Source of the DNA: an uncultured candidate division WWE3 bacterium
GTDB lineage: Bacteria; Patescibacteriota; WWE3; UBA101185; UBA10185
Length of the DNA: 64,000 bases
Reading direction: 5' to 3'
Assembly (NCBI GenBank): GCA_963765125.1
Contig: CAVXUZ010000005.1
Coordinates: 361,441-425,440, forward strand
Shown: piece after piece, positions 1 through 64,000 of the stretch
Layout: every line of letters starts with the position of its first letter
How positions within the stretch are numbered: position 1 is the first letter of the stretch
Translations under genes and position numbers: made by a program
Notes under the pieces: model-generated
Told to the model about the DNA's origin: nothing
Databases searched by the model: none
Seen by the model: only the letters and a program-made list of their open reading frames with translations

Positions 1-881
1 TTATTGATTGTATAGGTTGTAACCATCGCAATAAAACCTGAAACGGCACTTGCAACAGGAGACGAAAAAATCGTACTTCGAAGTATGGTAAATAATCCAG
101 TGTCAACAAACAAACCAACAAAGCCGGTAATTACAAATTTAAAAAAACTTTTACTCGCGTTAAACCTAAGGACTGCTACAACACGAAGAGAATCAAACAT
201 ATTGTCACGTTCCATTTTTGAGTTGCCTCTGTCTCTTAAACCAAACTGAATCGGAACTTCTTTAATTTTGGCACCGAGTTTATACATTCTAAAAAGTAAA
301 TCCATCTTGTAAGCAAACCCTGAAGAATTTACCTCATCGAGATTCATCTTATCTACAAAGCCTTTTACGCGAGAAATTTTAAAACCAGTAGTAAAATCTG
401 AAACGTTGTAAATTCCAAGTGCAACCTTTGTAAAAATGTTTCCGCCGATACTTAGAAGTTTTCTATAAAAAGCCCACTCCTTTGGAATACTTCCACCCCT
501 TATATACCTTGATCCTATAACATAATCATAGCCATTATCAAACTCGTGAATCATAGCTGTTAAATCCTCAGGCCTGTGCTGCATATCAGCGTCCATTTCT
601 ACTATAGCTTCAGCTCCGAGTTGCAAAATTGCATGTTTAAAACCATAAATATAAGCTGCGCCCAAACCTGCTTTTTCTTTCTCAGTCAGTAAAATTACAT
701 AGGGGTATTTAGTTGCAAGGCTTTTTACGACGTCGCCTGTTCCATCAGGAGAATTTCCATCAACTATAAGAACATTAAAATCATGGTTTGGAAATTTTTT
801 AAGTTCGATATCAATTAGAGGAATTAAACGAGAAACATTCTCTGACTCATTATATGTGGGAATGACAATAACAATCTTCAT
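1..881 (-). CDS. GT2-family polyprenol-phosphate glycosyltransferase (DPM1/GtrB-like) with GtrA-like hydrophobic C-terminus; 3' end runs off window
   Basis: Minus-strand ATG at 881 (MKIVIVIPTYNESENV...). DxD-containing GT2 core (VDGNSPDGT, EMDADMQH). The frame stays open to position 1 with a hydrophobic tail. Confidence 0.75.
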   Translation of the reverse strand, partial: MKIVIVIPTYNESENVSRLIPLIDIELKKFPNHDFNVLIVDGNSPDGTGDVVKSLATKYPYVILLTEKEKAGLGAAYIYGFKHAILQLGAEAIVEMDADMQHRPEDLTAMIHEFDNGYDYVIGSRYIRGGSIPKEWAFYRKLLSIGGNIFTKVALGIYNVSDFTTGFKISRVKGFVDKMNLDEVNSSGFAYKMDLLFRMYKLGAKIKEVPIQFGLRDRGNSKMERDNMFDSLRVVAVLRFNASKSFFKFVITGFVGLFVDTGLFTILRSTIFSSPVASAVSGFIAMVTTYTIN

Positions 882-893
882 AACCTGTAAATT

Positions 894-1151
894 TTAAACG
901 CTAATTGCAGTGAGAACAAGTATAAACACGAATAATCCAATTAAAATATATTCCAATGCAACATCTACTGTAAGGCGCTCTTCAATTAAATGATGAACCA
1001 TCCCCCAAAATGAATAAAATATTGCAGCGATTGCCATCAAAACAATAAGTGCGCTTTTATCAAATCTAAACTGGTAAAACAGAATACCAATAACAATAAT
1101 TCCTAAAACAAGAACCGTATGTTCGATAATCTTGTAACCTTTGTAGTTCAT
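894..1151 (-). CDS. small 3-TM membrane protein (DUF2304-like companion of GT2?)
   Basis: 85-aa ORF, three hydrophobic helices, lies between the GT2 gene and the next gene on the same strand. Confidence 0.4.
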   Translation of the reverse strand: MNYKGYKIIEHTVLVLGIIVIGILFYQFRFDKSALIVLMAIAAIFYSFWGMVHHLIEERLTVDVALEYILIGLFVFILVLTAISV

Positions 1152-2164
1152 AAAATTGCTCCTGGCACTATAGAAAGCATAACACTCATTAAGACTAGAG
1201 CCAAAAATATAATATGCGCAAATGTGTGCCCAGTAACTTTAAGTATTCCGTGTTTCTTTGAGTACCAAAGATCTAAGCATAACAACGCAACAACAAACCC
1301 ACCAAAAGTGTAGGTGATCGATCTTGTTGCAGATTTAACGTCAACAAATAACTCATTTCTTTCAAATTTTTCTTCAACTATGTTTTTCGACTCAGAAAGC
1401 TGCTGAAGTATTGGCGTTGCTTCACCCTCTACATTTTGTGCTACTTTCGCAGGTACTTCGGGTGCTTCCTCAATGACCGGCTCAGGCACCTCAATGGGTG
1501 TAATTTCTTCTTCAACCTTTGCAGGTACTTCGGGAGCATTTACACTTTCTGAAGCAAGTTTGGTCGCTACTCTTTCACGCCCAAACATTTGAACGACGAT
1601 GGTTGTTTCATACCCATCGATAACACCATTTATGACTGCAAAACCAATATCGTCGTAATTAGAGCTTAAAAGATTGTCTCTATGACTTGGAGATGTATAC
1701 CACGCTTCTACAACATCTTTTGAGTTTGAAAAGTTTTTTGCTAGGTTTTCACCCGCGTATACGTAGTCGTAATCCTGATCTAAAATAAAATCCCAAGGTT
1801 TGGTGCCCATAGGAGAAACGTGCGCCCAATAACCAACCTTGAACATATCTTGAGCTTTGCTCTGCGCAGCCTCAGAAAGTTCTTGGTTCATACTCAATGG
1901 TTTTAACCCAACTTTTGCTCTTGTCTCGTTAGTATATTTCAATAAATCTTGTGAATTAATATTTGAAGCATAACCCAATATCCCAGGTGCAAAGAGGGGC
2001 ACTACTCGAATAATGGCTACCAATGCTATCTGTACCAGTGCATACAGTATTAGCGCACGATTGCTTAGCAGTCTTGCTCTAATTTTCTTATGCTTATGAG
2101 GAACAAAATGATACAGAAACTGGTATTTACTTATTGAATTGGGGGCTTCGTAAATATCGTTCAT
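1148..2164 (-). CDS. membrane-anchored CAP/SCP/PR-1 domain protein with Pro/Glu-rich repeat linker and C-terminal TM helices
   Basis: CAP-like signature segments (GENLA..., WYTSPSHRDNLL). N-terminal signal-anchor helix. Repeated APEVPAKV linker. Two C-terminal TM helices. Confidence 0.55.
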   Translation of the reverse strand: MNDIYEAPNSISKYQFLYHFVPHKHKKIRARLLSNRALILYALVQIALVAIIRVVPLFAPGILGYASNINSQDLLKYTNETRAKVGLKPLSMNQELSEAAQSKAQDMFKVGYWAHVSPMGTKPWDFILDQDYDYVYAGENLAKNFSNSKDVVEAWYTSPSHRDNLLSSNYDDIGFAVINGVIDGYETTIVVQMFGRERVATKLASESVNAPEVPAKVEEEITPIEVPEPVIEEAPEVPAKVAQNVEGEATPILQQLSESKNIVEEKFERNELFVDVKSATRSITYTFGGFVVALLCLDLWYSKKHGILKVTGHTFAHIIFLALVLMSVMLSIVPGAIL

Positions 2165-2173
2165 ATACGCGAA

Positions 2174-2815
2174 TTATACCACCAAGTCAGCCTTTCGTCG
2201 TAACGCTTCGACCGTGTTATTAAAAATAATTTCTGGTTTTGGCTTCGCGTCAACTTCGATTAGTTGCTTTTTCTTACGATAATATTCTATTACTTTTTTT
2301 GTAGAAGAATCAAAGACTTTAAACCTATTCTCCAAAACCTTGACGTCATCATCTTTTCTATAGGTTAGGGTACTCCTATCGTAATCACATATACCATCTA
2401 CTTTTGGAGGAGAATATAATTTGTTATAGGTGTGTCCATGTGCTGTGCATACAAGTCGATTGTTAATTCTTTCAACTGCAACATCCTTTGAAATGTTGAG
2501 ATATAGGACAAAAGTCGCCTTTGGGTCAAAGTATTCTAAATCAACCAAGTCGCGTAACCAGCCGTCTAAAATATACCCTTTTTCGTATTTAGCCTTATCC
2601 TCTACCATTTTAGCTAAAAGTTCGCCCACAATCGATTGTGGAGCCAATAAACCCCTGTTCATCGCGTTATGGACAGGATTATAAAATGGGGATTCTGGGG
2701 GTATCTCCCTGAGCATCTGACCAACCTTAATTAAGGGCAAACCAAGATGGGCACTTAGTTTCTCTCCTAAAGTACCTTTACCGCTTGCGGGCGGCCCTAC
2801 CAAAACGATGATCAT
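2174..2815 (-). CDS. adk: adenylate kinase
   Basis: P-loop GPPASGKGT. LID segment with Cys/His. Canonical position after secY. Confidence 0.85.
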   Translation of the reverse strand: MIIVLVGPPASGKGTLGEKLSAHLGLPLIKVGQMLREIPPESPFYNPVHNAMNRGLLAPQSIVGELLAKMVEDKAKYEKGYILDGWLRDLVDLEYFDPKATFVLYLNISKDVAVERINNRLVCTAHGHTYNKLYSPPKVDGICDYDRSTLTYRKDDDVKVLENRFKVFDSSTKKVIEYYRKKKQLIEVDAKPKPEIIFNNTVEALRRKADLVV

Positions 2816-2817
2816 AT

Positions 2818-3081
2818 TTATAGTCCTGGAATTCCTAAATCGCCAAGTTGGCCTCTAAGCTGCTTCTCTGCCTTTTTATTAACTTCCTTCATTGCTGAGT
2901 TGATTAGATCTCTTAATTCTTTTTGTTCTTCACCATCAATTTCAATTGTCTCTACTTTTCTGTCGCCTCTTACAACTACGCGGATACCTCTTTTCTCTTC
3001 GGATGCAAAAATTTGCTCTAATTGTTTATTGAGTCTGGATTGTGCTTGCTGAAATCTTATTAATTCTTTTGGATTTATCAT
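2818..3081 (-). CDS. ybaB: YbaB/EbfC-family nucleoid-associated protein
   Basis: 87 aa, helical and charged, C-terminal G(I/L)PG(L/F) tail typical of the YbaB family. Confidence 0.55.
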   Translation of the reverse strand: MINPKELIRFQQAQSRLNKQLEQIFASEEKRGIRVVVRGDRKVETIEIDGEEQKELRDLINSAMKEVNKKAEKQLRGQLGDLGIPGL

Positions 3082-3082
3082 A

Positions 3083-4339
3083 TTATTTTAAGAAACTTTG
3101 ATAATTTCTGGTAACCATCATTGACTCCATTTGTCTAATCGTATCAAGAACTACTGATACAACGATTAGTACACCTGTGCCCCCGATGGCTAAATTTGTT
3201 AAACCTGTGTATGCTTGTACAAAAAATGGCATAATCGCGATCAATCCTAAAAACATAGCACCCGCCAATGTCAATCTTAGCGTAATGGTTCTTAAGTACT
3301 GTTCTGTTGCTCTGCCTGGTCTGATTCCGGGTATAAAACCACCGCGCTTTTTTATATCGTCAGCAATTTTATGTGGATCAAACTGCATAAATGTATAGAA
3401 AAATGTAAATCCAACTACAAGTATAAAATACAAAATATTGTAAAGAGGTTCAGTAGATGCAAAATTCTTACCTAAAAAAGTACCAATATTATTCAGAATT
3501 GGTGAACTTGTAGCTAACAACGGCCCACTTAAAAGAGACGGTATCATAACTAAAGAAACAGCGAAGATAATCGGAATGACTCCGGCTTGATTAATTTTTA
3601 TTGGTAAAAAGTTGCTCACACGCTCTGCTCTAATTCCTCGTCTACCATACTCAATAGGTATATTTCTTGTACCTTCGTTGACCATAACAATGGCAGCGAT
3701 AACAACAATAATAAGACCAAGTATTAAAGCGGTGGTGATAAGTCCAGATTTTTCAAAAAGCGCGTAAATACTAAGCGCCCCTGTTGGCAGTCTGCTTACG
3801 ATTCCAGCAAAAATTAGAAGCGATACACCTTGGCCAAGTCCAGACTCGGTTATTAAATCACCAATCCAAACCATTATTAGAGCGCCGCCAACCAAAGAAA
3901 GTACCAAAACTACCAACGTCATTATGTCTATATTTCCTATTACGCCTTGTTTGTGGAGTAAAAAGTAAACACCATAAGCCTGAATTAACGCGAGCGGAAC
4001 TGTAAGCATTTTTGTGTATGAATTAATTCGTTCTCTACCTGTTTCGCCCTCTTTTGAAAGTTCCTCAAGTGAGGGGATTATTTTTATAAAAAGTGAAATT
4101 ATGATTGAAGCGTTAATATATGGTCCAAGACCAAGTGTGGCTATAGAAAAGTTTTGAAATCCACCTCCACTAAAAAGATCGAATAATCCGAAAATCTGGC
4201 TGCTTTGTAAGAATGTTCTAACTGAGTTTAAATCGACGCCTGGAACGGGAACGTGGGCAAATATTCTTGATACTAGAATCGCAAAAAGTGTAAATAATAT
4301 CTTTTTTCTAAGTTCTTCATTTTTTAGTACTTTGAGCAT
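3083..4339 (-). CDS. secY: preprotein translocase subunit SecY
   Basis: 418 aa, 10-TM SecY pattern, directly downstream of rplO. Confidence 0.95.
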   Translation of the reverse strand: MLKVLKNEELRKKILFTLFAILVSRIFAHVPVPGVDLNSVRTFLQSSQIFGLFDLFSGGGFQNFSIATLGLGPYINASIIISLFIKIIPSLEELSKEGETGRERINSYTKMLTVPLALIQAYGVYFLLHKQGVIGNIDIMTLVVLVLSLVGGALIMVWIGDLITESGLGQGVSLLIFAGIVSRLPTGALSIYALFEKSGLITTALILGLIIVVIAAIVMVNEGTRNIPIEYGRRGIRAERVSNFLPIKINQAGVIPIIFAVSLVMIPSLLSGPLLATSSPILNNIGTFLGKNFASTEPLYNILYFILVVGFTFFYTFMQFDPHKIADDIKKRGGFIPGIRPGRATEQYLRTITLRLTLAGAMFLGLIAIMPFFVQAYTGLTNLAIGGTGVLIVVSVVLDTIRQMESMMVTRNYQSFLK

Positions 4340-4340
4340 T

Positions 4341-4787
4341 TTATTCGACTATTTTCGAACCTGATTTTTCAATAGCCTCCCTAGCACCTTTGGTGTACAA
4401 AAAACCAGAGAGTTCTAGTTTCTTTGCAAGTGTGCCATTAGAAATAATTTTAACACTCGCTTTACCAATCTTTTTCACCATTCTTTTTTCTAAAATAACT
4501 TTTGGATTAACTTTATCTCCATCGTTAAATCTATTAAGTCTGAGGACTGAAAACTCGATGACGTTTTTAGAAGTTGGATTACGGAATCCCGCAAGTTTAG
4601 GAACCTTTTTGTACAAAGGTACTTGTCCACCCTCATAGCCTGGATTTACTTTTCCTGTTCCTCTAGCTTTTTGACCTTTTGTTCCTGTACCGGTTGTATG
4701 ACCACCTTTACCACTGCCGTAACCTCGACCGCGTCTTTTACTTTTTCCGTGTATTCCTTTTTGTTTAGGTAAGTTATTTAATTCCAT
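4341..4787 (-). CDS. rplO: 50S ribosomal protein L15
   Basis: Gly/Lys-rich L15 N-terminus. Internal Met start overlaps the rpsE stop (ATGA). No rpmD (L30) gene lies between rpsE and rplO. Confidence 0.9.
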   Translation of the reverse strand: MELNNLPKQKGIHGKSKRRGRGYGSGKGGHTTGTGTKGQKARGTGKVNPGYEGGQVPLYKKVPKLAGFRNPTSKNVIEFSVLRLNRFNDGDKVNPKVILEKRMVKKIGKASVKIISNGTLAKKLELSGFLYTKGAREAIEKSGSKIVE

Positions 4788-5260
4788 TATTCTGCCTTCT
4801 TTAATTTCTGCAACGCTTCTATCGTGCATCTTACATTTGTTAACTTATCGCTTGAGCCAAGCATTTTTGCTGAGACGTCTTTGACACCTGCTAGCTCTAA
4901 AACTGCTCTGATAGCTCCACCTGCAATAATTCCAGAACCTTTTGGTGCGGGTTGTATAAGTACCTTTGCAGCAGAAAGCTTGTTAGATACCATGTGAGGT
5001 ATTGTTGTATTTTTTAAATTAATGTCTACTACGTTAGTTCTAGCCTTTGCTAAAGCTTTCTGAATTGCTTTCTGAACATCTTTTCCTTTACCTAATGCGC
5101 TACCCACTCTACCTTTTCCATCACCAATAATTGCTAGTGCGGTAAAACCAATCGCGTTTCCACCTGTAGTTTTTTTAGAAACTCTTTTTATTTGAAAAAC
5201 TCTCTCTTCGTAGTCTTGGGCTTTCTTAGGTCCTTGCTGAGATTGATTTCTATTCATCAT
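4787..5260 (-). CDS. rpsE: 30S ribosomal protein S5
   Basis: S5 dsRBD plus C-terminal domain motifs, in spc operon order. Confidence 0.95.
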   Translation of the reverse strand: MMNRNQSQQGPKKAQDYEERVFQIKRVSKKTTGGNAIGFTALAIIGDGKGRVGSALGKGKDVQKAIQKALAKARTNVVDINLKNTTIPHMVSNKLSAAKVLIQPAPKGSGIIAGGAIRAVLELAGVKDVSAKMLGSSDKLTNVRCTIEALQKLKKAE

Positions 5261-5619
5261 AATTCTAATCCTCTCTTTCGTGCGCCATCGGCAATATTTT
5301 TAATTCTTCCATGATATTGATAGCCATTTCGATCAAATACTACTTTTTTTATTTTTTTGTCTAGTGCTTTTAACGCTAGTGCTTCACCAATAGAAAATGC
5401 GGCCTCAACTTTTGTTTTTCCTTCATGAGCTTTTTTAATTTCTGTGGCGCTTAATCCAATTAACGTTTTTCTTGACCTATCATCAATGATTTGGCCATAG
5501 ATATATTTATTTGAGCGAAATACTGAAAGTCTCGGTCTCGCAATTTCACCAAATACTTTTTTCTTTACTCTAAGTTTTCGTCTTTCTTTATTTGTACTTC
5601 TTAATATTACTTTTGCCAT
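5257..5619 (-). CDS. rplR: 50S ribosomal protein L18
   Basis: RPRLSVFRSNKYIYGQIIDD motif. Confidence 0.95.
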   Translation of the reverse strand: MAKVILRSTNKERRKLRVKKKVFGEIARPRLSVFRSNKYIYGQIIDDRSRKTLIGLSATEIKKAHEGKTKVEAAFSIGEALALKALDKKIKKVVFDRNGYQYHGRIKNIADGARKRGLEL

Positions 5620-5622
5620 TTT

Positions 5623-6162
5623 TTAAACCTTTCCTGACTTTCCAGGTTTTGTCTTTACAATCTCTCCAACATATTTCACACCTTTACCTTTGTAAACTTC
5701 AGGTTTTCTAAAGGCTCTTATTTTTGCTGCAGTCTGTCCAACAAGCTGTTTATCAATTCCTGAAACTGTTATTGTCTTGTTTTCTTCTACGCTAAGATTA
5801 ATTCCCTCTGGTGCAGGAAAATTAATCGCGTGAGAATAGCCGAGAGCTAGGGTTAAACCTTTTCCTGCTGCGCTGGTTCTATAACCAACTCCAACGAGTT
5901 CTAGCTTTTTCTCAAATCCTTCAGTAACACCAATAATCATATTCGCGAGCAATGCTCTTGCTAAACCCCATAAAGCTCCGGTTTCTTTACAATCTAATTC
6001 TGCGGTTATGTTTATAACACCATTTTCTTGGGTAACAGTTATTTCTGGATTTACTGTGTGCTTAAGCTCCCCTTTGGGACCTTTTACTGTAATTTCTTTT
6101 CCATTAATTAAAACGGTCACGCCTGCAGGTATTTCGATTGGTTTCTTTCCTACTCTAGACAT
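5623..6162 (-). CDS. rplF: 50S ribosomal protein L6
   Basis: 179 aa with the duplicated L6 domain pattern. Confidence 0.95.
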   Translation of the reverse strand: MSRVGKKPIEIPAGVTVLINGKEITVKGPKGELKHTVNPEITVTQENGVINITAELDCKETGALWGLARALLANMIIGVTEGFEKKLELVGVGYRTSAAGKGLTLALGYSHAINFPAPEGINLSVEENKTITVSGIDKQLVGQTAAKIRAFRKPEVYKGKGVKYVGEIVKTKPGKSGKV

Positions 6163-6165
6163 TTT

Positions 6166-6564
6166 TTAAAATACCTTACAAATTAACTCTCCGCCAAGCC
6201 TTCTTTTCTTTGCTTCTTGGCCACTAATTACACCTTTTGATGTAGAAACTACTAAAACTCCCTGCCCTGCTGGAACGTGCTCAAATTTTGTGCTGCTCAA
6301 ATAAATTCTTCTTCCAGGTTTAGAAAATCTTTTAATGTCGGTTATAAGAAACTTTTTGTTTTCTACAGCCAAATCTAATCTCAACCCTTTATAAGCTTTT
6401 CCTTTTGGTTTAAATGTCTTTACTTCTGTCAGAAATCCTGCTTCTTTTAGAACATTAGCGATACTTTCACACTCTTTTGTGTAATAAGTTTCAACAAAGG
6501 CATTATTAGCCATTGAGGCGTTTTTAATTGAACTCAACATGTTTGATACTCTATCTAAACTCAT
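6166..6564 (-). CDS. rpsH: 30S ribosomal protein S8
   Basis: 132 aa, S8 family, in spc order. Confidence 0.95.
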   Translation of the reverse strand: MSLDRVSNMLSSIKNASMANNAFVETYYTKECESIANVLKEAGFLTEVKTFKPKGKAYKGLRLDLAVENKKFLITDIKRFSKPGRRIYLSSTKFEHVPAGQGVLVVSTSKGVISGQEAKKRRLGGELICKVF

Positions 6565-6565
6565 A

Positions 6566-6754
6566 TTACCAACTTGCCTTTCTTACTCCGGGTAATTCTC
6601 CCTTGTGAGCTAATTCTCTGAAACATTTTCTACAAATTCCAAACCTTCTCATAAAACCTCTTGGGTTACCACAGATTTCACAACGATTGTATTTTCGCAC
6701 CGGAAATGCGAACTGTCCTCTTTTATGTTTTTCTACTAATGCTTTCTTTGCCAT
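6566..6754 (-). CDS. rpsN: 30S ribosomal protein S14, zinc-binding Z-type
   Basis: 61 aa with a CxxC...CxxC zinc ribbon (CEICGN...CRKC). Confidence 0.95.
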
Positions 6755-6798
6755 AATCTAGTTTGTAACTATACCACTAAAAACCTTTTAGAAAAAGG

Positions 6799-7344
6799 CT
6801 AGTTGTCCTTTCTAAAGGGCATACCTAAGTAGCTTAGGAGTGCCTTGTTGTAGTTCTTTTCTTTACTTGAACTCACAACTGTAACTTGCATACTTCTAAT
6901 TCCTTTTACTAAATTTGGGTTAACCTCAGGAAAAATCGTGTGTTCTGCTATGCCCAACGAGTAGTTGCCTGCTTCATCGAAAGCTTCGTTGCTTAAACCT
7001 TGGAAATCTCTAATTCTTGGAATTGCAACGCTAATCAATTTATCTAGAAATGCCCACATTCTTTCTCCTCTTAATGTTGCTGTAAATCCAACCGTCTCCC
7101 CCTGTCTAACCTTTAAACCTGCGATAGAGAGTCTCGCTTTTCTTGGAAATGGCTTTTGTCCACAAAGTTGAGTCATCTCAGCTTCAAAACTTTCTAAAGC
7201 TTCTCTATTGTCCCTAAATCCACCAATACCTGCATTTACAACAATCTTTTTAATATTAGGAACTTGCATCACACTTTTTAGATCAAATTCCTTTTTTATT
7301 TTTTGTACTATTTCTTTTGTATATTTTTCCTTTAGTCTATTCAT
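6799..7344 (-). CDS. rplE: 50S ribosomal protein L5
   Basis: 181 aa, L5 family. Confidence 0.95.
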   Translation of the reverse strand: MNRLKEKYTKEIVQKIKKEFDLKSVMQVPNIKKIVVNAGIGGFRDNREALESFEAEMTQLCGQKPFPRKARLSIAGLKVRQGETVGFTATLRGERMWAFLDKLISVAIPRIRDFQGLSNEAFDEAGNYSLGIAEHTIFPEVNPNLVKGIRSMQVTVVSSSKEKNYNKALLSYLGMPFRKDN

Positions 7345-7345
7345 C

Positions 7346-7657
7346 TTATTTCTCTATAACCTCTTTTTTAACTCTGTTGTATCTATATTTTTTACCATCA
7401 ACAATTTTGCTACCTAGTCTTACCGGTCGTTTTAAGTCGCTATCGTAGTACATAACATTTGAAATATGGATTGGTGATTCTTTTTTAATTATTCCACCTT
7501 CCTTTTTCTTGTCTTTGGCTTTTACATGTTTTTTAACAACGTTTACACCCTCTACCAAGAGCCTATTTTCCGCAGGAATCATTTTTAGAACAACTCCGAT
7601 CTTACCTAAGTCTTTTCCTGCAATTATTTGAACTTTATCACCTTTTTTTATTAACAT
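7346..7657 (-). CDS. rplX: 50S ribosomal protein L24
   Basis: KOW motif (KKGDKVQIIAGKDLGK). Confidence 0.95.
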   Translation of the reverse strand: MLIKKGDKVQIIAGKDLGKIGVVLKMIPAENRLLVEGVNVVKKHVKAKDKKKEGGIIKKESPIHISNVMYYDSDLKRPVRLGSKIVDGKKYRYNRVKKEVIEK

Positions 7658-7667
7658 ATGTTTCTTC

Positions 7668-8036
7668 TTACCATACCTCCTTGGCTAAGGAAGCAATTTT
7701 TAAATATCCAAAATCTCTAATTTCTCTAGCAACAGGTCCGAAAACTCTTGTTCCAACCATTAAGCCTTCTTTATTGATTACTACACCGGCGTTGTCATCA
7801 AATCTTGTGTAACTTCCATCTTTTCTTCTTACTTCTTTGGATGTTCTCACGATAACTGCCTTAACAACTGTATGATCTTTTAGGGCTCCTACTGCAATTG
7901 CTCCATCTACTACTGCTGTTACTGTATCGCCAACCGAGGCAAATTTTCTTCCTGTATTTCCTGGAATCCCAATCACCTTTAATCTTTTTGCACCTGAATT
8001 GTCTGCTACTGAGAGCGTTGAACCAACTTGAATCAT
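7668..8036 (-). CDS. rplN: 50S ribosomal protein L14
   Basis: MIQVGSTLSVADNSGAK N-terminus. Confidence 0.95.
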   Translation of the reverse strand: MIQVGSTLSVADNSGAKRLKVIGIPGNTGRKFASVGDTVTAVVDGAIAVGALKDHTVVKAVIVRTSKEVRRKDGSYTRFDDNAGVVINKEGLMVGTRVFGPVAREIRDFGYLKIASLAKEVW

Positions 8037-8281
8037 TATTTTTTACCCGCTTCTAAAATTTCTAAGACTTTCCATGCAACAGTTTTACTAAAAGGCGTAC
8101 ATTCCTCAACCAATACAGTATCGCCAAGTTTAGCTTCGACATCGTTTCTTGCTTTAAACTTTTTGGTCATTGCAATATTTTTTTTGTATATCTTATGTTT
8201 TTTTCTTGTCTCAACGCTGATCATAACTGTTCTATCCATGCGATCAGAAACGATCTTTCCTTTTATAGTTTTTTTAGGCAT
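8036..8281 (-). CDS. rpsQ: 30S ribosomal protein S17
   Basis: 81 aa, S17 OB-fold. Confidence 0.9.
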   Translation of the reverse strand: MPKKTIKGKIVSDRMDRTVMISVETRKKHKIYKKNIAMTKKFKARNDVEAKLGDTVLVEECTPFSKTVAWKVLEILEAGKK

Positions 8282-8492
8282 TGTCTGTATCCTCCAAAAA
8301 TAATTTTTCTGACAAAACTGTGCTTATTCTTGCCATATCTTTTTTTATAAACTTTCCTTTTGTTATATTTTTTTCTTTGCCTTTATACACATCGATTGAA
8401 AACTTTTCAAGCTCTTTTTTCTTATCTTTAAACTCTTTTTCAAGCTCTTTGATAGTCTTTATTCTTAAATCTTTTGCTAGTAAATTACTCAT
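8274..8492 (-). CDS. rpmC: 50S ribosomal protein L29
   Basis: Helical 72 aa using the internal Met start, positioned between rpsQ and rplP. Confidence 0.8.
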
Positions 8493-8892
8493 TTGATACA
8501 AACCTCATTTTGAGCGGTAATTTGTCAGCCGCTCTACTGAAAGCATGTCTTGCTACCTCTTCGGTAACTCCAGAAATTTCAAAAATTATTTTACCGGGCT
8601 TTATAACCGCTGCGTAGTGATCTGGTGCGGATTTACCGCTTCCCATTCTTGTTTCCTGTGGCTTTTTTGATATTGCCTTGTGAGGAAATACTCTAATCCA
8701 AAGCTTTCCACCTCTTTTTGTCTGGTGAGAAATTGCTTTTCTCGCAGATTCAATCTGTCGTGATGTTAAAACTCCTCGGTCGTCGCATTTTAAACCAAAT
8801 TCTCCAAAAGCGATACTACTTCCTCTTACGGCAATTCCTTTATTAGTACCTCGTTGTTGTTTTCTAAATTTTACTTTCTTTGGCATTAACAT
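8485..8892 (-). CDS. rplP: 50S ribosomal protein L16
   Basis: [14 protein letters not shown]-terminus. Confidence 0.95.
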
Positions 8893-8909
8893 AGCGTTAA
8901 TAAGGAAAT

Positions 8910-9545
8910 TTACTTAATTTCCACTTCTCCTTTGTAAATCCATACTTTAATTCCGATAACACCAAAAAGCATTTTGCAGTCATGCTGACAAAAGTCGATA
9001 TCTGCTCTAAGCGTTTGCAAAGGGACTGGTCCATACTTATAAACTTCTGACCTTGCGATTGTGTTGCTTCCTGATAATAATCCGTTAATTTGAATTTTTA
9101 TTCCTTTTACACCTTTGTCTACAGCTGTAGTGACAGCAGTATTGGCAATTCTCCTTGCAGGAATTCTTCTTTTTAGCTGTCTACAAATATATTGTGCAAC
9201 TAATTCTGCTTCTAATTCTGGTGTTTTTACTTCTTCTACGGTAATTTTTATTTTTGAGTCTGTACGCGCCTTCAAGTCCTTTTCTAAAGCCTCTATACCT
9301 GTACCTGCGCGTCCTATGACTATTCCTGGTTTAGACACTTTTACTAAGAATTTAATTTCGTTTACTGATCTTTCGATCTCTATTGACTTAACACCCGCAG
9401 AGTCAAGCTTCTCTGCAAGTACTCTTCTTAGTTTGTAATCTTCAAAAATATGTTTGGAATAACCTTTTTTATCTGCAAACCATTTTGATTTCCAATCTTT
9501 TGATATTCCTAATCTAAATCCGAATGGATGTATCTTCTGCCCCAT
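8910..9545 (-). CDS. rpsC: 30S ribosomal protein S3
   Basis: [14 protein letters not shown]-terminus, KH domain. Confidence 0.95.
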
Positions 9546-9546
9546 A

Positions 9547-9921
9547 CTACTTCTTAGCCTTAGCTACCTTTCCTTCCTCTTTTTTTGAGGACAAACCTAC
9601 TACGATATGACTTGTTCTTTTAATAAGTGGATCAAATCTTCCTTTTGAACCCGGTCTTCCATATCTCTGAAATTTTCCTTCTGAAACATACACCTCAGCG
9701 ATTCTCAAGTTTTCAGATTTGAGACCGTGGTTATTAACAGCGTTTGCCTCTGCAGATTTAACTACTTTTAGTAAAAATTTAGCTGGCTTCGAAGAATCGA
9801 ATGCTAATGTCACTTTTGCTTCATGTAGCTTCTTATTTCTTATCAGGTCCATTACTATAGCCATCTTTTTTGGCATGACTCTTGCTCTATTATGTTTTGC
9901 ATAAACTTCTGCTAGTTTCAT
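9547..9921 (-). CDS. rplV: 50S ribosomal protein L22
   Basis: 124 aa L22 family with Lys-rich tail. Confidence 0.9.
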   Translation of the reverse strand: MKLAEVYAKHNRARVMPKKMAIVMDLIRNKKLHEAKVTLAFDSSKPAKFLLKVVKSAEANAVNNHGLKSENLRIAEVYVSEGKFQRYGRPGSKGRFDPLIKRTSHIVVGLSSKKEEGKVAKAKK

Positions 9922-9927
9922 ATGTTT

Positions 9928-10209
9928 TTAGGCTGCTGGTGTAGCCAATTTCTTTGAACTATGCCCTCTAAATAATCTTGTTGGTGCAAATTCACCTAAT
10001 TTGTGACCTACCATAGGTTCTGTAATAAACACAGGCATGTGTTTTCTTCCGTTATGCACTTCGATAGTTAATGAAACCATCTCTGGTGTGATTGTTGATC
10101 TTCTTGACCACGTCTTTATAGGTGTTTTTACTCCAGATGCAACAACTGCTTCAACTTTCTTTAATAAAGAATCCTCAACGTATATTCCCTTTTTTAGTGA
10201 TCTAACCAT
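9928..10209 (-). CDS. rpsS: 30S ribosomal protein S19
   Basis: [11 protein letters not shown] motif. Confidence 0.95.
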
Positions 10210-10212
10210 CTA

Positions 10213-11037
10213 TTATTTCCTTTTTATTCTTTTTGTAACTATATACTTATTTGTATATTTTCTTCTTCTAGTTAATACACCCCTTGCCTTCTTTCCCCAT
10301 GGGGTCTTTGGTGAAGACAAACCAATACCGTTATCTCTATAAGAACCTCCGTGAGGATGCGAGTCAGTACCCATTGCAACTCCTCGTACTTCTGGTCTCC
10401 AACCCTTGTGTCTTTTCAATCCAGCCTTACCTAATCTAGCGTTTCGGTGATCCATGTTTCCGAGCTCACCGATTGTAGCATAACAATTCGCAAGAATCTT
10501 TTTTACCTCACCACTTGGCATTTTAACATTTACGTAGTTGCCTTCTTTTGCCATTATTATTGCATAATTTCCTGCGCCTCTCGCTACTTGGCCGCCTTTT
10601 CCTGGGTTAAATTCAACATTATGTACTCTCGTACTTAATGGGATTTTCTCTAACGGTAATGTATTTCCAATTTCTAATGGGGCATCTTTTGCAGATAATA
10701 CTTCCATTCCTTTAACTAGCCCTTCAGGAGCAAGGATATACCTCTTCTCACCGTCAAAATAGTTAATTAATGCAATGTTACAATTTCTGTTTGGATCGTA
10801 CTCAATGGTTGCAACTTTTCCTGTTATTCCTAATTTATCGCGTTTAAAGTCAATTATTCTATAAAACTGCTTTGCACCACGCTGTCTATGTCTAACAGAC
10901 ACTCTTCCGCTGTTTCGTCCTACTGTTCCTTTTTTTGCAACAAGTAGGCTCTTTTGTGGTTTAACTTTGTCGACACCTCTAATTAAAGTCTTTCTAAATC
11001 TTATCCCTGCGCTTGTTGCTTTATGTGTCTTAATCAT
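10213..11037 (-). CDS. rplB: 50S ribosomal protein L2
   Basis: 274 aa, L2 motifs (GTDSHPHGGS region). Confidence 0.95.
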   Translation of the reverse strand: MIKTHKATSAGIRFRKTLIRGVDKVKPQKSLLVAKKGTVGRNSGRVSVRHRQRGAKQFYRIIDFKRDKLGITGKVATIEYDPNRNCNIALINYFDGEKRYILAPEGLVKGMEVLSAKDAPLEIGNTLPLEKIPLSTRVHNVEFNPGKGGQVARGAGNYAIIMAKEGNYVNVKMPSGEVKKILANCYATIGELGNMDHRNARLGKAGLKRHKGWRPEVRGVAMGTDSHPHGGSYRDNGIGLSSPKTPWGKKARGVLTRRRKYTNKYIVTKRIKRK

Positions 11038-11038
11038 A

Positions 11039-11329
11039 TTATTTACCTACCAAATCAATTTTTTGTCCTTCTTTAAGTTTCACAATTGCTTTTTTTCTCT
11101 TAGATGTCTTTGTAAACCTTCTTGTACCGGTAAGTCTTCTTTTCTTTCCTGGTAGTATTGACGTTCTCACATCAATTGGGTCAACTCCGTAAGTCTCTTT
11201 TATTTCTCTTGCAACAGAGCCTTTAGAAGCACGATAGTTTACTTCAAAAATATAAGAATTTATTTCTGACTGCATAGCTACGCTTTTTTCTGTCACTATT
11301 GGTCTTAAAATAATATTGTTTAATTTCAT
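11039..11329 (-). CDS. rplW: 50S ribosomal protein L23
   Basis: 96 aa, L23 family. Confidence 0.9.
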   Translation of the reverse strand: MKLNNIILRPIVTEKSVAMQSEINSYIFEVNYRASKGSVAREIKETYGVDPIDVRTSILPGKKRRLTGTRRFTKTSKRKKAIVKLKEGQKIDLVGK

Positions 11330-11955
11330 TTATATTTCTTCTGTAAATTAACTAATGCCTCTTTTTCAAAAACTATATTTTTTGCGCTAATTAACTCAAA
11401 TGCATTTAGGTTATCCATCTCATATACACTCGCGGACGTAATGTTTGCAATACTTTTTAAAATGTTTTTGTCCCCTTTAGCGAGGACAAATAGTGTTTTA
11501 CCTGTCAAATCAAGAGTTTCGATTATTTCTTTAATATATTTAGTAGATGGTTTGGTGATTGAAATTGCCTCTAATGCTTTAATTAAGCCCTCATTAAATC
11601 TCATGCTTAATACTGACTGCATAGTTGCTTTTCTCATTTTCTTTGATATTTTCAATGACCAATCCTTAGGTTGTGGGCCATGAGAAGCTCCACCACCTAC
11701 CCAAATAGGACTTCTTGTAGAACCGTGTCTTGCACGACCTGTTCCTTTTTGCTTCCAAGGTTTTACACCTCCACCAGAAACTTCTCCTCTTGTCTTTGTT
11801 TTTACGGTACCTTGTCTCTGGTTGGTTCTATAAACATGAATGTACTGGGCAATTAACGCCTCGTTTACTTCGCAGCCAAAAACTGACTTCTCTAAAGCCA
11901 ACTCTTCTACCTTATTTCCTTTTATGTCTAATACATCTACTTTCATTTTATTCAA
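11326..11955 (-). CDS. rplD: 50S ribosomal protein L4
   Basis: 209 aa, L4 family. Confidence 0.9.
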   Translation of the reverse strand: MNKMKVDVLDIKGNKVEELALEKSVFGCEVNEALIAQYIHVYRTNQRQGTVKTKTRGEVSGGGVKPWKQKGTGRARHGSTRSPIWVGGGASHGPQPKDWSLKISKKMRKATMQSVLSMRFNEGLIKALEAISITKPSTKYIKEIIETLDLTGKTLFVLAKGDKNILKSIANITSASVYEMDNLNAFELISAKNIVFEKEALVNLQKKYK

Positions 11956-12376
11956 GCACCTTAATGCTAACTAAAGAATTTCTAGCACCTGGTACTGGAC
12001 CAGAAACTAAAAGCTCATTATTAGCTTTAATAATTTCAACAATTCTAAGACCTTTTACTGTTACTCTCTCTCCACCAAGTCTTCCTGCCATCTTTTTACC
12101 TTTGAAAACTCTACCTGGAGTTTGCGAACCAATTGAACCTGGGGCTCTTGGTTTGTTTGATTGACCGTGGGTTCTCTGACCTCCACGAAATCCCCATTTC
12201 TTCATACCGCCTGCGAATCCTTTTCCTTTTGATTTTCCAATTATTTCAATTTTTTTGTCTTTAAGATCGCTGTCTAGTTCAGTTTCAAATCTAATTACTG
12301 TCACAGGAATAACCTTACCGTTATCAGTAAAAACCTGAGTCATATTTTGTTTTTTTCCTTTTAATGTTTTTTCCAT
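11948..12376 (-). CDS. rplC: 50S ribosomal protein L3 (short form, about 143 aa)
   Basis: L3 N- and C-terminal blocks (TQVFTDNGKVIPVTV; KGKGFAG...KKMAG) with the central region absent. Internal Met start chosen because a GC hairpin plus U-run lies just upstream. Confidence 0.85.
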   Translation of the reverse strand: MEKTLKGKKQNMTQVFTDNGKVIPVTVIRFETELDSDLKDKKIEIIGKSKGKGFAGGMKKWGFRGGQRTHGQSNKPRAPGSIGSQTPGRVFKGKKMAGRLGGERVTVKGLRIVEIIKANNELLVSGPVPGARNSLVSIKVLE

Positions 12377-12391
12377 TTTTTCCCTATAAAA

Positions 12392-12412
12392 AAAGCGCCC
12401 TCGGGCGCCCAC
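12392..12412 (-). terminator. GC-only hairpin (GCGCC-CGAG-GGCGC) followed by U7 on the minus-strand transcript, between rpsJ and rplC (internal attenuator/terminator candidate)
   Basis: Plus 12395-12408 is gcgccctcgggcgc, preceded by a run of 7 A's (12388-12394), which is U7 on the minus strand. It sits 18 nt upstream of the rplC AUG. Confidence 0.45.
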
Positions 12413-12505
12413 CTAGAGCCATTCCCAAGTTGTTTTTCTTCTTTTAGTTGTTTTTTGACACAATTAGCATTATATCAAGTTTTTCTCTATTTATCCTACT
12501 CAAAC

Positions 12506-12826
12506 CTACATCTTTATTGAGATTCCGACGCCTGCCGGTAAGCTCAGTCTAGATAAGCTGTCTACTGTAGAACTCGTTGGATTGACAACGTCAATCACCC
12601 TTTTGTGTGTTCTCAATTCAAATTGTTCTCTTGATCTCTTATCAATGTGTGGTCCTCTAATAACCGTGAATCTTTCTTGCTTAGTTGGTAAAGGAACAGG
12701 ACCTATTACTCGTGCGCCGGTTCTTATAACAGTGTCAACGATTTTTGAACAACTTAAATCCATGACTCTGCTGTCATATGATTTTAGTTTTATTCTTAAT
12801 CTTGTTTCGTTTTCTTTTTTTGTCAT
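12506..12826 (-). CDS. rpsJ: 30S ribosomal protein S10
   Basis: 106 aa, S10 family, heads the S10 operon. Confidence 0.95.
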
Positions 12827-12838
12827 TGTTTCTGATAA

Positions 12839-12859
12839 GGGCGGTGCGCTGCACCGCCC
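12839..12859 (-). promoter_or_regulatory. perfect 9-bp GC-rich stem-loop 12 nt upstream of the rpsJ start codon with no SD sequence in between (S10-leader-like regulatory structure candidate)
   Basis: gggcggtgc-gct-gcaccgccc, a stark GC island in AT-rich DNA between tuf and rpsJ. Confidence 0.4.
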
Positions 12860-12879
12860 TTAAACTTTCTTTTCTTTAA

Positions 12880-14058
12880 TTAAGCAATAACTTTAGTTAC
12901 AACTCCTGCACCGACGGTGTGTCCACCTTCTCTAATAGCGAAGGTTAAACCTTCCTCAAGCGCAACAGGTGTAATAAGTTTGACGGTAATTGCAACGTCG
13001 TCACCTGGCATAACCATCTCGACACCGGCTGGAAGAGTAATTTCTCCAGTAACGTCTGTGGTTCTAAGGTAGAATTGTGGTCTATAACCAGTGAAGAATT
13101 GTTTGTGTCTTCCACCTTCTTCTTTTGAAAGAACGTAAACCTGAGCTTGAAATTCGCTATGTGGTTTGACTGTTCCTGGTTTGGCCAAAACTTGACCTCT
13201 TTCTATTCCATCTCTTTCAATTCCTCTTAAGAGAATACCTACGTTATCACCAGCTTGTCCTTCTTGAAGTTGTTTCTTGAACATTTCTACTCCAGTAACA
13301 ACTGTCTTTGTTGTGTCTTTTATTCCTACGATTTCGATTTCTTCATTGACAGCAACTTTTCCTCTTTCAATTCTTCCGGTAGCGACTGTACCTCTACCTT
13401 TGATTGAGAAAACGTCTTCAACTGGCATTAAGAATGTCTTATCTAAGTCTCTTACAGGTGTAGGAATATATGAATCTACAGCCTCCATAAGTGCTTCGAT
13501 AGATTTAACACCTTCTGGGTCACCCTCTAAAGCTTTGAGAGCTGAACCTTTGATGATAGGTATTTCATTTCCTGGGAACTTATATTTAGTTAACAATTCT
13601 CTAATTTCTAGTTCAACTAACTCTAAGATTTCAGGATCCTGAACCATATCAACTTTGTTCATGAATACCACCATTGCAGGAACGTTAACTTGTTTTGCAA
13701 GTAGGATGTGTTCTCTGGTTTGAGGCATTGGTCCATCAGGAGCTGAGACAACTAAAATTGCACCGTCGACCTGCGCAGCACCGGTGATCATGTTTTTAAC
13801 ATAGTCAGCGTGTCCTGGACAGTCAATGTGTGCGTAATGTCGTTTCTCTGTTTGATACTCAACGTGAGTGATATTGATCGTAATTCCTCTTTCTCTTTCC
13901 TCAGGAGCTTTATCAATATCTTCAAATTTTGTAAAGTCGGCAAGCCCTTTCTCAGAGAGGACTTTTGTAATTGCCGCAGTTAAGGTTGTTTTACCGTGGT
14001 CAACATGTCCAATTGTACCTATGTTGACGTGTGGTTTATTTCTCTGAAATTCAGCCAT
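12880..14058 (-). CDS. tuf: elongation factor Tu
   Basis: 392 aa with [17 protein letters not shown] and NKVD motifs. Confidence 0.98.
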
Positions 14059-14142
14059 TTTTATTACCTTTCAGTAACTTTCTAAATAAATAACTAATAA
14101 CAAATTTTAGCAGAGGTAGTTAACCAAAAAAAGACTATAAAA

Positions 14143-16227
14143 TCAAGACTTTCCTTTAACTATCTCCTCTGTAATACTTGCCGGAACCTCTTCATAGTGG
14201 CTCGGTTCCATCGTAAAGCCAGCCCTACCTTGTGTAAGACCTCTAAGCTCTGTAGCATAGCCAAACATCTCGGCTAAAGGAACTTTTGCCTTGATTGAGA
14301 TAGCGGAATTTTCTATCTTGGTAGATTCGATTTTTCCTCTCTTTCCTGACAAATTACCAATCAAATCACCCATAAACTCTTCAGGCGCTACAACTTCTAA
14401 GCTCATTATTGGCTCGAGAAGAACTGTATCTGCAGCTTTCTGGGCATCTCTGAAAGCTCCGATAGCAGACATCTTAAACGCCAACTCTGATGAGTCAACA
14501 TCATGATACGAACCGTCAATTAATGAAACTCGAAGGTCTATAACAGGGTAACCTGCAATCGAACCACACTGAGCTGCTTCTCGTATACCTTTTTCAACAC
14601 CTGGAATATACTCTTTGGGAATTGAGCCACCAACGATTTTATCTACAAATTCTACGCCCTTTCCACTCTCAGTAGGCTCCATTCTAATTACAACGTGACC
14701 ATATTGACCGCGTCCACCAGTTTGCCTGATATATTTATTTTCAATTTCTACCATTTTCTTAACAGTTTCTCTATATGCAACTTGTGGCTTGCCTGTGTTA
14801 ACTTCAACATTAAATTCACGCTTCATTCTGTCGACGATAATTTCAAGGTGTAATTCACCCATTCCATATAAAATGGTCTCGCCTGTTTCAGGATCTGATT
14901 TAACTCTGAGGGTTGGGTCTTCATCAATAAATCTCTTAATAACTTCACCCATTTTATCTCGGTCAGCCTTGGTTTTTGGCTCTATAGCAAGCCCAATTAC
15001 CGGCTCTGCAAATGTAATATTTTCCAGCAATACTGGGTTTTTTTCGTCACAAAGCGTGTCGCCAGTTACAGTTTTGCTTAATCCAATAACTGCAGCAATC
15101 TCACCTGCTTTAACTTGTTTGATTTCTTCTCTATGGTTTGCGTGCATTAATAGTAAACGTCCGACTCTTTCTTTTTCATCCTTTGTAGAATTCAAAACAT
15201 AAGAACCGCTGTCTAGTACTCCTGCGTAAACTCTAATGTATGTAAGTCTTCCTACGAATGGGTCGGTTGGAATTTTAAATGCAAGCGCTGCAAATGGTTC
15301 TTCAACTGTTTCAGCGAGAACATACTGCTCATCGGTTTTGATATTTATTGCTGTAACGTTTGCAACATCCAGTGGAGAGGGTAAGTAGGCAATAACTGCA
15401 TCCAAAACGTATCTTGCTGCAATTCCTCTTCCGTCACCGCCAAAAACCGGGTAAAAATCACCAGCTAATGTTGCTTTTCTGAGACATAATATAATTTCAT
15501 CCTCTGAAAGTTTTCCCTCATTAAGATATTTTTCCATTAATGCGTCGTCGTATTCAACAACCGCTTCGATTAATTTTTGTCTATATTCGTTAGCAGTCTC
15601 TAACATGTCGGCAGGTACCTCACTCACATCAAAATCGTCTTGTTTAAAGTCGGAATATGTATAAGCCTTCATCCTGATAAGATCGATGTTACCAATAATA
15701 TCTTTCTCAAACCCGATTGGGAGCATTATTGGGTGAGCCTTAGAGCTTAATCTTTTTTTAATTGAGGTTAAACTTTTATAAAAGTCTCCACCAATTTGGT
15801 TAATTTTGTTAATAAAACACATTCTTGGAACACCATATTTATTTGCTTGTCTCCAAACAGTTTCGGATTGTGGCTCAACACCCATTTTTCCATCGAAAAC
15901 CACAACTGCCCCATCAAGAACTCTTAATGATCTTTCAACTTCTGCAGTAAAATCTACGTGTCCTGGGGTATCAATAATGTTAATTCTATTTTCTTTCCAA
16001 AAACAGGTTGTAGCAGCACTTGTAATTGTGATTCCTCTTTCTCTTTCTTGAACCATCCAGTCCATCTGGGTATCACCAGTATGAACTTCACCAATTTTAT
16101 GAGTTTTTCCTGTGTAATATAGAATACTTTCAGTAGTAGTAGTCTTACCTGCATCGATATGCGCAATAATTCCAATGTTTCTAATGCATTCCATAGGATA
16201 TTCTTTTGTTTGATTTTTTTCTGCCAT
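14143..16227 (-). CDS. fusA: elongation factor G
   Basis: 694 aa with [10 protein letters not shown]-domain and EF-G domains III-V. Confidence 0.97.
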
Positions 16228-16291
16228 ATTCTTTCTTTGATGACGCGCAATTAATTACTTTATTGTGGGCACGTCTTTTGGAAATTTTTGT

Positions 16292-16759
16292 TTAAAACCT
16301 AGCAAAATGTGCAAATGCTCTATTTGATTCGGCTGATTTATGAGTTTCGTCTCTTTTTCTTATCGCATCACCAATACCTTCAAAAGCGTCTTTTATTTCT
16401 TTAAAGAGTTTTTCATCCATTTCATTACCTTTTTTATTTCTTGCAGCCATAACTAACCATCTTACGGCTAATGCTTCTGATCTTTCGTGTTTTAAGGGGT
16501 AAGGTACTTGATATGTTGCACCGCCAACTCTTCTGGATCTAACTTCTTGTGTAGGCATTACATTTTTTACTGCTTCTTCAAACATTTTTAAAGCTTCTTT
16601 TCTGTCTTCATGAAGCCTGTCTAGCGCCCCGTATACAATACTTTCGGCTAGTGATTTTTTACCTTTTTGCATAACTGTATTAATCATTCTACTTACAGTC
16701 TTTGATTTATAAATTTGGTCTGGTAATAATGGTCTTTTTTTGGAGGTTTTTGATCTCAT
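16292..16759 (-). CDS. rpsG: 30S ribosomal protein S7
   Basis: 155 aa, S7 family. Confidence 0.95.
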   Translation of the reverse strand: MRSKTSKKRPLLPDQIYKSKTVSRMINTVMQKGKKSLAESIVYGALDRLHEDRKEALKMFEEAVKNVMPTQEVRSRRVGGATYQVPYPLKHERSEALAVRWLVMAARNKKGNEMDEKLFKEIKDAFEGIGDAIRKRDETHKSAESNRAFAHFARF

Positions 16760-16763
16760 ATTA

Positions 16764-17177
16764 TTAAGCCTTTGGTTTCTTTGTACCGTAAATTGATCTT
16801 GACGTTCTTCTATTATTTACACCTTGCAAATCGTATCTGCCTCTTATAATAGTATATTTAATACCTGGTAAATCTTTAACTCTTCCACCTCTAACCATAA
16901 CAACAGAGTGCTCTTGCAATCCGTGGCCTTCGCCTGGAATGTAAGCTGTTACTTCTCTTTTATTCGAAAGTCTTACTCTTGCTACTTTTCGTAATGCTGA
17001 ATTAGGTTTTTTTGGAGTTAACGTTCTAACTTGCAAACACACACCTCTTTTAAATGAAGAGTTTGTAGTTTTATATTTTCTTTTTTTGGTATTGTAAACT
17101 TCACCCAATGCAGGGGTTTTTACCTTACTAATCTTCTTTTTTCTTTCTTTTCTTATAAGTTGGTTTATTGTTGGCAT
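16764..17177 (-). CDS. rpsL: 30S ribosomal protein S12
   Basis: [11 protein letters not shown]-terminus and [10 protein letters not shown] loop. Confidence 0.95.
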
Positions 17178-17182
17178 AGATG

Positions 17183-20862
<3,680 letters not shown>

Positions 20863-20866
<4 letters not shown>

Positions 20867-23800
20867 TTCGCTTCCTCCTCTGAACTTTCTACGTCTTCTT
20901 CCGCGACTTCGTCAGACTCATCTTCTAATAGCTCTTTTTTCTCTTCTTCTACGGGCTCAGCTGGGACAACAATTACTTCTTCTGGCTCGTCTTTAGCTGT
21001 TTCATCTGATGTTAATGCCTCAATACCAATTCCCAAACCGTTTAACTGTCTGACCAGTAGTTTAAATGTTTCAGGTACTGTTGATTCTGGAATTTCTCTT
21101 CCTTGGACTATTGCGCTGTATGCTTGTGTTCTTCCAACCATATCGTCTGATTTTATAGTTAACATTTCGTTCAAAATATGTGCTGCACCATATGCTTCTA
21201 ATGCCCAAACTTCCATTTCTCCAAATCTTTGTCCACCAAATTGTGCTTTACCGCCTAAAGGCTGTTGTGTAATTAATGAGTAAGGTCCTGTAGATCTTGC
21301 GTGCATCTTCTCTTCACTCATATGAACAAGCTTTAAGATATAAACTTCACCAACAACAATTTCTGCTGCAAAATACTCACCAGTCCTACCATCTCTTAAT
21401 CTCATCTTTCCTGATTCTGGGAGTCCTGCTTCTATTAAGTTCTTTTGTAATATTTTCTTCAGGAATACTTTGTAACAAGGGTACTTCATACTTCTTACCT
21501 AAGCTTTTTCCTGCCATACCTAAAGGAGCCTCTAGAATTTGTCCAACATTCATTCTTTTTAAAACTGCCTCTGATGAGAAAACAATGTCGACTGATCTTC
21601 CATCTGGCAATACCGGCATATCTACTTCTGGGAACTATAGCTGAAATAACACCTTTGTTACCGTGTCTTCCAGCCAACTTGTCACCGATCTCAATTTTCT
21701 TAAGCTGAGCAACATATACTGGTGATTTCTTCAATCGTTCCTGCTGGTAAATCTTCGTTTTCTTCCTTAGTAACTCTTTTTACACCAATAACAACACCGT
21801 GCTGTCCATGAGGCATATAAAGTGAGTTGTCTCTGACGTCTTTAGCTTTTTCTCCAAAGATAGCTCTTAAGAGTCTTTCTTCTGCCGATAATTCAGCCTC
21901 ACCTTTTGGTGCTACTTTTCCAACCAAAATATCTCCAGAATGTACTTTTGAACCTATTGTGACTATACCTTCGTCATCGAGATTTCTTAGTGACTCTTCT
22001 GAAACATTTGGAATATCGCGTGTAATTTCTTCTGGGCCTAATTTTGTTTCTAAAACTGGTATTGTGTGGTCAGTAATATGAATTGATGAGAGCGTGTCGT
22101 CTTTTACTAATCTGTCAGAAATAACGATACCGTCTTCAAATTCGTATCCTTCCCAGATCATGTAGGCTGCGGTAATGTTTGTACCGATAGCTAAGTCGCC
22201 CTCTGCTGCAGATGGTCCTTCAATTAAAACATCACCCTTTTTAATTTTATCTCCGGTTTGGACTCTTACATATTGGTTAAAACAGGTCTTGGTGTTTGAT
22301 TGTTGAAATTTTGTTGCTATGTAAGTAGCTTTACCGTCTTTATTATATTTAACTTCAACCTTGTTAGCGTCAGCGTAAATAACCTCACCTGCGTCAGATG
22401 CGAAGGTTACTGCGTTTGAATTTGCAGCGATATCGCGCTCAATACCAGTACCGACAATTGGTGACTGTGGTGTAACCAGGGGTACTGATTGAGACATCTG
22501 TTGAGTTCCCATAAGTGCTCTAGAGACGTCATTATTTTGTAAAAAGGGAATTAATCCAGCACTGATACCCACGATTTGGCTTGGTGTAACCTCAATGTAC
22601 TCTGCGTGTGAAGCATCACCCAATATAAAATTTCCGCCTTTTCTTAAAGGAATTTGACTTTCTAAGATCACTCCGTTTTCGTCTGTTTTAATAGATGCGT
22701 CTGTAATGAAAACGTTCTCTTCTTCATAAGCTGCAAGATAAACTATCTCGTCACTAATTTTTGGTTTGCCGTCTTTTGTCTTTTCAAGTTTTATATATGG
22801 TGTTTCTAAAAATCCATAGGAGTTTACTTTTGCATACATTGAAAGGTAGTTGATAAGACCGATGTTTGGACCTTCAGGAGTTCTGACAGGACAAACTCTA
22901 CCAAATGATGAATAGTGCACATCTCTAACCGCCATGCTTGCTCTCTCTTTTGTTAATCCACCTGGGCCTAAAACTGAAAGTCTTCTTAAGTGGTCTAATG
23001 AGGTCAAAGGATTCTGTTGATCTTGGAATTGTGAAAGTTGACCAGTTGCAAAAAAACTATGAACACTTGCTGCCACGGCTCTTGGAGAAATTAAAACTCC
23101 TGGCATGGGGAGTTCGTCTCTAGATTGCATTGTCATTCTCTCTTTAATATTTTTCTCCATTCTTAAAAAGCCGATTCTCATTTGCCACTGCAATAACTCA
23201 CCAACTCTTTTTACTCTTCTGTTTGCAAGATTATCTATGTCGCTAATGTTTCCAACACCATTATTTAGTTCAATAATTTTCTTTACGATAGATACGAGGT
23301 CTTCTAGTTGTAATATTCTGTACTTTGGTTCGTTAGGAAAGTCTAATCCAAGCTCTTGATTAAGCTTAAATCTTCCAACTTCACCCATACTATATCTTCT
23401 TTCATTAAAGAAAAGTGCGTCAACGTATTCCTTTGCATTTTCAAGCACTAAAGGCTCACCTGGTCTTTGTTTTCTATAAACCTCTAAACAAGCCTCGTCG
23501 TATCCTGATGCTGGATCTTTCGATAATGTGCTCTCGATATAATTGATTTCTGGGTTTGATTCTACATCCTCAAATGCGTCTCTAATCTGGTCATCGGTTT
23601 CAAATCCAAATAATCTTAATAGTGTGGTGATGGTCATTTTTCTTTTTCGGTCAATTTTTACGTTTATAACTCCACCTCTGGATGTTTCGATTTCTAACCA
23701 GGCACCATTTTTTGGTAATACTTTTGCTGAAGCTAAAAATTGACCTGAAACGGGTGAAACTTCTCCACTGAACAATACACCCTCAGATCTGATAAGTTGA

Positions 23801-24177
23801 TTGATGATAACTCTTTCTACTCCGTTTACTATAAAAGTACCTCTCTCTGTCATAAGAGGCATATCACCCATATATATTTTTTGTTCTTTTTTCTTTTTGC
23901 TGATTTGGTCTGAGAGGACTGCTTTTAAATACCAGGGGGCGTCGAATGTTCTTCCTGAATGAAGAGCCTCATCGACTGACATATTTTCTTTTTCAAATTC
24001 GGGATCTGATAGTGTTAAAACCCAACCTCTGCCTGAATAATCTTCAATAGTTCCGAGCTCGTCTAGGATCTCTTTAACGCCATCTTTTAAAAACCACGCA
24101 TATGACTCCAATTGGACGTCCATTAGATTGGGCAATGACAACTTGCTCTTAAGTTTTGAAAATGATTGGCGCATCAA
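20863..24177 (-). CDS. rpoB: DNA-directed RNA polymerase beta subunit. The N-terminal 825 codons are intact and the 3' roughly 840 nt is split by 3 frameshifts.
   Basis: Main ORF 21700-24177, then fragments 21495-21734, 21386-21619 and 20863-21489 carrying [15 protein letters not shown] and the acidic C-terminal tail. Confidence 0.9.
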
Positions 24178-24236
24178 TTATTTATATTTTGCTGAGAATA
24201 ATTCCCATTAAATCAATACCAAGACAACGTAGCGTA

Positions 24237-24264
24237 AATTATCATACGCGTCGCTATATGTCAA
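24237..24264 (-). promoter_or_regulatory. sigma70-like promoter for rpoB (TTGACA-N16-tgATAATT, extended -10)
   Basis: Reverse complement of 24259-24264 is TTGACA and reverse complement of 24237-24242 is ATAATT, with TG immediately upstream. About 50-nt leader to the rpoB ATG. Confidence 0.4.
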
Positions 24265-24283
24265 CACCTTTAATGCCGACAAA

Positions 24284-24826
24284 TCAGTCTATATATCCAA
24301 TTGTAGAAATTGGCCAAAATCTAAAAACCACCCTACCAACAATCCTTTCCTCAGTAATAATGCCAAATGACCTTGAATCTGCTGATTTGGCGCGGTTATC
24401 TCCTAGTACAAGGTACTCTTTCTCCTGAAGTTCTATCGACCTTCCTTCCTTTAACCTACCACCAGCAGACGTACAAGTGTCTTCATACAGATAGGGTTCT
24501 TCTAGCTCGTATTTTTGCCCATCTCTATTTATATATACGTTGCAATTATATATTTTAACAATGTCTCCAGGAATCGCAACAACTCTTTTTATAAAGTCCA
24601 CATTGTCATTATTTGGCGGATGTAACACAACTACCTCTCCGGTTTGAAAATCTTTAAAATGTTTGGTGATTTTTTCAACTAAAATCCTTTCCCCACTGTA
24701 AAAGGTCGGTTCCATACTTGCTCCCTGTACCTGTTCCGGAATGGCAATAGTTGTGTATATAATAAGTATTACCACGCAACTAGACACGACGGTCTCAATT
24801 AATTCTAAAATAGTGTGTCTATTCAT
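24284..24826 (-). CDS. lepB: signal peptidase I (P-type, Ser/Lys)
   Basis: GASMEPT (Ser box), IKRVVAIPGD (Lys box) and GDNRAKSADSR motifs. The start is uncertain and the ORF could begin as far up as 24880. Confidence 0.85.
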   Translation of the reverse strand: MNRHTILELIETVVSSCVVILIIYTTIAIPEQVQGASMEPTFYSGERILVEKITKHFKDFQTGEVVVLHPPNNDNVDFIKRVVAIPGDIVKIYNCNVYINRDGQKYELEEPYLYEDTCTSAGGRLKEGRSIELQEKEYLVLGDNRAKSADSRSFGIITEERIVGRVVFRFWPISTIGYID

Positions 24827-26425
24827 AGGTGGTATCATAATAACATCATGAAATCTAAAATTGTAGAACTCAAGTTTCAAGGATTTGAGGACATAAAAAA
24901 AGTACTTAAAGCAAATATTCCGGTATTTTTCATTATTGCCACATTAATATTCATTGCTTTTATCGCGGGTATAAGTGGTGAGTTTGTCTCAGACGACATA
25001 CCTGGTATCACAAAAAATATAAACGTGATTGATTTCGGAAAGTCCATACAACAGGGCCAAATACAACCAATTATCTACAGCGCGATTTATAATATTTTTG
25101 GCGAAAATGAAGAACCATTTCACGCATTCTCGATGCTTTTTCACTTTGTTAACATAATTTTGTTCTTTTTGATAATTTACAATCTTTTTGATAAAAAAGT
25201 CGCAGCACTTGCGAGCGTGTTGTACGCGGTTCATCCAGTCGTGGCAGAAACTGTATATTGGATTTCTGCTCTAAACTATCTAATTAACACATTTATTCTT
25301 CAAATTACTGTACTACTATATATGCTCTACAAAACTACTGGTAAAAAAAGTTACATTTATATTTTTACAGGTTACATGCTTGTTTTACCTTTTATCTTTG
25401 GTAACTATTGGCTTTACATGATTCCCTTTTTCTTACTGGCATTAGAATTATTTTTCTTTTTTGACCAAAAAATTAACTGGAAGCCAATATTGTTGCTTGT
25501 ACCATTATTTTTAATTTCGTTAGTCAGCTTTCTATTAAAATCACAAACCCAGCTAGTTGAAAGGGTAGGCTCACTACAAACTCCAGATGCAACGCCATAC
25601 TTTAATCGTGTACCTTATACGATTTACATGACTTGGGAGTTACTATTCTATCCTGCAGATCTCACTATTTACCACGAAGGAAGGGTGATAGGACAAACCA
25701 AATACGTCATGATGTTCGTAATCTCTCTGGCAACAATAGCGCTGATACTGTTCTTATTAAAAAAAGAAAAACTTCGAATTTACGGAGGTTTAATATTGTT
25801 AATGTTCGTAGCGTCACTACCGGTGTTTAGTCCCATACAGGTTGCATGGTTTATCGCCGAAAGATACATGTATGTAACAACAGGTATGTTCGCGGCGCTA
25901 GTCGCAGTAATTTTATTAAAGACTGAGACAAGATTTAAAAAGAAAAACTTTGCATTAATTGTTTGCTCCTTACTTGTGATTGCCTATATAGGCAGAGATA
26001 TTGTAAGAGCACAAGATTGGAAAACAAGAAAAAATCTTTGGCTTTCTACAGAACTCCACGGGCCATACAGCGCGAGAGTGCATAATAATTTAGGAGATGT
26101 GTTTGGCATAGAAAAAAATTATGCCGAGTCAATAAGACACTTTGAACTTGCAATAGCAATAAAACCAACATATAGCGAAGCAATGCATAATCTTGGAAAT
26201 ACGTACTTACAAATAGGCAATTACGACAAAGCTAAAGAAGTATTGAGTAAGTCACTAGAAGTAAACCCAATGCTTTTTCAATCTATCCATAAACTAGGTC
26301 TTATTGAATACAACAAAGGTAATGTAGAGCAAGCAAAGGAGTATTTTAGAAAAACTCTAGAAATTGACCCAACCTATCTACCTGCTATTGAAGCTTTACA
26401 AATTTTGCAGCAAAGAACCCAGTAA
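24815..26425 (+). CDS. polytopic membrane protein with C-terminal TPR repeats (GT-C-fold, TMTC/PMT_2-like glycosyltransferase candidate)
   Basis: About 10 predicted TM helices, an acidic FVSDDIPG first loop, and at least 3 TPR repeats at the C-terminus. Confidence 0.45.
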   Translation: MSIHRWYHNNIMKSKIVELKFQGFEDIKKVLKANIPVFFIIATLIFIAFIAGISGEFVSDDIPGITKNINVIDFGKSIQQGQIQPIIYSAIYNIFGENEEPFHAFSMLFHFVNIILFFLIIYNLFDKKVAALASVLYAVHPVVAETVYWISALNYLINTFILQITVLLYMLYKTTGKKSYIYIFTGYMLVLPFIFGNYWLYMIPFFLLALELFFFFDQKINWKPILLLVPLFLISLVSFLLKSQTQLVERVGSLQTPDATPYFNRVPYTIYMTWELLFYPADLTIYHEGRVIGQTKYVMMFVISLATIALILFLLKKEKLRIYGGLILLMFVASLPVFSPIQVAWFIAERYMYVTTGMFAALVAVILLKTETRFKKKNFALIVCSLLVIAYIGRDIVRAQDWKTRKNLWLSTELHGPYSARVHNNLGDVFGIEKNYAESIRHFELAIAIKPTYSEAMHNLGNTYLQIGNYDKAKEVLSKSLEVNPMLFQSIHKLGLIEYNKGNVEQAKEYFRKTLEIDPTYLPAIEALQILQQRTQ

Positions 26426-27248
26426 AAAGACCGTCCGGAATTTGTTTTTTAATCTCGAGTAAACTTATATTTTTGTAGTGGTCTAAAATCCAAACGATAA
26501 TGTCCTCGTTTTCTTCTTTGCTAAAAGTAGACGTAGAGTATACAAAGATTCCCTCTGAACGAAGCATCTTTATCGCAGATGCAACTAACTTTTTCTGCTC
26601 CTTCGCGCATTTCGCAGGAAGACTCGGGCTCCATTTTTCTAGTGACGCGGGGTCGTTAATATACACGTGGCCTTCGTTGGAACTTGGCGCATCGAGAAGC
26701 ACTCTATCGAAATACTCATTGAATAACTTAAACTTTTTTTCTAAGCCAACTCCAGATGCGTAGACAACTTCAGCCTGTGCCCCATTTCTAACCAAATTAT
26801 CTTCAAGTGCTGACGCTCTCTCTTTATTATTTTCAACAGCAATAATCTGTGACTTTCCCTTCGTAAGAGCTGCTATCTGAGTAGTTTTACTACCTACACC
26901 TGCACACATATCTAAAATTCGCTCACCCTCTTGAGGTTCCAAAAGTTGAACAGGCACCATACTTGCGAGTCTTTGAATATAAATGTTACCGTCTGTAAAA
27001 AGCGGTGTTTCTGAAAGTGCATAACCAATTGGTTCGTGTTCAATAACGTAGCTATTACTTAAAGGTCCCGGTTTAACAGTAAACCCAGACTGCTTCAACA
27101 TCTTGAGTGCGTCGCTGGGGCTCATCTTTAAAGTATTTACACGAAATGTAACGGGGGGTTTTTCATACAAATGCTGAAGTACTCTTACATGTTTTGGGCC
27201 GAATATTTTTTGAATCTTTTGAACAAAAAGGTCTTTTTTATTAGTCAT
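26385..27248 (-). CDS. NOL1/NOP2/Sun-family RNA m5C methyltransferase (RsmB/RsmF-like)
   Basis: LDMCAGVGSKT SAM motif, DAPSS motif and catalytic region. Internal Met start chosen to avoid overlap with the cupin gene. Confidence 0.7.
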   Translation of the reverse strand: MTNKKDLFVQKIQKIFGPKHVRVLQHLYEKPPVTFRVNTLKMSPSDALKMLKQSGFTVKPGPLSNSYVIEHEPIGYALSETPLFTDGNIYIQRLASMVPVQLLEPQEGERILDMCAGVGSKTTQIAALTKGKSQIIAVENNKERASALEDNLVRNGAQAEVVYASGVGLEKKFKLFNEYFDRVLLDAPSSNEGHVYINDPASLEKWSPSLPAKCAKEQKKLVASAIKMLRSEGIFVYSTSTFSKEENEDIIVWILDHYKNISLLEIKKQIPDGLFTGFFAAKFVKLQ

Positions 27249-27570
27249 TAAGCTTTTCTGACCAGAAAAACTTGCAACCGCGCTTACCAATCTTCAAAGA
27301 GTGGGCAGTATTTTCCGGAATAATAATTAAATCTCCGCTAGTACATTCTATAGTCTTATTGCATACATTTACAACCATACTTCCCTTTAAAATAACGAAA
27401 AGTCTATCTCTCATGGTTTCTTGTGGGCGATACTCATACTCAGCCGTATTAGTAACTAGTATCGGTGAGAACTGCAGATTAAGAATTGATTGTTTAACCT
27501 TCAATTCGTTTTGATTTTTAAACTTACTCTTTTGGTGGATTATTTTACTGAGACTTAATTCATTTTTCAC
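27241..27570 (-). CDS. cupin-domain protein
   Basis: 109 aa, GDLIIIPENTAHSL cupin motif. Confidence 0.5.
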   Translation of the reverse strand: MKNELSLSKIIHQKSKFKNQNELKVKQSILNLQFSPILVTNTAEYEYRPQETMRDRLFVILKGSMVVNVCNKTIECTSGDLIIIPENTAHSLKIGKRGCKFFWSEKLND

Positions 27571-27602
27571 ATTTGTATTTTATCAGTATTATGGTTTTTA
27601 TT

Positions 27603-28235
27603 ATGAAAAAGGGTTTATTTATTTTACTTCGTGGATTACCTGCATCTGGGAAAACAACGATAGCAAACAATTTTGTTAAAGTATCCCCGATTGCTTTTAC
27701 CTCATTAGATCCAGATACAGTGGATATTTCCAGCAAAGAGTATAGAAAGTTCATTCCAAAGATGACAAAGAATCCATCACCTAATGTGAAAATGTATTCT
27801 TATCTTTTTCAAAAATCTATTGCTCTACTGTCTGATGAGAAAAATGTGATTTGGCAGCAACCTTGGACTAGGCTTGCCGAGGTCAAACTAACAATACAAA
27901 ATATGGGTTACTATTTTACTACGCTGGGGAACAACGTTTGGTCGACAGATCTCAACATCATTTTAGAAAAATTACCTTTTGGGTTTCTAGTTGTACAAGT
28001 CAACATTTCTACTAATGGCTGTGTTTCAAGATACCAGCAAAGAAAAGGAGTTAAGGATTTTATAAGATTAGATAAAACAATTAGATGCTTTCAGAAGTCT
28101 AACCTAGGTGTACCAATACTAAATATTGATGGCGCAGATAGCCCCATTAAAAACGCGCAGCTGTTAATTGAATTTATGGAAAATCAAACCACCCAAAAAA
28201 ACACACAAAGCCCTACAATTGAAAAAAACGCGTGA
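27603..28235 (+). CDS. P-loop kinase/NTPase (AAA_33 / zeta-toxin-like fold)
   Basis: Walker A LLRGLPASGKTT near the N-terminus, no other recognisable domain. Confidence 0.4.
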   Translation: MKKGLFILLRGLPASGKTTIANNFVKVSPIAFTSLDPDTVDISSKEYRKFIPKMTKNPSPNVKMYSYLFQKSIALLSDEKNVIWQQPWTRLAEVKLTIQNMGYYFTTLGNNVWSTDLNIILEKLPFGFLVVQVNISTNGCVSRYQQRKGVKDFIRLDKTIRCFQKSNLGVPILNIDGADSPIKNAQLLIEFMENQTTQKNTQSPTIEKNA

Positions 28236-29200
28236 ATGACCCAAAACCTAAAAACTACCTTTGTTCCCTCCCATCCTAATGCTTCAAAGTGGTGATGAAG
28301 TGGCGCTATTTTGAAAACCTTTTTTCCATTTCTAAAATATTTTGATGTCCATTGTATTAATGTGGAGAATGCATCTACAACGTAGATAAAACAAAATATA
28401 GGGAATATAAAGAATGTGCCTGTTGTCATGATTATTACACCTAGTACTGCTCCAAAAGATAAAGCTCCCGTATCACCCATAAATAATCTCGCGGGGTTTA
28501 TGTTGAAGTACAAAAAAGCAAGTACTGCTCCCATTAATAAAAATAGAAATACGTTTTGTGTGACGCTGTCATTTGTGTACGATATTATGCTAATGAGAAC
28601 AACAGTTGTAATTAACCAAAGACCTGCAGCTAAGCCATCGATTCCATCCACTATGTTGAAGGCGTTTGAAACGAAGATTATTGTTAACATTGAAAGTGCA
28701 AATAAAATCAAACCGTCTGTTATCACCAAACCAGTAAATGGAATTGAAATATAAAATAAACCACTTGAAATACCGATATACGTCACGATTGCAGACACAA
28801 TTATTTGAATTGCAAATTTATATCTAACTCTTAAACCATGAGCATAAATTTTTCTGATGTCGTCTATAAACCCTACAATTCCAAAAAGTAGTAACACACT
28901 GAGAAGTAATAAAAACTCTTGCTGATTAAATTTGTAAATTCCTAAAAAATGAATTAAAGAAAAGACTATGCTAACTATAAAAACAATTAGAACACCGCCG
29001 CCACTTGGAGTACCAACTTTACCACCTTTAATATTATCGAAGATGTCTACGTTGTCACCAAAACGATCTAGTCGACCCTTTTCTCTTTTAGGGTCTTTCA
29101 TATTTAGGTTGTATAAAAATCCGATAAAGGGAATGAACAACAGCCAGGTTGCTATACATGAAACAATAGCCAAAAAATACATATTTGGTGCAATGCTCAT
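28184..29200 (-). CDS. mraY: phospho-N-acetylmuramoyl-pentapeptide transferase
   Basis: NAFNIVDGIDGLAAG, FMGDTGALSFG and APLHHHFEALGWEGTKVVFRFW motifs, 10-TM protein. Confidence 0.85.
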   Translation of the reverse strand: MSIAPNMYFLAIVSCIATWLLFIPFIGFLYNLNMKDPKREKGRLDRFGDNVDIFDNIKGGKVGTPSGGGVLIVFIVSIVFSLIHFLGIYKFNQQEFLLLLSVLLLFGIVGFIDDIRKIYAHGLRVRYKFAIQIIVSAIVTYIGISSGLFYISIPFTGLVITDGLILFALSMLTIIFVSNAFNIVDGIDGLAAGLWLITTVVLISIISYTNDSVTQNVFLFLLMGAVLAFLYFNINPARLFMGDTGALSFGAVLGVIIMTTGTFFIFPIFCFIYVVDAFSTLIQWTSKYFRNGKKVFKIAPLHHHFEALGWEGTKVVFRFWVIHAFFSIVGLCVFFWVV

Positions 29201-29330
29201 AGGTTTATTATATTCGCAATTTATTAAATAACTATATTTTTATCGTAAAACTGTCGTTGTTATCACAACTTAGCTTGTTTGGCTGGTGTTTTGTACTAAT
29301 ACTATGCAATACTAATGTGTATAGCCTAAT

Positions 29331-30200
29331 ATGCTTAAGAAAACGTTTAGAAAACCATATAGAACCTTACTAACTAAGATTACTAAAAATGTTATTGAGA
29401 AGCACCATCCACGTATTATTGCTGTTGTTGGTAATGGGCAAACGTCGATTGCCAGAGAGTTAATTTATCATGTACTAAAAAGTAAATTTGCAGTTAGAAG
29501 AAATTTAGAGTCCCCGGAATCAGAGTTTAGCGTTCCTCTCACAATTATCGGGCACGCCTCATATCCTTCAAGCGCAATTGAGTGGGTATCGGTTATTATT
29601 AAATCCATTTATAACCTTAATAAAATTAAACCCTATGAGCACTTTCTAGTTTTAGAAATAAACTTTAATGACAATGAGCTCCTTCAGGATTGGCTTAAAA
29701 TTACCGCGCCTGAGGTGTTGTTTATTGTTGGATCTATGAGTTTTGACTATTCATCATTACCGACCAAAAAAGTTGTGAAAATTGCTATGGTTGATTCTAC
29801 AGACGTGCTCGCACCGTTTAGACTTGGGGTTGAACAAGTTGCAAAGTATTTGGAAATAGATAGCAACGATGTCGAAACCGCATTTCAAACTTTTTCTTTA
29901 CCTGTATCAAAAATTCGCTATTTACCAGGTATTAACGAATCAGCCGTAATTGATGCCACCTACTACTATTTTCCTATTAAGTTAGAGGCTGTATTAGAAC
30001 TTGTGGATACAACACAAAACAATATAATCTTATTTTCTAGCCTAAAAGATGACGTTGCCTTAATACAGGGAAAGAAAATACTTATAAATCCAGAAAATTA
30101 CATTCCAAAGAAAGAAGACACAATAATATTACGTGGTCCTCGTACTAAGACTCTTCAGGAATTTGAGAGATTTGTTGAAAAAACCACTCCTCTTTTTTAA
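29331..30200 (+). CDS. Mur-ligase-like protein with degenerate P-loop (GNGQTS instead of GxNGKT[TS]), truncated at about 289 aa
   Basis: IAVVGNGQTSIARELIYHVL resembles the Mur ligase central-domain nucleotide loop. Divergent from mraY. No C-terminal Mur domain. Confidence 0.35.
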   Translation: MLKKTFRKPYRTLLTKITKNVIEKHHPRIIAVVGNGQTSIARELIYHVLKSKFAVRRNLESPESEFSVPLTIIGHASYPSSAIEWVSVIIKSIYNLNKIKPYEHFLVLEINFNDNELLQDWLKITAPEVLFIVGSMSFDYSSLPTKKVVKIAMVDSTDVLAPFRLGVEQVAKYLEIDSNDVETAFQTFSLPVSKIRYLPGINESAVIDATYYYFPIKLEAVLELVDTTQNNIILFSSLKDDVALIQGKKILINPENYIPKKEDTIILRGPRTKTLQEFERFVEKTTPLF

Positions 30201-30201
30201 T

Positions 30202-30786
30202 ATGAGTAAAGTATCACTTGATAAAAACCAAGAGAAAAAACTAATTAAAGCAACGCAAAAAAATAAAGAAGCGTTTACACCACTCTATTTAAACTACAAG
30301 CCGCACATCATTTCATTTTTTTCTTATCGAGTCTCTGATAAGCAATCCGCAGAAGAGCTGACATCAGAGGTATTCGAAAAAGCCCTAACTGGAATTGATA
30401 ACTACCAGTGGCAAGGAATTCCTTTTTCTGCGTGGTTATTTAGAATCGCGCGTAATACGCTTGTCGATTTTTACAGACGTAACGAAAAAAATAAAAAGGT
30501 TTCGCCGATAAATGATGAGGAGCAACCCATCACAGATAATAAAACTCCACTTGAGCACAATGAGGTTATGGCTTCTGAAGATTTACTTTATAAAGTCCTG
30601 CAGGAACTTCCTTCTCGGGAAATGAATATTATTTATATGAAATTTTTTGATGGATATACAAACAGGCTTATTTCGAAACTGACTGGACTTACAGAAACAA
30701 ATATAGGAACTATAATTTTCAGAACGTTAAAAAGAATGCGTGAAATGTACACTGAAAATAAAAATGAATTTATTTATAGGAATTAA
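30202..30786 (+). CDS. ECF-type RNA polymerase sigma factor (sigma-70 regions 2 and 4)
   Basis: FSAWLFRIARNTLVDFYRR (region 2.x) and a C-terminal HTH (region 4). ATG 2 nt after the upstream stop. Confidence 0.7.
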   Translation: MSKVSLDKNQEKKLIKATQKNKEAFTPLYLNYKPHIISFFSYRVSDKQSAEELTSEVFEKALTGIDNYQWQGIPFSAWLFRIARNTLVDFYRRNEKNKKVSPINDEEQPITDNKTPLEHNEVMASEDLLYKVLQELPSREMNIIYMKFFDGYTNRLISKLTGLTETNIGTIIFRTLKRMREMYTENKNEFIYRN

Positions 30787-30788
30787 TT

Positions 30789-31781
30789 CTATTTACCTAT
30801 TATCTTCATTAAAACATTAGCGAGCTTATCAGAGTCATGTCGAATTAAACTTCTTCTCACAGCGTCCCCTTCTTTTCTAACAACAACTTTTCCTGCGAGT
30901 AAGTCTGCCTTTACAACTTTAAACGGATGTTTACCGTTGAGGTCATTTTTAACAGGGTATCCTTTTTCGTCTTCATATTTTTTTAGAATGTCTTGTGGAA
31001 GTTTTGTATTACTCACGACTACATAGTCTGGATAAATCTTTAAATAACGTTTTAGTTCGTCAACATATTTTTTTGCAGTAAAGTTAGTTGTTTGTCCATG
31101 TTTATTTATAAGATTTACATTGAAGATAACCTTACCTTTTGATTTTTTAATTGCTTCTGCTGTACCTGAAACCACCATATTTGCCAAAAGACTCGTATAT
31201 AAATCTCCAGGCCCTAAAATAATAAAATCTGCTTCGAGTATGGCTTTTTTTGCTTTTGGATAAATTTTTGCTTTTGGCTGAATTTTTAGTTTTTTGATTT
31301 TTTTATTACAATCGTGCCTCGAATTTGGTTCGTCTATAAAACTTTCTCCAATCAAAATAGACCCATCTTCGTATTCTGCAACTAGCGTCACGTCATCACG
31401 CGATACCGGTAAAACTTTTCCTTTAACTCTTAAAATTTTTGAAACGTGCTCATACGCAATTTCATCTGATTTATACATATCGGACAAAGCAGTAATAAGA
31501 AGATTTCCAAAGTTATGCCCTTTCAACCCCATTCCTTTATCAAACCTGTATAAAAACAGCTCACGCATAATGTTGCTATCGCCATTTGCATCAGCAAGCG
31601 CTGCTAACGCCATTCGGTAATCACCAACAGGTAAAAAACCAAACTCATCGCGTAAACGCCCCGTACTGCCTCCACTATCTGCAACCGTAACTATAGCTGT
31701 TATATCTAAATCCTTCTTTTTTAATCCAGACAGAATGGTGAAGGTACCGGTTCCGCCCCCTATCACTACAACTTTTTTCAT
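30789..31781 (-). CDS. yvcK: YvcK/CofD-family (UPF0052) gluconeogenesis-factor-like protein
   Basis: VVIGGGTGTFTILSGLK...VTVADSGGSTGRLRDEFG signature. Confidence 0.85.
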   Translation of the reverse strand: MKKVVVIGGGTGTFTILSGLKKKDLDITAIVTVADSGGSTGRLRDEFGFLPVGDYRMALAALADANGDSNIMRELFLYRFDKGMGLKGHNFGNLLITALSDMYKSDEIAYEHVSKILRVKGKVLPVSRDDVTLVAEYEDGSILIGESFIDEPNSRHDCNKKIKKLKIQPKAKIYPKAKKAILEADFIILGPGDLYTSLLANMVVSGTAEAIKKSKGKVIFNVNLINKHGQTTNFTAKKYVDELKRYLKIYPDYVVVSNTKLPQDILKKYEDEKGYPVKNDLNGKHPFKVVKADLLAGKVVVRKEGDAVRRSLIRHDSDKLANVLMKIIGK

Positions 31782-31848
31782 TATTAATATTCAACGAAAT
31801 TGAGATTAAGGTATCACATTTATTAGAGGAATTAAAACGCCAGTAAGA

Positions 31849-32613
31849 CTAAAGAAACGTTAAACTATCCATAAAACTTTCCATTTCTTTGGTCAAGTTT
31901 TCATCATTGTAAAGCCCGCTGGGACTCGAAAAGGATATCTCGTAAAGAATACTTTTGCTTCTGTCTACAATTAACGCGGTATGTTCAAAGTTGTCAGTTT
32001 TTTTCTTAAAATAAAGACCCTCTTTATACTTAAGCTTGTACGGCTCTTCGCTATACTTATCGGTACTCTCACGATTTGCTCTGACTAATGAGTTGTTATC
32101 TAAACTGTAATCAAACTTAACTTCTTTAATTGTTAGCGAGAAATTTTTCTCTCCATTAGTTTTACTAATTAAATCGTGTTTTTCTAAAAAAGGCACCTTT
32201 TTATCCACAACTGAAGTCGCCTCATAATCTGGACTAAAGTTCATTGTAAAATATTTACTTTCGAGGGTTTTAAACAAAAACGATTCTTCTTTTTTTGATT
32301 CTTTATTTGACAAGGCGCTCATCAAAAAGATTAGAACTATTGGCGTAACGATTATTGCTGTAAGTAACCAACTCGGCATTCCTTTTCCTGCCTTTTTTAC
32401 TGTAACGTCATTTATGCGATAAGAGCTTCCTAATTGGGTAATAGATTCGTCGTCTGCTTTTTCGTTGCTTACTGGCATACTCTGGTTTGGTGATTGATTT
32501 GCTTGTGGTTGAGGCTGCACTACTTCAGCAACACCTGGGGCAGGATGATTTGGAGCAATAGAAGACACATGACTGTCTTCACCTATAATGTCTGAGACAA
32601 CCCAATCGCTCAC
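31849..32613 (-). CDS. single-pass membrane protein of unknown function (upstream of pilin genes)
   Basis: 254 aa with a Pro/Gln-rich N-terminus and one TM helix. No recognisable motif. Confidence 0.35.
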   Translation of the reverse strand: MSDWVVSDIIGEDSHVSSIAPNHPAPGVAEVVQPQPQANQSPNQSMPVSNEKADDESITQLGSSYRINDVTVKKAGKGMPSWLLTAIIVTPIVLIFLMSALSNKESKKEESFLFKTLESKYFTMNFSPDYEATSVVDKKVPFLEKHDLISKTNGEKNFSLTIKEVKFDYSLDNNSLVRANRESTDKYSEEPYKLKYKEGLYFKKKTDNFEHTALIVDRSKSILYEISFSSPSGLYNDENLTKEMESFMDSLTFL

Positions 32614-32665
32614 AGAATAATTATACAGAATTTATTTATACTACCAAGAAAAAGCCTAAATATTT

Positions 32666-33208
32666 TTACTGGCAAAGGCTAACAATATCGTCACTATCAG
32701 TAACGGTTAGTGGGCATTCAAATACCTCGCCACCATTTTTACTGTCAAAGGTGAACACTGCGCTAGCGATGCCCGATGATTTTGCGTAGAGCCTAAACCT
32801 TGTGGGATCACCGTTTACATTACCTACGTACCTAAAATAACATTGGTCGGTACCCCCGCTAACATTTGTCCAACCGCTTGCGTCGCAAACTTCGGGCATG
32901 TTTATTCCTTGCACAGAAAACAGGCACTCATTATCAGGAACTCCTGCAACTGTGCAACTGCCGTTAAACTCGTTTGCATTAAACTCTAAAGAGCCCATAA
33001 ATTCGGCCTCGTTCGCAACTCTTCCGTAAGAAGAGTTAAACGATTCAGCTGAAAGTATTATTTTGTTAATCATCGCTGTTACCGTACCGTCGTTCGCTTG
33101 ATTCTGCTGTTTACTTGGGTTAATAATTGTAACCAAAACTGCAGCTAGAATTCCAATAAGAACAATTACGATCAACAACTCGATCAATGTAAAACCATTT
33201 TTTTTCAC
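32666..33208 (-). CDS. type IV pilin (prepilin N-terminal methylation domain), GTG start
   Basis: KKNGFTLIELLIVIVLIGILA class III signal. Cys-rich C-terminal half. Confidence 0.85.
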   Translation of the reverse strand: MKKNGFTLIELLIVIVLIGILAAVLVTIINPSKQQNQANDGTVTAMINKIILSAESFNSSYGRVANEAEFMGSLEFNANEFNGSCTVAGVPDNECLFSVQGINMPEVCDASGWTNVSGGTDQCYFRYVGNVNGDPTRFRLYAKSSGIASAVFTFDSKNGGEVFECPLTVTDSDDIVSLCQ

Positions 33209-33241
33209 TTCAATTACCCCGAGTTCTTAAAAACTCAAATA

Positions 33242-33820
33242 CTAGTTGCACGGGTCACCATCGGTAGCATCTGCAGCGTCAGCATCTGCGACTGATGCAG
33301 CTGGACATTCGACTATATCTCCAATTTTGTTGTCATAGAGAAATACTGTTCCCGCAATACCGTAAGATCTGGCAGCTAACCTAAAGTGAGTCTCGTCTGT
33401 TCCGCCAACTGCTTCACCATAGTAATGGTAGGCGCAAGCTGTAGCTCCAGCTCCTTGCCATCCACTTGCAGCACATGCTGAGTTTGAACCGTCATCAACT
33501 TTAAGGTCGTTACCTGTTACTGTAAAGTTACAAACGTGGGGCATTTCTGCGGATCCGCCAGCGCATGAAGCACCAACATCAGCAGCATTCTGCAATGATC
33601 CCATCAACTCAACGTCATTAGGGGCTCTACCATAGGCTGAAATAAATCCTTCTACGGCTAAACCAACTTTATTAATTGTGGCTTGGACTCCCGCATCTTT
33701 TGCTCTATTTTGTTGTTGCGCAGGGTTAATAATCGCGATCAAAACACCGGCTAAAATACCGATGATTACAATAACGATAAGAAGCTCAATGAGTGTGAAT
33801 CCTTTTTGATTTTTTAGCAA
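33242..33820 (-). CDS. type IV pilin paralog, TTG start
   Basis: QKGFTLIELLIVIVIIGILA. Cys/Ala/Gly-rich C-terminus. AGGGGG RBS. Confidence 0.85.
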   Translation of the reverse strand: MLKNQKGFTLIELLIVIVIIGILAGVLIAIINPAQQQNRAKDAGVQATINKVGLAVEGFISAYGRAPNDVELMGSLQNAADVGASCAGGSAEMPHVCNFTVTGNDLKVDDGSNSACAASGWQGAGATACAYHYYGEAVGGTDETHFRLAARSYGIAGTVFLYDNKIGDIVECPAASVADADAADATDGDPCN

Positions 33821-33981
33821 AGTTCACACCCCCTCTCAAAAGATTAAATTTTAAAAAGTATTTTGACATAGTACAAGGCAGGCGAAAGCCAAACTTGGCT
33901 TTAGAGTACTACTCCAACACCTATTATAAAGTATGAAACTTTAAAGTTGCTGTGTCAAGAAAATGTGGGTGTTCAAATTAG

Positions 33982-36522
33982 TTATTCTGCGTTTTGGCCA
34001 TGACATTTTTTGTATTTTTTACCACTCCCGCAAGGGCACGGGTCATTTCTACCAGTTTTTACCTCTCCTGAGACTACTTTTTCTACTACGGCTGAGGACC
34101 GGCCATTCTGCGTCTTTGCAACTTCTTGAGAGACACCTGATTCGATTTCACCTCGCTGATAGCTAATACGTCTAGTATTTCTCTGCGGTGTAGCTTCTCT
34201 GGGTTTGTTACTACCTGTTAGTGCGACTTCGAGTCTTTCTGAAATAGACGAATAGATCTTAGAGATTAAAATCTCAAATCTCTGATGGCCTTCATTTTTA
34301 TATTCAACCATCGGGTCACGCTGTGCGTACCCACGCAAACCAATACCTTCCCGTAGTTGGTCCATTAGAACTAAATGCTCCATCCAGAGTAAATCGATCA
34401 CAGGCAGACTCAGTTCACCAAGGCCTGCAAGCCAAGTTTCTTTTCCAAACTTCTCGGCGTACTCATCCCACTTGGTTTCGTTTAAATTAACGTAATCTCC
34501 AATTTTCTCAATAAACCACTGTTTATGTGATTCGTTTCCGGTTGAAAGTTCTAATATTCTTCTTCTCAATGTGTAAATAACTTCTCTGTGTACGTTGATA
34601 ACATCATCCATCTCCACAACTTGTTTTCGTCGATCAAAATTAAATCCTTCAACACGCTTTTGTGCACTCTCAATTGCCTTTGTAACTATCCCACTCTCCA
34701 AAGGAATCCCTTCGTCCATTCCGAACTTATTCATAACGTTCTCAACTTGTGCTCCTCCAAAAATTCTCATCAAATCGTCTTGTAACGAAACAAAAAATCT
34801 TGAAGATCCAGGCTCACCTTGTCGTCCCGATCGTCCTCTAAGCTGATTGTCTATTCTTCTTGATTCGTGGCGTTCGGTGCCTATAACATGTAAACCGCCA
34901 AGTTCCATAATTTCTGCTTTTTCTTTTTCAGTACAGGGGTCTCCACCAAGTTTAATGTCTACTCCTCTTCCTGCCATATTAGTAGAAACGGTCACAGAGT
35001 GTTTACGCCCTGCCTGGGCAATAATTAAAGCCTCTTGCTCGTGATTTTTAGCGTTTAAAATTTCGTGTGGAATTTTTTTATGCTTTAAGAAGTCGTGTAA
35101 TAGTTGTGATTTTTCAACGCTTGTTGTACCAACTAAAACAGGTTGCCCTTTTTCAAACTTTTCAGCAATATCGTCTGTGACTGCTTTAAACTTTGCGGAT
35201 TCTGTCTTGTAAACGAGGTCGTTAAAATCAGATCTTCTCACCGATACGTGTGTGGGAATTACTACTACGTCTAATTTATAGATTTTATAAAACTCTTCTG
35301 CTTCGGTAATTGCGGTTCCCGTCATACCAGCTAGTTTTTCGTACATTCTAAAATAATTTTGATAGGAAATTTCTGCCATCGTACGCGATTCTTCTTGAAT
35401 CGGTACTTTTTCTTTTGCCTCTAAAGCCTGGTGTACACCCTGTGAGTAACGGTTGCTTGGTAAAAGCCTTCCAGTGAATTGGTCTACAACAACAATTTTT
35501 CCATCTTTAACAACGTAATCTTTGTCTTTTTCATAAACTGTGTGAGCTCTTAAAGTCTGCTCGATAAGATGAACCATTTCAAAATCTTCTTCATAGAGAT
35601 TTGTAACTCCAAGCATCTTTTCGATTCTTCTAATACCGAGATCGGTTAAAGTTGTGTTTTTATACTTTTCCTCAATTTCGTAATCCGTACCCTTTGCTAA
35701 TTGTGAAACTATGTCTGCGGCTTGGTGATATCTTTCGGTTGGTTGCGCGTAAGAGGTAGAAATAATAAGAGGCGTTCGTGCAACGTCAATCAAAATTGAG
35801 TCGACTTCGTCAATGATTGCGTATTTATGAATACCCCATTCTCCAATTGCGTTTGTTTGTGCCGTCTCATCAAGTCTGCGAACCATATTATCTCGAAGAT
35901 AATCAAAACCAAATTCGTGGTTGGTTCCATAAGTAATATCACAACTGTATGCCTCTGCGCGTGAAACCTCTTTAAGGTGTCTCGCGTATTCGTCTTTAAA
36001 AGTAATACTCTCGTGATCACGATCAAAAACGTAAGCTTTTTCCTGCATAATACAGCCAACAGAAATTCCCAAAAAATCAAAATTTCTTCCCATCCAACCT
36101 GCACCGTGTCTCGCTAAGTAGTCGTTTGGTGTGACAATATGCACTCCTCCACCTGTAAGCGAGTTGAGATACGCAGAAAGCGAAGCTGTATTTGTCTTAC
36201 CTTCACCGGTTTTTTGTTCCGCGATCTTTCCTTGGTGAAGAACTATTCCTCCTATCAGCTGGACATCGTGCAACTGTATTCCTTCGACTCTTCTAGTTGC
36301 TTCTTTCACTAGCGCAAAGGCTGCGGGTAATATTTCTTCAAGTTTCGTTTTTTGTTCGCCATCTGCAAGTTTTCTCAATTCGTCTTTCCACTGTGCAGTT
36401 TTCTCTTTAATTTGCGCGTCAGTGAGTTTTTTGAAATCCTCTTCAAACGAGTTTATTTCCTCTACTAAAGGTTTAATTTTCTTAAGTTGTTTTTCGTTAG
36501 AATCAAACAGATTACCAAACAT
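33982..36522 (-). CDS. secA: preprotein translocase ATPase SecA
   Basis: 846 aa with DEAD-like motor motifs and a C-terminal zinc finger CPCGSGKKYKKCHG. Confidence 0.97.
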   Translation of the reverse strand: MFGNLFDSNEKQLKKIKPLVEEINSFEEDFKKLTDAQIKEKTAQWKDELRKLADGEQKTKLEEILPAAFALVKEATRRVEGIQLHDVQLIGGIVLHQGKIAEQKTGEGKTNTASLSAYLNSLTGGGVHIVTPNDYLARHGAGWMGRNFDFLGISVGCIMQEKAYVFDRDHESITFKDEYARHLKEVSRAEAYSCDITYGTNHEFGFDYLRDNMVRRLDETAQTNAIGEWGIHKYAIIDEVDSILIDVARTPLIISTSYAQPTERYHQAADIVSQLAKGTDYEIEEKYKNTTLTDLGIRRIEKMLGVTNLYEEDFEMVHLIEQTLRAHTVYEKDKDYVVKDGKIVVVDQFTGRLLPSNRYSQGVHQALEAKEKVPIQEESRTMAEISYQNYFRMYEKLAGMTGTAITEAEEFYKIYKLDVVVIPTHVSVRRSDFNDLVYKTESAKFKAVTDDIAEKFEKGQPVLVGTTSVEKSQLLHDFLKHKKIPHEILNAKNHEQEALIIAQAGRKHSVTVSTNMAGRGVDIKLGGDPCTEKEKAEIMELGGLHVIGTERHESRRIDNQLRGRSGRQGEPGSSRFFVSLQDDLMRIFGGAQVENVMNKFGMDEGIPLESGIVTKAIESAQKRVEGFNFDRRKQVVEMDDVINVHREVIYTLRRRILELSTGNESHKQWFIEKIGDYVNLNETKWDEYAEKFGKETWLAGLGELSLPVIDLLWMEHLVLMDQLREGIGLRGYAQRDPMVEYKNEGHQRFEILISKIYSSISERLEVALTGSNKPREATPQRNTRRISYQRGEIESGVSQEVAKTQNGRSSAVVEKVVSGEVKTGRNDPCPCGSGKKYKKCHGQNAE

Positions 36523-36603
36523 ATCGAAGTGATTATAACATTGAAATTATTAGCGTTGTGGACTAGTATAATCACAACAAATATTGCAAAAAAGGAGAAT
36601 AGA

Positions 36604-36828
36604 ATGGCACATTTAGTTGGAATAAATAAACTTGAAGAAAAGCAAAATGAGCCACAGTTTGCAAACGTACAACCGCCGGTCTCGGACTCCGTACTAACAG
36701 CACTCGTTGATCGGATTTTTACAGAGTTCATTGGACTTAAGTCGGAACTGCAAAATATGCATCACCATAGCGACGCAACTGTTAAGCAAAAAGGCGATAT
36801 TTTGGAGATTATCAAAAAAGGTCTTTAA
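36604..36828 (+). CDS. small hypothetical protein (74 aa)
   Basis: AAGGAG RBS 7 nt upstream of the ATG, and a strong intrinsic terminator immediately downstream. Confidence 0.45.
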   Translation: MAHLVGINKLEEKQNEPQFANVQPPVSDSVLTALVDRIFTEFIGLKSELQNMHHHSDATVKQKGDILEIIKKGL

Positions 36829-36845
36829 AGGTGTGCGCTAAAGTT

Positions 36846-36882
36846 ACAACCCTAAGAAATTATTTTTAGGGTTGTTTTTTTT
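36846..36882 (+). terminator. rho-independent terminator (10-bp perfect stem acaaccctaa/ttagggttgt plus T7)
   Basis: Stem 36846-36855 and 36866-36875, T-run 36876-36882. It overlaps the uppP stop codon on the opposite strand. Confidence 0.7.
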
Positions 36883-37648
36883 AAAAAAGCAAAAACAGAG
36901 CTAAAACTAAAAGTGTTCGATAAATAATAAAAATCCACAAATTTTTGTTTTTTAAATATTTGATCAAAAAGTTTATTGCGAGAATTCCTACGATAAAACT
37001 TCCTAAAAATCCGCCAAGCATTGCTCCGTCTAAAGTTAACGATTTGTAAGATTCTAAGATTTTAAACGCTGCGGCACCTGCCACAATTGGCATCGAAAGT
37101 AAAAAAGAAAATCGCGCAGCAAGATCTCTTTTAAGTCCGAAGAGCATTCCTCCAGAGATTGTTGAGCCTGATCTAGAAACTCCGGAGAATAATGCGAGGG
37201 ATTGAAAAAATCCTATGATGACAGACTTTTTCAAAGTTATGCTTTCAATATTTTCTATCTTCTGTGCCACATTTGATTTTTTATAAACCAGTTCAGCTAA
37301 AATCATCAAACCAGTACCAACCGCCAAAAATACTGCAACGCTATGTGCTGATCTAAATATATTTTCTATTGTTGATTCCAAAAAATAACCAATAATCGCA
37401 GCGGGCACTGAACCTACAAACATTAGTAACAAGAGTTTTCGGCTCTTTAAGATAGTAAAAATATCTTTATAAAAATAGATAACGAGCGCAGAAAGCGTGC
37501 CTAAATGTAAAACAGTGTCAAAGGTGAGAGATTGAATATTCCACCTAAATAAAGTCGGAATTAAAATTAAATGCCCGCTAGACGAAATGGGTAAAAACTC
37601 AGTTAGACCTTGTGTTATTCCTAATATAAGTCCTTGAAGAGTGGTCAT
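36881..37648 (-). CDS. uppP: undecaprenyl-diphosphate phosphatase
   Basis: GITQGLTEFLPISSSGHLIL and SRSGSTISGG motifs. Confidence 0.9.
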   Translation of the reverse strand: MTTLQGLILGITQGLTEFLPISSSGHLILIPTLFRWNIQSLTFDTVLHLGTLSALVIYFYKDIFTILKSRKLLLLMFVGSVPAAIIGYFLESTIENIFRSAHSVAVFLAVGTGLMILAELVYKKSNVAQKIENIESITLKKSVIIGFFQSLALFSGVSRSGSTISGGMLFGLKRDLAARFSFLLSMPIVAGAAAFKILESYKSLTLDGAMLGGFLGSFIVGILAINFLIKYLKNKNLWIFIIYRTLLVLALFLLF

Positions 37649-37664
37649 GGCGAGTTAGTATACC

Positions 37665-38360
37665 TTAAGTTCTACCGTAAATTAAAACGTTATCTGAATT
37701 TGTATAACCAGCGACTACATAAGTTTGTATATCGTGGAGAAAATCTTCAAGAAAGTCGATAAAGTCGTTTACGTCGTCTTGATGATTCTTTGTATATATT
37801 CGGTTGATGATGATTAACCCCCCAGGAACAGCCATCCTTTTTACAGCTTCGATAAAGTTACCTGATTTTCCAAGTTCGGGGTAATTTTGTCCAATATAGA
37901 TGTCTACGAAGACTACTTCAAATTTTTCGTTTTCTAAATTGTAATTTTCAGGTTCAATAATTACACGACATGCGTCGTCAATGATTACTCGATGATTGGG
38001 AATTTTATCAAGGTCAAAATATTTTTGCGCGATATCTTTCATCACAGGGTCGATGTCTACACTCACAATTTCTGTTTGGGGAAAATCTTGTGAAATGAAG
38101 TGCTGAACTGTTGCTCCTCCTAGTCCTAAAATTAAAATATTTTTAAGTTCGGGTTGGTTTTGTTTAAGAACGTCGATAACTCTACCCCATACGAGCCTTC
38201 GTGCGCTCGGGGAATTAGCGCTCAACGATTGGTCAATCGTATCAACACGAATTTTTAGTGTTTCACCAACTTTTATAACGTCAACCTGACCGCTAAATTT
38301 TGATTGGGCTGAGTAGATTACCTTTGGTATAACTAATCCTTGAAAAGAGATAGGTGCCAT
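37665..38360 (-). CDS. spermidine/spermine-synthase-like class I methyltransferase-fold protein
   Basis: ILGLGGATVQ and SVDIDPVM motifs typical of the PABS family. Confidence 0.5.
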   Translation of the reverse strand: MAPISFQGLVIPKVIYSAQSKFSGQVDVIKVGETLKIRVDTIDQSLSANSPSARRLVWGRVIDVLKQNQPELKNILILGLGGATVQHFISQDFPQTEIVSVDIDPVMKDIAQKYFDLDKIPNHRVIIDDACRVIIEPENYNLENEKFEVVFVDIYIGQNYPELGKSGNFIEAVKRMAVPGGLIIINRIYTKNHQDDVNDFIDFLEDFLHDIQTYVVAGYTNSDNVLIYGRT

Positions 38361-38407
38361 TACTCTTTATAATAGACTAAGAATTATTCAGTGTCATTAG
38401 TACAAAC

Positions 38408-39685
38408 TTATTCTTTTGGTCTTATTTGAGAAAAACCTACGTATTCTCTCAATACCTCAGGAACAGTTATAGACCCGTCTTCATTTTGATAATTCTCAAG
38501 CACCGCAGCTAAAAGTCTTGGTGACGCAGCAACCGTGTTATTTAATGTGTTTACATATTTAATCTCACCAGTTTTAGTCTTGTACTTCATATTAAGTCTT
38601 CGTGCTTGAAAATCCAAAAAGTAGCTGTCTGAGTGTGTCTCTCTATATTTTTCTTGTGAGGGAAACCACGTTTCAATATCGTATTTCTTTCTCTGACCCG
38701 GTCCCATGTCTCCTGTGCACATAAGAAGTACTTGATAAGCCACACCTAAACCTTTGAGTACTTCCTCAGAATAACCTAACATCTTATCGTGCCATTCACG
38801 TGTAAGCTCCTCGCCCTCAGGTAAAAGTATAACCTGCTCAACTTTTGTAAACTGGTGAACTCTGAAAATTCCTTTTGTGTCTTTTCCATAAGTTCCAATT
38901 TCTCGTCTGTAGCATGGGCTCACCCCAGCTAATTTTATCGGAAGGTCTTCTTCTTTTAAAACCTCACCTGCGTAATAAGATGTCAACGAAACCTCTGCAG
39001 TGCCAATTAAATTTAGTCCGTCTTGAGTTGTGTAGTGGTCCTCAGCCCCCCATGGAAAATATCCAGTGCCAACAAAATAATCCGGTCTAACCATCCACGG
39101 AACTTCCATTATTTCAAATCCCTTTGACTTGATTGTATCCATGGCATAGCGTAGTAACGCGTTGTGAAGTTCAACACCTTCATTTTTTAGAAAGTACGAC
39201 CTAAACCCGCCGATTTTTACTCCTCTTTCTGTATCGATTATGTTTAATGAAACACCCAAATCAAAATGGTTCTTTGGAGCAAAATCAAACTGTTTTATTT
39301 TTCCTTCTTGGCGTAACACTTTATTGCCGCTCTCATCTTTTCCAATAGGTACATCCTGCGCTGGTACATTTGGTACCCACAACATTTTGACATCATACTT
39401 GTCTTTTAAATCTTTTAGCTCAACATCGAGTTTTACAATATCTGCTTTAATTTGAGCTGCTTCTAAAATTAGCTTTTCTTTTGCATCCTTATCTTGAATT
39501 TTTGAAATATCCTCTGAAAGTTGATTTCTCAAACTTCGTTTAACCTCAACTTGTCTTAGTATATCTCTATACTTTTCGTCTAGATCAAGCAATTCATCAA
39601 TATCTACAGTTCCACCAAGCTGCTTATCTAAAATAGCCTTTTTTACTTCTTCTGGATTTTCTCTAATATATTTAATATCAAGCAT
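38408..39685 (-). CDS. serS: seryl-tRNA synthetase
   Basis: 425 aa with an N-terminal coiled coil and class II motifs. Confidence 0.95.
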   Translation of the reverse strand: MLDIKYIRENPEEVKKAILDKQLGGTVDIDELLDLDEKYRDILRQVEVKRSLRNQLSEDISKIQDKDAKEKLILEAAQIKADIVKLDVELKDLKDKYDVKMLWVPNVPAQDVPIGKDESGNKVLRQEGKIKQFDFAPKNHFDLGVSLNIIDTERGVKIGGFRSYFLKNEGVELHNALLRYAMDTIKSKGFEIMEVPWMVRPDYFVGTGYFPWGAEDHYTTQDGLNLIGTAEVSLTSYYAGEVLKEEDLPIKLAGVSPCYRREIGTYGKDTKGIFRVHQFTKVEQVILLPEGEELTREWHDKMLGYSEEVLKGLGVAYQVLLMCTGDMGPGQRKKYDIETWFPSQEKYRETHSDSYFLDFQARRLNMKYKTKTGEIKYVNTLNNTVAASPRLLAAVLENYQNEDGSITVPEVLREYVGFSQIRPKE

Positions 39686-39699
39686 ATTTTTCCTTTTCT

Positions 39700-39900
39700 A
39701 AATTATACGGGCTTGAGGTGCCTTACCTCAAGAAAACAAAAAACCCCAACTACACGTCAGGGTCCATTACGGACGGTGCCACCTGATACTTTTAACTTTA
39801 AAGGCTGTAACGTGCCCACACGGCTATGGCATTTCCTCCATGCAGCTCAAAGGGTGGAAACTTCCCTTATCTAAGCTTTTTTGTAATACTTATATATAAT
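39700..39900 (-). promoter_or_regulatory. GC-rich structured 5' leader of serS with a T-box-like motif (AUCAGGUGGCACCGUCCG), downstream U-rich tract and an 8-bp hairpin. T-box riboswitch candidate, or another structured ncRNA.
   Basis: Minus-strand RNA ...GUAUCAGGUGGCACCGUCCGUAAUGGACCCUGACGUGUAGUUGGGGUUUUUUGUUUUCUUGAGGUAAGGCACCUCAAG... directly upstream of the serS AUG. GC content is far above the local background. Confidence 0.3.
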
Positions 39901-39927
39901 AGCTATTAATTAGCGTTGTCAAGAAAT

Positions 39928-40722
39928 ATGATTGGTCCAGAAAAAGCAAAAACAAAAGAAAATCTAGTGAAACGAAAACATCTTTACGATTATGAACTAC
40001 CTAAATCTGATATATACGATAAGGTTGCTGATGAAATTCTCACTCATGATCCCCTCTCTGTTTTAGAAATTGGGTGTGGTGATGGAGAGTTCTTAATTAG
40101 TCTCAGAGAAAAAAATTATAAAGGGCCGCTTACTGGAATCGACGTTTCAAAAGAGCTTATCGAAGAGGCAAATAAGATTAAAAGCGGAAAAGACATATTC
40201 TTTCAAGTTTTAGACGCACACAATATGTCTTTTGTAGACGCGCATTTTGATATTGTTGTCGCAAATTTTACCCTTCATACATTTCGCAATATGCAACAAG
40301 CACTAGATGAAATAAATAGAGTTTTAAAGCCTGAAGGCTATTTTATGGGTGCTGCGCATGGCCGAGGTCATCTTCCGAAAAGAAGAAAATTCACCCAAAT
40401 GGTAGCTGAGCTGCTACCAAACGTAAACTCAAATAATACACTCGGCCGTGTTATGCTAGAAAACCTGCCTACTATACTTACAATGTTTGAACCGCCTATC
40501 ACAGACCAGCACATTGGCGAAATAAAACTCTATAAGCCCGACGTGTACATAGAATATTTTGATACTCTTAAGGATTATGCGTTCTTTCCTCAACCAAACG
40601 ACGAACTCTGGCATGAAGCGTTAAAAGTAATCGAAAAACAAATTCTTGAGGAAATTGAAGCAAATGGGTATTTTTCGGAGACCACGCATTACGGGATGTT
40701 TAAATCTCAAAAACCTTATTAA
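39928..40722 (+). CDS. class I SAM-dependent methyltransferase
   Basis: VLEIGCGDGEF motif I. Possible TTG start at 39916. Confidence 0.6.
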   Translation: MIGPEKAKTKENLVKRKHLYDYELPKSDIYDKVADEILTHDPLSVLEIGCGDGEFLISLREKNYKGPLTGIDVSKELIEEANKIKSGKDIFFQVLDAHNMSFVDAHFDIVVANFTLHTFRNMQQALDEINRVLKPEGYFMGAAHGRGHLPKRRKFTQMVAELLPNVNSNNTLGRVMLENLPTILTMFEPPITDQHIGEIKLYKPDVYIEYFDTLKDYAFFPQPNDELWHEALKVIEKQILEEIEANGYFSETTHYGMFKSQKPY

Positions 40723-40736
40723 TATGCGATATTTCG

Positions 40737-40765
40737 TTGACCGAGCATATTTAATTTGCTAGAAT
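40737..40765 (+). promoter_or_regulatory. sigma70-like promoter of the alpha operon (TTGACC-N17-TAGAAT)
   Basis: -35 at 40737-40742, -10 at 40760-40765. About 10-nt leader to the infA ATG. Confidence 0.55.
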
Positions 40766-40781
40766 CAGTCCCGTATCAATA

Positions 40782-41006
40782 ATGACCGAGAATACAAAGC
40801 AAGTTATAACAAAAGATGGAACAATAACCGAAGCCCTACAGGGCGGAATGTTCAAGGTTGATTTAGTCGATGAAACTGTTGCGTTGGCCACAATTTCTGG
40901 TAAAATGCGAAAGTTCCATATTAGGCTTTTGCCCGGAGATAAAGTAAAAGTGGAGTTTTCGCCACATGACCTAACCCGCGGAAGAATAGCTTATAGGTAT
41001 AGATAG
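40782..41006 (+). CDS. infA: translation initiation factor IF-1
   Basis: 74 aa, S1-like OB fold ([30 protein letters not shown]). Confidence 0.95.
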
Positions 41007-41026
41007 GCCTAGCCCTACAAAATATT

Positions 41027-41143
41027 ATGAAAGTAAAAGCGTCGGTAAAAACAATATGTGATGACTGCAAAGTTGTTAGAAGAAAAGGAGTGGTTAGAGT
41101 TATCTGTAAAAGAAACCCTAAACACAAACAAAGACAAGGATAA
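41027..41143 (+). CDS. rpmJ: 50S ribosomal protein L36
   Basis: [38 protein letters not shown] (38 aa), below the ORF-track size cut-off. Confidence 0.9.
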
Positions 41144-41146
41144 ATT

Positions 41147-41533
41147 ATGGCAAGAATGTCGGGAGTTAATATCCCAGATGAAAAAAGACTTATAATTGCC
41201 CTTACATATATCCACGGAATTGGAAAAACCCACTCTGAAGAAATAGTTAAAAAGACAGGTATAAACGAAAGTACAAGAGTAAAAGATCTAACAGACGCAG
41301 ATTTGGCAAAAATCCAAACCGTAATCAACGAATTACAAATTCCGGTTGAGGGAGAGTTAAGAAGAATAATAAGCCAGAATGTAAGAAGACTTATGGACAT
41401 CAAATCATACAGAGGTTTACGACACAGAGATGGATTACCAGTAAGGGGCCAGGCAACTAGCCACAACGCAAGAACAAGAAAGGGTAAGAAAAAAACCGTC
41501 GGTGGTATGAAAAAGAAACTAACTAAGAAATAA
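41147..41533 (+). CDS. rpsM: 30S ribosomal protein S13
   Basis: [10 protein letters not shown]...YIHGIG motif. Confidence 0.95.
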
Positions 41534-41539
41534 ATAATT

Positions 41540-41914
41540 ATGGCAAAAAAGACTAAAGAAAAAATAATACCAACAACAGGAAGAGCCTATATTAAGGCTG
41601 GATTTAACAACACACTTGTTACAATCACAGACGCTGAGGGAAATTCACTTTTCTCCGGTAGTGCAGGTGGCGCAGGTTTTAAAGGTTCAAGAAAATCAAC
41701 ACCTTACGCTGCAACAAAAACAACAGAAGAAATTGCTAGAAGAGCATCAGCAGCTGGATTAAGAGAAGTATCAGTTGTAGTTAAAGGACCAGGACTTGGA
41801 AGAGTTCCCGCAATAAAAGCGTTAAAAACAGGAGGACTAAACGTAGTATCAATTTCTGACGCTACACCTATTCCACATAATGGGTGCAGACCTAAAAAGA
41901 GACGAAGAGTTTAA
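41540..41914 (+). CDS. rpsK: 30S ribosomal protein S11
   Basis: 124 aa, S11 family. Confidence 0.95.
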
Positions 41915-41916
41915 AA

Positions 41917-42519
41917 ATGGCAAGAAATAAAGGACCAAAATGTAGACTGTGCAGAAGAGAGGGTGAAAAACTCTATCTTAAAGGTACAAGATGCCACACA
42001 GATAAATGTGCGATTACAAAAAGAAACTACGCGCCAGGTCAACACGGCAACTCAAGAACAAGACTATCAGACTATGGAAAACAGTTAAGAGAAAAGCAAA
42101 AAGCAAAAAGAGTATACGGAGTTCTTGAAAAACAATTTAGAATCTACGTAAACGCTGCTATGAAATCAAAAGGCGTTACAGGCGAGGCTTTGTTAAAACA
42201 TCTTGAGGCAAGACTCGATAATTTGGTCTATAGAAGTGGTTTTTGTGTTTCTAGAGCACAGGCAAGACAACTTATTAGATCTGGATTTTTTGAGGTTAAC
42301 GGTAAAGTGGTTAGAACAACGTCAATACAGCTTAATGTAGGAGATATATTAAAACCAGTCGATTTCGGTCGAGTTCACCTTAGAGAAGGTTTTGCTATGC
42401 CTGAGTGGCTTGAAGCAAACGTTAAAGAAAAATACGTAAAATTTGTTAAACTGCCTACGTTAGATGATTCTCTAGAAAATATAAATATACAATTAATTAT
42501 TGAATACTATTCAAGATAA
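41917..42519 (+). CDS. rpsD: 30S ribosomal protein S4
   Basis: 200 aa with an N-terminal zinc-ribbon-like Cys cluster and S4 domain. Confidence 0.95.
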   Translation: MARNKGPKCRLCRREGEKLYLKGTRCHTDKCAITKRNYAPGQHGNSRTRLSDYGKQLREKQKAKRVYGVLEKQFRIYVNAAMKSKGVTGEALLKHLEARLDNLVYRSGFCVSRAQARQLIRSGFFEVNGKVVRTTSIQLNVGDILKPVDFGRVHLREGFAMPEWLEANVKEKYVKFVKLPTLDDSLENINIQLIIEYYSR

Positions 42520-42529
42520 AGGAGATTTT

Positions 42530-43456
42530 ATGGAAATTAAACCAAGTGATCTAAAAATAAAAACAATCTCAGAAACAAAGACTGAGGGTGTTTTCGAATT
42601 CGATCCGCTACCAAAAGGTTTCGGACATACTTTAGGAAACACTCTGAGAAGAGTACTTCTTACATCGCTTCCTGGCGCTGCAGTTACTCAGATAAAAATT
42701 GAGGGTGCAAACCATCAATTTGCAACACTAGAAGGTGTAAAAGAAGACATTGTTGAAATAATTTTAAATCTTAAAAAAATCAGAATTAAGAAACATAGCA
42801 ATAATCCAGAAGTTGCAACTATCAATGTTGAAGGACCTGGTGTCGTTACAGCTGACGCGATTGAAACCACTTCTGATCTAGAAATTATCAACAAAGATCT
42901 ACACATAGCTACGTTAGCAAATAAAAAAACAAAGCTAAACATCGAACTTATTGTTGAAAATGGTGTTGGTTATTCTCCTATGGAAGATAGACAAAGCTCA
43001 AAGGTTGGAGTAATAGTTATTGACGCACTTTTCTCACCAGTTATTAAAGCAGTTATGGAGATTGAGGACACAAGATCAGGTGAAAAAACTGACCTCGATA
43101 AACTAATCCTTACAGTTGAAACAGACGGAAGCATGAAACCTTCAACAGCTGTTTATAAATCTTCAGCAATTCTTTCAGATTTCTTTGGAATACTTTCAAG
43201 ATGGGAACAAGCCGTCGATGAAAAACCAGAGATGGTTGACGCAATTACATCAGAGTCACATCATATGGATGAGGTTCTCGTCGATGAATTGCCACTTCAA
43301 ACTAGAACTGTTAACGCTTTGAAAAAAGCAGGAATTGACACATTAGCGCAACTTTCAAAAAAAACCGCAGAAGACTTAGCAGACATTAAAAATCTCGGTG
43401 AGAAATCAATCACTGAAATCAACAAATTACTCAAAAAAGAAGGGCTAAGAGACTAA
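42530..43456 (+). CDS. rpoA: DNA-directed RNA polymerase alpha subunit
   Basis: AAGGAG RBS, then MEIKPSDLKIKTI..., alpha NTD and CTD. Confidence 0.95.
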   Translation: MEIKPSDLKIKTISETKTEGVFEFDPLPKGFGHTLGNTLRRVLLTSLPGAAVTQIKIEGANHQFATLEGVKEDIVEIILNLKKIRIKKHSNNPEVATINVEGPGVVTADAIETTSDLEIINKDLHIATLANKKTKLNIELIVENGVGYSPMEDRQSSKVGVIVIDALFSPVIKAVMEIEDTRSGEKTDLDKLILTVETDGSMKPSTAVYKSSAILSDFFGILSRWEQAVDEKPEMVDAITSESHHMDEVLVDELPLQTRTVNALKKAGIDTLAQLSKKTAEDLADIKNLGEKSITEINKLLKKEGLRD

Positions 43457-43457
43457 A

Positions 43458-43931
43458 ATGCGTCATAGAGTTAAGGCTAAACTTCTAAATAGAGATCTTG
43501 ATCACAGAAAGGCATTAATAAGAAACCTTTCTAATGACCTAACTCTCCATGAGTCAATAACAACAACTCTAAGAAAAGCAAAGTATTTTAGATCTTACTT
43601 TGAGAAATTAATTACCAGAGCAAAAACCGGTCAAGAGTTTAACAACGTTAAATTTATGAAGGCGAAGCTAACAACTGATGAAGCGGTTAGAAAAATGTTA
43701 ACCGACCTCGGTGTTAGATTTGTTAATCGACCAGGTGGATATACAAGAATTGTAAAACTACCAAATCGAGTCGGCGATAACGCTCCAATGGCAAGAATTG
43801 AACTTACCGAAAAACCAAAGAGTAAAAAGGTAAAAGAAGAAAAAGAAGAAAAAACGGAAACAGTTGAAACAAAAAAACCTACTGAAAAAACAACAAAAGT
43901 TTCAAAAGTAAAGAAAGTAGCTAAAAAATGA
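43458..43931 (+). CDS. rplQ: 50S ribosomal protein L17 with Lys/Glu-rich C-terminal extension
   Basis: L17 core plus a low-complexity K/E tail of about 45 aa. Confidence 0.9.
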   Translation: MRHRVKAKLLNRDLDHRKALIRNLSNDLTLHESITTTLRKAKYFRSYFEKLITRAKTGQEFNNVKFMKAKLTTDEAVRKMLTDLGVRFVNRPGGYTRIVKLPNRVGDNAPMARIELTEKPKSKKVKEEKEEKTETVETKKPTEKTTKVSKVKKVAKK

Positions 43932-44353
43932 CAAGAACATACATACCAACTCACAACAAACTAGAAGTTGATTGGAAAATCGTCAACGCCGAGGGCAAAA
44001 TATTGGGTAAAGTGGCAACAGAAATTGCTGACATGCTCACTGGTAAAAATAAACCTACTTTTACACCAAATATAAATGTTGGCGATAAGGTTGTTGTTAT
44101 AAACGCCGAGAAGGTTGAATTTTCAGGTAATAAACTACAAGATAAAAAATATTACTGGCACACTGGTTACCCCGGCGGAATCAAAAGCGAAACCCTTGGG
44201 AAACTTTTTGCACGAAAACCAACAGAAGTTCTTAAAAAAGCAGTGTCGGGTATGTTACCAAAGAACAAACTAAGAAAAGTCAGAATGAGCAATTTAAAAA
44301 TTTATGAAGGTACTGAACACCCACATCAAGCTCAACTTGGAGGTAATAAATAA
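43928..44353 (+). CDS. rplM: 50S ribosomal protein L13
   Basis: 141 aa, L13 family. Confidence 0.95.
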   Translation: MTRTYIPTHNKLEVDWKIVNAEGKILGKVATEIADMLTGKNKPTFTPNINVGDKVVVINAEKVEFSGNKLQDKKYYWHTGYPGGIKSETLGKLFARKPTEVLKKAVSGMLPKNKLRKVRMSNLKIYEGTEHPHQAQLGGNK

Positions 44354-44355
44354 CC

Positions 44356-44772
44356 ATGGCTAAAGTTGAATCTAAAGAAAATTTAATTACTACTACTGGT
44401 AGAAGAAAAACAGCAGTTGCAAGAGTATTTTTGTTTCCTGAAAAAGGCGAAATCTTAGTAAACGATAAAAAAATTGACGAGCATTACACAACAGAAATAG
44501 ATCAACTTGAGTGGAAAAGACCTTTTCACGCTGTAGGTGTAGCACATCCTGAAACACAGTTTAGAGGCACAATAAAGGTAAATGGTTCAGGCCCTTCAGC
44601 ACAGCTAGGTGCAGTCGTTCACGGTCTTTCACGCGCACTTGCAAGAATTAGCGACGAGTATAGAACAATCTTAAGTCACGGTGGATTTCTTACTAGAGAC
44701 CCAAGAATGGTTGAGAGAAAGAAACCTTACTTGAGAAAAGCTAGAAAAGCTCCACAATACTCAAAGAGATAA
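44356..44772 (+). CDS. rpsI: 30S ribosomal protein S9
   Basis: 138 aa, C-terminal ...YSKR. Confidence 0.95.
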   Translation: MAKVESKENLITTTGRRKTAVARVFLFPEKGEILVNDKKIDEHYTTEIDQLEWKRPFHAVGVAHPETQFRGTIKVNGSGPSAQLGAVVHGLSRALARISDEYRTILSHGGFLTRDPRMVERKKPYLRKARKAPQYSKR

Positions 44773-45057
44773 GCTCCCCTCTATCATTTCTTTAATATCA
44801 ATAATTTCTTTTTGAAGAGATTCGAGTTTCATTTGTAACTTTGTTTTTTCATCCTCTCTTATATTTATAAAGGGAGTGTTGTAGTTATTAACAATTCTTT
44901 CTACTATTTTTAAAGGCGGGCACGTTCGACCGGTTTCATATGCTGAGATCGTTTTTCCAGATAAACCTAGCTTCTTACCAAACCTGTCTTGAGACAAATT
45001 ATAGTTGTCTCTGATTTTTTTAATTTTTATACCAATGTTTGTGGAATCTTTGGGCAT
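44761..45057 (-). CDS. XRE-family helix-turn-helix transcriptional regulator
   Basis: LSQDRFGKKLGLSGKTISAYETG HTH, then a C-terminal coiled coil. Confidence 0.7.
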   Translation of the reverse strand: MPKDSTNIGIKIKKIRDNYNLSQDRFGKKLGLSGKTISAYETGRTCPPLKIVERIVNNYNTPFINIREDEKTKLQMKLESLQKEIIDIKEMIEGSLSL

Positions 45058-45088
45058 ATATTCTTAGGTAATTAGAACTTATCACCTA

Positions 45089-45102
45089 GCAATACATATT
45101 GC
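45089..45102. promoter_or_regulatory. inverted repeat GCAATA-ca-TATTGC in the divergent XRE/radC intergenic region (candidate operator)
   Basis: Perfect 6-2-6 palindrome about 32 nt upstream of the XRE start codon. Confidence 0.3.
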
Positions 45103-45121
45103 AACAACCTATATTATATTT

Positions 45122-45823
45122 GTGTCTGATAAGTTACTTATAAAAGATTTACTAAACGAAAATAAACCAAGAGAGAGGCTTATTGGGTTTGGTGATGCTT
45201 CACTTTCTGAATCTGAACTTCTAGCTTTAATTTTACAAACCGGCGGTGCAAATACCTCGGCGGTGGATTTAGCAAATTTACTCTTAAAGCATTTCGGTTC
45301 ATTAAAAAAGGTATTTGACGCTGAATATTTTGAACTCATAAAACTGCGTTATATTGGCGCGGCTAAAGCATCAAAGATTAGAGCAATTTCAGAGGTATGT
45401 AAAAGAATAATGCATACAAAATCCGACCAGCTAGAATTTATTAACAATCCAGAGTCTGCGTATAAAACCATTAAAAGATTTTTTGTTGGTAAAAAACAAG
45501 AGCACGTTTATCTTCTATCGCTAAATTCTCGAAGATGTGTCACCTCAATTGATTTAATATCTTTGGGCTCCATTAACGAAAGTTTATTTCCATTGCGAGA
45601 GATAATAAAAAAAGCATTAGAAAAAAATGCAGTAGGAATAATCATCGCGCACAATCACCCCTCAGGAGATTCATCACCAAGCCATGAAGACATTGAAATT
45701 ACAAAAAACCTACAAAACGCCTGTACGGCAGTAGGGCTTACTTTTATTGACCATATTATTGCAACTGAAACAGAGTTCACAAGTTTAAAAAGTTCGAACT
45801 TACTATCGAAGGGAGGTGAATAA
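45122..45823 (+). CDS. radC: RadC-family JAB/MPN-domain protein
   Basis: HNHPSGDSSPSHEDIEIT JAMM motif, with a preceding HhH-like region. Confidence 0.85.
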   Translation: MSDKLLIKDLLNENKPRERLIGFGDASLSESELLALILQTGGANTSAVDLANLLLKHFGSLKKVFDAEYFELIKLRYIGAAKASKIRAISEVCKRIMHTKSDQLEFINNPESAYKTIKRFFVGKKQEHVYLLSLNSRRCVTSIDLISLGSINESLFPLREIIKKALEKNAVGIIIAHNHPSGDSSPSHEDIEITKNLQNACTAVGLTFIDHIIATETEFTSLKSSNLLSKGGE

Positions 45824-46415
45824 AATGCAACTAAAAAAACCATCGATGAAGTTTATGCTCCTAGCAGCAGGTCTACTTGTTGTACTTGCTTCTGGCGTAA
45901 CTGTAGCAGCTTTTGGCGATAAAGGAGATATTCTTGGTTCATCATTTTCAGTAGGCAGCGCGGATATTAAGCTTCTCAAAGATTTAGCGGGGCCAACTTC
46001 GGCTAGCAATCTCACTGATACTCTTCCAGGACCTAAATTTTCTAACATCGGACCTAACTGGCGCCAAGATTACCCATTAAAACTTTATAACAACGCTTCG
46101 GGGCACATACAACTCACCAGCGTCTCAAATTACGAAACAGCCAACGATCCTGACGAGTTAAGACAAATCATCTATGTTGAACCAATAAATTGGGGTGACC
46201 CAAACAATAACGGGATAGTAGAAGATAACGAGCTAGGCTCTTCATTCGGAAGAAAAACAATCATCAAATGGAAAACTGAAGGATTTGATCTTAGTTCTAT
46301 GGCGTCTGGGTCAGTTAAGGGTATGATCTTAAGGTTTTCTACTGACGCTGTATCTGACACAAAACAAGGCAAAACCGCCGTATTTGACTTTATATTCAAC
46401 TCGCTGGGACTTTAA
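45816..46415 (+). CDS. secreted TasA/camelysin-like (Peptidase_M73 family) protein with SipW-cognate-type signal peptide
   Basis: N-terminal signal ...ASGVTVAAFGDKGDILGSSFSVGSADIKL matches the TasA/CalY AFxD...F..G..DL mature N-terminus pattern. Confidence 0.45.
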   Translation: MNKMQLKKPSMKFMLLAAGLLVVLASGVTVAAFGDKGDILGSSFSVGSADIKLLKDLAGPTSASNLTDTLPGPKFSNIGPNWRQDYPLKLYNNASGHIQLTSVSNYETANDPDELRQIIYVEPINWGDPNNNGIVEDNELGSSFGRKTIIKWKTEGFDLSSMASGSVKGMILRFSTDAVSDTKQGKTAVFDFIFNSLGL

Positions 46416-46448
46416 ACGATAATTGGGTATCGCCCCGGGAGATACCTA

Positions 46449-49055
46449 ATGCTGTCATGTGAGAAAAATATTAGATATACTAAAATGGTGCTCGATATAC
46501 CACGATCGATTAGTAAATTCTTGGTCTGGTGGTTTTATACTGCCCCAAAAAAAATATACACAATATTCACACGAATATTGATTTTTGCAAATTACGAACT
46601 TTCTTTTACAGTAAACCTTAGGTTAATCTTTACACCGCTTTATGGCGACTACTCATTTATTGGAAGAATTATCGGTTTTTTCACAAGAATTATTTTTATT
46701 GTGTTTGGATTAGTTTTTATTGGCTTTCTAGGAATTGTAAGCATGCTAGCACCAATCGTCTGGTATCTGCTTTTACCATTTGCGTTCTATTATTTTGATT
46801 TTTGGTCAATACCTTTTGTTCTTGCGCTTTATATAGCTGTAACAATCAAAAAAGTTACAACACCTGACAAAAAGGTTTCTGAGGTAAAAAAAGAACAGGC
46901 CCTCGATTCTTTTAGACCCGACGTTAAAAGAAATTTTATGGATATTGTAGGAAAAGGCGCGTATTTTACAAACATTTTTCTACATAACCCACAAATTTCT
47001 TACTTACTAAATAAATCAGAAATGGCAAATAAAGGGCTTGAGGATAAGATTAGTAAAACTGAAATATTTGAGCAGAGTAAAATTCAAAATCTTGCATATG
47101 ACTTTGCCATCGAAAATAAATCAAAATATGTCGAAATGGAGCATCTATTTATGGCTGTTATTACAGCAATTCCTAATATTGAAACCATACTCTCTGGTTA
47201 TGGCTCAGAACTACGTCACTTGAAAGAAAGCGCATTTTGGATTGTCCAACGAAGAGACTTTTTGAACAGTATGTACTTTTGGCAAGATGACTACATCATG
47301 CCCCCAATGGGAGGATTTGGCCACGGCCTTACAGGCAGAGTTACTCCCCACCTTGATGCCATCTCTAGAGATTTTACAAAACTTGTTAAGAGAGGTTTAC
47401 TTCCAGATATTGTTGGGCGTGATCTTGAAGTCGGAAAAATAGCAAGTACTTTAGGTGGCGCAAACGAAAACATCTTAATTCTCGGTGAACCGGGTTGTGG
47501 AAAAACATCTCTCGTAATGGGTATCGCTCACAGAATAATGCATGGTACTGAATATAAATCACTTAGAAATAAAAGGATTGTGAGCTTAGAAATGGGTGGA
47601 TTAATTTCTGGCGCGAGGCACTCAGGAGAAGTTGCGTCTAAACTCAAACAAGCGCTAGATGAGGTAGTCGCCTCAAAAGATATAATTTTATTTATTGATG
47701 AAATACATAATCTTGTTTCCCCCGTCGATAACTCAGAAGATTTTTCAACGGTTTATTCAATCCTAGAACCATACCTCGCATCAAGCTCAGTACAATTTAT
47801 TGGTGCGACCAACCTTGAAAATTACAGAAAGTACATTGAGCCAATAGGTTCTTTTTCTAGACTATTTCAAATATTTGAGGTTCAAGAAGCTGACTTTACA
47901 TCGACATTAGAAATTCTAAAGCATCGTGCAATTAGAGACGAACGTAAATATGGCGTAGTTATAACAATTCCAGCCCTTTTTAAGATTATAAAACTCTCCG
48001 AAAAGCTAATTCACGATAGGGTGTTACCAGACAAAGCAATTGATATTTTAAATCGTGCAACAAATGAGGCACGAAGTACAGACAGGGTTGTGAGCGTAAA
48101 AATTATAGAAAAAATAATTACTGAGATGACTCGGGTGCCTGTCTCTGCAATTTCTGATGATGAATCAGAAAAATTACTAAACATAGAATCAGAAATGAAA
48201 AAAAGAGTAATCGGTCAGGATCATGCAATTATAAAAATTGCTAACGCTATAAAGCGCGCGAGAGTTGGTATAAGAGACGAAAACAAACCAATCGCAAGTT
48301 TCTTATTCGTTGGAACAACTGGTGTTGGAAAAACGGAAACTGCAAAAACCTTAAGCGAAACATATTTTGGTGATAAAAAAGCAATGGTGAGACTCGATAT
48401 GAGTGAGTATCAAAGCCCAGACAGCATCGATAAACTTATTGGAACCTCTGATGGAAAAACAAAAGGTATTCTTACTGAGCAAATTAGAACAAAACCATTC
48501 GTTGTTTTACTTCTCGATGAAATTGAAAAAGCACATCAGCAGGTTATGCTTACATTTTTACAGGTTTTAGACGATGCACGTCTCACAGATTCGTCAGGAA
48601 AAACCGTTGATTTCACAAATACAATCATCATCGCTACAAGTAATGTGGGAACTAAACAAATTCAAGAAATAACCCAACGAGGCGGTAGCTATGAAGAAAT
48701 AGAAGAGTCGGCAATGGCTGCGGTAAGGGATAAATTTGCGCCAGAGTTTCTTAACCGATTCACCGGAATCATTGTCTACAAGCCTCTTCAAATTGAAGAG
48801 GTAAGAAAAATCGCAAATATTATGCTTGCAAATGTAGTAAAAAGAACGCAGGAGAAAAAAATTAAAATTACATTTAGTGATGAATTGATTACTGAATTGA
48901 TAAAGCGAGGATTTAGTCCAGAGTGGGGTGCGAGACCTCTTGCAAGAACAATCGAAGAAAGTGTCGAAACCTACGTTGCAGAAAATATTCTTAAAAAAGA
49001 GTTTAAACAGGGTGACACAGTAACATTAGGTATGGAAATATTTTTAAAAAAATGA
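46449..49055 (+). CDS. membrane-anchored double-AAA+ Clp/Hsp100-family ATPase (ClpA-like, no M-domain, no IGF/IGL ClpP-docking loop)
   Basis: Residues about 20-135 form four hydrophobic helices. A Clp_N-like repeat follows. AAA1 has GEPGCGKTS and ILFIDEIH. AAA2 has GTTGVGKTE and VVLLLDEIEKAH. Confidence 0.7.
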   Translation: MLSCEKNIRYTKMVLDIPRSISKFLVWWFYTAPKKIYTIFTRILIFANYELSFTVNLRLIFTPLYGDYSFIGRIIGFFTRIIFIVFGLVFIGFLGIVSMLAPIVWYLLLPFAFYYFDFWSIPFVLALYIAVTIKKVTTPDKKVSEVKKEQALDSFRPDVKRNFMDIVGKGAYFTNIFLHNPQISYLLNKSEMANKGLEDKISKTEIFEQSKIQNLAYDFAIENKSKYVEMEHLFMAVITAIPNIETILSGYGSELRHLKESAFWIVQRRDFLNSMYFWQDDYIMPPMGGFGHGLTGRVTPHLDAISRDFTKLVKRGLLPDIVGRDLEVGKIASTLGGANENILILGEPGCGKTSLVMGIAHRIMHGTEYKSLRNKRIVSLEMGGLISGARHSGEVASKLKQALDEVVASKDIILFIDEIHNLVSPVDNSEDFSTVYSILEPYLASSSVQFIGATNLENYRKYIEPIGSFSRLFQIFEVQEADFTSTLEILKHRAIRDERKYGVVITIPALFKIIKLSEKLIHDRVLPDKAIDILNRATNEARSTDRVVSVKIIEKIITEMTRVPVSAISDDESEKLLNIESEMKKRVIGQDHAIIKIANAIKRARVGIRDENKPIASFLFVGTTGVGKTETAKTLSETYFGDKKAMVRLDMSEYQSPDSIDKLIGTSDGKTKGILTEQIRTKPFVVLLLDEIEKAHQQVMLTFLQVLDDARLTDSSGKTVDFTNTIIIATSNVGTKQIQEITQRGGSYEEIEESAMAAVRDKFAPEFLNRFTGIIVYKPLQIEEVRKIANIMLANVVKRTQEKKIKITFSDELITELIKRGFSPEWGARPLARTIEESVETYVAENILKKEFKQGDTVTLGMEIFLKK

Positions 49056-49080
49056 GCCGTCATTTATTAAATAACGGCTC
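49054..49080 (-). terminator. 7-bp hairpin (gagccgt/acggctc, 13-nt loop) followed by a U-run on the minus-strand transcript (probably bidirectional)
   Basis: Lies between the convergent Clp-like gene and the small membrane ORF. A7 on plus 49046-49052 gives U7 on the minus strand. Confidence 0.45.
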
Positions 49081-49091
49081 TGTAAAACAGT

Positions 49092-49313
49092 CTAGACAAC
49101 AGCACAGAGAACAAAAACGCTAACGATAATTGTTGCAGCGGTTAAAACCAAACACAAAAAAGCAAAAAACGGCAATGACAATCTTTTGCGTGCAATTCGG
49201 TTTAGTAGTTTATGAAACCACTTTACCGCAACCGCAGAAAAAATAAACGCCATCAATGCCCCAATCAAACAGCCTGGTACAATAACTAGAAAATCCCAAA
49301 GTGTTTTAAACAT
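49092..49313 (-). CDS. small 2-TM membrane protein (73 aa)
   Basis: AGGAGG RBS 6 nt upstream. Hydrophobic hairpin topology. Confidence 0.45.
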   Translation of the reverse strand: MFKTLWDFLVIVPGCLIGALMAFIFSAVAVKWFHKLLNRIARKRLSLPFFAFLCLVLTAATIIVSVFVLCAVV

Positions 49314-49604
49314 TTAGCCTCCTATAATGTGTAGCAGTGACCCACCAATCAGAATTACCCCAAAACAGATTAAAAAGACAGAGGCTCCCCTATCTGCTCT
49401 GTATTGTGTCCAGTGCGGGTTTATTCGTGGTAAGTTCTCAACAAACACACGATATTTCTTTACGTGCCCTAGAAGGATTATTACACCTAGCAGCGCGAAC
49501 AACACGCCTAAAACCATTTGTAAAAGGTAGACCCAGTTCACCGTTACCTTCCTTTCCAAGAGTTTAGTTAGGAATGTTATACTACAAAAGTTATGAAAGA
49601 GCAA
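49314..49604 (-). CDS. small 2-TM membrane protein (start uncertain, 60-96 aa)
   Basis: Stop codon abuts the start of the 73-aa ORF. Divergent from prfB. Confidence 0.3.
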   Translation of the reverse strand: MLFHNFCSITFLTKLLERKVTVNWVYLLQMVLGVLFALLGVIILLGHVKKYRVFVENLPRINPHWTQYRADRGASVFLICFGVILIGGSLLHIIGG

Positions 49605-50594
49605 AATGAACGTTTGGATAATTTAAGAAAAAATCTATTTATTGACGATAAAAAAGCCAAAATAAAACAATTCGATGAAGAGCTTGCAGATGAAAAGATT
49701 TGGCAGAATTGGGAATTAGGGCAAAAAATATCACAAGACCGCGCCGACCTGGCAAAAGATGTGGAAGACTACGAAATGCTTGAGCTTATCTCTGAAACGG
49801 GAACACCTGAGGAGTTTGATAATGAGATAAAAAAGCTTGAGCTGAGGTACTTTCTTTCTGAAAAACACGATAAATCTGACGCCATTATGAGCATACACGC
49901 CGGCCAAGGTGGTACTGAGGCGATGGACTGGGTTGCGATGCTTTTAAGAATGTATCTTAGATACGCAGAAAGAAAGAATTTTAAAACAGATATAATTCAT
50001 ATGATTAATGGTGATGAGGCAGGTTTTAAAACAGTTACCTTTGAAATTGACGGTAAGTACAGTTACGGATTTTTAAAACGCGAAAGTGGAGTTCATAGAC
50101 TTGTTAGGCAATCACCATTCAATGCTGATGACCTCAGACAAACCTCCTTTGCACTAGTAGAAATCGTGCCTATGATTGACGACTCGATAGATATAGAAAT
50201 TAAAGAAGAAGATCTCGAGTTTGAAAGCTACCGCTCGGGTGGCAAGGGCGGACAAAACGTCAACAAAGTTTCAACTGCCGTAAGAATAAAACATAAACCA
50301 TCAGGTATTATTGTTGAAAATCAAAGCGAAAGATACCAAGGAAAAAATAGAGAAAAAGCTATGCAAATCTTAAAGTCTCGTCTTTACGCCAAAGAATTAG
50401 AAAAAATGGAGCAAGAAAAAAGACGCCTTAAGGGCCAACACATTACACCAGGTTGGGGTAATCAAATTAGAAACTACGTGCTTCATCCTTACAAATTAGT
50501 GAAAGATTTAAGAACTGACGTTGAAAGTACCAACCCAGATGCGGTTTTAGATGGAGACCTCGATTTATTTATTGACGCCGAAATCAAACTCTAG
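49593..50594 (+). CDS. prfB: peptide chain release factor 2 (single uninterrupted ORF, no programmed +1 frameshift)
   Basis: SPF tripeptide and GGQ motif (RSGGKGGQNVNK). The N-terminal region has ...NLFIDD... with no in-frame UGA. Confidence 0.85.
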   Translation: MKEQNERLDNLRKNLFIDDKKAKIKQFDEELADEKIWQNWELGQKISQDRADLAKDVEDYEMLELISETGTPEEFDNEIKKLELRYFLSEKHDKSDAIMSIHAGQGGTEAMDWVAMLLRMYLRYAERKNFKTDIIHMINGDEAGFKTVTFEIDGKYSYGFLKRESGVHRLVRQSPFNADDLRQTSFALVEIVPMIDDSIDIEIKEEDLEFESYRSGGKGGQNVNKVSTAVRIKHKPSGIIVENQSERYQGKNREKAMQILKSRLYAKELEKMEQEKRRLKGQHITPGWGNQIRNYVLHPYKLVKDLRTDVESTNPDAVLDGDLDLFIDAEIKL

Positions 50595-50843
50595 GTTTTG
50601 AGTTTTCAAAAAAATCAAAAATCCAATTACAATAACAGCGAAAATTGCCGTTTTAAGCAAGTCGCCTTTAATTTGTTCGAAAGGCAGTCTTTGATCAAGC
50701 TTTTTTGGCTGTCCTGCAACTTCCTGAACCTCCACACTTGAAGAAGAATCGTTAACTTTTACTCTTGTACCGCTGCTAATTTGAGCTTTAATTATCTCTT
50801 TTTGTCTTCTTAATGATTTTTTCTCGTTTTTATTTTTTGACAT
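50565..50843 (-). CDS. small membrane-anchored protein (92 aa)
   Basis: Charged N-terminus, Ser-rich segment and one C-terminal TM helix. Overlaps the prfB 3' end. Confidence 0.3.
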   Translation of the reverse strand: MSKNKNEKKSLRRQKEIIKAQISSGTRVKVNDSSSSVEVQEVAGQPKKLDQRLPFEQIKGDLLKTAIFAVIVIGFLIFLKTQNLEFDFGVNK

Positions 50844-50861
50844 AGCGAAATGATACCAAAA

Positions 50862-51599
50862 TTATTCGACATTGTTTTGACCAACTGTCTCTTCTAAAGG
50901 CCCCGCGTCACCAGAACCATCTAGCTCCTCAGTGGGTTTAAAAAGAGGCATTTCTTTTGTGGGCCTAAATATAATTGTCCTAATTATCTCGGTTTCCTTA
51001 TTCAGTTTGTTCACCGCCTTAACGCTTATTGTATTGATTCCTTCTCTGAGCTTGATTGAAGTTAAAAAGCTCCCGTCAGAATTATTGATAATCCTTTGAT
51101 TGTTAATAAAGACTTCAGAATCTAACTCAACACGTCCAGTGATATCCACAATATCGTTTTCAGAAAGCATGTTGTCTTCGGGGTAGAAAAGATCAAGAGA
51201 AGGTGCATCCGTATAGGCTTTATATTGAAAAAAGAGAAACGCAAAAAAACCACTCAAAAGCACAGCTGAAAAAATTGAAATTACCAAACCAGGCGTGATA
51301 ATAAATTTTTCTGGTTCTAGTGCCTTAATCTTAGTAAATTTTTCACCACGTTTATCCTCAAGTGAAGGCTCGTGCTCTCTCCTCCACAGCGCCATAATCT
51401 CTTCTTGGTCCAGTTCTAAGAATTCAGCGTAATTTTTTAAAAATCCCTTGGCGTGCACTCTTCCTTCAAACAAAGAGTAGTCATCGCTTTCAAGTGCTTT
51501 AATATATTTTGGATGAATTTTTATAGCACGGTTAACTTCTTCAATTGTATAACCATTACTTTTTCTTGCTGATAAAAGTAAACTACCTACACTTTTCAT
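50862..51599 (-). CDS. rodZ: RodZ-like cytoskeleton protein (HTH, TM helix, C-terminal DUF4115-like domain)
   Basis: N-terminal XRE-like HTH (GYTIEEVNRAIKIHPKYIKALE), one TM helix and a C-terminal beta domain. Confidence 0.6.
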   Translation of the reverse strand: MKSVGSLLLSARKSNGYTIEEVNRAIKIHPKYIKALESDDYSLFEGRVHAKGFLKNYAEFLELDQEEIMALWRREHEPSLEDKRGEKFTKIKALEPEKFIITPGLVISIFSAVLLSGFFAFLFFQYKAYTDAPSLDLFYPEDNMLSENDIVDITGRVELDSEVFINNQRIINNSDGSFLTSIKLREGINTISVKAVNKLNKETEIIRTIIFRPTKEMPLFKPTEELDGSGDAGPLEETVGQNNVE

Positions 51600-51607
51600 A
51601 TTTTATT

Positions 51608-53851
51608 CTACTCATCTAAATTAATTCTGGGGGCTTTAATATCGTTTGGAGCAGGAGGTAAACCATCATGCATGGGCATTGCTTCGCTTATTATTTCACG
51701 CGCTCTACTGCCCTGCGCGGTACCTATCACACCACTCTCTTCTAATTCATCGAGGATCCTCGCTGCACGTGCATAGCCTATCGAAAGTCTTCTTTGCAAC
51801 AAAGACGCAGACGCTCTCCCTGTACTTACAACTATATCTACCGCCTCGTCGTAATGCGGATCTTTTTTATCTCCACCTGCAGAAATACTTTTTCCGCTAT
51901 TATCGTCTTTCGGGTTCTCAATAATTTCTTCTTTGTACTCAGGAGGTACACCCTGTGATTTTAAGAAGTTTACCACTCTCGTAATTTCGTCATCGCGAAC
52001 AAACGCACCCTGAAGTCTAATAGGTGTTGGTTTGTCAGGAGGAACAAAAAGCATGTCTCCTTTTCCTAAAAGTTTTTCCGCGCCTGGCTGATCTATAATA
52101 ACTCTCGAGTCAACTTGCCCCGTCACATTGAAGGCAACCCTACAAGGTATATTTGCCTTAATTAAACCCGTTATAACGTCTGCTGAGGGCCTCTGGGCGG
52201 CTAAAACAAGGTGAATTCCGGTCGCTCTGGCTAGTTGGGCTAATCTTATAATATTTTTCTCAACAGCGTTTGGATCTGCAACCATAATCTCCCCCAACTC
52301 ATCGACAATAATGACAATATAGGGAAGTGCTTGAAAACCTGACTTTTCGTTATAAGCATCAATATTTCGAGCTTTTGCACTCTCTAAAAGCTTGTATCGC
52401 CTCGTCATCTCGGTTACCGCCCATTTAAAAACTGCAGGAGCCTTTTCCGTATCGGTTATTAAAGGAGTATAGAGATGTGGAATATCCGCGTAAGAGCTTA
52501 ACTCAACTCTCTTTGGATCGATCATAATAAGCTTTACTTCTTGAGGTGTAGCCCTAAAAAGAATTGAAAAAATAAGATTATGAATAAAGACAGATTTTCC
52601 TGAGCCTGTCGTTCCTGCGATAAGAAGGTGTGGCATTGTATTGATGTCGTAAATGTGAGTTATACCGCCAACATCCTTTCCTAGCACGATTTCGAGCTTA
52701 GATTTTGACGCCTTCATTTGATCTGATGAGATGAGAGATCTAAAGTCCACCTCTGCGCGTCTTCTGTTAGGCACCTCGATACCTATTAATGCTTTACCAG
52801 GAATAGGAGCTTCGATACGAACCGACCCCGTAGGTGACGCCAAAGCCAATGCTAAGTTTGACTGTAGGTTAGCGATTCTTGCCAGCTTAACCCCCGGTGG
52901 AGCTTGTAGAGCATACTTTGTGACCGCAGGGCCTACTTGCACATCTACAATCTCGACTGGTATATCAAACGAGTTTAACGTGTCTACTATAGTCTTTTTA
53001 TGTGCAGCCACGTCTCCTGTGTCAGGCGGCAAACCAGAGCCTTCAGAAAGTAAATCAATTGATGGTAACTCCCAAACTCTATCGGCATAAGGCAAATTTG
53101 ATGAAATTTTTGCAATATCAGATATGTCACTGTTCATCGCCGGCATGGCTCTAATATCAACGCCGGTCTGCGGTTCTGACATTGTAGGTACAATCTCAAA
53201 AGTAGGTTCGTCTGGAATATCTCCATGCGACTGTGAAATAACCTCGCCCTCTAAAGATTCGTCGGGCATTCCAGATGTTACTTCAACCTTATCACCTTCT
53301 TTTTTCTTTATTAAACCAACAATACTAAGTTTTTCGCGGTAAATCTCAACTGCTTTATCTATTGATATATCAAAAATTAAAATTACGGACATTATCAACA
53401 ATCCAGCAAGCAAAGCTACGCCACCGAATACGCTGAAGAGATTTCGCAAACCAAACCCCACCACGTAGCCGATAAACCCTCCTCCACCGCCGTTTATTGC
53501 CACTTCTTTTGACATTTCGGGTGAAATAAAAATATGAAATAATCCAGCAAGTGAAACCAATAAAATCACCAAACCAACAACAACTCTAAGCTCTTTTAAT
53601 CTTGTTTTAAAGGAGTCTATAAAAACTAATCCAATAACACCAGTTAGAAGCGGCAGGCCGAATGAGGCGTAACCAAGGGTTTTTCTAAAAACCAATTGAA
53701 TTTTTTCGTTTAAAAAGTAATGTGGGGCGATAAAGGAAATAATGGCTAAAATTGAGAATAAAAGCAGTAACACCGCAATAATTGACCTTGATGTCTCTGG
53801 GCTAATGTTAAAACTTACTTTGAATTTCTTTTTTCTCCCTCGCTTGGCCAT
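51608..53851 (-). CDS. ftsK: DNA translocase FtsK/SpoIIIE
   Basis: N-terminal TM helices, motor domain (GTTGSGKS, IVIVDE) and a winged-helix gamma domain. Confidence 0.95.
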   Translation of the reverse strand: MAKRGRKKKFKVSFNISPETSRSIIAVLLLLFSILAIISFIAPHYFLNEKIQLVFRKTLGYASFGLPLLTGVIGLVFIDSFKTRLKELRVVVGLVILLVSLAGLFHIFISPEMSKEVAINGGGGGFIGYVVGFGLRNLFSVFGGVALLAGLLIMSVILIFDISIDKAVEIYREKLSIVGLIKKKEGDKVEVTSGMPDESLEGEVISQSHGDIPDEPTFEIVPTMSEPQTGVDIRAMPAMNSDISDIAKISSNLPYADRVWELPSIDLLSEGSGLPPDTGDVAAHKKTIVDTLNSFDIPVEIVDVQVGPAVTKYALQAPPGVKLARIANLQSNLALALASPTGSVRIEAPIPGKALIGIEVPNRRRAEVDFRSLISSDQMKASKSKLEIVLGKDVGGITHIYDINTMPHLLIAGTTGSGKSVFIHNLIFSILFRATPQEVKLIMIDPKRVELSSYADIPHLYTPLITDTEKAPAVFKWAVTEMTRRYKLLESAKARNIDAYNEKSGFQALPYIVIIVDELGEIMVADPNAVEKNIIRLAQLARATGIHLVLAAQRPSADVITGLIKANIPCRVAFNVTGQVDSRVIIDQPGAEKLLGKGDMLFVPPDKPTPIRLQGAFVRDDEITRVVNFLKSQGVPPEYKEEIIENPKDDNSGKSISAGGDKKDPHYDEAVDIVVSTGRASASLLQRRLSIGYARAARILDELEESGVIGTAQGSRAREIISEAMPMHDGLPPAPNDIKAPRINLDE

Positions 53852-53871
53852 TAATCCTATAATATCAAGCT

Positions 53872-55566
53872 TTAGATAAAAATGGAATGCACAATGATTA
53901 GGGGTGTTCTACCTGTTTCTTTTTCTAAAAACTTTTGTACGTTCTTTTCGATTTTTATTTTTACTTCATTCCACTCTTCAATAATATTTGGGTTTTTATC
54001 CAAAACTTTATTTACAATATCTCGAGATTTGCCCAATAAAGCTTTCGATTCTTTAACGTATATAAAACCGCGAGTTACAACGTCGACCGGCCCGGCTAAT
54101 TGCCTTGATTCTTTATAAACGGGTACAACAATAACAAAAACACCGTCGGTTGATAAAAGTGCACGATCTTTCACAACAAGTGGGTTTAAACCAATTCCAT
54201 CGTAAAACATATCTTTGACCTCAATCTTTTCTCCTCTAGTTGCCACGCCGTTTTTAAATTCAACAACGGCGCCTTCGCTAAGTTCGTAAACGCTGCCCTT
54301 ATTAACACCCAAGTCATAAATCATATTCGCATAAGCTCTCATATGAATAAGTCCACCACCAATAGGTATGTAGTATTTTGGTTTGACAGTTAGCGCCATC
54401 TTCGACAGCTCTTCACGATGGCCATGCCCAGACACATGCAAATGCTCCATATTCGTATGATCGTAAACCTCAGCCCCAGCCATAATTAAATTTTCTGTCA
54501 TTCTCTCAACAGCTATATCAACACCAGGAGGGTTGGGTTCGGAAGAAAAAACAACAACGGCATCCTGCTCTAAAACAATATCTCTATGTTCTCCGCGACT
54601 AACTCTATCTAATGACGAACCTTGCTGACCAAAACATCCTGCGATTATATAAACAACCGAGTGCTGATCGTAATCTTGCGCTTCCTTTTGATCCATGTAG
54701 ACATCTTGAGGAAACTTTAAATATCCTAAATTTGTTGCAATTTTTATAGTTGAATCGATCGAACGCCCTGATGGAACTACTTTTCTCCCAGCTTTTATTG
54801 CAGCATCGATAATTTGGTGCATACGTGAAATATTTGATGAGATTGTCGTTATTAAAACCTGTCTACCTTCAAAGCGTTCAAATAACTTTGGAAATGTTTC
54901 AGACAGTGTTGATTCTGAGGCCACACCACCCGCAGAGCGAGAGCCTAAGCAGTCAGAAGCCATCATTAAAACTCCGTCTTTGCTCAATTCGGCAACTCTA
55001 TTTAAATCTAATGGCTTATCAATTACTGGGTTTTCATCAATCTTGTAATCTGCGATGTGAAGCAGCCTACCCTCAGGTGTGTCAATCACTATCCCTAAAG
55101 AATCTGGTACGGAGTGGTTAACATTAAATGCTGAAACTTTAAATACCCCAATCTGTACTGGAGGTGTAGTAGCATCAAAAAGATGAAATTTTGTTGATTC
55201 TTTGAGAGATTTGAATTCTTTTTCTTCAAACTGCTCTTTAATAAAGGCTTGAGTAAGCTTATTTGCATAAACTGGTACGTTAAATTCTTTTAATAGATAA
55301 GGAACGGCAGCAAAGTGATCCGCATGTGCGTGGCTGATAAAAAGCGCTTTAAATCTGTGTGAATTTTCTAGCAAGTACGTGTTATCGGGAATAATAAAAT
55401 CAACGCCAAAGTCATCACTTTCAGGAAAACCAATACCGTAGTCAACAGCAATCAAGTCATCGCCATACTCATAAACTGAAAGATTTTTTGTAACCCCGTC
55501 GCCAATCGCAATGAACTTTAAAACCTTATTATCAACCTGTTTATCTGTATTTGAGAAAAACGCCAT
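53872..55566 (-). CDS. rnj: ribonuclease J (metallo-beta-lactamase/beta-CASP)
   Basis: FISHAHADHFAAVPYL motif. 564 aa. Confidence 0.9.
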   Translation of the reverse strand: MAFFSNTDKQVDNKVLKFIAIGDGVTKNLSVYEYGDDLIAVDYGIGFPESDDFGVDFIIPDNTYLLENSHRFKALFISHAHADHFAAVPYLLKEFNVPVYANKLTQAFIKEQFEEKEFKSLKESTKFHLFDATTPPVQIGVFKVSAFNVNHSVPDSLGIVIDTPEGRLLHIADYKIDENPVIDKPLDLNRVAELSKDGVLMMASDCLGSRSAGGVASESTLSETFPKLFERFEGRQVLITTISSNISRMHQIIDAAIKAGRKVVPSGRSIDSTIKIATNLGYLKFPQDVYMDQKEAQDYDQHSVVYIIAGCFGQQGSSLDRVSRGEHRDIVLEQDAVVVFSSEPNPPGVDIAVERMTENLIMAGAEVYDHTNMEHLHVSGHGHREELSKMALTVKPKYYIPIGGGLIHMRAYANMIYDLGVNKGSVYELSEGAVVEFKNGVATRGEKIEVKDMFYDGIGLNPLVVKDRALLSTDGVFVIVVPVYKESRQLAGPVDVVTRGFIYVKESKALLGKSRDIVNKVLDKNPNIIEEWNEVKIKIEKNVQKFLEKETGRTPLIIVHSIFI

Positions 55567-55581
55567 TATCTAGTAAGTCTA

Positions 55582-56199
55582 TCAGAAGAGGCTCATTTGT
55601 CCATCGTTCAAGATGGGCTCTGAGTGCTCCTGATTTAAATTATTAATACTTTCTAAAACCTTTGGAATATTCATAAAATCACTTTTTAAATCTGCAAGCA
55701 TAGTTGGATTTCTTAACCCTGCTGCCGGATGGTACACAGGGTAAATATTTCTTCCATTAATTTTTATTAAATGCCCTCTGTCTCTGGAAATTTTCCCGTC
55801 AGGGTAAAAGTAATTCATCGCGTATCTGCCTAAAGTTACAATTAGTTTTGGGTTGATGATTTTTATTTGCATAGCCAAGTACGGAGAGCACGCTGTAACC
55901 TCATCGGGCAATGGGTCACGATTTTCTGGCGGACGGTGCTTGATAATATTTCCAATCCAAACGTCGGTCCTTTTAAGTCCAATCTTTTCTAAAAGCGCAG
56001 TGAGAAGATTACCAGCGCGGCCCACAAACGGTCTCCCTGTTTCGTCCTCGGTAGCCCCAGGAGCCTCACCTATAAACATGATTTCTGTTGTGTTACTCCC
56101 CTCACCAGGCACAGGATTTTTTGCCGTCTCATATAATCTGCATTTTTTGCAAAGGGAAATATTTCTTTCAATATCAACTAAAAGTTCGGTGTTTGTCAT
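55582..56199 (-). CDS. family-4 uracil-DNA glycosylase
   Basis: [23 protein letters not shown] motif with an N-terminal Cys cluster. Confidence 0.85.
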
Positions 56200-56744
56200 T
56201 CAATTAAACCTAGCGTTTGTAGCGTGTTTAGAATTTTGATTGTTATTCTTCTCTTACCCTTTTGGTACATTCTATCTGCAATAAAATAGGCTTCTCTAAA
56301 CGACATCCAAAAATTCTCGTCGTAAACAGTTTTTGATAAGTCTATTTTTTCAGTTGGGGCAGTGATAACACAAAAAATATAATCTTTACCAATCATTTGA
56401 ATATCTTTACCGCTATCATCTTTCAACTCTGCCATTTCATGCCTTCCTGGTTTAAACTCCATTCTGTCTAATCCTGCATAAATGATGTTTTTAAAATCTA
56501 ATCCCGTTACAAATTCTGCACCTAATTCTTCGATTAAATTTCTTGAAAGCGCGTCGGCTATTTTTTCTTTATTGTTAATCCCACCTTGAGGTAACATCCA
56601 CAACTTATACTCTTCTTTAAAAAACATAAGAATTTTTTTATTGTGAATGACGCACGCGACAACTCCCGGCCTAAAGCCTTCGTTTCTAATTTTATTTAAT
56701 TCTTCAAGTGTTGGCTCTGTTATAGCCTTTATTTGTTCTTCCAT
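56196..56744 (-). CDS. Nudix-family hydrolase (slightly degenerate Nudix box)
   Basis: [22 protein letters not shown] approximates Gx5Ex7REUxEExGU. Confidence 0.5.
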
Positions 56745-56748
56745 AATT

Positions 56749-57843
56749 TTATTCTGGTAAATAATGCTTAAGATTCTCTGACGTCAAATGAACTTGCGTT
56801 ACTGAACCTTCAACAATCTGCTTTGCCACTTTTCTACAAATAGCCTCTAAAGTTCTTCCTAAGCTTCTGATACCGCTGTCATAACCAAAAGGTCTCACTA
56901 TACTTGGCCAGAGAGATTCATCCACTAACAACTCCCCTGGCTTTAAGCCTGAATTTTCAAAGATTTTCGGTAAAAGATAATTTTTTGCGATTACTAATTT
57001 TTCGTGATCTGTGTATGAAGGCATTTTTATTACCTCCATTCTGTCCATTAACGCTGCAGAAATTGTACCAACGTTGTTTGCCGAACAAATAAAAAGCACC
57101 TGCGACAAATCAACTGGAAAATCAACGTAATGATCCCTAAATTCATGGTTTTGGTTAGGATCCAATATTTCGAGCAAAATTGCCATTACGTCACTTAACA
57201 AACCTTTTTCTCCGCTCGCCTTTTCAATTTCGTCTAACAAAATTACAGGGTTCATAACTTGGGTTTTTAACAAAGCTTTAACGATTTGACCAGGTTCAGC
57301 TTCGGGATAAGTTTTACTTTTACCTCTTAATTCTAATGTTGAGCCAATTCCTCCCATGGCAATTCTTACAAACTGTCTACCTAAAGCCTTAGCAATAGAG
57401 ATCGCAAGAGTGGTTTTACCTACACCTTGCAAACCTGTAAAAAGCAATACGGGAGTTTTTGCAAACATGTCACCGCCGCGATCTTTAATCAAGATGAGCG
57501 TTGAAAGATATTCTAAAATTCTTTCTTTAACATAGTCCATCCCGTAATGAGAAGCGTCGAGCAAACCACGGGCCTCTTTTAAATCGAGTTTATCAACCGT
57601 TGATTTACTCCAAGGAATTTTTGCAACAGTCTCAACATAGCGTGAAATATTATCAAACTCAGAAGAGTAATGACCAAGTTGTGCCATCCTATTCAACCTT
57701 CTGAGCATCTGCCTTAGTCTATCTTCAAGAAGGGGAGGAACGCCGGCTATTTCATCTACAGTTTTTGAGAGAGCAACGAGCTCTTCAAAAATGAAGTCGT
57801 CGTTTGAAGCTACTGATTGTTCTTTATAGTCTTGATTACTCAT
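56749..57843 (-). CDS. Lon-derived AAA+ ATPase module lacking the N-terminal LON substrate domain and the entire protease domain
   Basis: Collinear with the LonA ATPase (GLQGVGKTT, VILLDEIEKAS, sensor-2 region ...GIRSLGRTLEAICRKVA). The ORF ends where the Ser-Lys protease domain would begin. Starts inside the Lon pre-AAA helical linker. Confidence 0.7.
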   Translation of the reverse strand: MSNQDYKEQSVASNDDFIFEELVALSKTVDEIAGVPPLLEDRLRQMLRRLNRMAQLGHYSSEFDNISRYVETVAKIPWSKSTVDKLDLKEARGLLDASHYGMDYVKERILEYLSTLILIKDRGGDMFAKTPVLLFTGLQGVGKTTLAISIAKALGRQFVRIAMGGIGSTLELRGKSKTYPEAEPGQIVKALLKTQVMNPVILLDEIEKASGEKGLLSDVMAILLEILDPNQNHEFRDHYVDFPVDLSQVLFICSANNVGTISAALMDRMEVIKMPSYTDHEKLVIAKNYLLPKIFENSGLKPGELLVDESLWPSIVRPFGYDSGIRSLGRTLEAICRKVAKQIVEGSVTQVHLTSENLKHYLPE

Positions 57844-58870
57844 TTTTTCTTATTACAAACTTATCTAATTTCTTTGAAATTGGCTCCTCTAGCATTTTAA
57901 CAACCTCATCAGAAGGATTAAAGGACATCATTAAATTGTAGATGTTTTCTGGTGCTACATTAAATATCATCATAACTAGCTGGCCGTCTGGAGGTAAAAA
58001 GGCAGAAAAGCTACTATATTTTTGGTTATGTGTAATATTTTTTGCTGCACCTTGAGCTGATTTGTTTATCGCATCAAAAAATGCCTCGTATTTGGTGATA
58101 ATGACGATATTTTCAACTAATTCCAACTGATAATCACCATCCTGAAGCTTTACTTTTACAAAGTCATCTTCGACGACACTGCTTGGTTCCTCAGTTGTTT
58201 CTTTTACATCTAGTACTTCCTCGGTTCCATCCTCTAAAATTGCGTCCTTAGCCTCTTTCAGTACAGAGTTAACTTCAAGGGCTTGCGCCTCATCGGGGTA
58301 AACTTCTGCAATAAGCGCGTATTGCCAACCGTTTTCAACCATTTTTCCGTAAATTGCAAACCTATCGTTTAGTGTAATACCAAATCTTTCTTTAACATTG
58401 AGTTGTTGGTCATCTTGCGCATTAAATTTTGTTAAAAATTCATCAAAATTGCTACCCTCAACAAAAAAATCTGCATCCTCAGGGACAAAACGAGTGAGTT
58501 CTTTTATTCCAAAAACAAAATTAGCATCCTTAAGCCCTGCGTCAATTGTATTATTGTAAATAATCCTTTTTGTCTGCACTGGCTGGTCAATTGCTTTTTT
58601 CTTTTGTGCGGCGACAAGCTTCGTCAGAAAAATTGCTAATAGCGAAATTAGAACAAATCCAGCAATAATCACCAAAGCGATTTTTACATTTTTGTTAAAA
58701 GAAAACTCAAACTTAATTTTTTTCTTGTTTGGTGAAAATCTAGATTTTTTTGGATTAAAAGAAGCCGTATGTAAAACTAAATAGTCATCAAGCTTATAAC
58801 CACAATTAGAACAAAAGTAGTTATCGCTATCTTTTAGTGAAACATTACAATGTGGGCAGATTCTCTTCAT
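57836..58870 (-). CDS. zinc-ribbon (CxxC...CxxC) single-pass membrane protein with acidic extracytoplasmic domain, translationally coupled to the Lon-like ATPase
   Basis: N-terminal CPHC...CSNCG, one TM helix, about 250-aa ectodomain. 8-nt overlap with the downstream gene. Confidence 0.4.
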   Translation of the reverse strand: MKRICPHCNVSLKDSDNYFCSNCGYKLDDYLVLHTASFNPKKSRFSPNKKKIKFEFSFNKNVKIALVIIAGFVLISLLAIFLTKLVAAQKKKAIDQPVQTKRIIYNNTIDAGLKDANFVFGIKELTRFVPEDADFFVEGSNFDEFLTKFNAQDDQQLNVKERFGITLNDRFAIYGKMVENGWQYALIAEVYPDEAQALEVNSVLKEAKDAILEDGTEEVLDVKETTEEPSSVVEDDFVKVKLQDGDYQLELVENIVIITKYEAFFDAINKSAQGAAKNITHNQKYSSFSAFLPPDGQLVMMIFNVAPENIYNLMMSFNPSDEVVKMLEEPISKKLDKFVIRKNE

Positions 58871-58886
58871 CTACAAAATTTTACCA

Positions 58887-61118
58887 TCAATTTTGCCTAT
58901 TGTTATATCTTTGTGGTCGATCTCCACGGTCACCTCTTGGGCCATGACCGCCTCTACCACTTCGATCGTTTGGTCTTCCACCAAACCTAGGTCTTGGCTC
59001 TCGGTGCTGATCAGCACCTTCTTCTAATATTTTCTTTGAAAGACTGATCTTACCGTCTCTTGAAACCTCGAGAACTTTAACCTTAACGGTGTCTCCTGCT
59101 TTTAGAAACTTGCTTGCATCGTCAACATATTCATTAGATATTTCGCTTATGTGAAGAAGTCCATTTTTTCCTGGAAGAATTTCTACGAAAGCGCCAAATT
59201 CTACTACTTCTTCGACAACACCGTCGTATATTTCGCCAGGCTCAATGTCTTTTACAAGATTTGCAACAATGCTCGCTGCTTTTTCGACATTCTCTTTGAT
59301 TATGCCTGATACAACAACTGTTCCATCGTCGTCAATCGCAATCTCTGTGTTTGTCTTTTCTTGAATTTCTTTTATTGTCTTTCCACCTGAACCGATAACT
59401 AATCCAATTTTATCTGGGCTAATCATTACGGTTGCTGATTTTGGAGCATAGACTGAAACTTCTGCGCGTGGCTTAGAAATTGTGGCTTCCATAACATCCA
59501 AAACATGTGCGCGTCCTTCTTTAGACTGTTCAATTATTTTTGGTAAAAGTTCAAAAGGTATACCTTTCGACTTCATATCACATTGAATTGCGGTCACACC
59601 TGTTCTAGTACCTGTCATTTTAAAGTCGAGAAGTCCAAATGCGTCTTCCATATAGGCAAGGTCGGTCATTATTAAATGCTTTTTAAAGCCCTCGTCTGCT
59701 ATTAAACCAACGCCAATTCCTGCAACCATATCTTTAATAGGTACACCAGCGTCCATTAACGCGAGTGTTGAACCACATGTTGACGCCATTGAAGTTGAGC
59801 CACTAGATGACATAGTTTCAGAAACCAGCAATATCATGTAAGGAAAGTCCTTTTGTGAAGGTATAACTGGTCTTAAACCATTTTCTGCGATCATCCCATG
59901 ACCGATTTCTCGATTTTTTGGGTATCCAATCTTACCTGTTTCTCCACTCGAGAAAGGAGGAAAATTGTAGTAATGTAAAAATTTCTTTGAAGACTCGCCG
60001 TACATATCTTGTACGAGTAATTCGCTCGAAGGAGAACCTAGGGTGGCAATTGTCATTACCTGCGTAAGTCCTCTTGAAAAAAGCGCGCTTCCGTGAGTTC
60101 TTGGTAAAACACCTACTTCTGCTGAAAGCGGTCTTATTTCTTTAATTTCTCTTCCATCTGGGCGTTTTCCCGTCTCGAGAATCATACTTTGCATAGTATA
60201 CTTCTTTATTAGTTCGACGACAGACAACATATCTACTTTTTTGTACTTTCCTTCAAGACCTGTGGTTACTTCTTCATTAATTTGTGAGAGTAAAAGTTGC
60301 ATCTCATCTTTATCGAGATTTTTTTGCATTGCTTCTTTTATTCTTGCGCCAGCAATTTTTTCAACATCGTTGTAGATTTCTTCACTTGGTTTTGTTGATG
60401 TGTAAGTATATTTTTCATTATTAGGATTTACTTCTTTAGCAAAGTCGTTGATAAAGTCAAAAAGTGGTCCTGTGTTTTCTCTTGCGAAATCAACAGCAGC
60501 CATAATTTTCTCTTCGGGTAATATGTTAGCTTCAGCTTCTAATGCTAAGAAGCGTCTATCATCACCAACAAAAGAAACTATCATATCAAGTTCGCTCTTA
60601 TTATGAAGAACATCTTTGCTAGGGCAAAGCGCGAAATTGCCATCAACGTAACCCAATCTTATTGAGGCCATAGGCCCAGCCCATGGAATATTAGAAGCAT
60701 GAAACGCAGCTGAAGCCGCGATCATACTTAAAAATCTTGGGTCAGCGTCCTGATCAAGTGATAAAACAGTTACTACTAACTGAACTTCATCGCTAAAGTC
60801 GCTTGGAAACAAAGGTCGAACAGCGTGGTCAATAACACGCCCTGCAATAATTGCATCGTCTGAACCTTTACCATCTCTTTTTTGGAATCTGGAATTTTTT
60901 ATTAAACCACCAGCATAGTACTTTTCAAGATATACGATATTGAGAGGAAAATAATCGCTCTCTGGATCGTATCCACCTGAAACTACCGTTACGAGAAGTA
61001 CAGTATCACCATAAGTGGCTTTTACTGACATGTTTGTCATCGTTGCGAGCTTTCCTGTTTCCAACGTTAATTTTCGACCTGCAAACTCAATCTCTTTATA
61101 TATTATATTTTTATTCAT
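58887..61118 (-). CDS. pnp: polyribonucleotide nucleotidyltransferase (PNPase)
   Basis: 743 aa with two RNase PH domains, KH and S1, and an Arg/Gly-rich tail. Confidence 0.97.
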   Translation of the reverse strand: MNKNIIYKEIEFAGRKLTLETGKLATMTNMSVKATYGDTVLLVTVVSGGYDPESDYFPLNIVYLEKYYAGGLIKNSRFQKRDGKGSDDAIIAGRVIDHAVRPLFPSDFSDEVQLVVTVLSLDQDADPRFLSMIAASAAFHASNIPWAGPMASIRLGYVDGNFALCPSKDVLHNKSELDMIVSFVGDDRRFLALEAEANILPEEKIMAAVDFARENTGPLFDFINDFAKEVNPNNEKYTYTSTKPSEEIYNDVEKIAGARIKEAMQKNLDKDEMQLLLSQINEEVTTGLEGKYKKVDMLSVVELIKKYTMQSMILETGKRPDGREIKEIRPLSAEVGVLPRTHGSALFSRGLTQVMTIATLGSPSSELLVQDMYGESSKKFLHYYNFPPFSSGETGKIGYPKNREIGHGMIAENGLRPVIPSQKDFPYMILLVSETMSSSGSTSMASTCGSTLALMDAGVPIKDMVAGIGVGLIADEGFKKHLIMTDLAYMEDAFGLLDFKMTGTRTGVTAIQCDMKSKGIPFELLPKIIEQSKEGRAHVLDVMEATISKPRAEVSVYAPKSATVMISPDKIGLVIGSGGKTIKEIQEKTNTEIAIDDDGTVVVSGIIKENVEKAASIVANLVKDIEPGEIYDGVVEEVVEFGAFVEILPGKNGLLHISEISNEYVDDASKFLKAGDTVKVKVLEVSRDGKISLSKKILEEGADQHREPRPRFGGRPNDRSGRGGHGPRGDRGDRPQRYNNRQN

Positions 61119-61235
61119 TTTTTTATTTTTGGGATACTAAGCAGTAGACGATTAAGAACTGAGATATTTCTTACGAAAAATCATAAAGAATATTCCATTT
61201 CCTAATCTCTTGTACAAATTCTCCCGACTAATTAA

Positions 61236-61505
61236 TTACTTGTTAATGTCCAACTTTTCGAGAAGACTATTATATCTCTCCTCGTCTTTACGCTTTAGAT
61301 AAGCCATAAGTCTTCTTCTTTTATTTACCATCTGTAAAAGACCTCTTCTAGAGTGATTGTCCTTTTTGTGTTTTTTGAGATGGTCAGAAAGCGAAGCTAT
61401 TTTTTCGCTTAGCAAACTAATTTGGACCTCAGGCGAACCAGTATCACTTGCGTGTACCTGTGTATCCTTTATTATCTTTTGCTTTTTATCTTTATCTAGC
61501 GCCAT
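61236..61505 (-). CDS. rpsO: 30S ribosomal protein S15
   Basis: 89 aa from the internal Met, helical S15 family. Confidence 0.9.
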
Positions 61506-61552
61506 AATCATTGTACATCTTACCAAACTAAGCCCACTAAATCAACCTCCAA

Positions 61553-62215
61553 TTAGTCCCTATGTTGCGGTTCTTTTAGTGTTATTCCCTTCAATATAGC
61601 CTTTGCAGCTCTCTCGCTTGGTTTTATTCCCCATCTTGGTGCTCTTTGCAAAACTAGTAAACTTAAGCTGGCTGCATCGTGCTCAATTGCGTTTATAAAG
61701 CCAAATCTTTCGTTTGCACCTGAATTATCGATGTTTACTATTCTAGAAAGCTTGGAATTTGAATCCAACATCTCATAAGAAGAGCCTAAATCTTCAATCG
61801 ACTGCGCACCAACTCCAAAGATTAGATCAAAGTCGTACCCTGTAATTTTTGCGGTTACACGCAAATCTTTTTCAAAATCTGCGGGAATTGGTTGAATTTT
61901 TAGAGTAAGAACCCCGTCGTCAGTGTTGTAATGTACTTTTGAAGCATCGGTGTCAGCATAATCTATTGAAACCACTAAACTCCTGTCGCCGATGTCTTTT
62001 GTAACAAGCTCATCTTTTATTATTCCCTCTGTGTCTTTTGGCTGTTTTCCTGGGTAGATGAGGGTTACATTCTTTTCTTGCTCCTTTAACATATAGTAAA
62101 GAGCCACGCTTGCACAAAATGCGTCTGCCCCAGCAACCTTCGAAGGTATGATTGCAATGTTATTCGACTCCTCAATTAAAGACTGGACTCTGTCTTTGTG
62201 ATTTTCTTCTTTCAT
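61553..62215 (-). CDS. DHH-family-like protein with degenerate catalytic motifs (NrnA-like N-domain only)
   Basis: N-terminus resembles the NrnA DHH domain, but the DHH triad reads DNS and no DHHA1 domain is present. Occupies the rbfA/truB slot between infB and rpsO. Confidence 0.4.
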   Translation of the reverse strand: MKEENHKDRVQSLIEESNNIAIIPSKVAGADAFCASVALYYMLKEQEKNVTLIYPGKQPKDTEGIIKDELVTKDIGDRSLVVSIDYADTDASKVHYNTDDGVLTLKIQPIPADFEKDLRVTAKITGYDFDLIFGVGAQSIEDLGSSYEMLDSNSKLSRIVNIDNSGANERFGFINAIEHDAASLSLLVLQRAPRWGIKPSERAAKAILKGITLKEPQHRD

Positions 62216-62262
62216 AGATAGATTTTGGGCGGGTTATTTATACTTTAATTTTTTACTTTGGG

Positions 62263-62291
62263 ATTATACCGTAACAACCCTATAGCGTCAA
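62263..62291 (-). promoter_or_regulatory. sigma70-like promoter (TTGACG-N17-TATAAT) upstream of the DHH-like, rpsO and pnp genes
   Basis: Reverse complement of 62286-62291 is TTGACG and reverse complement of 62263-62268 is TATAAT. Confidence 0.5.
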
Positions 62292-62308
62292 CCTCGGGGG
62301 TTACATTC

Positions 62309-63799
62309 TTACAAAACCTCGATCCACATCTCTTTTTGAACGTCCTCAAACTGCGGTCTGATCAACAATCCGCACTCTTTTCCTTTGCCTATATCTTCAA
62401 CTTCATCCTTCTCAACTTTAATTTTCTTGATTGCACCCATATACAGTGCCTCTGATCTTATGTCTTTTACATCAGCAGGGTTCTTATCAAAGATAGCAAT
62501 GCGGTTTTTTTCCTTTAATCGGCCTAATTCAACATTGCAACCTAGTATTCTGTCCCCTGATTCAAGCTTAAATATCTTTATTATTTGAGCGCGTCCTTTT
62601 ACCTTTTTCTCTTCAGACAACGCAGTGCCCTCAAGAAGATTGCTAACCTCGTCGATTAAGTCGTAGATTGTGCTGTAGGACCTCACAACTACCCCAGATT
62701 CTCTTGCTAAGTCGTTGATAAAACTCGAAACCTTAACATTAAAACCCAAAACCAAACCGTCACCGCTTTGTGCTAGAGCAATATCTGAGTCAGTAACTTC
62801 TCCTGTGGATGTAAGCAAGAATTTGATAGAAAAGGTTAGGCCAGCCCCAGATGTTAGCAACTCTGCCAAACTCGCCTTTACCGCCTCTAAGGTACCTTGG
62901 GTGTCAGCTTTAAGCACTATTGAAACAACTTTACTTGTATCCTTGCCGATTATCTCTTCTCTCGTTTCGTCGAGGGCTAAAGATGCGAGTTCGCTTCCTT
63001 CTTGGACTATTAAATCACCAACATTTGGAACTTCTTTAAACCCTGTGATTTCAATCGGTGTGCTTGGAACAGCCTCTTGTAAGAGTCTACCTTTATCATC
63101 CATCATAGATCTAATCTTTGCTGTATGCCCACTCGCAGTTACCTTATCACCAACATGCAGTGTTCCTGCTTTTATTATGCAGGTCACAACTACACCTTTT
63201 TTTACATCTTTTTTTGACTCAATAATGGTTCCTTCGATTTCTGCGTCTGGGAGATCCCTAAGTTCTAATAATTCAGCAACAGCTAGTATCGCGTCGAGAA
63301 GCTTGTCGAGATTTGTTTTTTGTTTTGCTGAGACTTCAATACAAACTATGTTTCCACCCCAATCCTCAACCAATATATTTTCTTGAGCGAGCTGCTGTTT
63401 TGCTTTTTGGGTATCTGCTGCAGGTAAATCAATTTTGTTTACAACAACAATAATCTGGGCACCTGATGCTTTTGCGTGTGCTATTGCCTCTCTTGTTTGT
63501 GGCTGAACACCTGAATCGGCTGCCACTACAAGTACAACAATATCTGCAACTCTGCCACCTCTTGCACGCATTTGAGAAAACGCTGCATGTCCTGGTGTAT
63601 CAATAAATGTAATTTTTTGGTTATTATGGATAATTTGGTAAGCGCCAATATGCTGAGTAATTCCTCCGTATTCGCCTAGCTGTACTTTGGTGTTTCTTAT
63701 TGCGTCGAGAATACTGGTTTTACCATGATCAACATGGCCCATGACCGTGACAATTGGAGGTCTATATTCATGTGTTTCAGTATTTTTTTTGTTTTGCAT
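62309..63799 (-). CDS. infB: translation initiation factor IF-2 (short form, G-domain starts at residue about 15)
   Basis: [16 protein letters not shown] and NKID motifs. Confidence 0.95.
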   Translation of the reverse strand: MQNKKNTETHEYRPPIVTVMGHVDHGKTSILDAIRNTKVQLGEYGGITQHIGAYQIIHNNQKITFIDTPGHAAFSQMRARGGRVADIVVLVVAADSGVQPQTREAIAHAKASGAQIIVVVNKIDLPAADTQKAKQQLAQENILVEDWGGNIVCIEVSAKQKTNLDKLLDAILAVAELLELRDLPDAEIEGTIIESKKDVKKGVVVTCIIKAGTLHVGDKVTASGHTAKIRSMMDDKGRLLQEAVPSTPIEITGFKEVPNVGDLIVQEGSELASLALDETREEIIGKDTSKVVSIVLKADTQGTLEAVKASLAELLTSGAGLTFSIKFLLTSTGEVTDSDIALAQSGDGLVLGFNVKVSSFINDLARESGVVVRSYSTIYDLIDEVSNLLEGTALSEEKKVKGRAQIIKIFKLESGDRILGCNVELGRLKEKNRIAIFDKNPADVKDIRSEALYMGAIKKIKVEKDEVEDIGKGKECGLLIRPQFEDVQKEMWIEVL

Positions 63800-63823
63800 A
63801 GCTTTCCTATATAAGCCATTTTA

Positions 63824-64000
63824 TTATGCCTCTTCGGAGTGTTCGTCTTGAACCTGTTCTTCACCATCTGCAGTTTCTTCAGTTTTCTCTTCATCCCCAG
63901 ATGCTTGTTCATCTTGAGCAAGTCTGGCATCCTCTTCGGCGGCAGCGACTTCTTGCGCTTTTTTCTCTTTTTCATCATTTAGCTCTTTGGTTGCAGCTCT
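63824..64000 (-). CDS. 3' end of an upstream ORF with a highly acidic tail (possible NusA C-terminus or detached IF2 N-region), partial
   Basis: Minus-strand frame open from the window edge to a TAA at 63824-63826, encoding ...AEEDARLAQDEQASGDEEKTEETADGEEQVQDEHSEEA. Confidence 0.3.
   Translation of the reverse strand, partial: RAATKELNDEKEKKAQEVAAAEEDARLAQDEQASGDEEKTEETADGEEQVQDEHSEEA

Follow-up and report, generated by a model that had tools for sequence, protein, structure and literature searches.

The stretch of DNA analyzed here (64 kb; referred to below as the window) carries a serS gene on its minus strand (38408-39685), which is separated by a gap of 230 bp from a divergently oriented gene coding for a class I methyltransferase. 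An earlier note, made from the sequence alone, had named this divergent pair, and both assignments are confirmed. SerS matches the equivalog model TIGR00414 with 430.8 bits (cut-off 301.65), and its product has the Pfam domains Seryl_tRNA_N and tRNA-synt_2b. The gap had been described as far more GC-rich than its surroundings. This holds when the region 39700-39850 (GC content 0.44-0.51) is compared to its immediate flanks (0.28-0.33), but not when it is compared to parts of the serS coding region (0.44-0.46).

The earlier note had also read the gap as a structured leader of serS with a T-box-like core, and the elements that it listed are all present. The quoted T-box-like string AUCAGGUGGCACCGUCCG is found at 39787-39770 on the minus strand. 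The small GUCC/GGAC hairpin (39774-39762) corresponds to helix A2 of an antiterminator, and the U-rich tract GGGGUUUUUUGUUUU (39747-39733) belongs to a terminator as its tail, the 5' arm of this terminator overlapping the antiterminator. The perfect 8-bp hairpin and the ribosome-binding site (RBS) of serS are likewise found (Table 1). The string GGTGGNACCG has a single occurrence in the 64-kb window, compared to 0.12 expected. The more general motif TGGNACC occurs at 12 sites, and a nested pair of helices flanks just one of these, which is the site in the serS leader.

Table 1. Features of the serS leader and adjacent elements in the window, in the order of transcription
Feature	Positions	Strand	Description	Basis
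Probable leader promoter	39893..39922	-	-35 TTGACA 39922-39917, 18-nt spacer, -10 TATATA 39898-39893	predicted from sequence
Stem I domain	39844..39877	-	K-turn and 5-bp helix	
K-turn		-	C-stem AGC 39877-39875 / GCU 39846-39844; 3-nt bulge UUA; tandem GA 39871-39870 opposite GA 39848-39847	
Stem I helix		-	5 bp, AAGGG 39868-39864 / CCCUU 39854-39850	
Specifier loop AAGUUUCCA	39855..39863	-	proposed specifier UCC 39858-39856 (Ser codon), then purine A39855 abutting the 3' strand of the helix	
Stem II	39823..39843	-	6 bp, GCAUGG / CCAU(A)GC, one bulged A	
Stem IIA hairpin	39822-39811	-	CGUG-UGGG-CACG; CGU(G) / (C)ACG	
F-box-like sequence UUACAGCC (CGUUA)	39810-39803	-	directly 3' of IIA	
A-rich linker UUUAAAGUUAAAAGUA	39787..39802	-	16 nt	read from sequence
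Antiterminator (discriminator)	39757..39786	-	UCAGG-[UGGCACC]-GUCC-GUAAU-GGAC-CCUGA	
Helix A1		-	UCAGG 39786-39782 / CCUGA 39761-39757	
T-box bulge UGGCACC	39781-39775	-	7 nt, UGGN-ACC type	
Helix A2		-	GUCC 39774-39771 / GGAC 39765-39762, loop GUAAU	
Intrinsic terminator	39733..39765	-	GGACCCUGAC 39765-39756, loop GUGUA, GUUGGGGUUU 39750-39741, then UUUGUUUU to 39733	terminator scan
Perfect 8-bp hairpin	39732-39712	-	CUUGAGGU-AAGGC-ACCUCAAG, between terminator and serS RBS	
serS RBS	39695-39691	-	AAGGA	read from sequence
serS	38408..39695, including RBS	-	ATG 39685, stop 38408, 425 aa; proposed regulated gene	

The single-sequence folding energy of the leader region is unexceptional on both strands (z = -1.1 and -0.9), and the structural assignment has therefore been built on comparative evidence. 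Minimum free energy folds of the single sequence favor an alternative pairing of Stem I (AGCUUAGA/UUUGAGCU, with GGA paired to UCC), which has no support in the homologues and was discarded. An ORF on the plus strand (39713-39874; 53 aa, TTG start) was considered as a gene and rejected; the substitutions follow an RNA-helix pattern. A search for tRNA genes found none in the 64-kb window or in the 54 loci searched.

Architecture of the serS leader

The leader (39877-39733, minus strand) consists of a K-turn, Stem I, Stem II, Stem IIA with an F-box-like sequence, a linker, an antiterminator and an overlapping terminator with its U-run, in this order; its length, counted to the end of the antiterminator, is about 125 nt. 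The K-turn, which is recognized from its sequence layout, shares the arrangement AGC-UUA-GA / GA-GCU with three related leaders (L046, L049, and L040), while variants (A-A, A-U) occur in others. Only 19 nt lie between the strands of the K-turn, and these are taken up by the 5-bp helix of Stem I and its 9-nt loop. The earlier note had suggested looking for a serine codon in a specifier loop of Stem I and for the distal AGNGA/GNUGA motifs. A serine specifier is found, namely UCC followed by A in the terminal loop of an ultrashort hairpin, but a long Stem I with these motifs is not, and the segmented sequence of Stem I has neither an AG bulge nor a distal loop (elbow platform, IDTM).

Stem II is capped by a purine-rich loop of 8 nt (AGGAAAUG, 39837-39830); with 6 bp and this loop, it does not have the length that a canonical S-turn needs. 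The F-box-like sequence may be compared to CCGUCA, which is given as the F-box of N. farcinica in the 2020 T-box review. No convincing hairpin corresponding to Stem III is found in the linker of the window; such a hairpin is present only in the related leaders L001, L014, L017, L026, and L004.

Antiterminator and terminator are mutually exclusive because the antiterminator's 3' half serves as the 5' arm of the terminator. The terminator helix is a modest one (10 bp, four of them G-U pairs). Its folding energy is -12.5 kcal/mol compared to -9.0 kcal/mol for the antiterminator, and both values fall inside the ranges reported in TBDB (-19.5+/-7.9 kcal/mol for terminators and -7.4+/-4.2 kcal/mol for antiterminators). 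Over 60 nt separate the 3' strand of the antiterminator from the RBS of serS further downstream. The RBS is not complementary to this strand, and it takes no part in the switch of the window.

The probable promoter of the leader (TTGACA-18-TATATA) was missed by a scan for consensus promoters because the final T is absent from its -10 box. It is also present in L046, which is the closest relative of the window, and in the other leaders a TATAAT-like -10 box precedes the base of Stem I by 10-25 nt.

Homologous leaders and covariation

Loci were collected on the basis of their SerRS from genomes (26) and metagenomes (19), and 11 more were added through exact-protein look-ups of those SerRS that are most closely related. 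The named source organisms of these loci are CPR/Patescibacteria, the closest being labelled candidate division WWE3. Leaders were searched with a motif scan and with a covariance model (CM) built from the window and L046. The same leader, with the same order of modules, occurs in 20 further distinct loci (L001, L002, L004, L005, L009, L010, L014, L017, L018, L023, L026, L037, L039, L040, L042, L046, L049, L052, L053, and L055). In L005, the leader is located 750 nt upstream of serS and precedes a gene for a SerB-like HAD-IB phosphatase, which is directly followed by serS. Of the 19 leaders that were aligned, 17 have a hairpin with the 3' strand of A1 in it and a U-run behind it, located 50-190 nt before the start codon. 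There is no clear U-run after the discriminator in L004, L052, and L053, and L004 is also devoid of Stem II and IIA/B and retains Stem III. Many other serS relatives do not have the leader, and close ones are among these. A match of the CM elsewhere in the window (11705-11804, minus strand, E = 0.82) is inside an ORF similar to that of ribosomal protein L4 and is spurious.

When 19 leaders are aligned by hand, several types of standard pairs occur at each position of the C-stem, Stem I, Stem II, A1, and A2, and non-pairs are few. For example, Stem I is found as AAGGG/CCCUU, GAGGG/CCCUC, GUGAG/CUCAC, GGCAG/CUGCC, and GGUGA/UCACC, while Stem II has 2-5 standard pair types per position with a single non-pair among 114 cells. 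Both helices of the antiterminator covary across 21 leaders, with the variants UCAGG/CCUGA, UCGGG/CCCGG, AGAGG/CCUCU, GGGG/CCCC, and GAAGGC/GCCUC for A1 and GUCC/GGAC, GCC/GGU, UUCCAU/AUGGAA, and GUCUUCG/CGAAGAC for A2. In the other leaders, Stem IIA and the F-box-like sequence have the form CGG(G)...(C)CCG followed by UUA/UAA/UCA and NAGC. The third pair of IIA is U-A in the window compared to an otherwise invariant G-C, which is a compensatory change, and the fourth pair is A-U in L046. Because of these compensated third and fourth pairs, IIA may be a plain 4-bp hairpin with a tetraloop. The alternative, a IIB pseudoknot, shows no covariation in the aligned leaders: two of its pairs are invariant G-C pairs and the third is mismatched in most sequences.

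These observations were quantified in a CM alignment, which is itself fitted to the structure and in which 95.8% of 478 cells are paired compared to 71.2% in shuffles. Both sides change in 23 of the 26 pairs (5 of 5 in Stem I; 6 of 6 in Stem II, where 99.2% of the cells are paired). The covariation score is 0.542 versus 0.153 in shuffles, and none of 500 shuffles reached the observed value; when partners were shifted by 1-3 columns as a control, pairing was 25-49%. An alignment of seven leaders by MAFFT, which is not fitted to the structure, was submitted to RNAalifold. Its consensus recovers Stem II, IIA, A1 with the 7-nt bulge, and A2, with 10 of the 18 predicted pairs being compensated. Stem I is not recovered from this alignment because MAFFT misaligns it, the loops being either 7 nt or 9 nt long with a shift of the codon register. 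The covariation in homologous loci that the earlier note had pointed to as a check is thus strong, and it goes along with the same architecture.

The patchy occurrence of the leader among close serS relatives is one of three points in favor of the view that it is a T-box-derived relic or a constitutive attenuator devoid of tRNA-dependent switching. The others are the weakness of the terminator with its four G-U pairs and a promoter-like site (TTGAGG-18-TATAAT, 39731-39702, minus strand) downstream of the terminator, from which serS would then mainly be transcribed. If this site were a real promoter, it would bypass the switch. It overlaps the 8-bp hairpin, which is outside the conserved T-box element and is not conserved in L046, L002, L055, and L001. 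However, with 3.7 sites expected and 1 found in the scan for promoters, the match is not significant, and the site is absent from L046. Moreover, all modules of the leader are intact, and the positions at which the window deviates from its relatives are compensated (the third pair of IIA, from G-C to U-A, and A-U/G-C in Stem I), which argues for continued selection on the structure. We consider a relic to be very unlikely.

Proposed serine specificity of the leaders

Two classes of specifier are found at the equivalent position of the Stem I loop. UCC is present in 9 leaders, including that of the window, as UUUCC(A/G) at the 3' end of the loop, and AGC is present in 12 leaders as YUAGC(A/C)N. 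As read from the aligned loops, UCC and AGC have nothing in common except that they code for serine, and both end in C. The latter is the preferred third base of T-box specifiers according to TBDB and to the 2020 review. At the fourth base of the T-box bulge, which would face the discriminator base of the tRNA, 14 leaders have C and 7 have U, while A or G occur in none. In bacteria, the discriminator base is G73 in tRNA-Ser and A73 in tRNA-Phe. By base pairing, a UGGC or UGGU bulge fits G73 of tRNA-Ser and would be incompatible with A73 of tRNA-Phe.

The comparison with tRNA-Phe is relevant for the register in which the codon is read. In the 7-nt loops, UCC is at positions 4-6 and AGC at positions 3-5, and positions 3-5 of the class to which the window belongs read UUC, a codon for phenylalanine. 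When the 7-nt loops CUUUCCA and UUAGCAG are superimposed, UUC is thus found at the positions of AGC, as would be the case for a T-box of other specificity with UUC as a Phe specifier read in the AGC-class register. Such a specificity is most improbable given that the genes under the presumed control are serS and a SerB-like gene, and that the UGGC bulge in 7 of the 9 UCC-class leaders pairs with G73 and not with A73, as follows from the established identity rules of tRNAs. In addition, UCC is followed by a purine that directly abuts the helix, and this is the arrangement of canonical specifier loops (2020 review).

Relation to known T-boxes and proposed mechanism

At the gathering score, Rfam yields no match in the complete 64-kb window and none in the loci L001-L020. 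The search with the T-box family RF00230 that the earlier note had proposed gives no match in the window at the gathering score, and none at E<=10 when the region 39600-40000 is scanned. Judged by this check alone, the T-box reading would not have stood. Matches of other families in this region at E<=10 (TCV_H4, DUF2815, folP 16-mer, and psRNA6) are at chance level. Two of the homologous leaders match RF00230 significantly while remaining below the gathering score of 93, namely L004 with 45.9 bits (E = 3.8e-7) and L002 with 38.7 bits (E = 2.8e-5). Their alignments to the model extend over the base of the K-turn, Stem II, IIA/F-box, and the antiterminator, and CGG..CCGUUA of L002 is placed on IIA/F-box of the model; about 70 positions of Stem I are deleted (about 76 in L002). 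The scores are low (39-46 bits) because the long Stem I is missing. Since the other modules are kept in these alignments and the Stem I positions are deleted, the leader is a T-box without the distal elements of Stem I. The original T-box reading is thus borne out by the homologous leaders with their strong covariation and by these two significant sub-threshold matches.

With no Rfam family matching the window region and a single-sequence folding that is unexceptional, one might also think of a leader that acts independently of tRNA (e.g., one bound by SerRS or another protein) or of a separate small RNA, with a chance resemblance to T-boxes. An SRP-like or 6S-like RNA had been named as the alternative in the earlier note. 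Neither RF00169 (SRP) nor RF00013 (6S) has a match on either strand at E<=10. The conserved parts are those that contact the tRNA in T-boxes (UCC/AGC and UGGN-ACC) together with A1/A2 and the overlapping terminator, and the two significant matches of homologues to RF00230 also speak against chance resemblance, which makes these possibilities extremely unlikely.

The leader shares many properties with the transcriptional T-boxes of the Firmicutes (RF00230, TBDB class I, including that of B. subtilis serS). These are the location upstream of an aminoacyl-tRNA synthetase gene, the mutually exclusive antiterminator and terminator with the terminator being more stable, and the presence of a K-turn, of the T-box sequence, and of an F-box, which in the window is an F-box-like sequence. 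A Ser specifier and a UGGN pairing with the 3' end of the tRNA, as proposed here, are also found in that group. In contrast, about 70 nt of Stem I (AG bulge, distal loop, and the internal loop with S-turn that carries the specifier) are absent from the window leader, whose specifier lies in a terminal loop, whose Stem II is truncated, and which lacks a Stem III. T-boxes of the glyQS type, which have no Stem II domain, are similarly compact, and the relative L004 is likewise devoid of Stem II. However, glyQS keeps a long Stem I with the elbow platform, and the window leader shows the opposite, as it has kept a Stem II domain and has lost the distal part of Stem I.

It is the actinobacterial ileS T-boxes (ultrashort or intermediate Stem I, Sherwood et al. 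2015; TBDB class II) which, like the window leader, lack the distal elbow platform (IDTM). In both, Stem I has a K-turn at its base, and there is a Stem II domain, a IIA hairpin with an F-box or F-box-like sequence (CCGUNA) next to the codon, and a UGGN-ACC bulge between A1 and A2. Because these also do without it, the long Stem I defines class I and not the T-box family as a whole. Structures of ileS T-boxes in complex with tRNA were published in 2019 for M. tuberculosis and N. farcinica. The differences concern the specificity (Ser, UCC/AGC, in the window family versus Ile, AUC), the Stem II domain (a 6-bp hairpin with an 8-nt loop versus about 70 nt with an internal S-turn), Stem III (absent from the window leader), the host (CPR/Patescibacteria versus Actinobacteria), and the output, since the window leader has an intrinsic terminator with U-run and the ileS T-boxes have a helix that sequesters the SD sequence. 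In the latter, Stem II and IIA/B compensate for the ultrashort Stem I and control is translational (2020 review).

As an ultrashort Stem I has so far been tied to translational control, a tRNA-binding, T-box-like leader that acts post-transcriptionally, on translation or mRNA stability as in the actinobacterial ileS T-boxes, has to be weighed, and the three leaders without a clear U-run after the discriminator (L004, L052, and L053) would agree with this. However, neither the distance nor the sequence of the RBS in the window suits its sequestration by the antiterminator strand (see above), and the alternative helix is followed by UUUUUUGUUUU; as stated, hairpin and U-run are found in nearly all aligned leaders. 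A post-transcriptional action is thus very unlikely. We consider it highly probable that the leader is a serine-specific T-box riboswitch which controls serS by transcription attenuation.

The anatomy of the leader, its conservation and covariation, the switch between serine codons, and the mutual exclusion of the two folds are results of the comparison. The binding of tRNA and the regulatory output are inferred from the mechanism of the family, as follows. Transcription would start a few bases upstream of 39877, and the nascent RNA would fold into the K-turn, Stem I with UCC and the adjacent A, Stem II with its purine-rich loop, and IIA/F-box, which together would bind the anticodon GGA of tRNA-Ser. 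If the tRNA is uncharged, its 3' end GCCA would pair with UGGC of the 7-nt bulge and stabilize the otherwise weaker antiterminator, so that RNA polymerase would read through into serS. With a charged tRNA, or with none, the terminator (39765-39741 plus U-run), being the more stable fold, would form and transcription would halt before serS. More speculatively, the conserved U residues 5' of the codon might extend the pairing to A37/A38 of the tRNA, and the purine-rich loop of Stem II might contact the helix of codon and anticodon in its minor groove.

The T-box family and its mechanism are already known. TBDB describes T-boxes from Firmicutes, Actinobacteria, Chloroflexi, and Deinococcus-Thermus, with some class I matches having a truncated Stem I, and CPR are not mentioned in the TBDB paper or its supplements. 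No paper linking T-boxes to CPR was found in the full-text literature, the coverage of which is partial, so that earlier sightings are possible. Three aspects appear to be new, namely that T-boxes occur in CPR, that a terminator goes together with an ultrashort Stem I and a truncated Stem II, and that RF00230 does not see such leaders. Because the Rfam model misses such leaders, surveys of CPR riboswitches that rely on RF00230 would undercount regulation by tRNA sensing.

Going beyond the leader of the window, CPR/Patescibacteria may have a class of miniature T-boxes of their own (about 115-170 nt up to the antiterminator), which would terminate transcription without contacting the tRNA elbow and would rely on a specifier in the terminal loop (perhaps extended by the pairing of U residues with A37/A38) and on a truncated Stem II. 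We regard the case for such a class as evenly balanced. Transcriptional T-boxes are considered to generally need a long Stem I for kinetic reasons, i.e., for the fast capture of the tRNA (2020 review), and a conserved family in which an intrinsic terminator is joined to an ultrashort Stem I puts this rule directly to the test. If the class is real, then sensing of tRNA during transcription does not in general require the elbow platform. The range of the T-box mechanism would then include CPR, in agreement with a T-box in the common ancestor with Firmicutes, Actinobacteria, and Chloroflexi.

At about 125 nt, the leader would be a very small natural sensor of tRNA charging, which makes it an appealing object of structural studies and of engineering. 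For their amino acids, CPR bacteria rely on hosts. The predicted sensor of serine charging on serS, and on the serB-like gene of L005, would be one way in which they monitor their amino acid supply.

Variation among the serS leaders

One of the related serS loci, L005, carries a UCC-class leader of the same kind, complete with terminator and U7. Downstream of this leader lies a gene for a SerB-like phosphatase of the HAD-IB type, which scores 92.7 bits against TIGR00338, under the cut-off, and serS follows directly. From this gene order, L005 looks like a small serine regulon governed by a single T-box.

In six AGC-class leaders (L010, L014, L017, L018, L023, and L026), an additional hairpin comes after the specifier hairpin and before the 3' strand of the basal helix, which results in a three-way junction in the Stem I region. 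The loop of this hairpin is CCAAGUGGG in L014, L017, and L026. In two UCC-class leaders, L052 (about 600-652) and L053 (about 610-663), the antiterminator has a competing hairpin with no U-run behind it, and for this reason these leaders may have a different read-out.

In locus L004, the region 5' of serS reads as a T-box that is still smaller in architecture (see the table). Stem II and Stem IIA/B are absent from this leader, which also has neither a U-run terminator nor an evident SD; the 3' end of the element is 24 nt from the ATG. The top RF00230 score among the leader set (45.9 bits) was obtained for L004.

A close relative, L048, is devoid of the T-box. A different hairpin, GCGAG-AACUC-CUCGC, and a GGGUGGGUUUUUUU tract are found there (at about 640-690), just 5' of serS.

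Coordinates and structure of features in the window and in related serS loci
Feature	Locus	Position	Strand	Sequence or structure
T-box leader	L005	566-751
SerB-like phosphatase gene	L005	856-1494
Stem I	L004	within 1366-1478		K-turn + 4-bp helix, loop UCUAGCAG carrying AGC
Stem III	L004	within 1366-1478		UCCCA-GUUU-UGGGA
Antiterminator	L004	within 1366-1478		GGGGAG-[UGGCACC]-..-CUCCUC
Stem II hairpin	window	39826-39841	-	AUGGAGGAAAUGCCAU
Perfect 8-bp hairpin, including promoter-like overlap	window	39702-39732	-	CUUGAGGU-AAGGC-ACCUCAAG, directly 3' of terminator U-run

Two hairpins of the window leader

The 8-bp hairpin of the window overlaps a promoter-like sequence (TTGAGG-18-TATAAT). The closest relatives do not share it and have either a different hairpin or none at all. 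It may serve as a stabiliser of the transcript 5' end, may reflect a second promoter, or may have no role.

The Stem II hairpin is identical over 16 nt to positions 4-19 of the Rfam folP RNA (RF02978). We take this identity as chance (E = 4.3; gathering score 99 bits).

Other content of the window

Neither an Rfam match at gathering score nor a tRNA or tmRNA gene was found in the window (1-64000). A ribosomal-protein region (41147-43456) contains genes such as rpsM, rpsK, and rpsD, together with rpoA, and an L4-like ORF is located at 11326-11955.

Follow-up and report, generated by a model that had tools for sequence, protein, structure and literature searches.

The 64-kb stretch of DNA analysed here (the window) encodes TM-Clp, a true member of the class-I Clp/Hsp100-type double-ring AAA+ ATPases and an integral protein of the cytoplasmic membrane. 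Hsp100/Clp ATPases are soluble threading motors driven by tyrosine loops. The clade represented by TM-Clp departs from this textbook picture: its members are membrane-integral, with an obligate, undescribed small membrane partner that is either fused to the ATPase or encoded directly upstream; the ClpP loop and the M-domain have disappeared, as have the aromatic pore-loop residues of both rings, while the D2 ATPase is fully intact. Their mode of action is probably unlike that of any studied family member. The best explanation overall, to which we assign a probability of roughly 0.45, is that TM-Clp is a D2-driven, non-threading membrane remodeller or switch. No description of a membrane-integral Clp/Hsp100 ATPase of Patescibacteria was found in the literature.

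The ORF is present in the window exactly as the first-pass annotation had reported it, continuous and intact, and an identical 868-aa protein was called on another contig, which stems from a different sequencing run and was assembled independently. The gene and its flanking elements are:

46449..49055, + strand: TM-Clp, membrane-anchored double-AAA+ Clp/Hsp100-type ATPase, whole ORF, 868 aa
46437..46442, + strand: GGGAGA, Shine-Dalgarno-like sequence, 7 nt before ATG 46449
49054..49080, no strand assigned: terminator-like hairpin with a 12-bp stem; it shares the two final bases of the stop codon and reaches slightly past it

The start is ambiguous, because most homologues begin at the equivalent of M13 (ATG 46485), yet GGGAGA precedes ATG 46449. 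Two weak points had been named for the earlier proposal that a hydrophobic N-terminus and an ATPase form one protein, namely a frameshift between the two parts and a true start beyond the transmembrane region. Neither was found: the reading frame is uninterrupted on both contigs, and the membrane module is retained with either ATG. A search for orthologues with the same fusion in CPR genomes, which had also been proposed, yielded more than 100 homologues from WWE3 and other Patescibacteria with 48–62% identity, all of which have the whole layout in common; more than 100 full-length relatives cover 97–98% of the query. In species-representative genomes 59 loci were found, nearly all of them from WWE3 or Patescibacteria.

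The N-terminal region is conserved together with the ATPase. Its hydropathy reaches a maximum of 2.83 across residues 68–134 (Kyte-Doolittle), and a hydrophobic N-terminal block is present in 121 of the 122 retrieved relatives, the sole exception being a 770-aa, N-terminally truncated fragment. Thus, the block is not a chance feature. It is part of a module with the following segments:

46497..46622, + strand: module part 1, aa 17-58, two amphipathic K/R-rich helices with conserved F-x-x-W-W and A-P-K-K motifs
46614..46688, + strand: module part 2, aa 56-80, N-L-R-L-I-F-T-P-L-Y-G-D-Y-x-x-G-R-I-I-G-F-x-x-R, the best-conserved motif
46689..46760, + strand: first membrane pass, aa 81-104, uncharged; topology inferred from the hydropathy and charge profile of 109 sequences
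46761..46799, + strand: short outer segment, aa 105-117, aromatic-rich, with an invariant W105 and a P-x-x-W-x-x-x-P motif
46800..46853, + strand: second membrane pass, aa 118-135, followed by a K/R-rich cytoplasmic linker

A four-helix membrane anchor, as originally annotated, is not supported, because membrane-crossing hydrophobicity is limited to residues 81–135, which suggests two membrane passes, and because residues ~17–58 are amphipathic and K/R-rich. The hydrophobic block is flanked by K/R on both sides and its short middle segment is aromatic and uncharged. From hydropathy and charge, which are the sole basis of the topology, both ends of the hydrophobic segment would be cytoplasmic, as would the loop of module part 2, and module part 1 would be cytoplasmic or interfacial. 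The AlphaFold2 (AF2) model draws residues 58–124 (M13 numbering) as a single continuous helix, a prediction that cannot be literally right for a bilayer. The module (aa ~13–125) matched no Pfam, NCBIfam, PHROG or PADLOC model and no solved structure. Taken together, the results show that the first ~110–125 residues are an autonomous, hitherto undescribed membrane module, in which two amphipathic helices are followed by an invariant loop (F-x-P-L-Y-G-D-Y-x-x-G-R-x-I-x-F-x-x-R) and then by a long membrane helix. Rather than a passive four-helix tether, the anchor is better seen as an autonomous module that has been conserved.

The autonomy of the module is most evident in other Patescibacteria, in which an exhaustive phmmer search revealed stand-alone versions of 105–135 aa. 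These lack the second membrane pass (aa 118–135) but share P63, G72 and R80 of module part 2, which are invariant with the stand-alone proteins included. In all seven informative, independent loci the stand-alone gene lies immediately upstream of a Clp gene, abutting or overlapping it, and no counter-example with the module apart from a Clp gene occurred among these seven. Because of this arrangement, the module and the membrane-anchored Clp protein are, judged by gene order, a fusion/fission pair, and the module is shown to be a dedicated partner of this ATPase clade that is fused here and in WWE3-type Patescibacteria. The downstream Clp proteins have hydrophobic N-termini of their own in each of the six two-gene loci in which this region was inspected: computation gave strongly hydrophobic N-termini for L002, L003, L005, L064 and L065, and two hydrophobic stretches are visible in the translation of L067. 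For L002 and L003, two separate membrane helices could be read off, and an N-terminal zinc ribbon is also present. The fused forms are devoid of the extra zinc ribbon and the two membrane helices; they are therefore not frameshifted copies of the two-gene Clp proteins.

This last observation also bears on the reading that TM-Clp is an artefact, according to which the hydrophobic N-terminus belongs to a small gene of its own, or reflects a wrongly called start, and became attached to the ATPase through an indel or a mistake in assembly. The fragmentation of rpoB and rpoC in the window suggests indel errors in the assembly, and the module truly is a separate gene in other lineages. However, the continuity of the ORF, the identical product on the independent contig and the same collinear fusion in more than 100 relatives from many samples make this reading hardly credible, and a separate small ORF created by a frameshift was rejected for this gene.

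The remainder of the protein comprises an N-domain, a linker and two AAA+ modules:

46890..47264, + strand: all-helical N-domain, divergent and Clp_N-like, aa 148-272 (AF2; Clp_N 13.4 bits)
47265..47354, + strand: Gly-rich linker W-Q-D/E-D-Y...G-G-x-G-x-G-x-T-G-R-V-T-P, aa 273-302, family-specific and nearly invariant, predicted coil
47472..48176, + strand: D1 AAA+ module and lid, aa 342-576 (Walker A 47484-47507, Walker B 47685-47702, sensor-1 47799-47813)
47856-47870, + strand: D1 arginine pair, R471-L472 in place of RR (alignment)
48285..48764, + strand: D2 AAA+ module, AAA_2, aa 613-772 (Walker A 48312-48335, Walker B 48507-48521)
48633-48644 and 48744-48761, + strand: D2 sensor-1 N732 and arginine finger R770, respectively, invariant in 109 sequences
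48786..49025, + strand: ClpB_D2-small, aa 780-859 (sensor-2 G-A-R-P-L-A-R at 48927-48947)

The N-domain had been annotated as a Clp_N-like repeat. Of the 10 members tested (TM-Clp and nine homologues), 6 passed the Clp_N gathering score, but TM-Clp itself stays below the threshold, with one repeat only and 13.4 bits (PF02861, E = 0.087, cut-off 20.7); residues 1–300 are without a match among the best 25 of the 40 Pfam families matched. In the AF2 model (pLDDT 87.5), the helical domain occupies residues 136–260 by M13 numbering, that is, aa 148–272 of the 868-aa ORF. The AAA+ part was clearly recognized, with AAA at 342–478 (94 bits), AAA_lid_9 at 485–576 (40.8 bits), AAA_2 at 613–772 (180.7 bits, E = 2.9e-53) and ClpB_D2-small at 780–859 (79.1 bits), all above their gathering scores. 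By these profile matches, TM-Clp has the class-I Clp/Hsp100 layout of a PF00004-type D1 with AAA_lid_9, a PF07724 AAA_2-type D2 and ClpB_D2-small, and a Foldseek search with the AF2 model matched ClpC and ClpB with target-normalised TM-scores of 0.75–0.8.

The two modules had been described as complete. Indeed, Walker A (GEPGCGKT 346–353 in D1, GTTGVGKT 622–629 in D2) and Walker B are present in both, but the pore-loop tyrosines are missing in both and the D1 RR pair is changed to RL. All D2 catalytic motifs are invariant in the 109 sequences, whereas the second position of the D1 pair is L in 101 of the 109, and several lineages of the clade have a degenerate Walker A in D1. Judged by these motifs, D2 is catalytically fully conserved and D1 partly degenerate.

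The proposal that TM-Clp is membrane-tethered and works without ClpP was corroborated on both counts, by the conserved hydrophobic N-terminus described above and by the lack of a ΦGF docking loop:

48651..48707, + strand: equivalent of the ClpP-docking P-loop, aa 735-753, of ClpB-like length, with T742-Q743-R744 at the ΦGF position

In S. aureus ClpC, the AGF tip (residues 671–673) is required for ClpP docking (PMC12521514). This AGF aligns to T742-Q743-R744 of TM-Clp, the whole segment is 7 residues shorter than in ClpC and aligns without an indel to T. thermophilus ClpB, and G-F is found at the docking columns in none of the 109 aligned sequences. Therefore, the ClpP-independence is well founded as a prediction from the alignment, which shows that TM-Clp should be unable to dock ClpP via the known route. 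A tblastn search with an E. coli ClpP query gave no clpP match within the window or within 650 kb of related loci. No M41 or any other peptidase domain was among the best 25 of the 40 Pfam families matched, and the protein ends with ClpB_D2-small.

The Hsp70-regulated M-domain is likewise shown to be missing from TM-Clp, as had been noticed at the outset. The two Walker A motifs are 276 residues apart, compared with 337 in ClpC and 397 in ClpB (1QVR), the ClpB models match in two stretches that break at the M-domain, and AF2 places short helices only between D1 and D2. In this respect TM-Clp resembles ClpA, in which D1 and D2 are directly joined and the Walker A spacing is similar (~281 by textbook numbering); residues 169–735 of E. 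coli ClpA (PDB 1KSF/6W1Z) align in one stretch to 290–850 of TM-Clp (M13 numbering). However, ClpA is soluble and has an IGL ClpP-docking tripeptide and pore-loop tyrosines. The best structural matches are ClpC/ClpE of S. aureus and B. subtilis and ClpC1 of M. tuberculosis (Foldseek E = 1e-43 to 1e-50), which share the AAA core (at the TM-scores given above) and probably a Clp_N-type N-domain. In contrast to TM-Clp, ClpC has a half-length M-domain and pore tyrosines, and it needs its extended P-loop, which bears AGF/VGF, to bind ClpP (PMC12521514).

By sequence the closest relative is ClpB. T. thermophilus ClpB (PDB 1QVR) is the best PDB match (E = 2.8e-130), with a D2 that is collinear without indels, the best NCBIfam score is that of ClpB, and ClpB/Hsp104 have the same succession of N-domain, D1, D2 and D2-small and no ClpP docking. 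Together with the conservation of the gene and its location in a housekeeping region, this could indicate a general ClpB-type disaggregase or chaperone with an ordinary mechanism that is tethered to the membrane by happenstance. We regard this as improbable. ClpB has a coiled-coil M-domain of ~120 residues, required for Hsp70-coupled disaggregation, the KYR and GYVG tyrosines required for threading, and the D1 RR pair, all of which are missing in TM-Clp, whereas the integral membrane N-terminus is a feature of TM-Clp, and the dedicated membrane module, which has a conserved motif to itself, speaks for a special function. Moreover, the scores are far below the equivalog cut-offs for ClpB (TIGR03346, 538.4 versus 1232.1 bits; NF008118, 443.7 versus 1417), and those for ClpA (TIGR02639, 483.7 versus 993.15), ClpV1 (427.8 versus 884.95), ClpG (434.7 versus 1900) and ClpK (429.9 versus 1900) are below the cut-offs as well. 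An anti-phage defence ATPase (PADLOC DolB, PDC-M37B) was also considered and rejected, since the similarity is confined to the D2 region (~111 bits) and the gene lies in a housekeeping block.

The pore loops set the clade apart from the threading members of the family:

47610..47627, + strand: D1 pore loop G-A-R-H-S-G, aa 388-393, with His at the position of the tyrosine of ClpB K-Y-R
48441..48467, + strand: D2 pore loop G-T-S-D-G-K-T-K-G, aa 665-673, without an aromatic residue and 4 residues shorter than ClpB G-A-P-P-G-Y-V-G-Y-E-E-G-G

In D1, KYR is replaced family-wide by K/R-T/S/N-x. The position of the tyrosine is occupied by T, S or N in 99 of 109 relatives (T51, S38, N10, G6, H1 and F1, with two more outside these six commonest residues). 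The D2 loop follows the pattern G-x-P-D-G-x-x-K-G-I-L-T-E with a 4-residue deletion, and its length across the clade ranges from full length to complete deletion. None of ~40 more distant clade members carries GYVG, and some are without the whole loop. As far as the aligned sequences tell, the aromatic residues of D1 K-Y-R and D2 G-Y-V-G are thus missing in both rings throughout the family. The loops of both rings are rich in Lys, Ser and Thr, and a conserved hydrophobic I-L pair lies beside the D2 loop.

These observations weaken the original suggestion of an unfoldase that extracts proteins from the membrane. Such a ClpP-independent, membrane-tethered enzyme would thread membrane proteins from the D1 side through both rings, in the manner of FtsH or Msp1 although its pore loops are non-canonical. 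The N-terminal anchor, which would put the D1 entry side at the membrane, the intact ATPase site of D2 and the overall fold of a ClpB/ClpC hexamer subunit are all consistent with this activity. Aromatic pore loops are, however, regarded as critical for processive unfolding by Clp/Hsp100 proteins (PMC5425593), and their loss in both rings, the length variation of the D2 loop up to complete deletion, which is unexpected for a substrate gripper, and the degenerate D1 Walker A of several lineages render an unfoldase rather unlikely. The loss of the aromatics by itself does not prove a loss of translocation, as the Lys, Thr/Ser and Ile-Leu residues of the loops could grip a substrate. FtsH and Msp1/ATAD1, which extract substrates from membranes, share with TM-Clp an N-terminal anchor by which the ring is oriented with its substrate-entry side to the membrane. 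Both, however, are classical AAA proteins that form one ring and have aromatic pore loops, FtsH has an M41 protease domain, and the AAA fold is the only shared relationship.

A membrane remodeller or switch accounts best for these features. Since neither ring has aromatic residues and the D2 loop shrinks or vanishes, processive polypeptide threading is most likely absent. D2 would be the motor. Because both ends of the hydrophobic segment are predicted to be cytoplasmic, the D1/N-domain face of the hexamer would be turned towards the membrane, and ATP hydrolysis by D2 would perform conformational work at this membrane-proximal face, which comprises the N-domain, the Gly-rich linker and the membrane module. 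The target may be a membrane-associated client or the membrane partner of TM-Clp itself. A loose analogy would be provided by the Torsins, membrane-associated, pore-loop-less eukaryotic relatives of Clp D2. Torsins are AAA+ proteins of the ER and the nuclear envelope that are phylogenetically nearest to Clp/Hsp100, and a non-processive, non-threading action has been proposed for them because they have lost the aromatic pore loops (PMC5425593). Like TM-Clp, they combine N-terminal hydrophobic membrane association with the loss of aromatic loops and dedicated membrane-protein partners (PMC5425593). However, Torsins are single-ring, luminal proteins that receive their arginine finger from LAP1/LULL1, whereas TM-Clp is double-ring and predicted to be cytoplasmic and keeps the invariant D2 arginine finger R770 and the sensor-2 GAR. 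No homology was detected between the membrane parts, so that the similarity is an analogy and not a membership.

The gene neighbourhood offers further hints. Directly upstream of TM-Clp lies a gene whose family is its conserved left neighbour in 47 related loci:

45816..46415, + strand: upstream co-directional gene, 199 aa, with a signal-anchor, AAFGD and a Ca-loop-like motif

The 199-aa protein has no match in Pfam, NCBIfam or PDB, and a possible resemblance to SipW-dependent (TasA/camelysin-type) signal peptides was noted. PADLOC gave no match for it or the membrane module, and neither did PHROG, against which these two were scanned when a phage origin was considered. The WWE3-type order is radC, the gene for a secreted protein of ~195 aa and TM-Clp, all co-directional, in 47 of 66 sources (65 loci and the window). 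In 17 loci, a gene for a SipW/archaeal-type signal peptidase is inserted between the latter two. A functional link of the neighbour to TM-Clp is possible in view of this synteny. The locus lies inside a housekeeping block with ribosomal proteins, rpoA, prfB and ftsK; in non-WWE3 neighbourhoods, the adjacency of prfB is the only functional clue, and the two-gene variants have neighbours unrelated to those of WWE3-type loci.

The recurrent gene order is one argument for a translocation motor that would be coupled to a conduit made up of the hexamer's membrane helices (12 in the fused form, or more) and would, through large ring movements, carry a cargo across the membrane or out of it, with the neighbouring SipW-type secreted protein or nucleic acid as examples of such a cargo. 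The Lys/Ser/Thr-rich pore loops and a conservation of the module far above the need of a passive anchor point in the same direction. Nevertheless, we consider such a motor to have little probability: the synteny is found in one lineage only and inside a housekeeping block and may therefore reflect shared ancestry only, the two-gene variants lack it, the outer loop has just ~13 residues, and there is no sign of a pore. Known systems provide loose analogies. In Bcs1, an AAA ring with an N-terminal anchor, cargo is transported by extensive movements of the ring, but Bcs1 is single-ring and heptameric. HSP101 of the Plasmodium PTEX complex (PDB 6E10/6E11; PDB sequence match E ~1e-93) is an Hsp100 at a membrane, but it is soluble, docked to the EXP2 pore via PTEX150, and threads with canonical pore loops. 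Neither has a related membrane module. In a speculative extension, to which we give a similarly low chance, TM-Clp and the small membrane subunit would form a Patescibacteria-specific machine that has abandoned threading and in which D2 gates or drives the helix conduit; its cargo could be the secreted, SipW-dependent product of the neighbouring gene, or else nucleic acid or some other polymer that the Lys/Ser/Thr-rich loops would handle. If true, no known Clp would resemble this machine, an ATP-powered translocase or assembly motor.

The features of this clade indicate a bacterial repurposing of the Hsp100 scaffold, comparable to that by Torsins in eukaryotes, and TM-Clp may offer a bacterial model for a long-standing question, the role of pore-loop-less Clp-like ATPases. 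The genomes of WWE3 and related Patescibacteria are minimal, and their way of life is epibiotic or centred on the membrane. In view of these traits and of the conserved housekeeping block, TM-Clp probably serves an important membrane process, and the fusion/fission pair constitutes a directly testable two-component system.

A few minor observations concern the surroundings of the gene and the literature. A programmed frameshift site was looked for in the downstream prfB and none was found, and what looked like a Clp-RF2 fusion in one locus (L057) is an artefact caused by a masked N-run. The pili of CPR bacteria are treated in a 2026 preprint, which is unrelated and deals with no ATPase. Elsewhere in the window, rpoB and rpoC are each split into several overlapping ORFs.

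The TM-Clp gene, which encodes a membrane-anchored double-AAA+ ATPase of the Clp/Hsp100 type, was called in the window as a single ORF of 868 aa, with a GGGAGA motif 7 nt upstream of its ATG at 46449. Residue numbers refer to this ORF; the first Walker A motif of the relatives lies at about residue 333, which fits a start at the second ATG (46485, M13), and ORF numbers are obtained from M13 numbers by adding 12. An identical protein was called on a second contig of 13 kb, assembled independently in another run. Thus, the hydrophobic part belongs to the ATPase ORF, as assumed in the first-pass annotation, and is not a separate, frameshifted ORF. Elsewhere in the window, the genes rpoB and rpoC (in the region 17183..24177) are fragmented:

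46449..49055, + strand: TM-Clp, 868 aa
21700..24177 (825 aa) and 20863..21489 (208 aa), - strand: rpoB, split, conserved middle missing
19772..20866, 19543..19842, 19392..19607, 18012..18905, 17746..18015 and 17183..17749, - strand: rpoC, in at least six pieces

This fragmentation suggests indel errors in the assembly and looks like such errors rather than biology, so that ORF readings elsewhere in the window call for caution. The TM-Clp ORF is nonetheless corroborated independently, and we consider it next to inconceivable that the gene is an artefact.

The AAA+ core was readily recognized by Pfam, and no Pfam match was found in residues 1-300:

residues 342-478: AAA
residues 485-576: AAA_lid_9
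residues 613-772: AAA_2 (E=2.9e-53)
residues 780-859: ClpB_D2-small

The top-ranking NCBIfam models were ClpB (538 bits, in two stretches) and ClpA (484 bits, in one stretch, 301-860), and the scores fell at least 2-fold short of each of the curated families ClpB, ClpA, ClpV, ClpG and ClpK. By the defining tests of ClpA, ClpB, ClpC, ClpV, ClpG, ClpK, FtsH and Torsin, TM-Clp lies outside all of these families; its derivation from the Clp/Hsp100 kind is nonetheless clear. The AF2 model of the full-length monomer is confident (pLDDT 87.5, pTM 0.76) and superposes on the subunits of ClpC, ClpC1 and ClpB (TM-score 0.75-0.8, target-normalised). In TM-Clp, the Walker A motifs are 276 residues apart, compared with 337 in Staphylococcus aureus ClpC and 397 in Thermus thermophilus ClpB, and ClpA aligns in a single stretch, which bears out the reported lack of an M-domain.

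The same applies to the ClpP-docking loop. The second AAA+ module (D2) aligns without gaps to T. thermophilus ClpB (SNVGTKQIQEITQRGGSYEEIEE against SNLGSPLILEGLQKGWPYERIRD), whereas the S. aureus ClpC sequence is 7 residues longer here, with an AGF tip that aligns to T742-Q743-R744. In ClpC, this tip (residues 671-673) docks into ClpP, and its mutation abolishes binding (PMC12521514). None of 109 relatives has G-F at the corresponding columns. The tip being missing, there is no known docking route, and the proposed independence of ClpP appears justified. A local, not genome-wide, search with an approximate ClpP reference sequence, which covered the window and 650 kb of related loci, found no clpP. 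The Clp_N-like N-domain of the first-pass annotation held only in part: the AF2 model contains a helical domain at residues 148-272 and 6 of 10 tested family members exceed the Clp_N threshold, although only the second repeat is detected and TM-Clp itself remains below the threshold (13.4 bits). Between the N-domain and the first AAA+ module (D1) lies a near-invariant Gly-rich coil, W-Q-D/E-D-Y-x-x-P-x-x-G-G-x-G-x-G-x-T-G-R-V-T-P (47265..47354), that is specific to the fused subfamily.

The first-pass description of two complete AAA+ modules stood for D2, in which Walker A K628, Walker B D690/E691, sensor-1 N732, the arginine finger R770 and sensor-2 R829/R833 are invariant, so that D2 is a conserved ATPase. 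It had overlooked that both pore tyrosines are gone and that the D1 arginine pair is altered. The D1 pore loop reads S-G-A-R-H-S-G-E-V, against A-G-A-K-Y-R-G-E-F in ClpB (ungapped alignment), and the Tyr column is occupied by T (51), S (38), N (10), G (6), H (1), F (1) or rarer residues (two) in the 109 relatives. The D2 loop, L-I-G-T-S-D-G----K-T-K-G-I-L-T-E against L-I-G-A-P-P-G-Y-V-G-Y-E-E-G-G-Q-L-T-E in ClpB, has a 4-residue deletion and no aromatic residue; the family consensus is G-x-P-D-G-x-x-K-G-I-L-T-E. The R-R pair of ClpB D1 (R322/R323 in 1QVR) corresponds to R471-L472, and the second position is Leu in 101 of the 109 relatives.

We extended the comparison to about 40 sequences from more divergent parts of the membrane clade, including all partners of the stand-alone modules described below. 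G-Y-V-G is absent from all of them, and their D2 loops vary from full-length ones, in which Q, R, H, E or S takes the place of Y, to none at all. The D1 Walker A is degenerate in several (GVGRK, GIGKE, GTGKD, GSGRT); the Clp partners at loci L003 and L005 read GVGRKT and GIGKET. All Clp-type members retain an intact D2 Walker A that varies only slightly (G-[PTSA]-T-G-[VIT]-G-K-T). D1 thus appears to be drifting towards a structural or nucleotide-binding role, and the elements that grip the polypeptide in all studied Hsp100 proteins seem not to be under selection in this clade. An extractase that threads its substrates in a non-canonical manner, as the first-pass annotation had in mind, could draw on the conserved D2 site; with both sets of pore loops eroded, we regard it as rather unlikely. 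A translocase coupled to a conduit could likewise be driven by D2; it is less likely still.

A search with full-length TM-Clp gave 4191 matches below 1e-50. The best 120 of these have 840-895 aa, 48-62% identity and 97-98% query coverage, and the named sources among them are candidate division WWE3 or "Patescibacteria group" bacteria. Database names are limited to "AAA family ATPase" or "ATP-dependent Clp protease ATP-binding subunit". All but one of 122 proteins carry a block of strong hydrophobicity around residues 55-125, and that one is an N-terminally truncated fragment. The expected orthologues with the same full-length, collinear architecture were thus found, and the fusion of the hydrophobic N-terminus to the ATPase is conserved rather than accidental. 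Scanning one genome per GTDB species gave 59 loci, among them one in the complete WWE3 genome CP006914.1; the labels are WWE3, Patescibacteria, "Saccharibacteria" MAGs, Nomurabacteria or Parcubacteria in nearly all cases. One family member lies on a 2.5-kb contig (JBAZEV010000237.1) assigned to a Bathyarchaeia archaeon, most likely through misbinning, because every other match is from Patescibacteria.

The membrane anchor probably has fewer passes than the four helices proposed earlier. Kyte-Doolittle hydropathy (19-residue window) exceeds 1.5 only over residues 68-134, with a peak of 2.83, and in one marginal window in D1. According to hydropathy and charge in 109 aligned family members, residues 1-80 are amphipathic, with K/R conserved at at least 8 positions including R73 and R80, and residues 81-104 are hydrophobic and uncharged. 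The aromatic-rich segment 105-117 (P-x-x-W-x-x-x-P, W105 invariant) is charged only at its final position, which is Asp in TM-Clp and K/R in 39% of the family; it is followed by a second hydrophobic stretch (118-135) and a K/R-rich linker. By the positive-inside rule, this pattern points to two passes (81-104 and 118-135) with both ends in the cytoplasm, a placement that an ATPase requires. AF2 drew M13 residues 58-124 as one continuous helix, which cannot be literally right in a bilayer and was set aside.

An exhaustive phmmer search with M13 residues 1-298 (ORF 13-310) against 1.84 billion cluster representatives yielded only 106 proteins at E<=0.001. These comprise the fused proteins and several dozen proteins of 105-135 aa, which match only the first ~105 residues. 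The small proteins share an F-x-x-W-W helix, a loop with invariant P63, G72 and R80 (N-x-R-x-x-F-x-P-L-Y-G-D-Y-x-x-G-R-x-I-x-F-x-x-R) and a long hydrophobic helix ending in W-x-x-L-P. They stop after this segment, which suggests one pass with the C-terminus outside. Wherever the locus offers enough sequence, a double-AAA+ Clp gene directly follows the small gene, with an overlap of 4-13 nt or a gap of 7-145 nt. The two-gene loci have the following Clp partners:

L002: 894 aa
L003/L004: 916 aa as called on the contig, 958 aa by our own ORF calling
L005: 828 aa
L064: 868 aa
L065: 846 aa
L067/L068: 854 aa
L069/L070: truncated, 33% identity to TM-Clp D1 (E=4e-46)

In the partners at L002, L003, L005, L064 and L065, the N-terminal region is itself strongly hydrophobic, and the translation of the L067 partner contains two hydrophobic stretches. 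Hence, frameshifting of the fused gene does not account for the two-gene loci; module and Clp form a classic fusion/fission ("Rosetta stone") pair, and the module is an autonomous, obligate partner of the membrane Clp ATPase clade. Given a dedicated partner of this kind, we find a general chaperone that is merely tethered improbable. The L002 and L003 partners (L002:547-3231 and L003:6369-9119) carry an N-terminal, DnaJ/ClpX-like CxxC...CxxC zinc ribbon followed by two membrane-like helices, which is a second, different way to build a membrane-anchored Clp.

Taken together, TM-Clp is a membrane-integral double-ring Clp-type ATPase with an intact D2 catalytic site and a dedicated membrane partner module, and it has no known ClpP docking route, no M-domain and no aromatic pore loops. 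We tentatively favor, with a probability of roughly 0.45, a non-threading remodeller or switch. D1 and the N-domain would face the membrane and D2 would be the motor. As the central-channel loops were dispensable in evolution, the work would most likely be done at the membrane-proximal face, which comprises the N-domain, the Gly-rich linker and the module's invariant cytoplasmic loop, for which the Gly-rich coil could be a contact site. The action would be non-processive remodelling or an ATP-driven switch, without hand-over-hand threading. In function, the Torsins come closest. Phylogenetically, their nearest relatives are Clp/Hsp100; they associate with membranes via a hydrophobic N-terminal domain, rely on partners that are membrane proteins and have no aromatic pore loops, which is why processive unfolding is considered improbable for them (PMC5425593). 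However, the analogy is only partial, because TM-Clp retains the D2 arginine finger. In full-text literature searches, no paper was found on an Hsp100 integral to the membrane, on its small partner or on the loss of the pore loops, and no curated model covers the module. The family sequences are already public under generic names.

TM-Clp lies in a housekeeping block. Further upstream are SecY, EF-Tu, EF-G, rpoB/C, SecA and SerRS, then rpsM-rpsK-rpsD-rpoA-rplQ-rplM-rpsI; between rpsI and TM-Clp are an oppositely oriented HTH gene, radC and a gene for a secreted protein. Downstream are two small opposite-strand membrane ORFs, prfB, a RodZ-like gene, ftsK, RNase J, PNPase and IF-2. The nearest features are:

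45816..46415, + strand: 199-aa protein with a signal-anchor, an A-A-F-G/T-D motif and a Ca-loop-like D-x-N-N-N-G-x-x-D-x-x-E
49054..49080: hairpin with a perfect 12-bp stem, overlapping the last two bases of the TM-Clp stop codon and running just past it
49092..49604, - strand: two small hydrophobic ORFs (73 and 96 aa), between TM-Clp and prfB
49593..50594: prfB, without a CTTTGA programmed-frameshift site

The 199-aa protein has no match in Pfam, NCBIfam, PHROG, PADLOC or PDB; its N-terminus presumably resembles SipW-dependent (TasA/camelysin-type) signal peptides. Neighborhoods were compared in 66 sources (65 related loci and the window), 52 of which have a full-length Clp gene. Of the 66, 47 have a secreted protein of about 195 aa (clusters 2 and 12; loci L001 and L007-L058), usually as the co-directional left neighbor of TM-Clp, and in 17 the two genes are separated by one for a signal peptidase I of the SipW/archaeal type (92 bits to TIGR02228, cut-off 52). 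This link is lineage-restricted and may be inherited gene order. prfB lies downstream in most sources, including a more distant subgroup with an AP endonuclease as left neighbor, and the neighbors of the two-gene variants are unrelated. Since the neighbors differ between the variants, the membrane module is the only universal partner. At L067 (7900-9856), a 551-aa protein without domain match and a T4SS_pilin-family gene lie downstream of the Clp gene and recA upstream, an arrangement not seen in the other loci. In the window, the 73-aa ORF downstream of TM-Clp has an AGGAGG Shine-Dalgarno sequence.

Follow-up and report, generated by a model that had tools for sequence, protein, structure and literature searches.

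By its usual definition, Lon joins an ATPase and its own protease in a single fused protein. A 2022 classification gives every Lon chain an A domain with a P domain after it (PMC9569914). The window analysed here, a 64,000-nt stretch of DNA from a WWE3 bacterium (GCA_963765125.1, contig CAVXUZ010000005.1, 361,441-425,440), carries a gene, LonAAA, which a first-pass annotation took for the ATPase module of LonA without the N-domain or the protease domain, paired with a zinc-ribbon membrane protein, ZnTM. Is such a motor a genuine gene product, and what could it do without a protease? Full-text literature searches turned up neither an account of a Lon without its protease nor any treatment of Lon in CPR bacteria. 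Table 1 lists the features of the locus; every gene discussed lies on the minus strand.

Table 1. Features of the LonAAA locus, listed from upstream to downstream and numbered from the first nucleotide of the window.
Feature	Position	Strand	Residues	Description
PNPase	58887..61118	minus		conserved neighbour upstream (context)
ZnTM	57836..58870	minus	344 aa	bitopic: C4 zinc ribbon, disordered basic linker, one TM helix, alpha/beta ectodomain
Zinc ribbon CPHC...CSNC	58802..58858	minus	5-23	CPHC = 5-8, CSNC = 20-23
Transmembrane helix	58613..58687	minus	~62-86	hydropathy; model helix H60-95
Ectodomain, net acidic	57839..58612	minus		contains the genome-specific acidic insert
Acidic core of ectodomain insert	58163-58234	minus	213-236	
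Overlap ZnTM/LonAAA, ATGAGTAA	57836..57843	minus		8 nt; LonAAA start codon inside the end of ZnTM
LonAAA	56749..57843	minus	364 aa	LonA-derived AAA+ ATPase without N-domain or protease domain
Three-helix bundle before AAA+	57619..57786	minus	20-75	model helices H20-30, H37-56, H60-75
Walker A, GLQGVGKTT	57409..57435	minus	137-145	
Pore-loop 1, RGKSKTYPEAEPG	57289..57327	minus	173-185	differs from RGHRRTY[IV]GAMPG of Lon
Walker B, VILLDEIEK	57220..57246	minus	200-208	
Sensor-1 FICSANN and arginine finger MDRME	57034..57093	minus	251-257 and 266-270	
Sensor-2 GIRSLGR	56854..56874	minus	324-330	in Lon-type lid
C-terminus ...KHYLPE and stop codon	56749..56769	minus		at the position of Lon's AAA/protease linker
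Nudix hydrolase	56196..56744	minus		context; found in only about half of related loci
Family-4 uracil-DNA glycosylase (UDG)	55582..56199	minus		context
RNase J	53872..55566	minus		conserved downstream neighbour across CPR lineages (context)

LonAAA is the ATPase module of LonA alone, running from the three-helix bundle to the end of the lid. Its only Pfam matches were AAA (PF00004, 1.3e-19) and Lon_lid (PF22667, 8.4e-11); neither Lon_C, whose absence had been anticipated, nor LON_substr_bdg was matched. Against the NCBIfam model of endopeptidase La (TIGR00763) the protein covered positions 269-571 of 795 and scored 341.8 bits, below the curated whole-protein cutoff of 608.05 bits, and against PRK10787 it covered positions 252-579 of 784. 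The top solved relative was B. subtilis LonA (3m6a, 1.8e-80), collinear with residues 25-362 of the query. Alignments begin at Lon residues 249-252 (at 249 in E. coli Lon, 6u5z), so that residues 20-75 correspond to the C-terminal part of the LonA HI(CC) domain, as named in PMC6722904. At the other end, the terminal ...KHYLPE aligns with the 'YLG' of Lon at the AAA/protease junction, exactly where the first-pass annotation had placed the stop, and the Nudix gene begins 5 nt downstream. No hydrophobic segment is present in LonAAA, the TM helix of the locus being carried by the separate ZnTM protein. The AlphaFold model (pLDDT 88.6) matched an AAA+ fragment of E. coli Lon (6n2i) in Foldseek with TMq 0.84 and TMt 0.90, and also matched LonA and LONP1. 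Assignment to a different AAA+ clade was rejected; the Clp, RuvB and RFC models reached no more than 41 bits where Lon reached 342, and in sequence, profile and fold alike LonAAA falls within the LonA proteins.

A short Lon could arise from a full-length gene cut by a sequencing frameshift, or from a decaying pseudogene, and the same assembly does contain a broken rpoB and rpoC (17183-24177) with several frameshifts and in-frame stops. At LonAAA, however, tblastn with eight Lon protease domains found zero similarity in any frame, either in the window or at 36 related loci, and Lon N-terminal regions used as queries likewise found none. Because remnants of both domains are missing in every frame at all of these loci, a frameshift is excluded. 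The flanking genes leave no room for the missing parts, all catalytic motifs are invariant, and the 120 closest homologues, which come from independent assemblies, all share the short architecture (352-385 aa, 65-80% identity). We therefore rejected both forms of this explanation and give it practically no credence.

In a neighbour-joining tree of 129 Lon AAA modules, all 29 protease-less sequences fell into one split with a bootstrap value of 91/100. As judged from this tree, the protease-less Lon ATPases of Patescibacteria (CPR) are monophyletic and derived from LonA, and by their alignments the family has lost the N-terminal substrate-binding and Ser-Lys protease domains and kept the bundle, the AAA+ large domain and the Lon-type lid. 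The family is large and distributed across Patescibacteria, and many of its members are annotated by JGI as 'ATP-dependent Lon protease'.

The ATPase machinery appears to be in working order. Among 35 LonAAA homologues, Walker A residues G137, G140, G142, K143, T144 and T145 were unchanged and K143, D204/E205, N256, R268 and R326 were invariant, as was D267 beside the arginine finger; by these alignments, Walker A, Walker B, sensor-1, the arginine finger and sensor-2 are all intact in the family. Pore-loop 1 is another matter. The RRTY[IV]GAMPG of Lon is replaced in the protease-less family by S[KR]xxP[DE]AEPG, with E183, P184 and G185 nearly invariant; the protein in the window has TYPE where Lon has TY[IV]G, against a family consensus of xxP[DE]AEPG. 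The acidic loop ([FY]-P-E-A-E-P-G rather than the Y-[IV]-G-A-M-P-G of LonA) suggests a grip or a client class other than that of Lon. Of the 120 close homologues, 118 carry F, Y or L at position 179, which is non-aromatic in about half of the distant family members, the aromatic residue being kept in some lineages only. The loss in distant members weakens a model in which the whole family does nothing but thread polypeptides.

A bulky hydrophobic or aromatic pore residue in nearly all close homologues would fit translocation into a chamber, and thus a split Lon, in which LonAAA and a separately encoded protease subunit (e.g., a stand-alone Lon_C/S16 peptidase) form a two-polypeptide ATP-dependent protease. 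The exact end of LonAAA at the AAA/protease linker fits this as well, and elsewhere AAA+ proteases are as a rule built from two components, as in ClpXP and HslUV. We nevertheless consider a split Lon unlikely. No operon-encoded peptidase partner came to light: Lon_C was missing within 6-10 kb of LonAAA in more than 45 loci from diverse lineages, and from the 64-kb window. The C-termini offer no conserved docking motif, with tails that vary among family members (YLPE, VQAW, IQMY, LPDQGPLS), and the long disordered C-terminal tails of P0149 and P0158 would lie between ring and peptidase. An HbYX-like C-terminal motif was rejected for the same lack of conservation, and docking to ClpP was rejected since LonAAA has no IGF-type insertion relative to Lon.

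The surroundings of the gene argue for a core function. The Nudix and family-4 UDG genes reported downstream by the first-pass annotation were confirmed (PF00293, 27.2 bits against a cutoff of 21.1; TIGR00758, 188.8 bits against 125.3), and about 30 genomes show the order IF2, DHH-like, rpsO, PNPase, ZnTM, LonAAA, (Nudix), UDG, RNase J, FtsK, block synteny being partly kept in distant CPR lineages. This recurrence contradicts the suggestion that the arrangement is not a standard housekeeping one. Median identity to WWE3-like orthologues was 75% for rpsO, 69% for LonAAA, 62% for IF2, 61% for PNPase and 52% for RNase J, which places LonAAA second in the block, after rpsO. On these identities, LonAAA is a core gene under strong purifying selection in a conserved housekeeping block. 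Gaps between the block genes range from -4 to +20 nt, all of them packed equally tightly. Promoter and terminator scans gave counts at chance level with no terminator within the block, and no gene of the block has an obvious Shine-Dalgarno sequence.

The same data bear on a defence or mobile-element module, which had also been suggested and in which a Lon-like ATPase with a membrane sensor would be compared to BREX BrxL-type and other AAA+ defence proteins. The unusual domain loss, the adjoining membrane protein and the nearby Nudix and UDG genes could be read in this way. However, the best PADLOC match of LonAAA was a generic AAA similarity to DolB at 31 bits and ZnTM had no match; the GC content of the locus bears no island signature; and the locus is fixed within the core-gene block in those ~30 genomes. 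Conservation near the level of rpsO, a translation gene, within a housekeeping block also argues against defence. The suggestion thus did not hold up, and we regard such a module as very improbable.

In WWE3-like and several distant CPR lineages LonAAA lies between the genes for PNPase and RNase J, whether Nudix and UDG are present or not. This position raises the further idea of a motor for complexes of RNA decay, the ribosome or DNA repair, which might, for instance, remodel assemblies of RNase J and PNPase or ribosomal proteins of basic character. Basic clients would be a good match for an acidic pore loop, and Lon is a known DNA binder; 6n2i was deposited as 'DNA-binding ATP-dependent protease La'. 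On the other side, Pfam detected no nucleic-acid-binding domain, and the gene context is lost in L050, where M16 and M23 peptidases are nearby, in L052, where it is different, and in L053, where LonAAA is divergent from groES. The order pnp ... rnj ... ftsK has the look of an ancient syntenic block, apparently shared with Bacillus, and the adjacency to PNPase and RNase J may therefore be merely inherited. A dedicated nucleic-acid-linked role seems to us distinctly unlikely.

ZnTM has the architecture first described for it, and its gene overlaps LonAAA by the 8 nt originally reported. The CPHC and CSNC pairs match Pfam Zn_Ribbon_1, hydropathy supports the single TM helix, and the C-terminal 258 residues contain 46 D+E against 28 K+R. 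The zinc ribbon is the only well-conserved part of the protein: C5, P6, C8, F19, C20 and C23 were invariant in 24 sequences, and mean pairwise identity was 46% in the ribbon compared to 15-21% elsewhere. As a whole ZnTM evolves fast, with a median identity of 25% compared to 69% for LonAAA, and an acidic insert of ~35 residues in the ectodomain (residues ~200-233) is specific to the source genome. The model has a mean pLDDT of 69, the ectodomain blocks being mostly at 75-88.

Whether the two proteins work together depends on how far the pairing extends. ZnTM adjoins LonAAA in all 23 loci with a full-length ZnTM, at a spacing of -22 to +26 nt in 21 of them and with LonAAA starting 83 and 101 nt downstream in L011 and L043, where starts are the mechanical longest-ORF starts. 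ZnTM homologues found independently of Lon occupy the same slot beside LonAAA, and reduced forms in L023 and L025, consisting of the zinc ribbon with or without a TM helix, still abut it. These observations make a functional partnership possible. The adjacency of PNPase and ZnTM is just as conserved, though, and the 8-nt overlap is not distinctive because the whole block is equally tight. No ZnTM-LonAAA fusion was seen among the family representatives whose sequences were examined. Where family members are extended, at the N- or the C-terminus, the added segments are disordered and of low complexity; those at the N-terminus are rich in P/Q and never a zinc ribbon or TM helix. Fusion was accordingly rejected as evidence for the pair.

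Beyond the WWE3-like clade the pairing dissolves. ZnTM is absent beside LonAAA in L031, L032, L047, L050, L052 and L053, and other, seemingly unrelated bitopic membrane proteins fill its slot in L028, L030, L033, L049 (DUF3352) and L051 (DUF4012). Comparisons by hhalign and HMM gave no more than weak or ambiguous signs of homology between these slot proteins and ZnTM: E 0.058 for L028, 0.36 for L033, 0.009 for the DUF3352 protein of L049 (52 columns) and 16.6 bits for the DUF4012 protein of L051. Such homology was therefore rejected. Co-occurrence of the two genes, a check proposed at the outset, thus held in the WWE3-like clade, where ZnTM is always beside LonAAA, and failed across the LonAAA family, where it is absent or replaced in other CPR bacteria. 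By gene order, then, the pairing is limited to the WWE3-like clade and is not required family-wide.

Taken together, we favour, with moderate confidence, the view that LonAAA is a stand-alone hexameric unfoldase or remodeller, representing a monophyletic protease-less LonA family in Patescibacteria (CPR). It likely remodels rather than degrades, because only the motor is left, the substrate-binding and cutting domains are gone, and what remains is conserved as a core gene. LonAAA would assemble as a Lon-like hexameric ring and use ATP to unfold, extract or remodel clients without degrading them itself, as a chaperone-type or unfoldase-type 'Lon motor'. The conserved arginine finger, together with the way the E. 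coli fragment packs in crystals, leads us to infer that LonAAA forms such a ring and hydrolyses ATP. In LonA, much of the hexamer interface is contributed by the protease ring, and a stable LonAAA ring is for this reason an assumption.

In the WWE3-like clade, LonAAA would be co-transcribed with ZnTM, a fast-evolving bitopic envelope protein, and a membrane-associated remodelling module, as first envisaged, is possible. That the cytoplasmic zinc ribbon of ZnTM serves there as a tether, adaptor or client of LonAAA is plausible, at somewhat less than an even chance. A bolder proposal, which we hold to be rather unlikely, is that Patescibacteria converted Lon to a protease-free, two-part, membrane-proximal unfoldase with an acidic pore loop, and that in the WWE3 clade the ZnTM ribbon, as tether or adaptor, stands in for the lost N-domain in trans. 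Nothing but the entry bundle and AAA+ ring would remain of the motor, the pore loop would have adapted to clients of a new and possibly basic class, and events at the ZnTM ectodomain outside the cell would be coupled to ATP-driven remodelling inside. If true, this would be the first naturally occurring 'Lon chaperone', and perhaps the sole Lon relative in these minimal cells.

A natural, conserved, protease-free Lon motor would offer a ready system for separating the unfolding or chaperone activity of Lon from proteolysis, and its altered pore loop provides a naturally occurring test of the link between AAA+ pore chemistry and the choice of clients. The conservation of LonAAA suggests an important function in organisms with genomes of ~0.5-1 Mb. 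Recognition of the family would call for 'Lon protease' annotations in CPR genomes to be read differently when proteostasis and metabolism are reconstructed.

Among known systems, LonA itself (E. coli Lon, B. subtilis LonA, human LONP1) is the closest. It shares the bundle, the AAA+ large domain and the Lon-type lid with LonAAA at 38-45% identity over the module, and Walker A and B, sensor-1, the arginine finger and sensor-2 are alike. Apart from pore-loop 1, LonAAA differs by a 3-residue insert in the bundle and a 2-residue insert after Walker B, and it lacks the N-terminal LON substrate-binding domain, the coiled coil and the Ser-Lys protease domain of LonA. The E. coli fragment 6n2i (Lon 235-584) has near-identical boundaries, comprising the C-terminal HI(CC) part and the whole AAA+ module, and in its crystal packing forms an ADP-bound, open helical hexamer (PMC6722904). 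That fragment is a laboratory product obtained by limited proteolysis of a full-length protease, whereas LonAAA is a natural and conserved stand-alone gene product. LonBA (B. subtilis 'LonB'), whose ATPase is LonA-like (PMC9569914), and archaeal LonB are likewise without the N-domain of LonA and act at the membrane, a location that the LonAAA-ZnTM pair would resemble if ZnTM tethers LonAAA. In LonB and LonBA, however, the anchor is in the same chain and the protease domain is present, while LonAAA has its candidate anchor on a separate gene and no protease. The NCBIfam models for LonB and sporulation Lon did not match LonAAA.

ClpX is an AAA+ unfoldase of the HCLR clade, as LonAAA is, with a zinc-binding N-domain; a C4 zinc module is found in the neighbourhood of LonAAA as well. 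ClpX is also able to act as a chaperone without ClpP. Its zinc module is fused to the ATPase and its IGF loops dock ClpP; here the ribbon is on a separate membrane protein, no IGF-type insertion is present, and the homology is to Lon and not to ClpX. MtaLonC and other Lon-like proteases with a degenerate ATPase represent another natural uncoupling of the two Lon activities (PMC3391209). LonC is the opposite of LonAAA: its protease is retained and its ATP-powered unfolding gone, whereas LonAAA keeps the ATPase and has lost the protease.

Against Pfam, the 364-aa Lon-derived ATPase (LonAAA) matches AAA and Lon_lid only, with Lon_C absent as expected. It aligns with positions 269-571 of the 795-position TIGR00763 (endopeptidase La) model at 341.8 bits, where the cutoff is 608, and with positions 252-579 of 784 in an E. 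coli-type Lon model. Among solved structures, B. subtilis LonA (3m6a) ranks first at 1.8e-80, with residues 25-362 of LonAAA collinear to it, and residues 249 to 579 of E. coli Lon align with LonAAA. Its AlphaFold model is confident (pLDDT 88.6) and superposes on the ATPase modules of LonA and LONP1, the fullest structural match being 6n2i, an E. coli Lon AAA+ fragment (TMq 0.84, TMt 0.90). In the domain nomenclature of PMC6722904, LonAAA comprises the three C-terminal helices of HI(CC), the NB domain and the H domain, and no more. These results bear out the first-pass annotation, which had read the gene as a bare LonA ATPase module stopping where the protease domain should begin: the C-terminus, ...KHYLPE, sits at Lon's 'YLG' linker to that domain.

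Verifying the truncation mattered because the assembly contains broken genes. Both rpoB and rpoC are disrupted, and the remainder of the window looks intact. In rpoB, about 70 stop-rich codons follow residue 825 before the same frame resumes; rpoC lies scattered across the three frames and carries at least 4 frameshifts and 3 in-frame stops. These breaks point to local assembly errors, strain chimerism or an oddity of these essential genes. As for LonAAA, its 120 closest homologues among 5.8 billion database proteins all have lengths of 352-385 aa (65-80% identical), and they stem from many independent assemblies. With eight full-length Lons supplying the tblastn queries (first 300 and last 230 residues of each), we found no similarity to the Lon N-domain or protease domain in any frame of the 64-kb window or of 36 short-form loci from a species-level genome scan, which disposes of the out-of-frame Lon_C segment that the first-pass annotation had named as the mark of a frameshift. 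The truncation is real, and the chance that LonAAA is an artefact is negligible. No Lon_C gene lies within 6-10 kb of LonAAA at any locus inspected; the main rival, a split Lon with its peptidase gene at some other place in the genome, appears unlikely.

The protease-less Lon is a family and a real finding. An exhaustive search of a representative library at 50% identity recovered about 20 more protease-less representatives (39-59% identity), none with a protease domain, Lon N-domain, TM segment or zinc ribbon; in some members the N- or C-terminus is extended by as many as 330 disordered, P/Q-rich residues. Neighbour-joining of 129 Lon AAA modules over 335 columns placed the protease-less sequences (29/29) in one split with a bootstrap of 91/100 and no full-length Lon inside it, which indicates that both flanking domains were lost once, anciently. 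LonAAA has a single origin and is spread across CPR, named members coming from WWE3, Chisholmbacteria, Nomurabacteria, Saccharimonadales and 'Patescibacteria group'; PGAP annotates them as 'AAA family ATPase' and JGI as 'ATP-dependent Lon protease'. Four proteins from outside the window (P0124, P0127, P0128 and P0130) topped the representative search only through several matching stretches. Each is a Lon protease of ~1000-1100 aa that begins with a TM segment, continues with Lon-type AAA+ modules in tandem (two or three) and ends in one protease domain, a tandem-motor architecture that is unusual for Lon.

The motifs of LonAAA are essentially invariant: Walker A (GLQGVGKTT), Walker B (VILLDEIEK), sensor-1 (FICSANN), arginine finger (MDRME) and sensor-2 (GIRSLGR). 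LonAAA is a LonA-derived AAA+ module with its catalytic apparatus intact and its proteolytic and N-terminal recognition domains absent. Since its trans-acting arginine finger is conserved, the ATPase should work as an oligomer. The clear departure from Lon is pore-loop 1, which reads RGHRRTY[IV]GAMPG in Lon but RGxS[KR]xxP[DE]AEPG in the protease-less family. At the 'Tyr' position, 71 of the 120 close homologues have F, 31 have Y and 16 have L; P follows in 109, and E183 is present in 118. Through these changes the substrate-gripping loop has turned acidic. Distant members often carry Q, N, S, H, K or R at the 'Tyr' position, so that the loop is only partly aromatic across the whole family.

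Features of the window, with the median identity of window proteins to WWE3-like orthologues
Feature	Window position	Strand	Median identity
IF2	62309-63799	-	62%
DHH-like protein (220 aa)	61553-62215	-	46%
rpsO	61236-61526	-	75%
PNPase	58887-61118	-	61%
ZnTM (zinc-ribbon membrane protein, 344 aa)	57836-58870	-	25%
LonAAA (Lon-like ATPase, 364 aa)	56749-57843	-	69%
Nudix	56196-56744	-	53%
Family-4 UDG (UDG4)	55582-56199	-	63%
RNase J	53872-55566	-	52%
FtsK	51608-53851	-	55%
RodZ-like HTH protein	50862-51599	-
Two-ring Clp/Hsp100 ATPase (868 aa)	46449-49055	+
rpoB and rpoC (broken)	17183-24177	-
rpoB	24177 to 20863	-

The genes of the region are tightly packed on one strand, in a window of 34-41% GC with no island signature and with candidate division WWE3 and other Patescibacteria as nearest relatives. 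Promoter and terminator scans gave counts at chance, with no terminator inside the block, and none of its eleven genes (51599-63799, minus strand) has a recognisable Shine-Dalgarno sequence in the 25 nt 5' of its start. The order IF2, DHH-like, rpsO, PNPase, ZnTM, LonAAA, (Nudix), UDG4, RNase J, FtsK, HTH recurs in about 30 of the 36 loci. Given its rank in identity, LonAAA behaves as a core gene under strong constraint, set in an operon-like block of core genes. A defence-like module, as first proposed for the LonAAA-ZnTM pair, is therefore the wrong reading: PADLOC returned no specific match, and we regard a defence role as highly improbable. Synteny suggests an RNA-decay or ribosome-linked role, to which we give little credence. 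Several neighbours have features of their own. The Nudix box has 'RN' where REUXEE canonically has 'RE'; the gene matches RppH-type models weakly (<=34 bits, far under cutoffs) and is missing in about half of related loci. The 220-aa protein has no Pfam match; nearly every related locus conserves it in the interval from infB to rpsO, and distant CPR have a 280-380-aa counterpart; 'DHH-like' is a guess from operon position alone. The second AAA+ protein of the window combines AAA, AAA_lid_9, AAA_2 and ClpB_D2-small domains.

Distant CPR loci keep parts of the order: rpsO, PNPase, LonAAA, RNase J (L047); LonAAA, RNase J, FtsK (L045); DUF3352 protein, LonAAA, RNase J (L049); and rpsO, PNPase, ..., DUF4012 protein, LonAAA, PilM/FtsA, ..., FtsK (L051). 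At L050 the order is M16, M16, ..., LonAAA, M23, and the context of L052 is unrelated. In one lineage (L053:1344-2949, L048:203-1808) the gene is divergent from groES, which is probably followed by groEL, and this chaperone neighbourhood replaces the PNPase/RNase J one.

The zinc-ribbon partnership is a clade-level lead. As first described, ZnTM has a zinc ribbon, one TM helix and an acidic ectodomain, and its gene overlaps LonAAA by 8 nt (ATGAGTAA). Residues 5-23 (CPHC...CSNC) match Pfam zinc-ribbon models and are followed by a disordered basic linker, the TM helix (~62-86) and a 258-residue ectodomain (46 D+E vs 28 K+R), about 35 residues of which are an insert unique to this genome. Several points favour a link with LonAAA. 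In the window, only ZnTM and ribosomal protein S14 are C4 proteins. The ribbon is the only conserved part of ZnTM, with a mean pairwise identity of 46% against 15-21% elsewhere and invariant C5, P6, C8, F19, C20 and C23. ZnTM adjoins LonAAA in all 23 loci having it at full length, at -22 to +26 nt in 21 when the longest ORF mechanically sets the LonAAA start; in L011 and L043 the start so defined is 83 and 101 nt downstream. Two loci carry reduced forms directly 5' of LonAAA: a ribbon only (L023:5691-5945; ~48 aa from an internal Met, 8-nt overlap) and a 99-aa ribbon plus TM helix (L025:3734-4033), the latter in a block that is missing PNPase too. Four homologues found independently in metagenomes all occupy this slot. 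Every junction of the block is as tight as the overlap. Speaking against a link, PNPase-ZnTM adjacency is kept equally well and no ZnTM-LonAAA fusion was seen.

Also against a link, a profile search of a large database yielded 11 ZnTM homologues and no more, and no CxxC...CxxC was found upstream of LonAAA in distant CPR lineages. The slot is empty in L031, L032 and L047; other distant-CPR slot proteins are bitopic membrane proteins without significant similarity to ZnTM. Those at L049:3-1325 (DUF3352, 47 bits) and L051:8133-9995 (DUF4012, 94 bits) are large, uncharacterised envelope proteins of the bitopic type; a remote similarity to the ZnTM ectodomain is weakly hinted at (hhalign E 0.009 and HMM 16.6 bits, respectively). 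Some bitopic envelope protein lies directly 5' of LonAAA, in the same direction, in six lineages, a suggestive recurrence, with inherited synteny as one confounder and the commonness of such proteins among CPR as another.

By analogy with the equivalent E. coli Lon fragment, which packs as an ADP-bound helical hexamer (PMC6722904), LonAAA would assemble into a Lon-like hexamer. This ring would most likely be an ATP-driven unfoldase or remodeller whose clients are not degraded by LonAAA itself, and the acidic pore-loop 1 points to an altered client class. In WWE3, the ZnTM zinc ribbon may anchor the ring at the membrane or bring clients to it, a tentative proposal that we place somewhat below even chances. 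Proteolytically inactive Lon is still able to promote mitochondrial complex assembly, which makes a chaperone-only Lon biologically plausible.

In the full-text literature, within incomplete coverage, neither a protease-less Lon nor any Lon of CPR bacteria was found described, a silence that is no proof of novelty. Lon classifications assume that the P domain always follows the A domain (PMC9569914). LonAAA departs from the LonA family in four of five tested features (protease domain, N-domain, curated score and pore-loop motif), yet it is a Lon by descent and fold, and not a member of another AAA+ clade. It is the natural counterpart of 6n2i, a laboratory-made E. coli Lon fragment, and the mirror case of LonC, in which the protease is retained and the ATPase is dead (PMC3391209).
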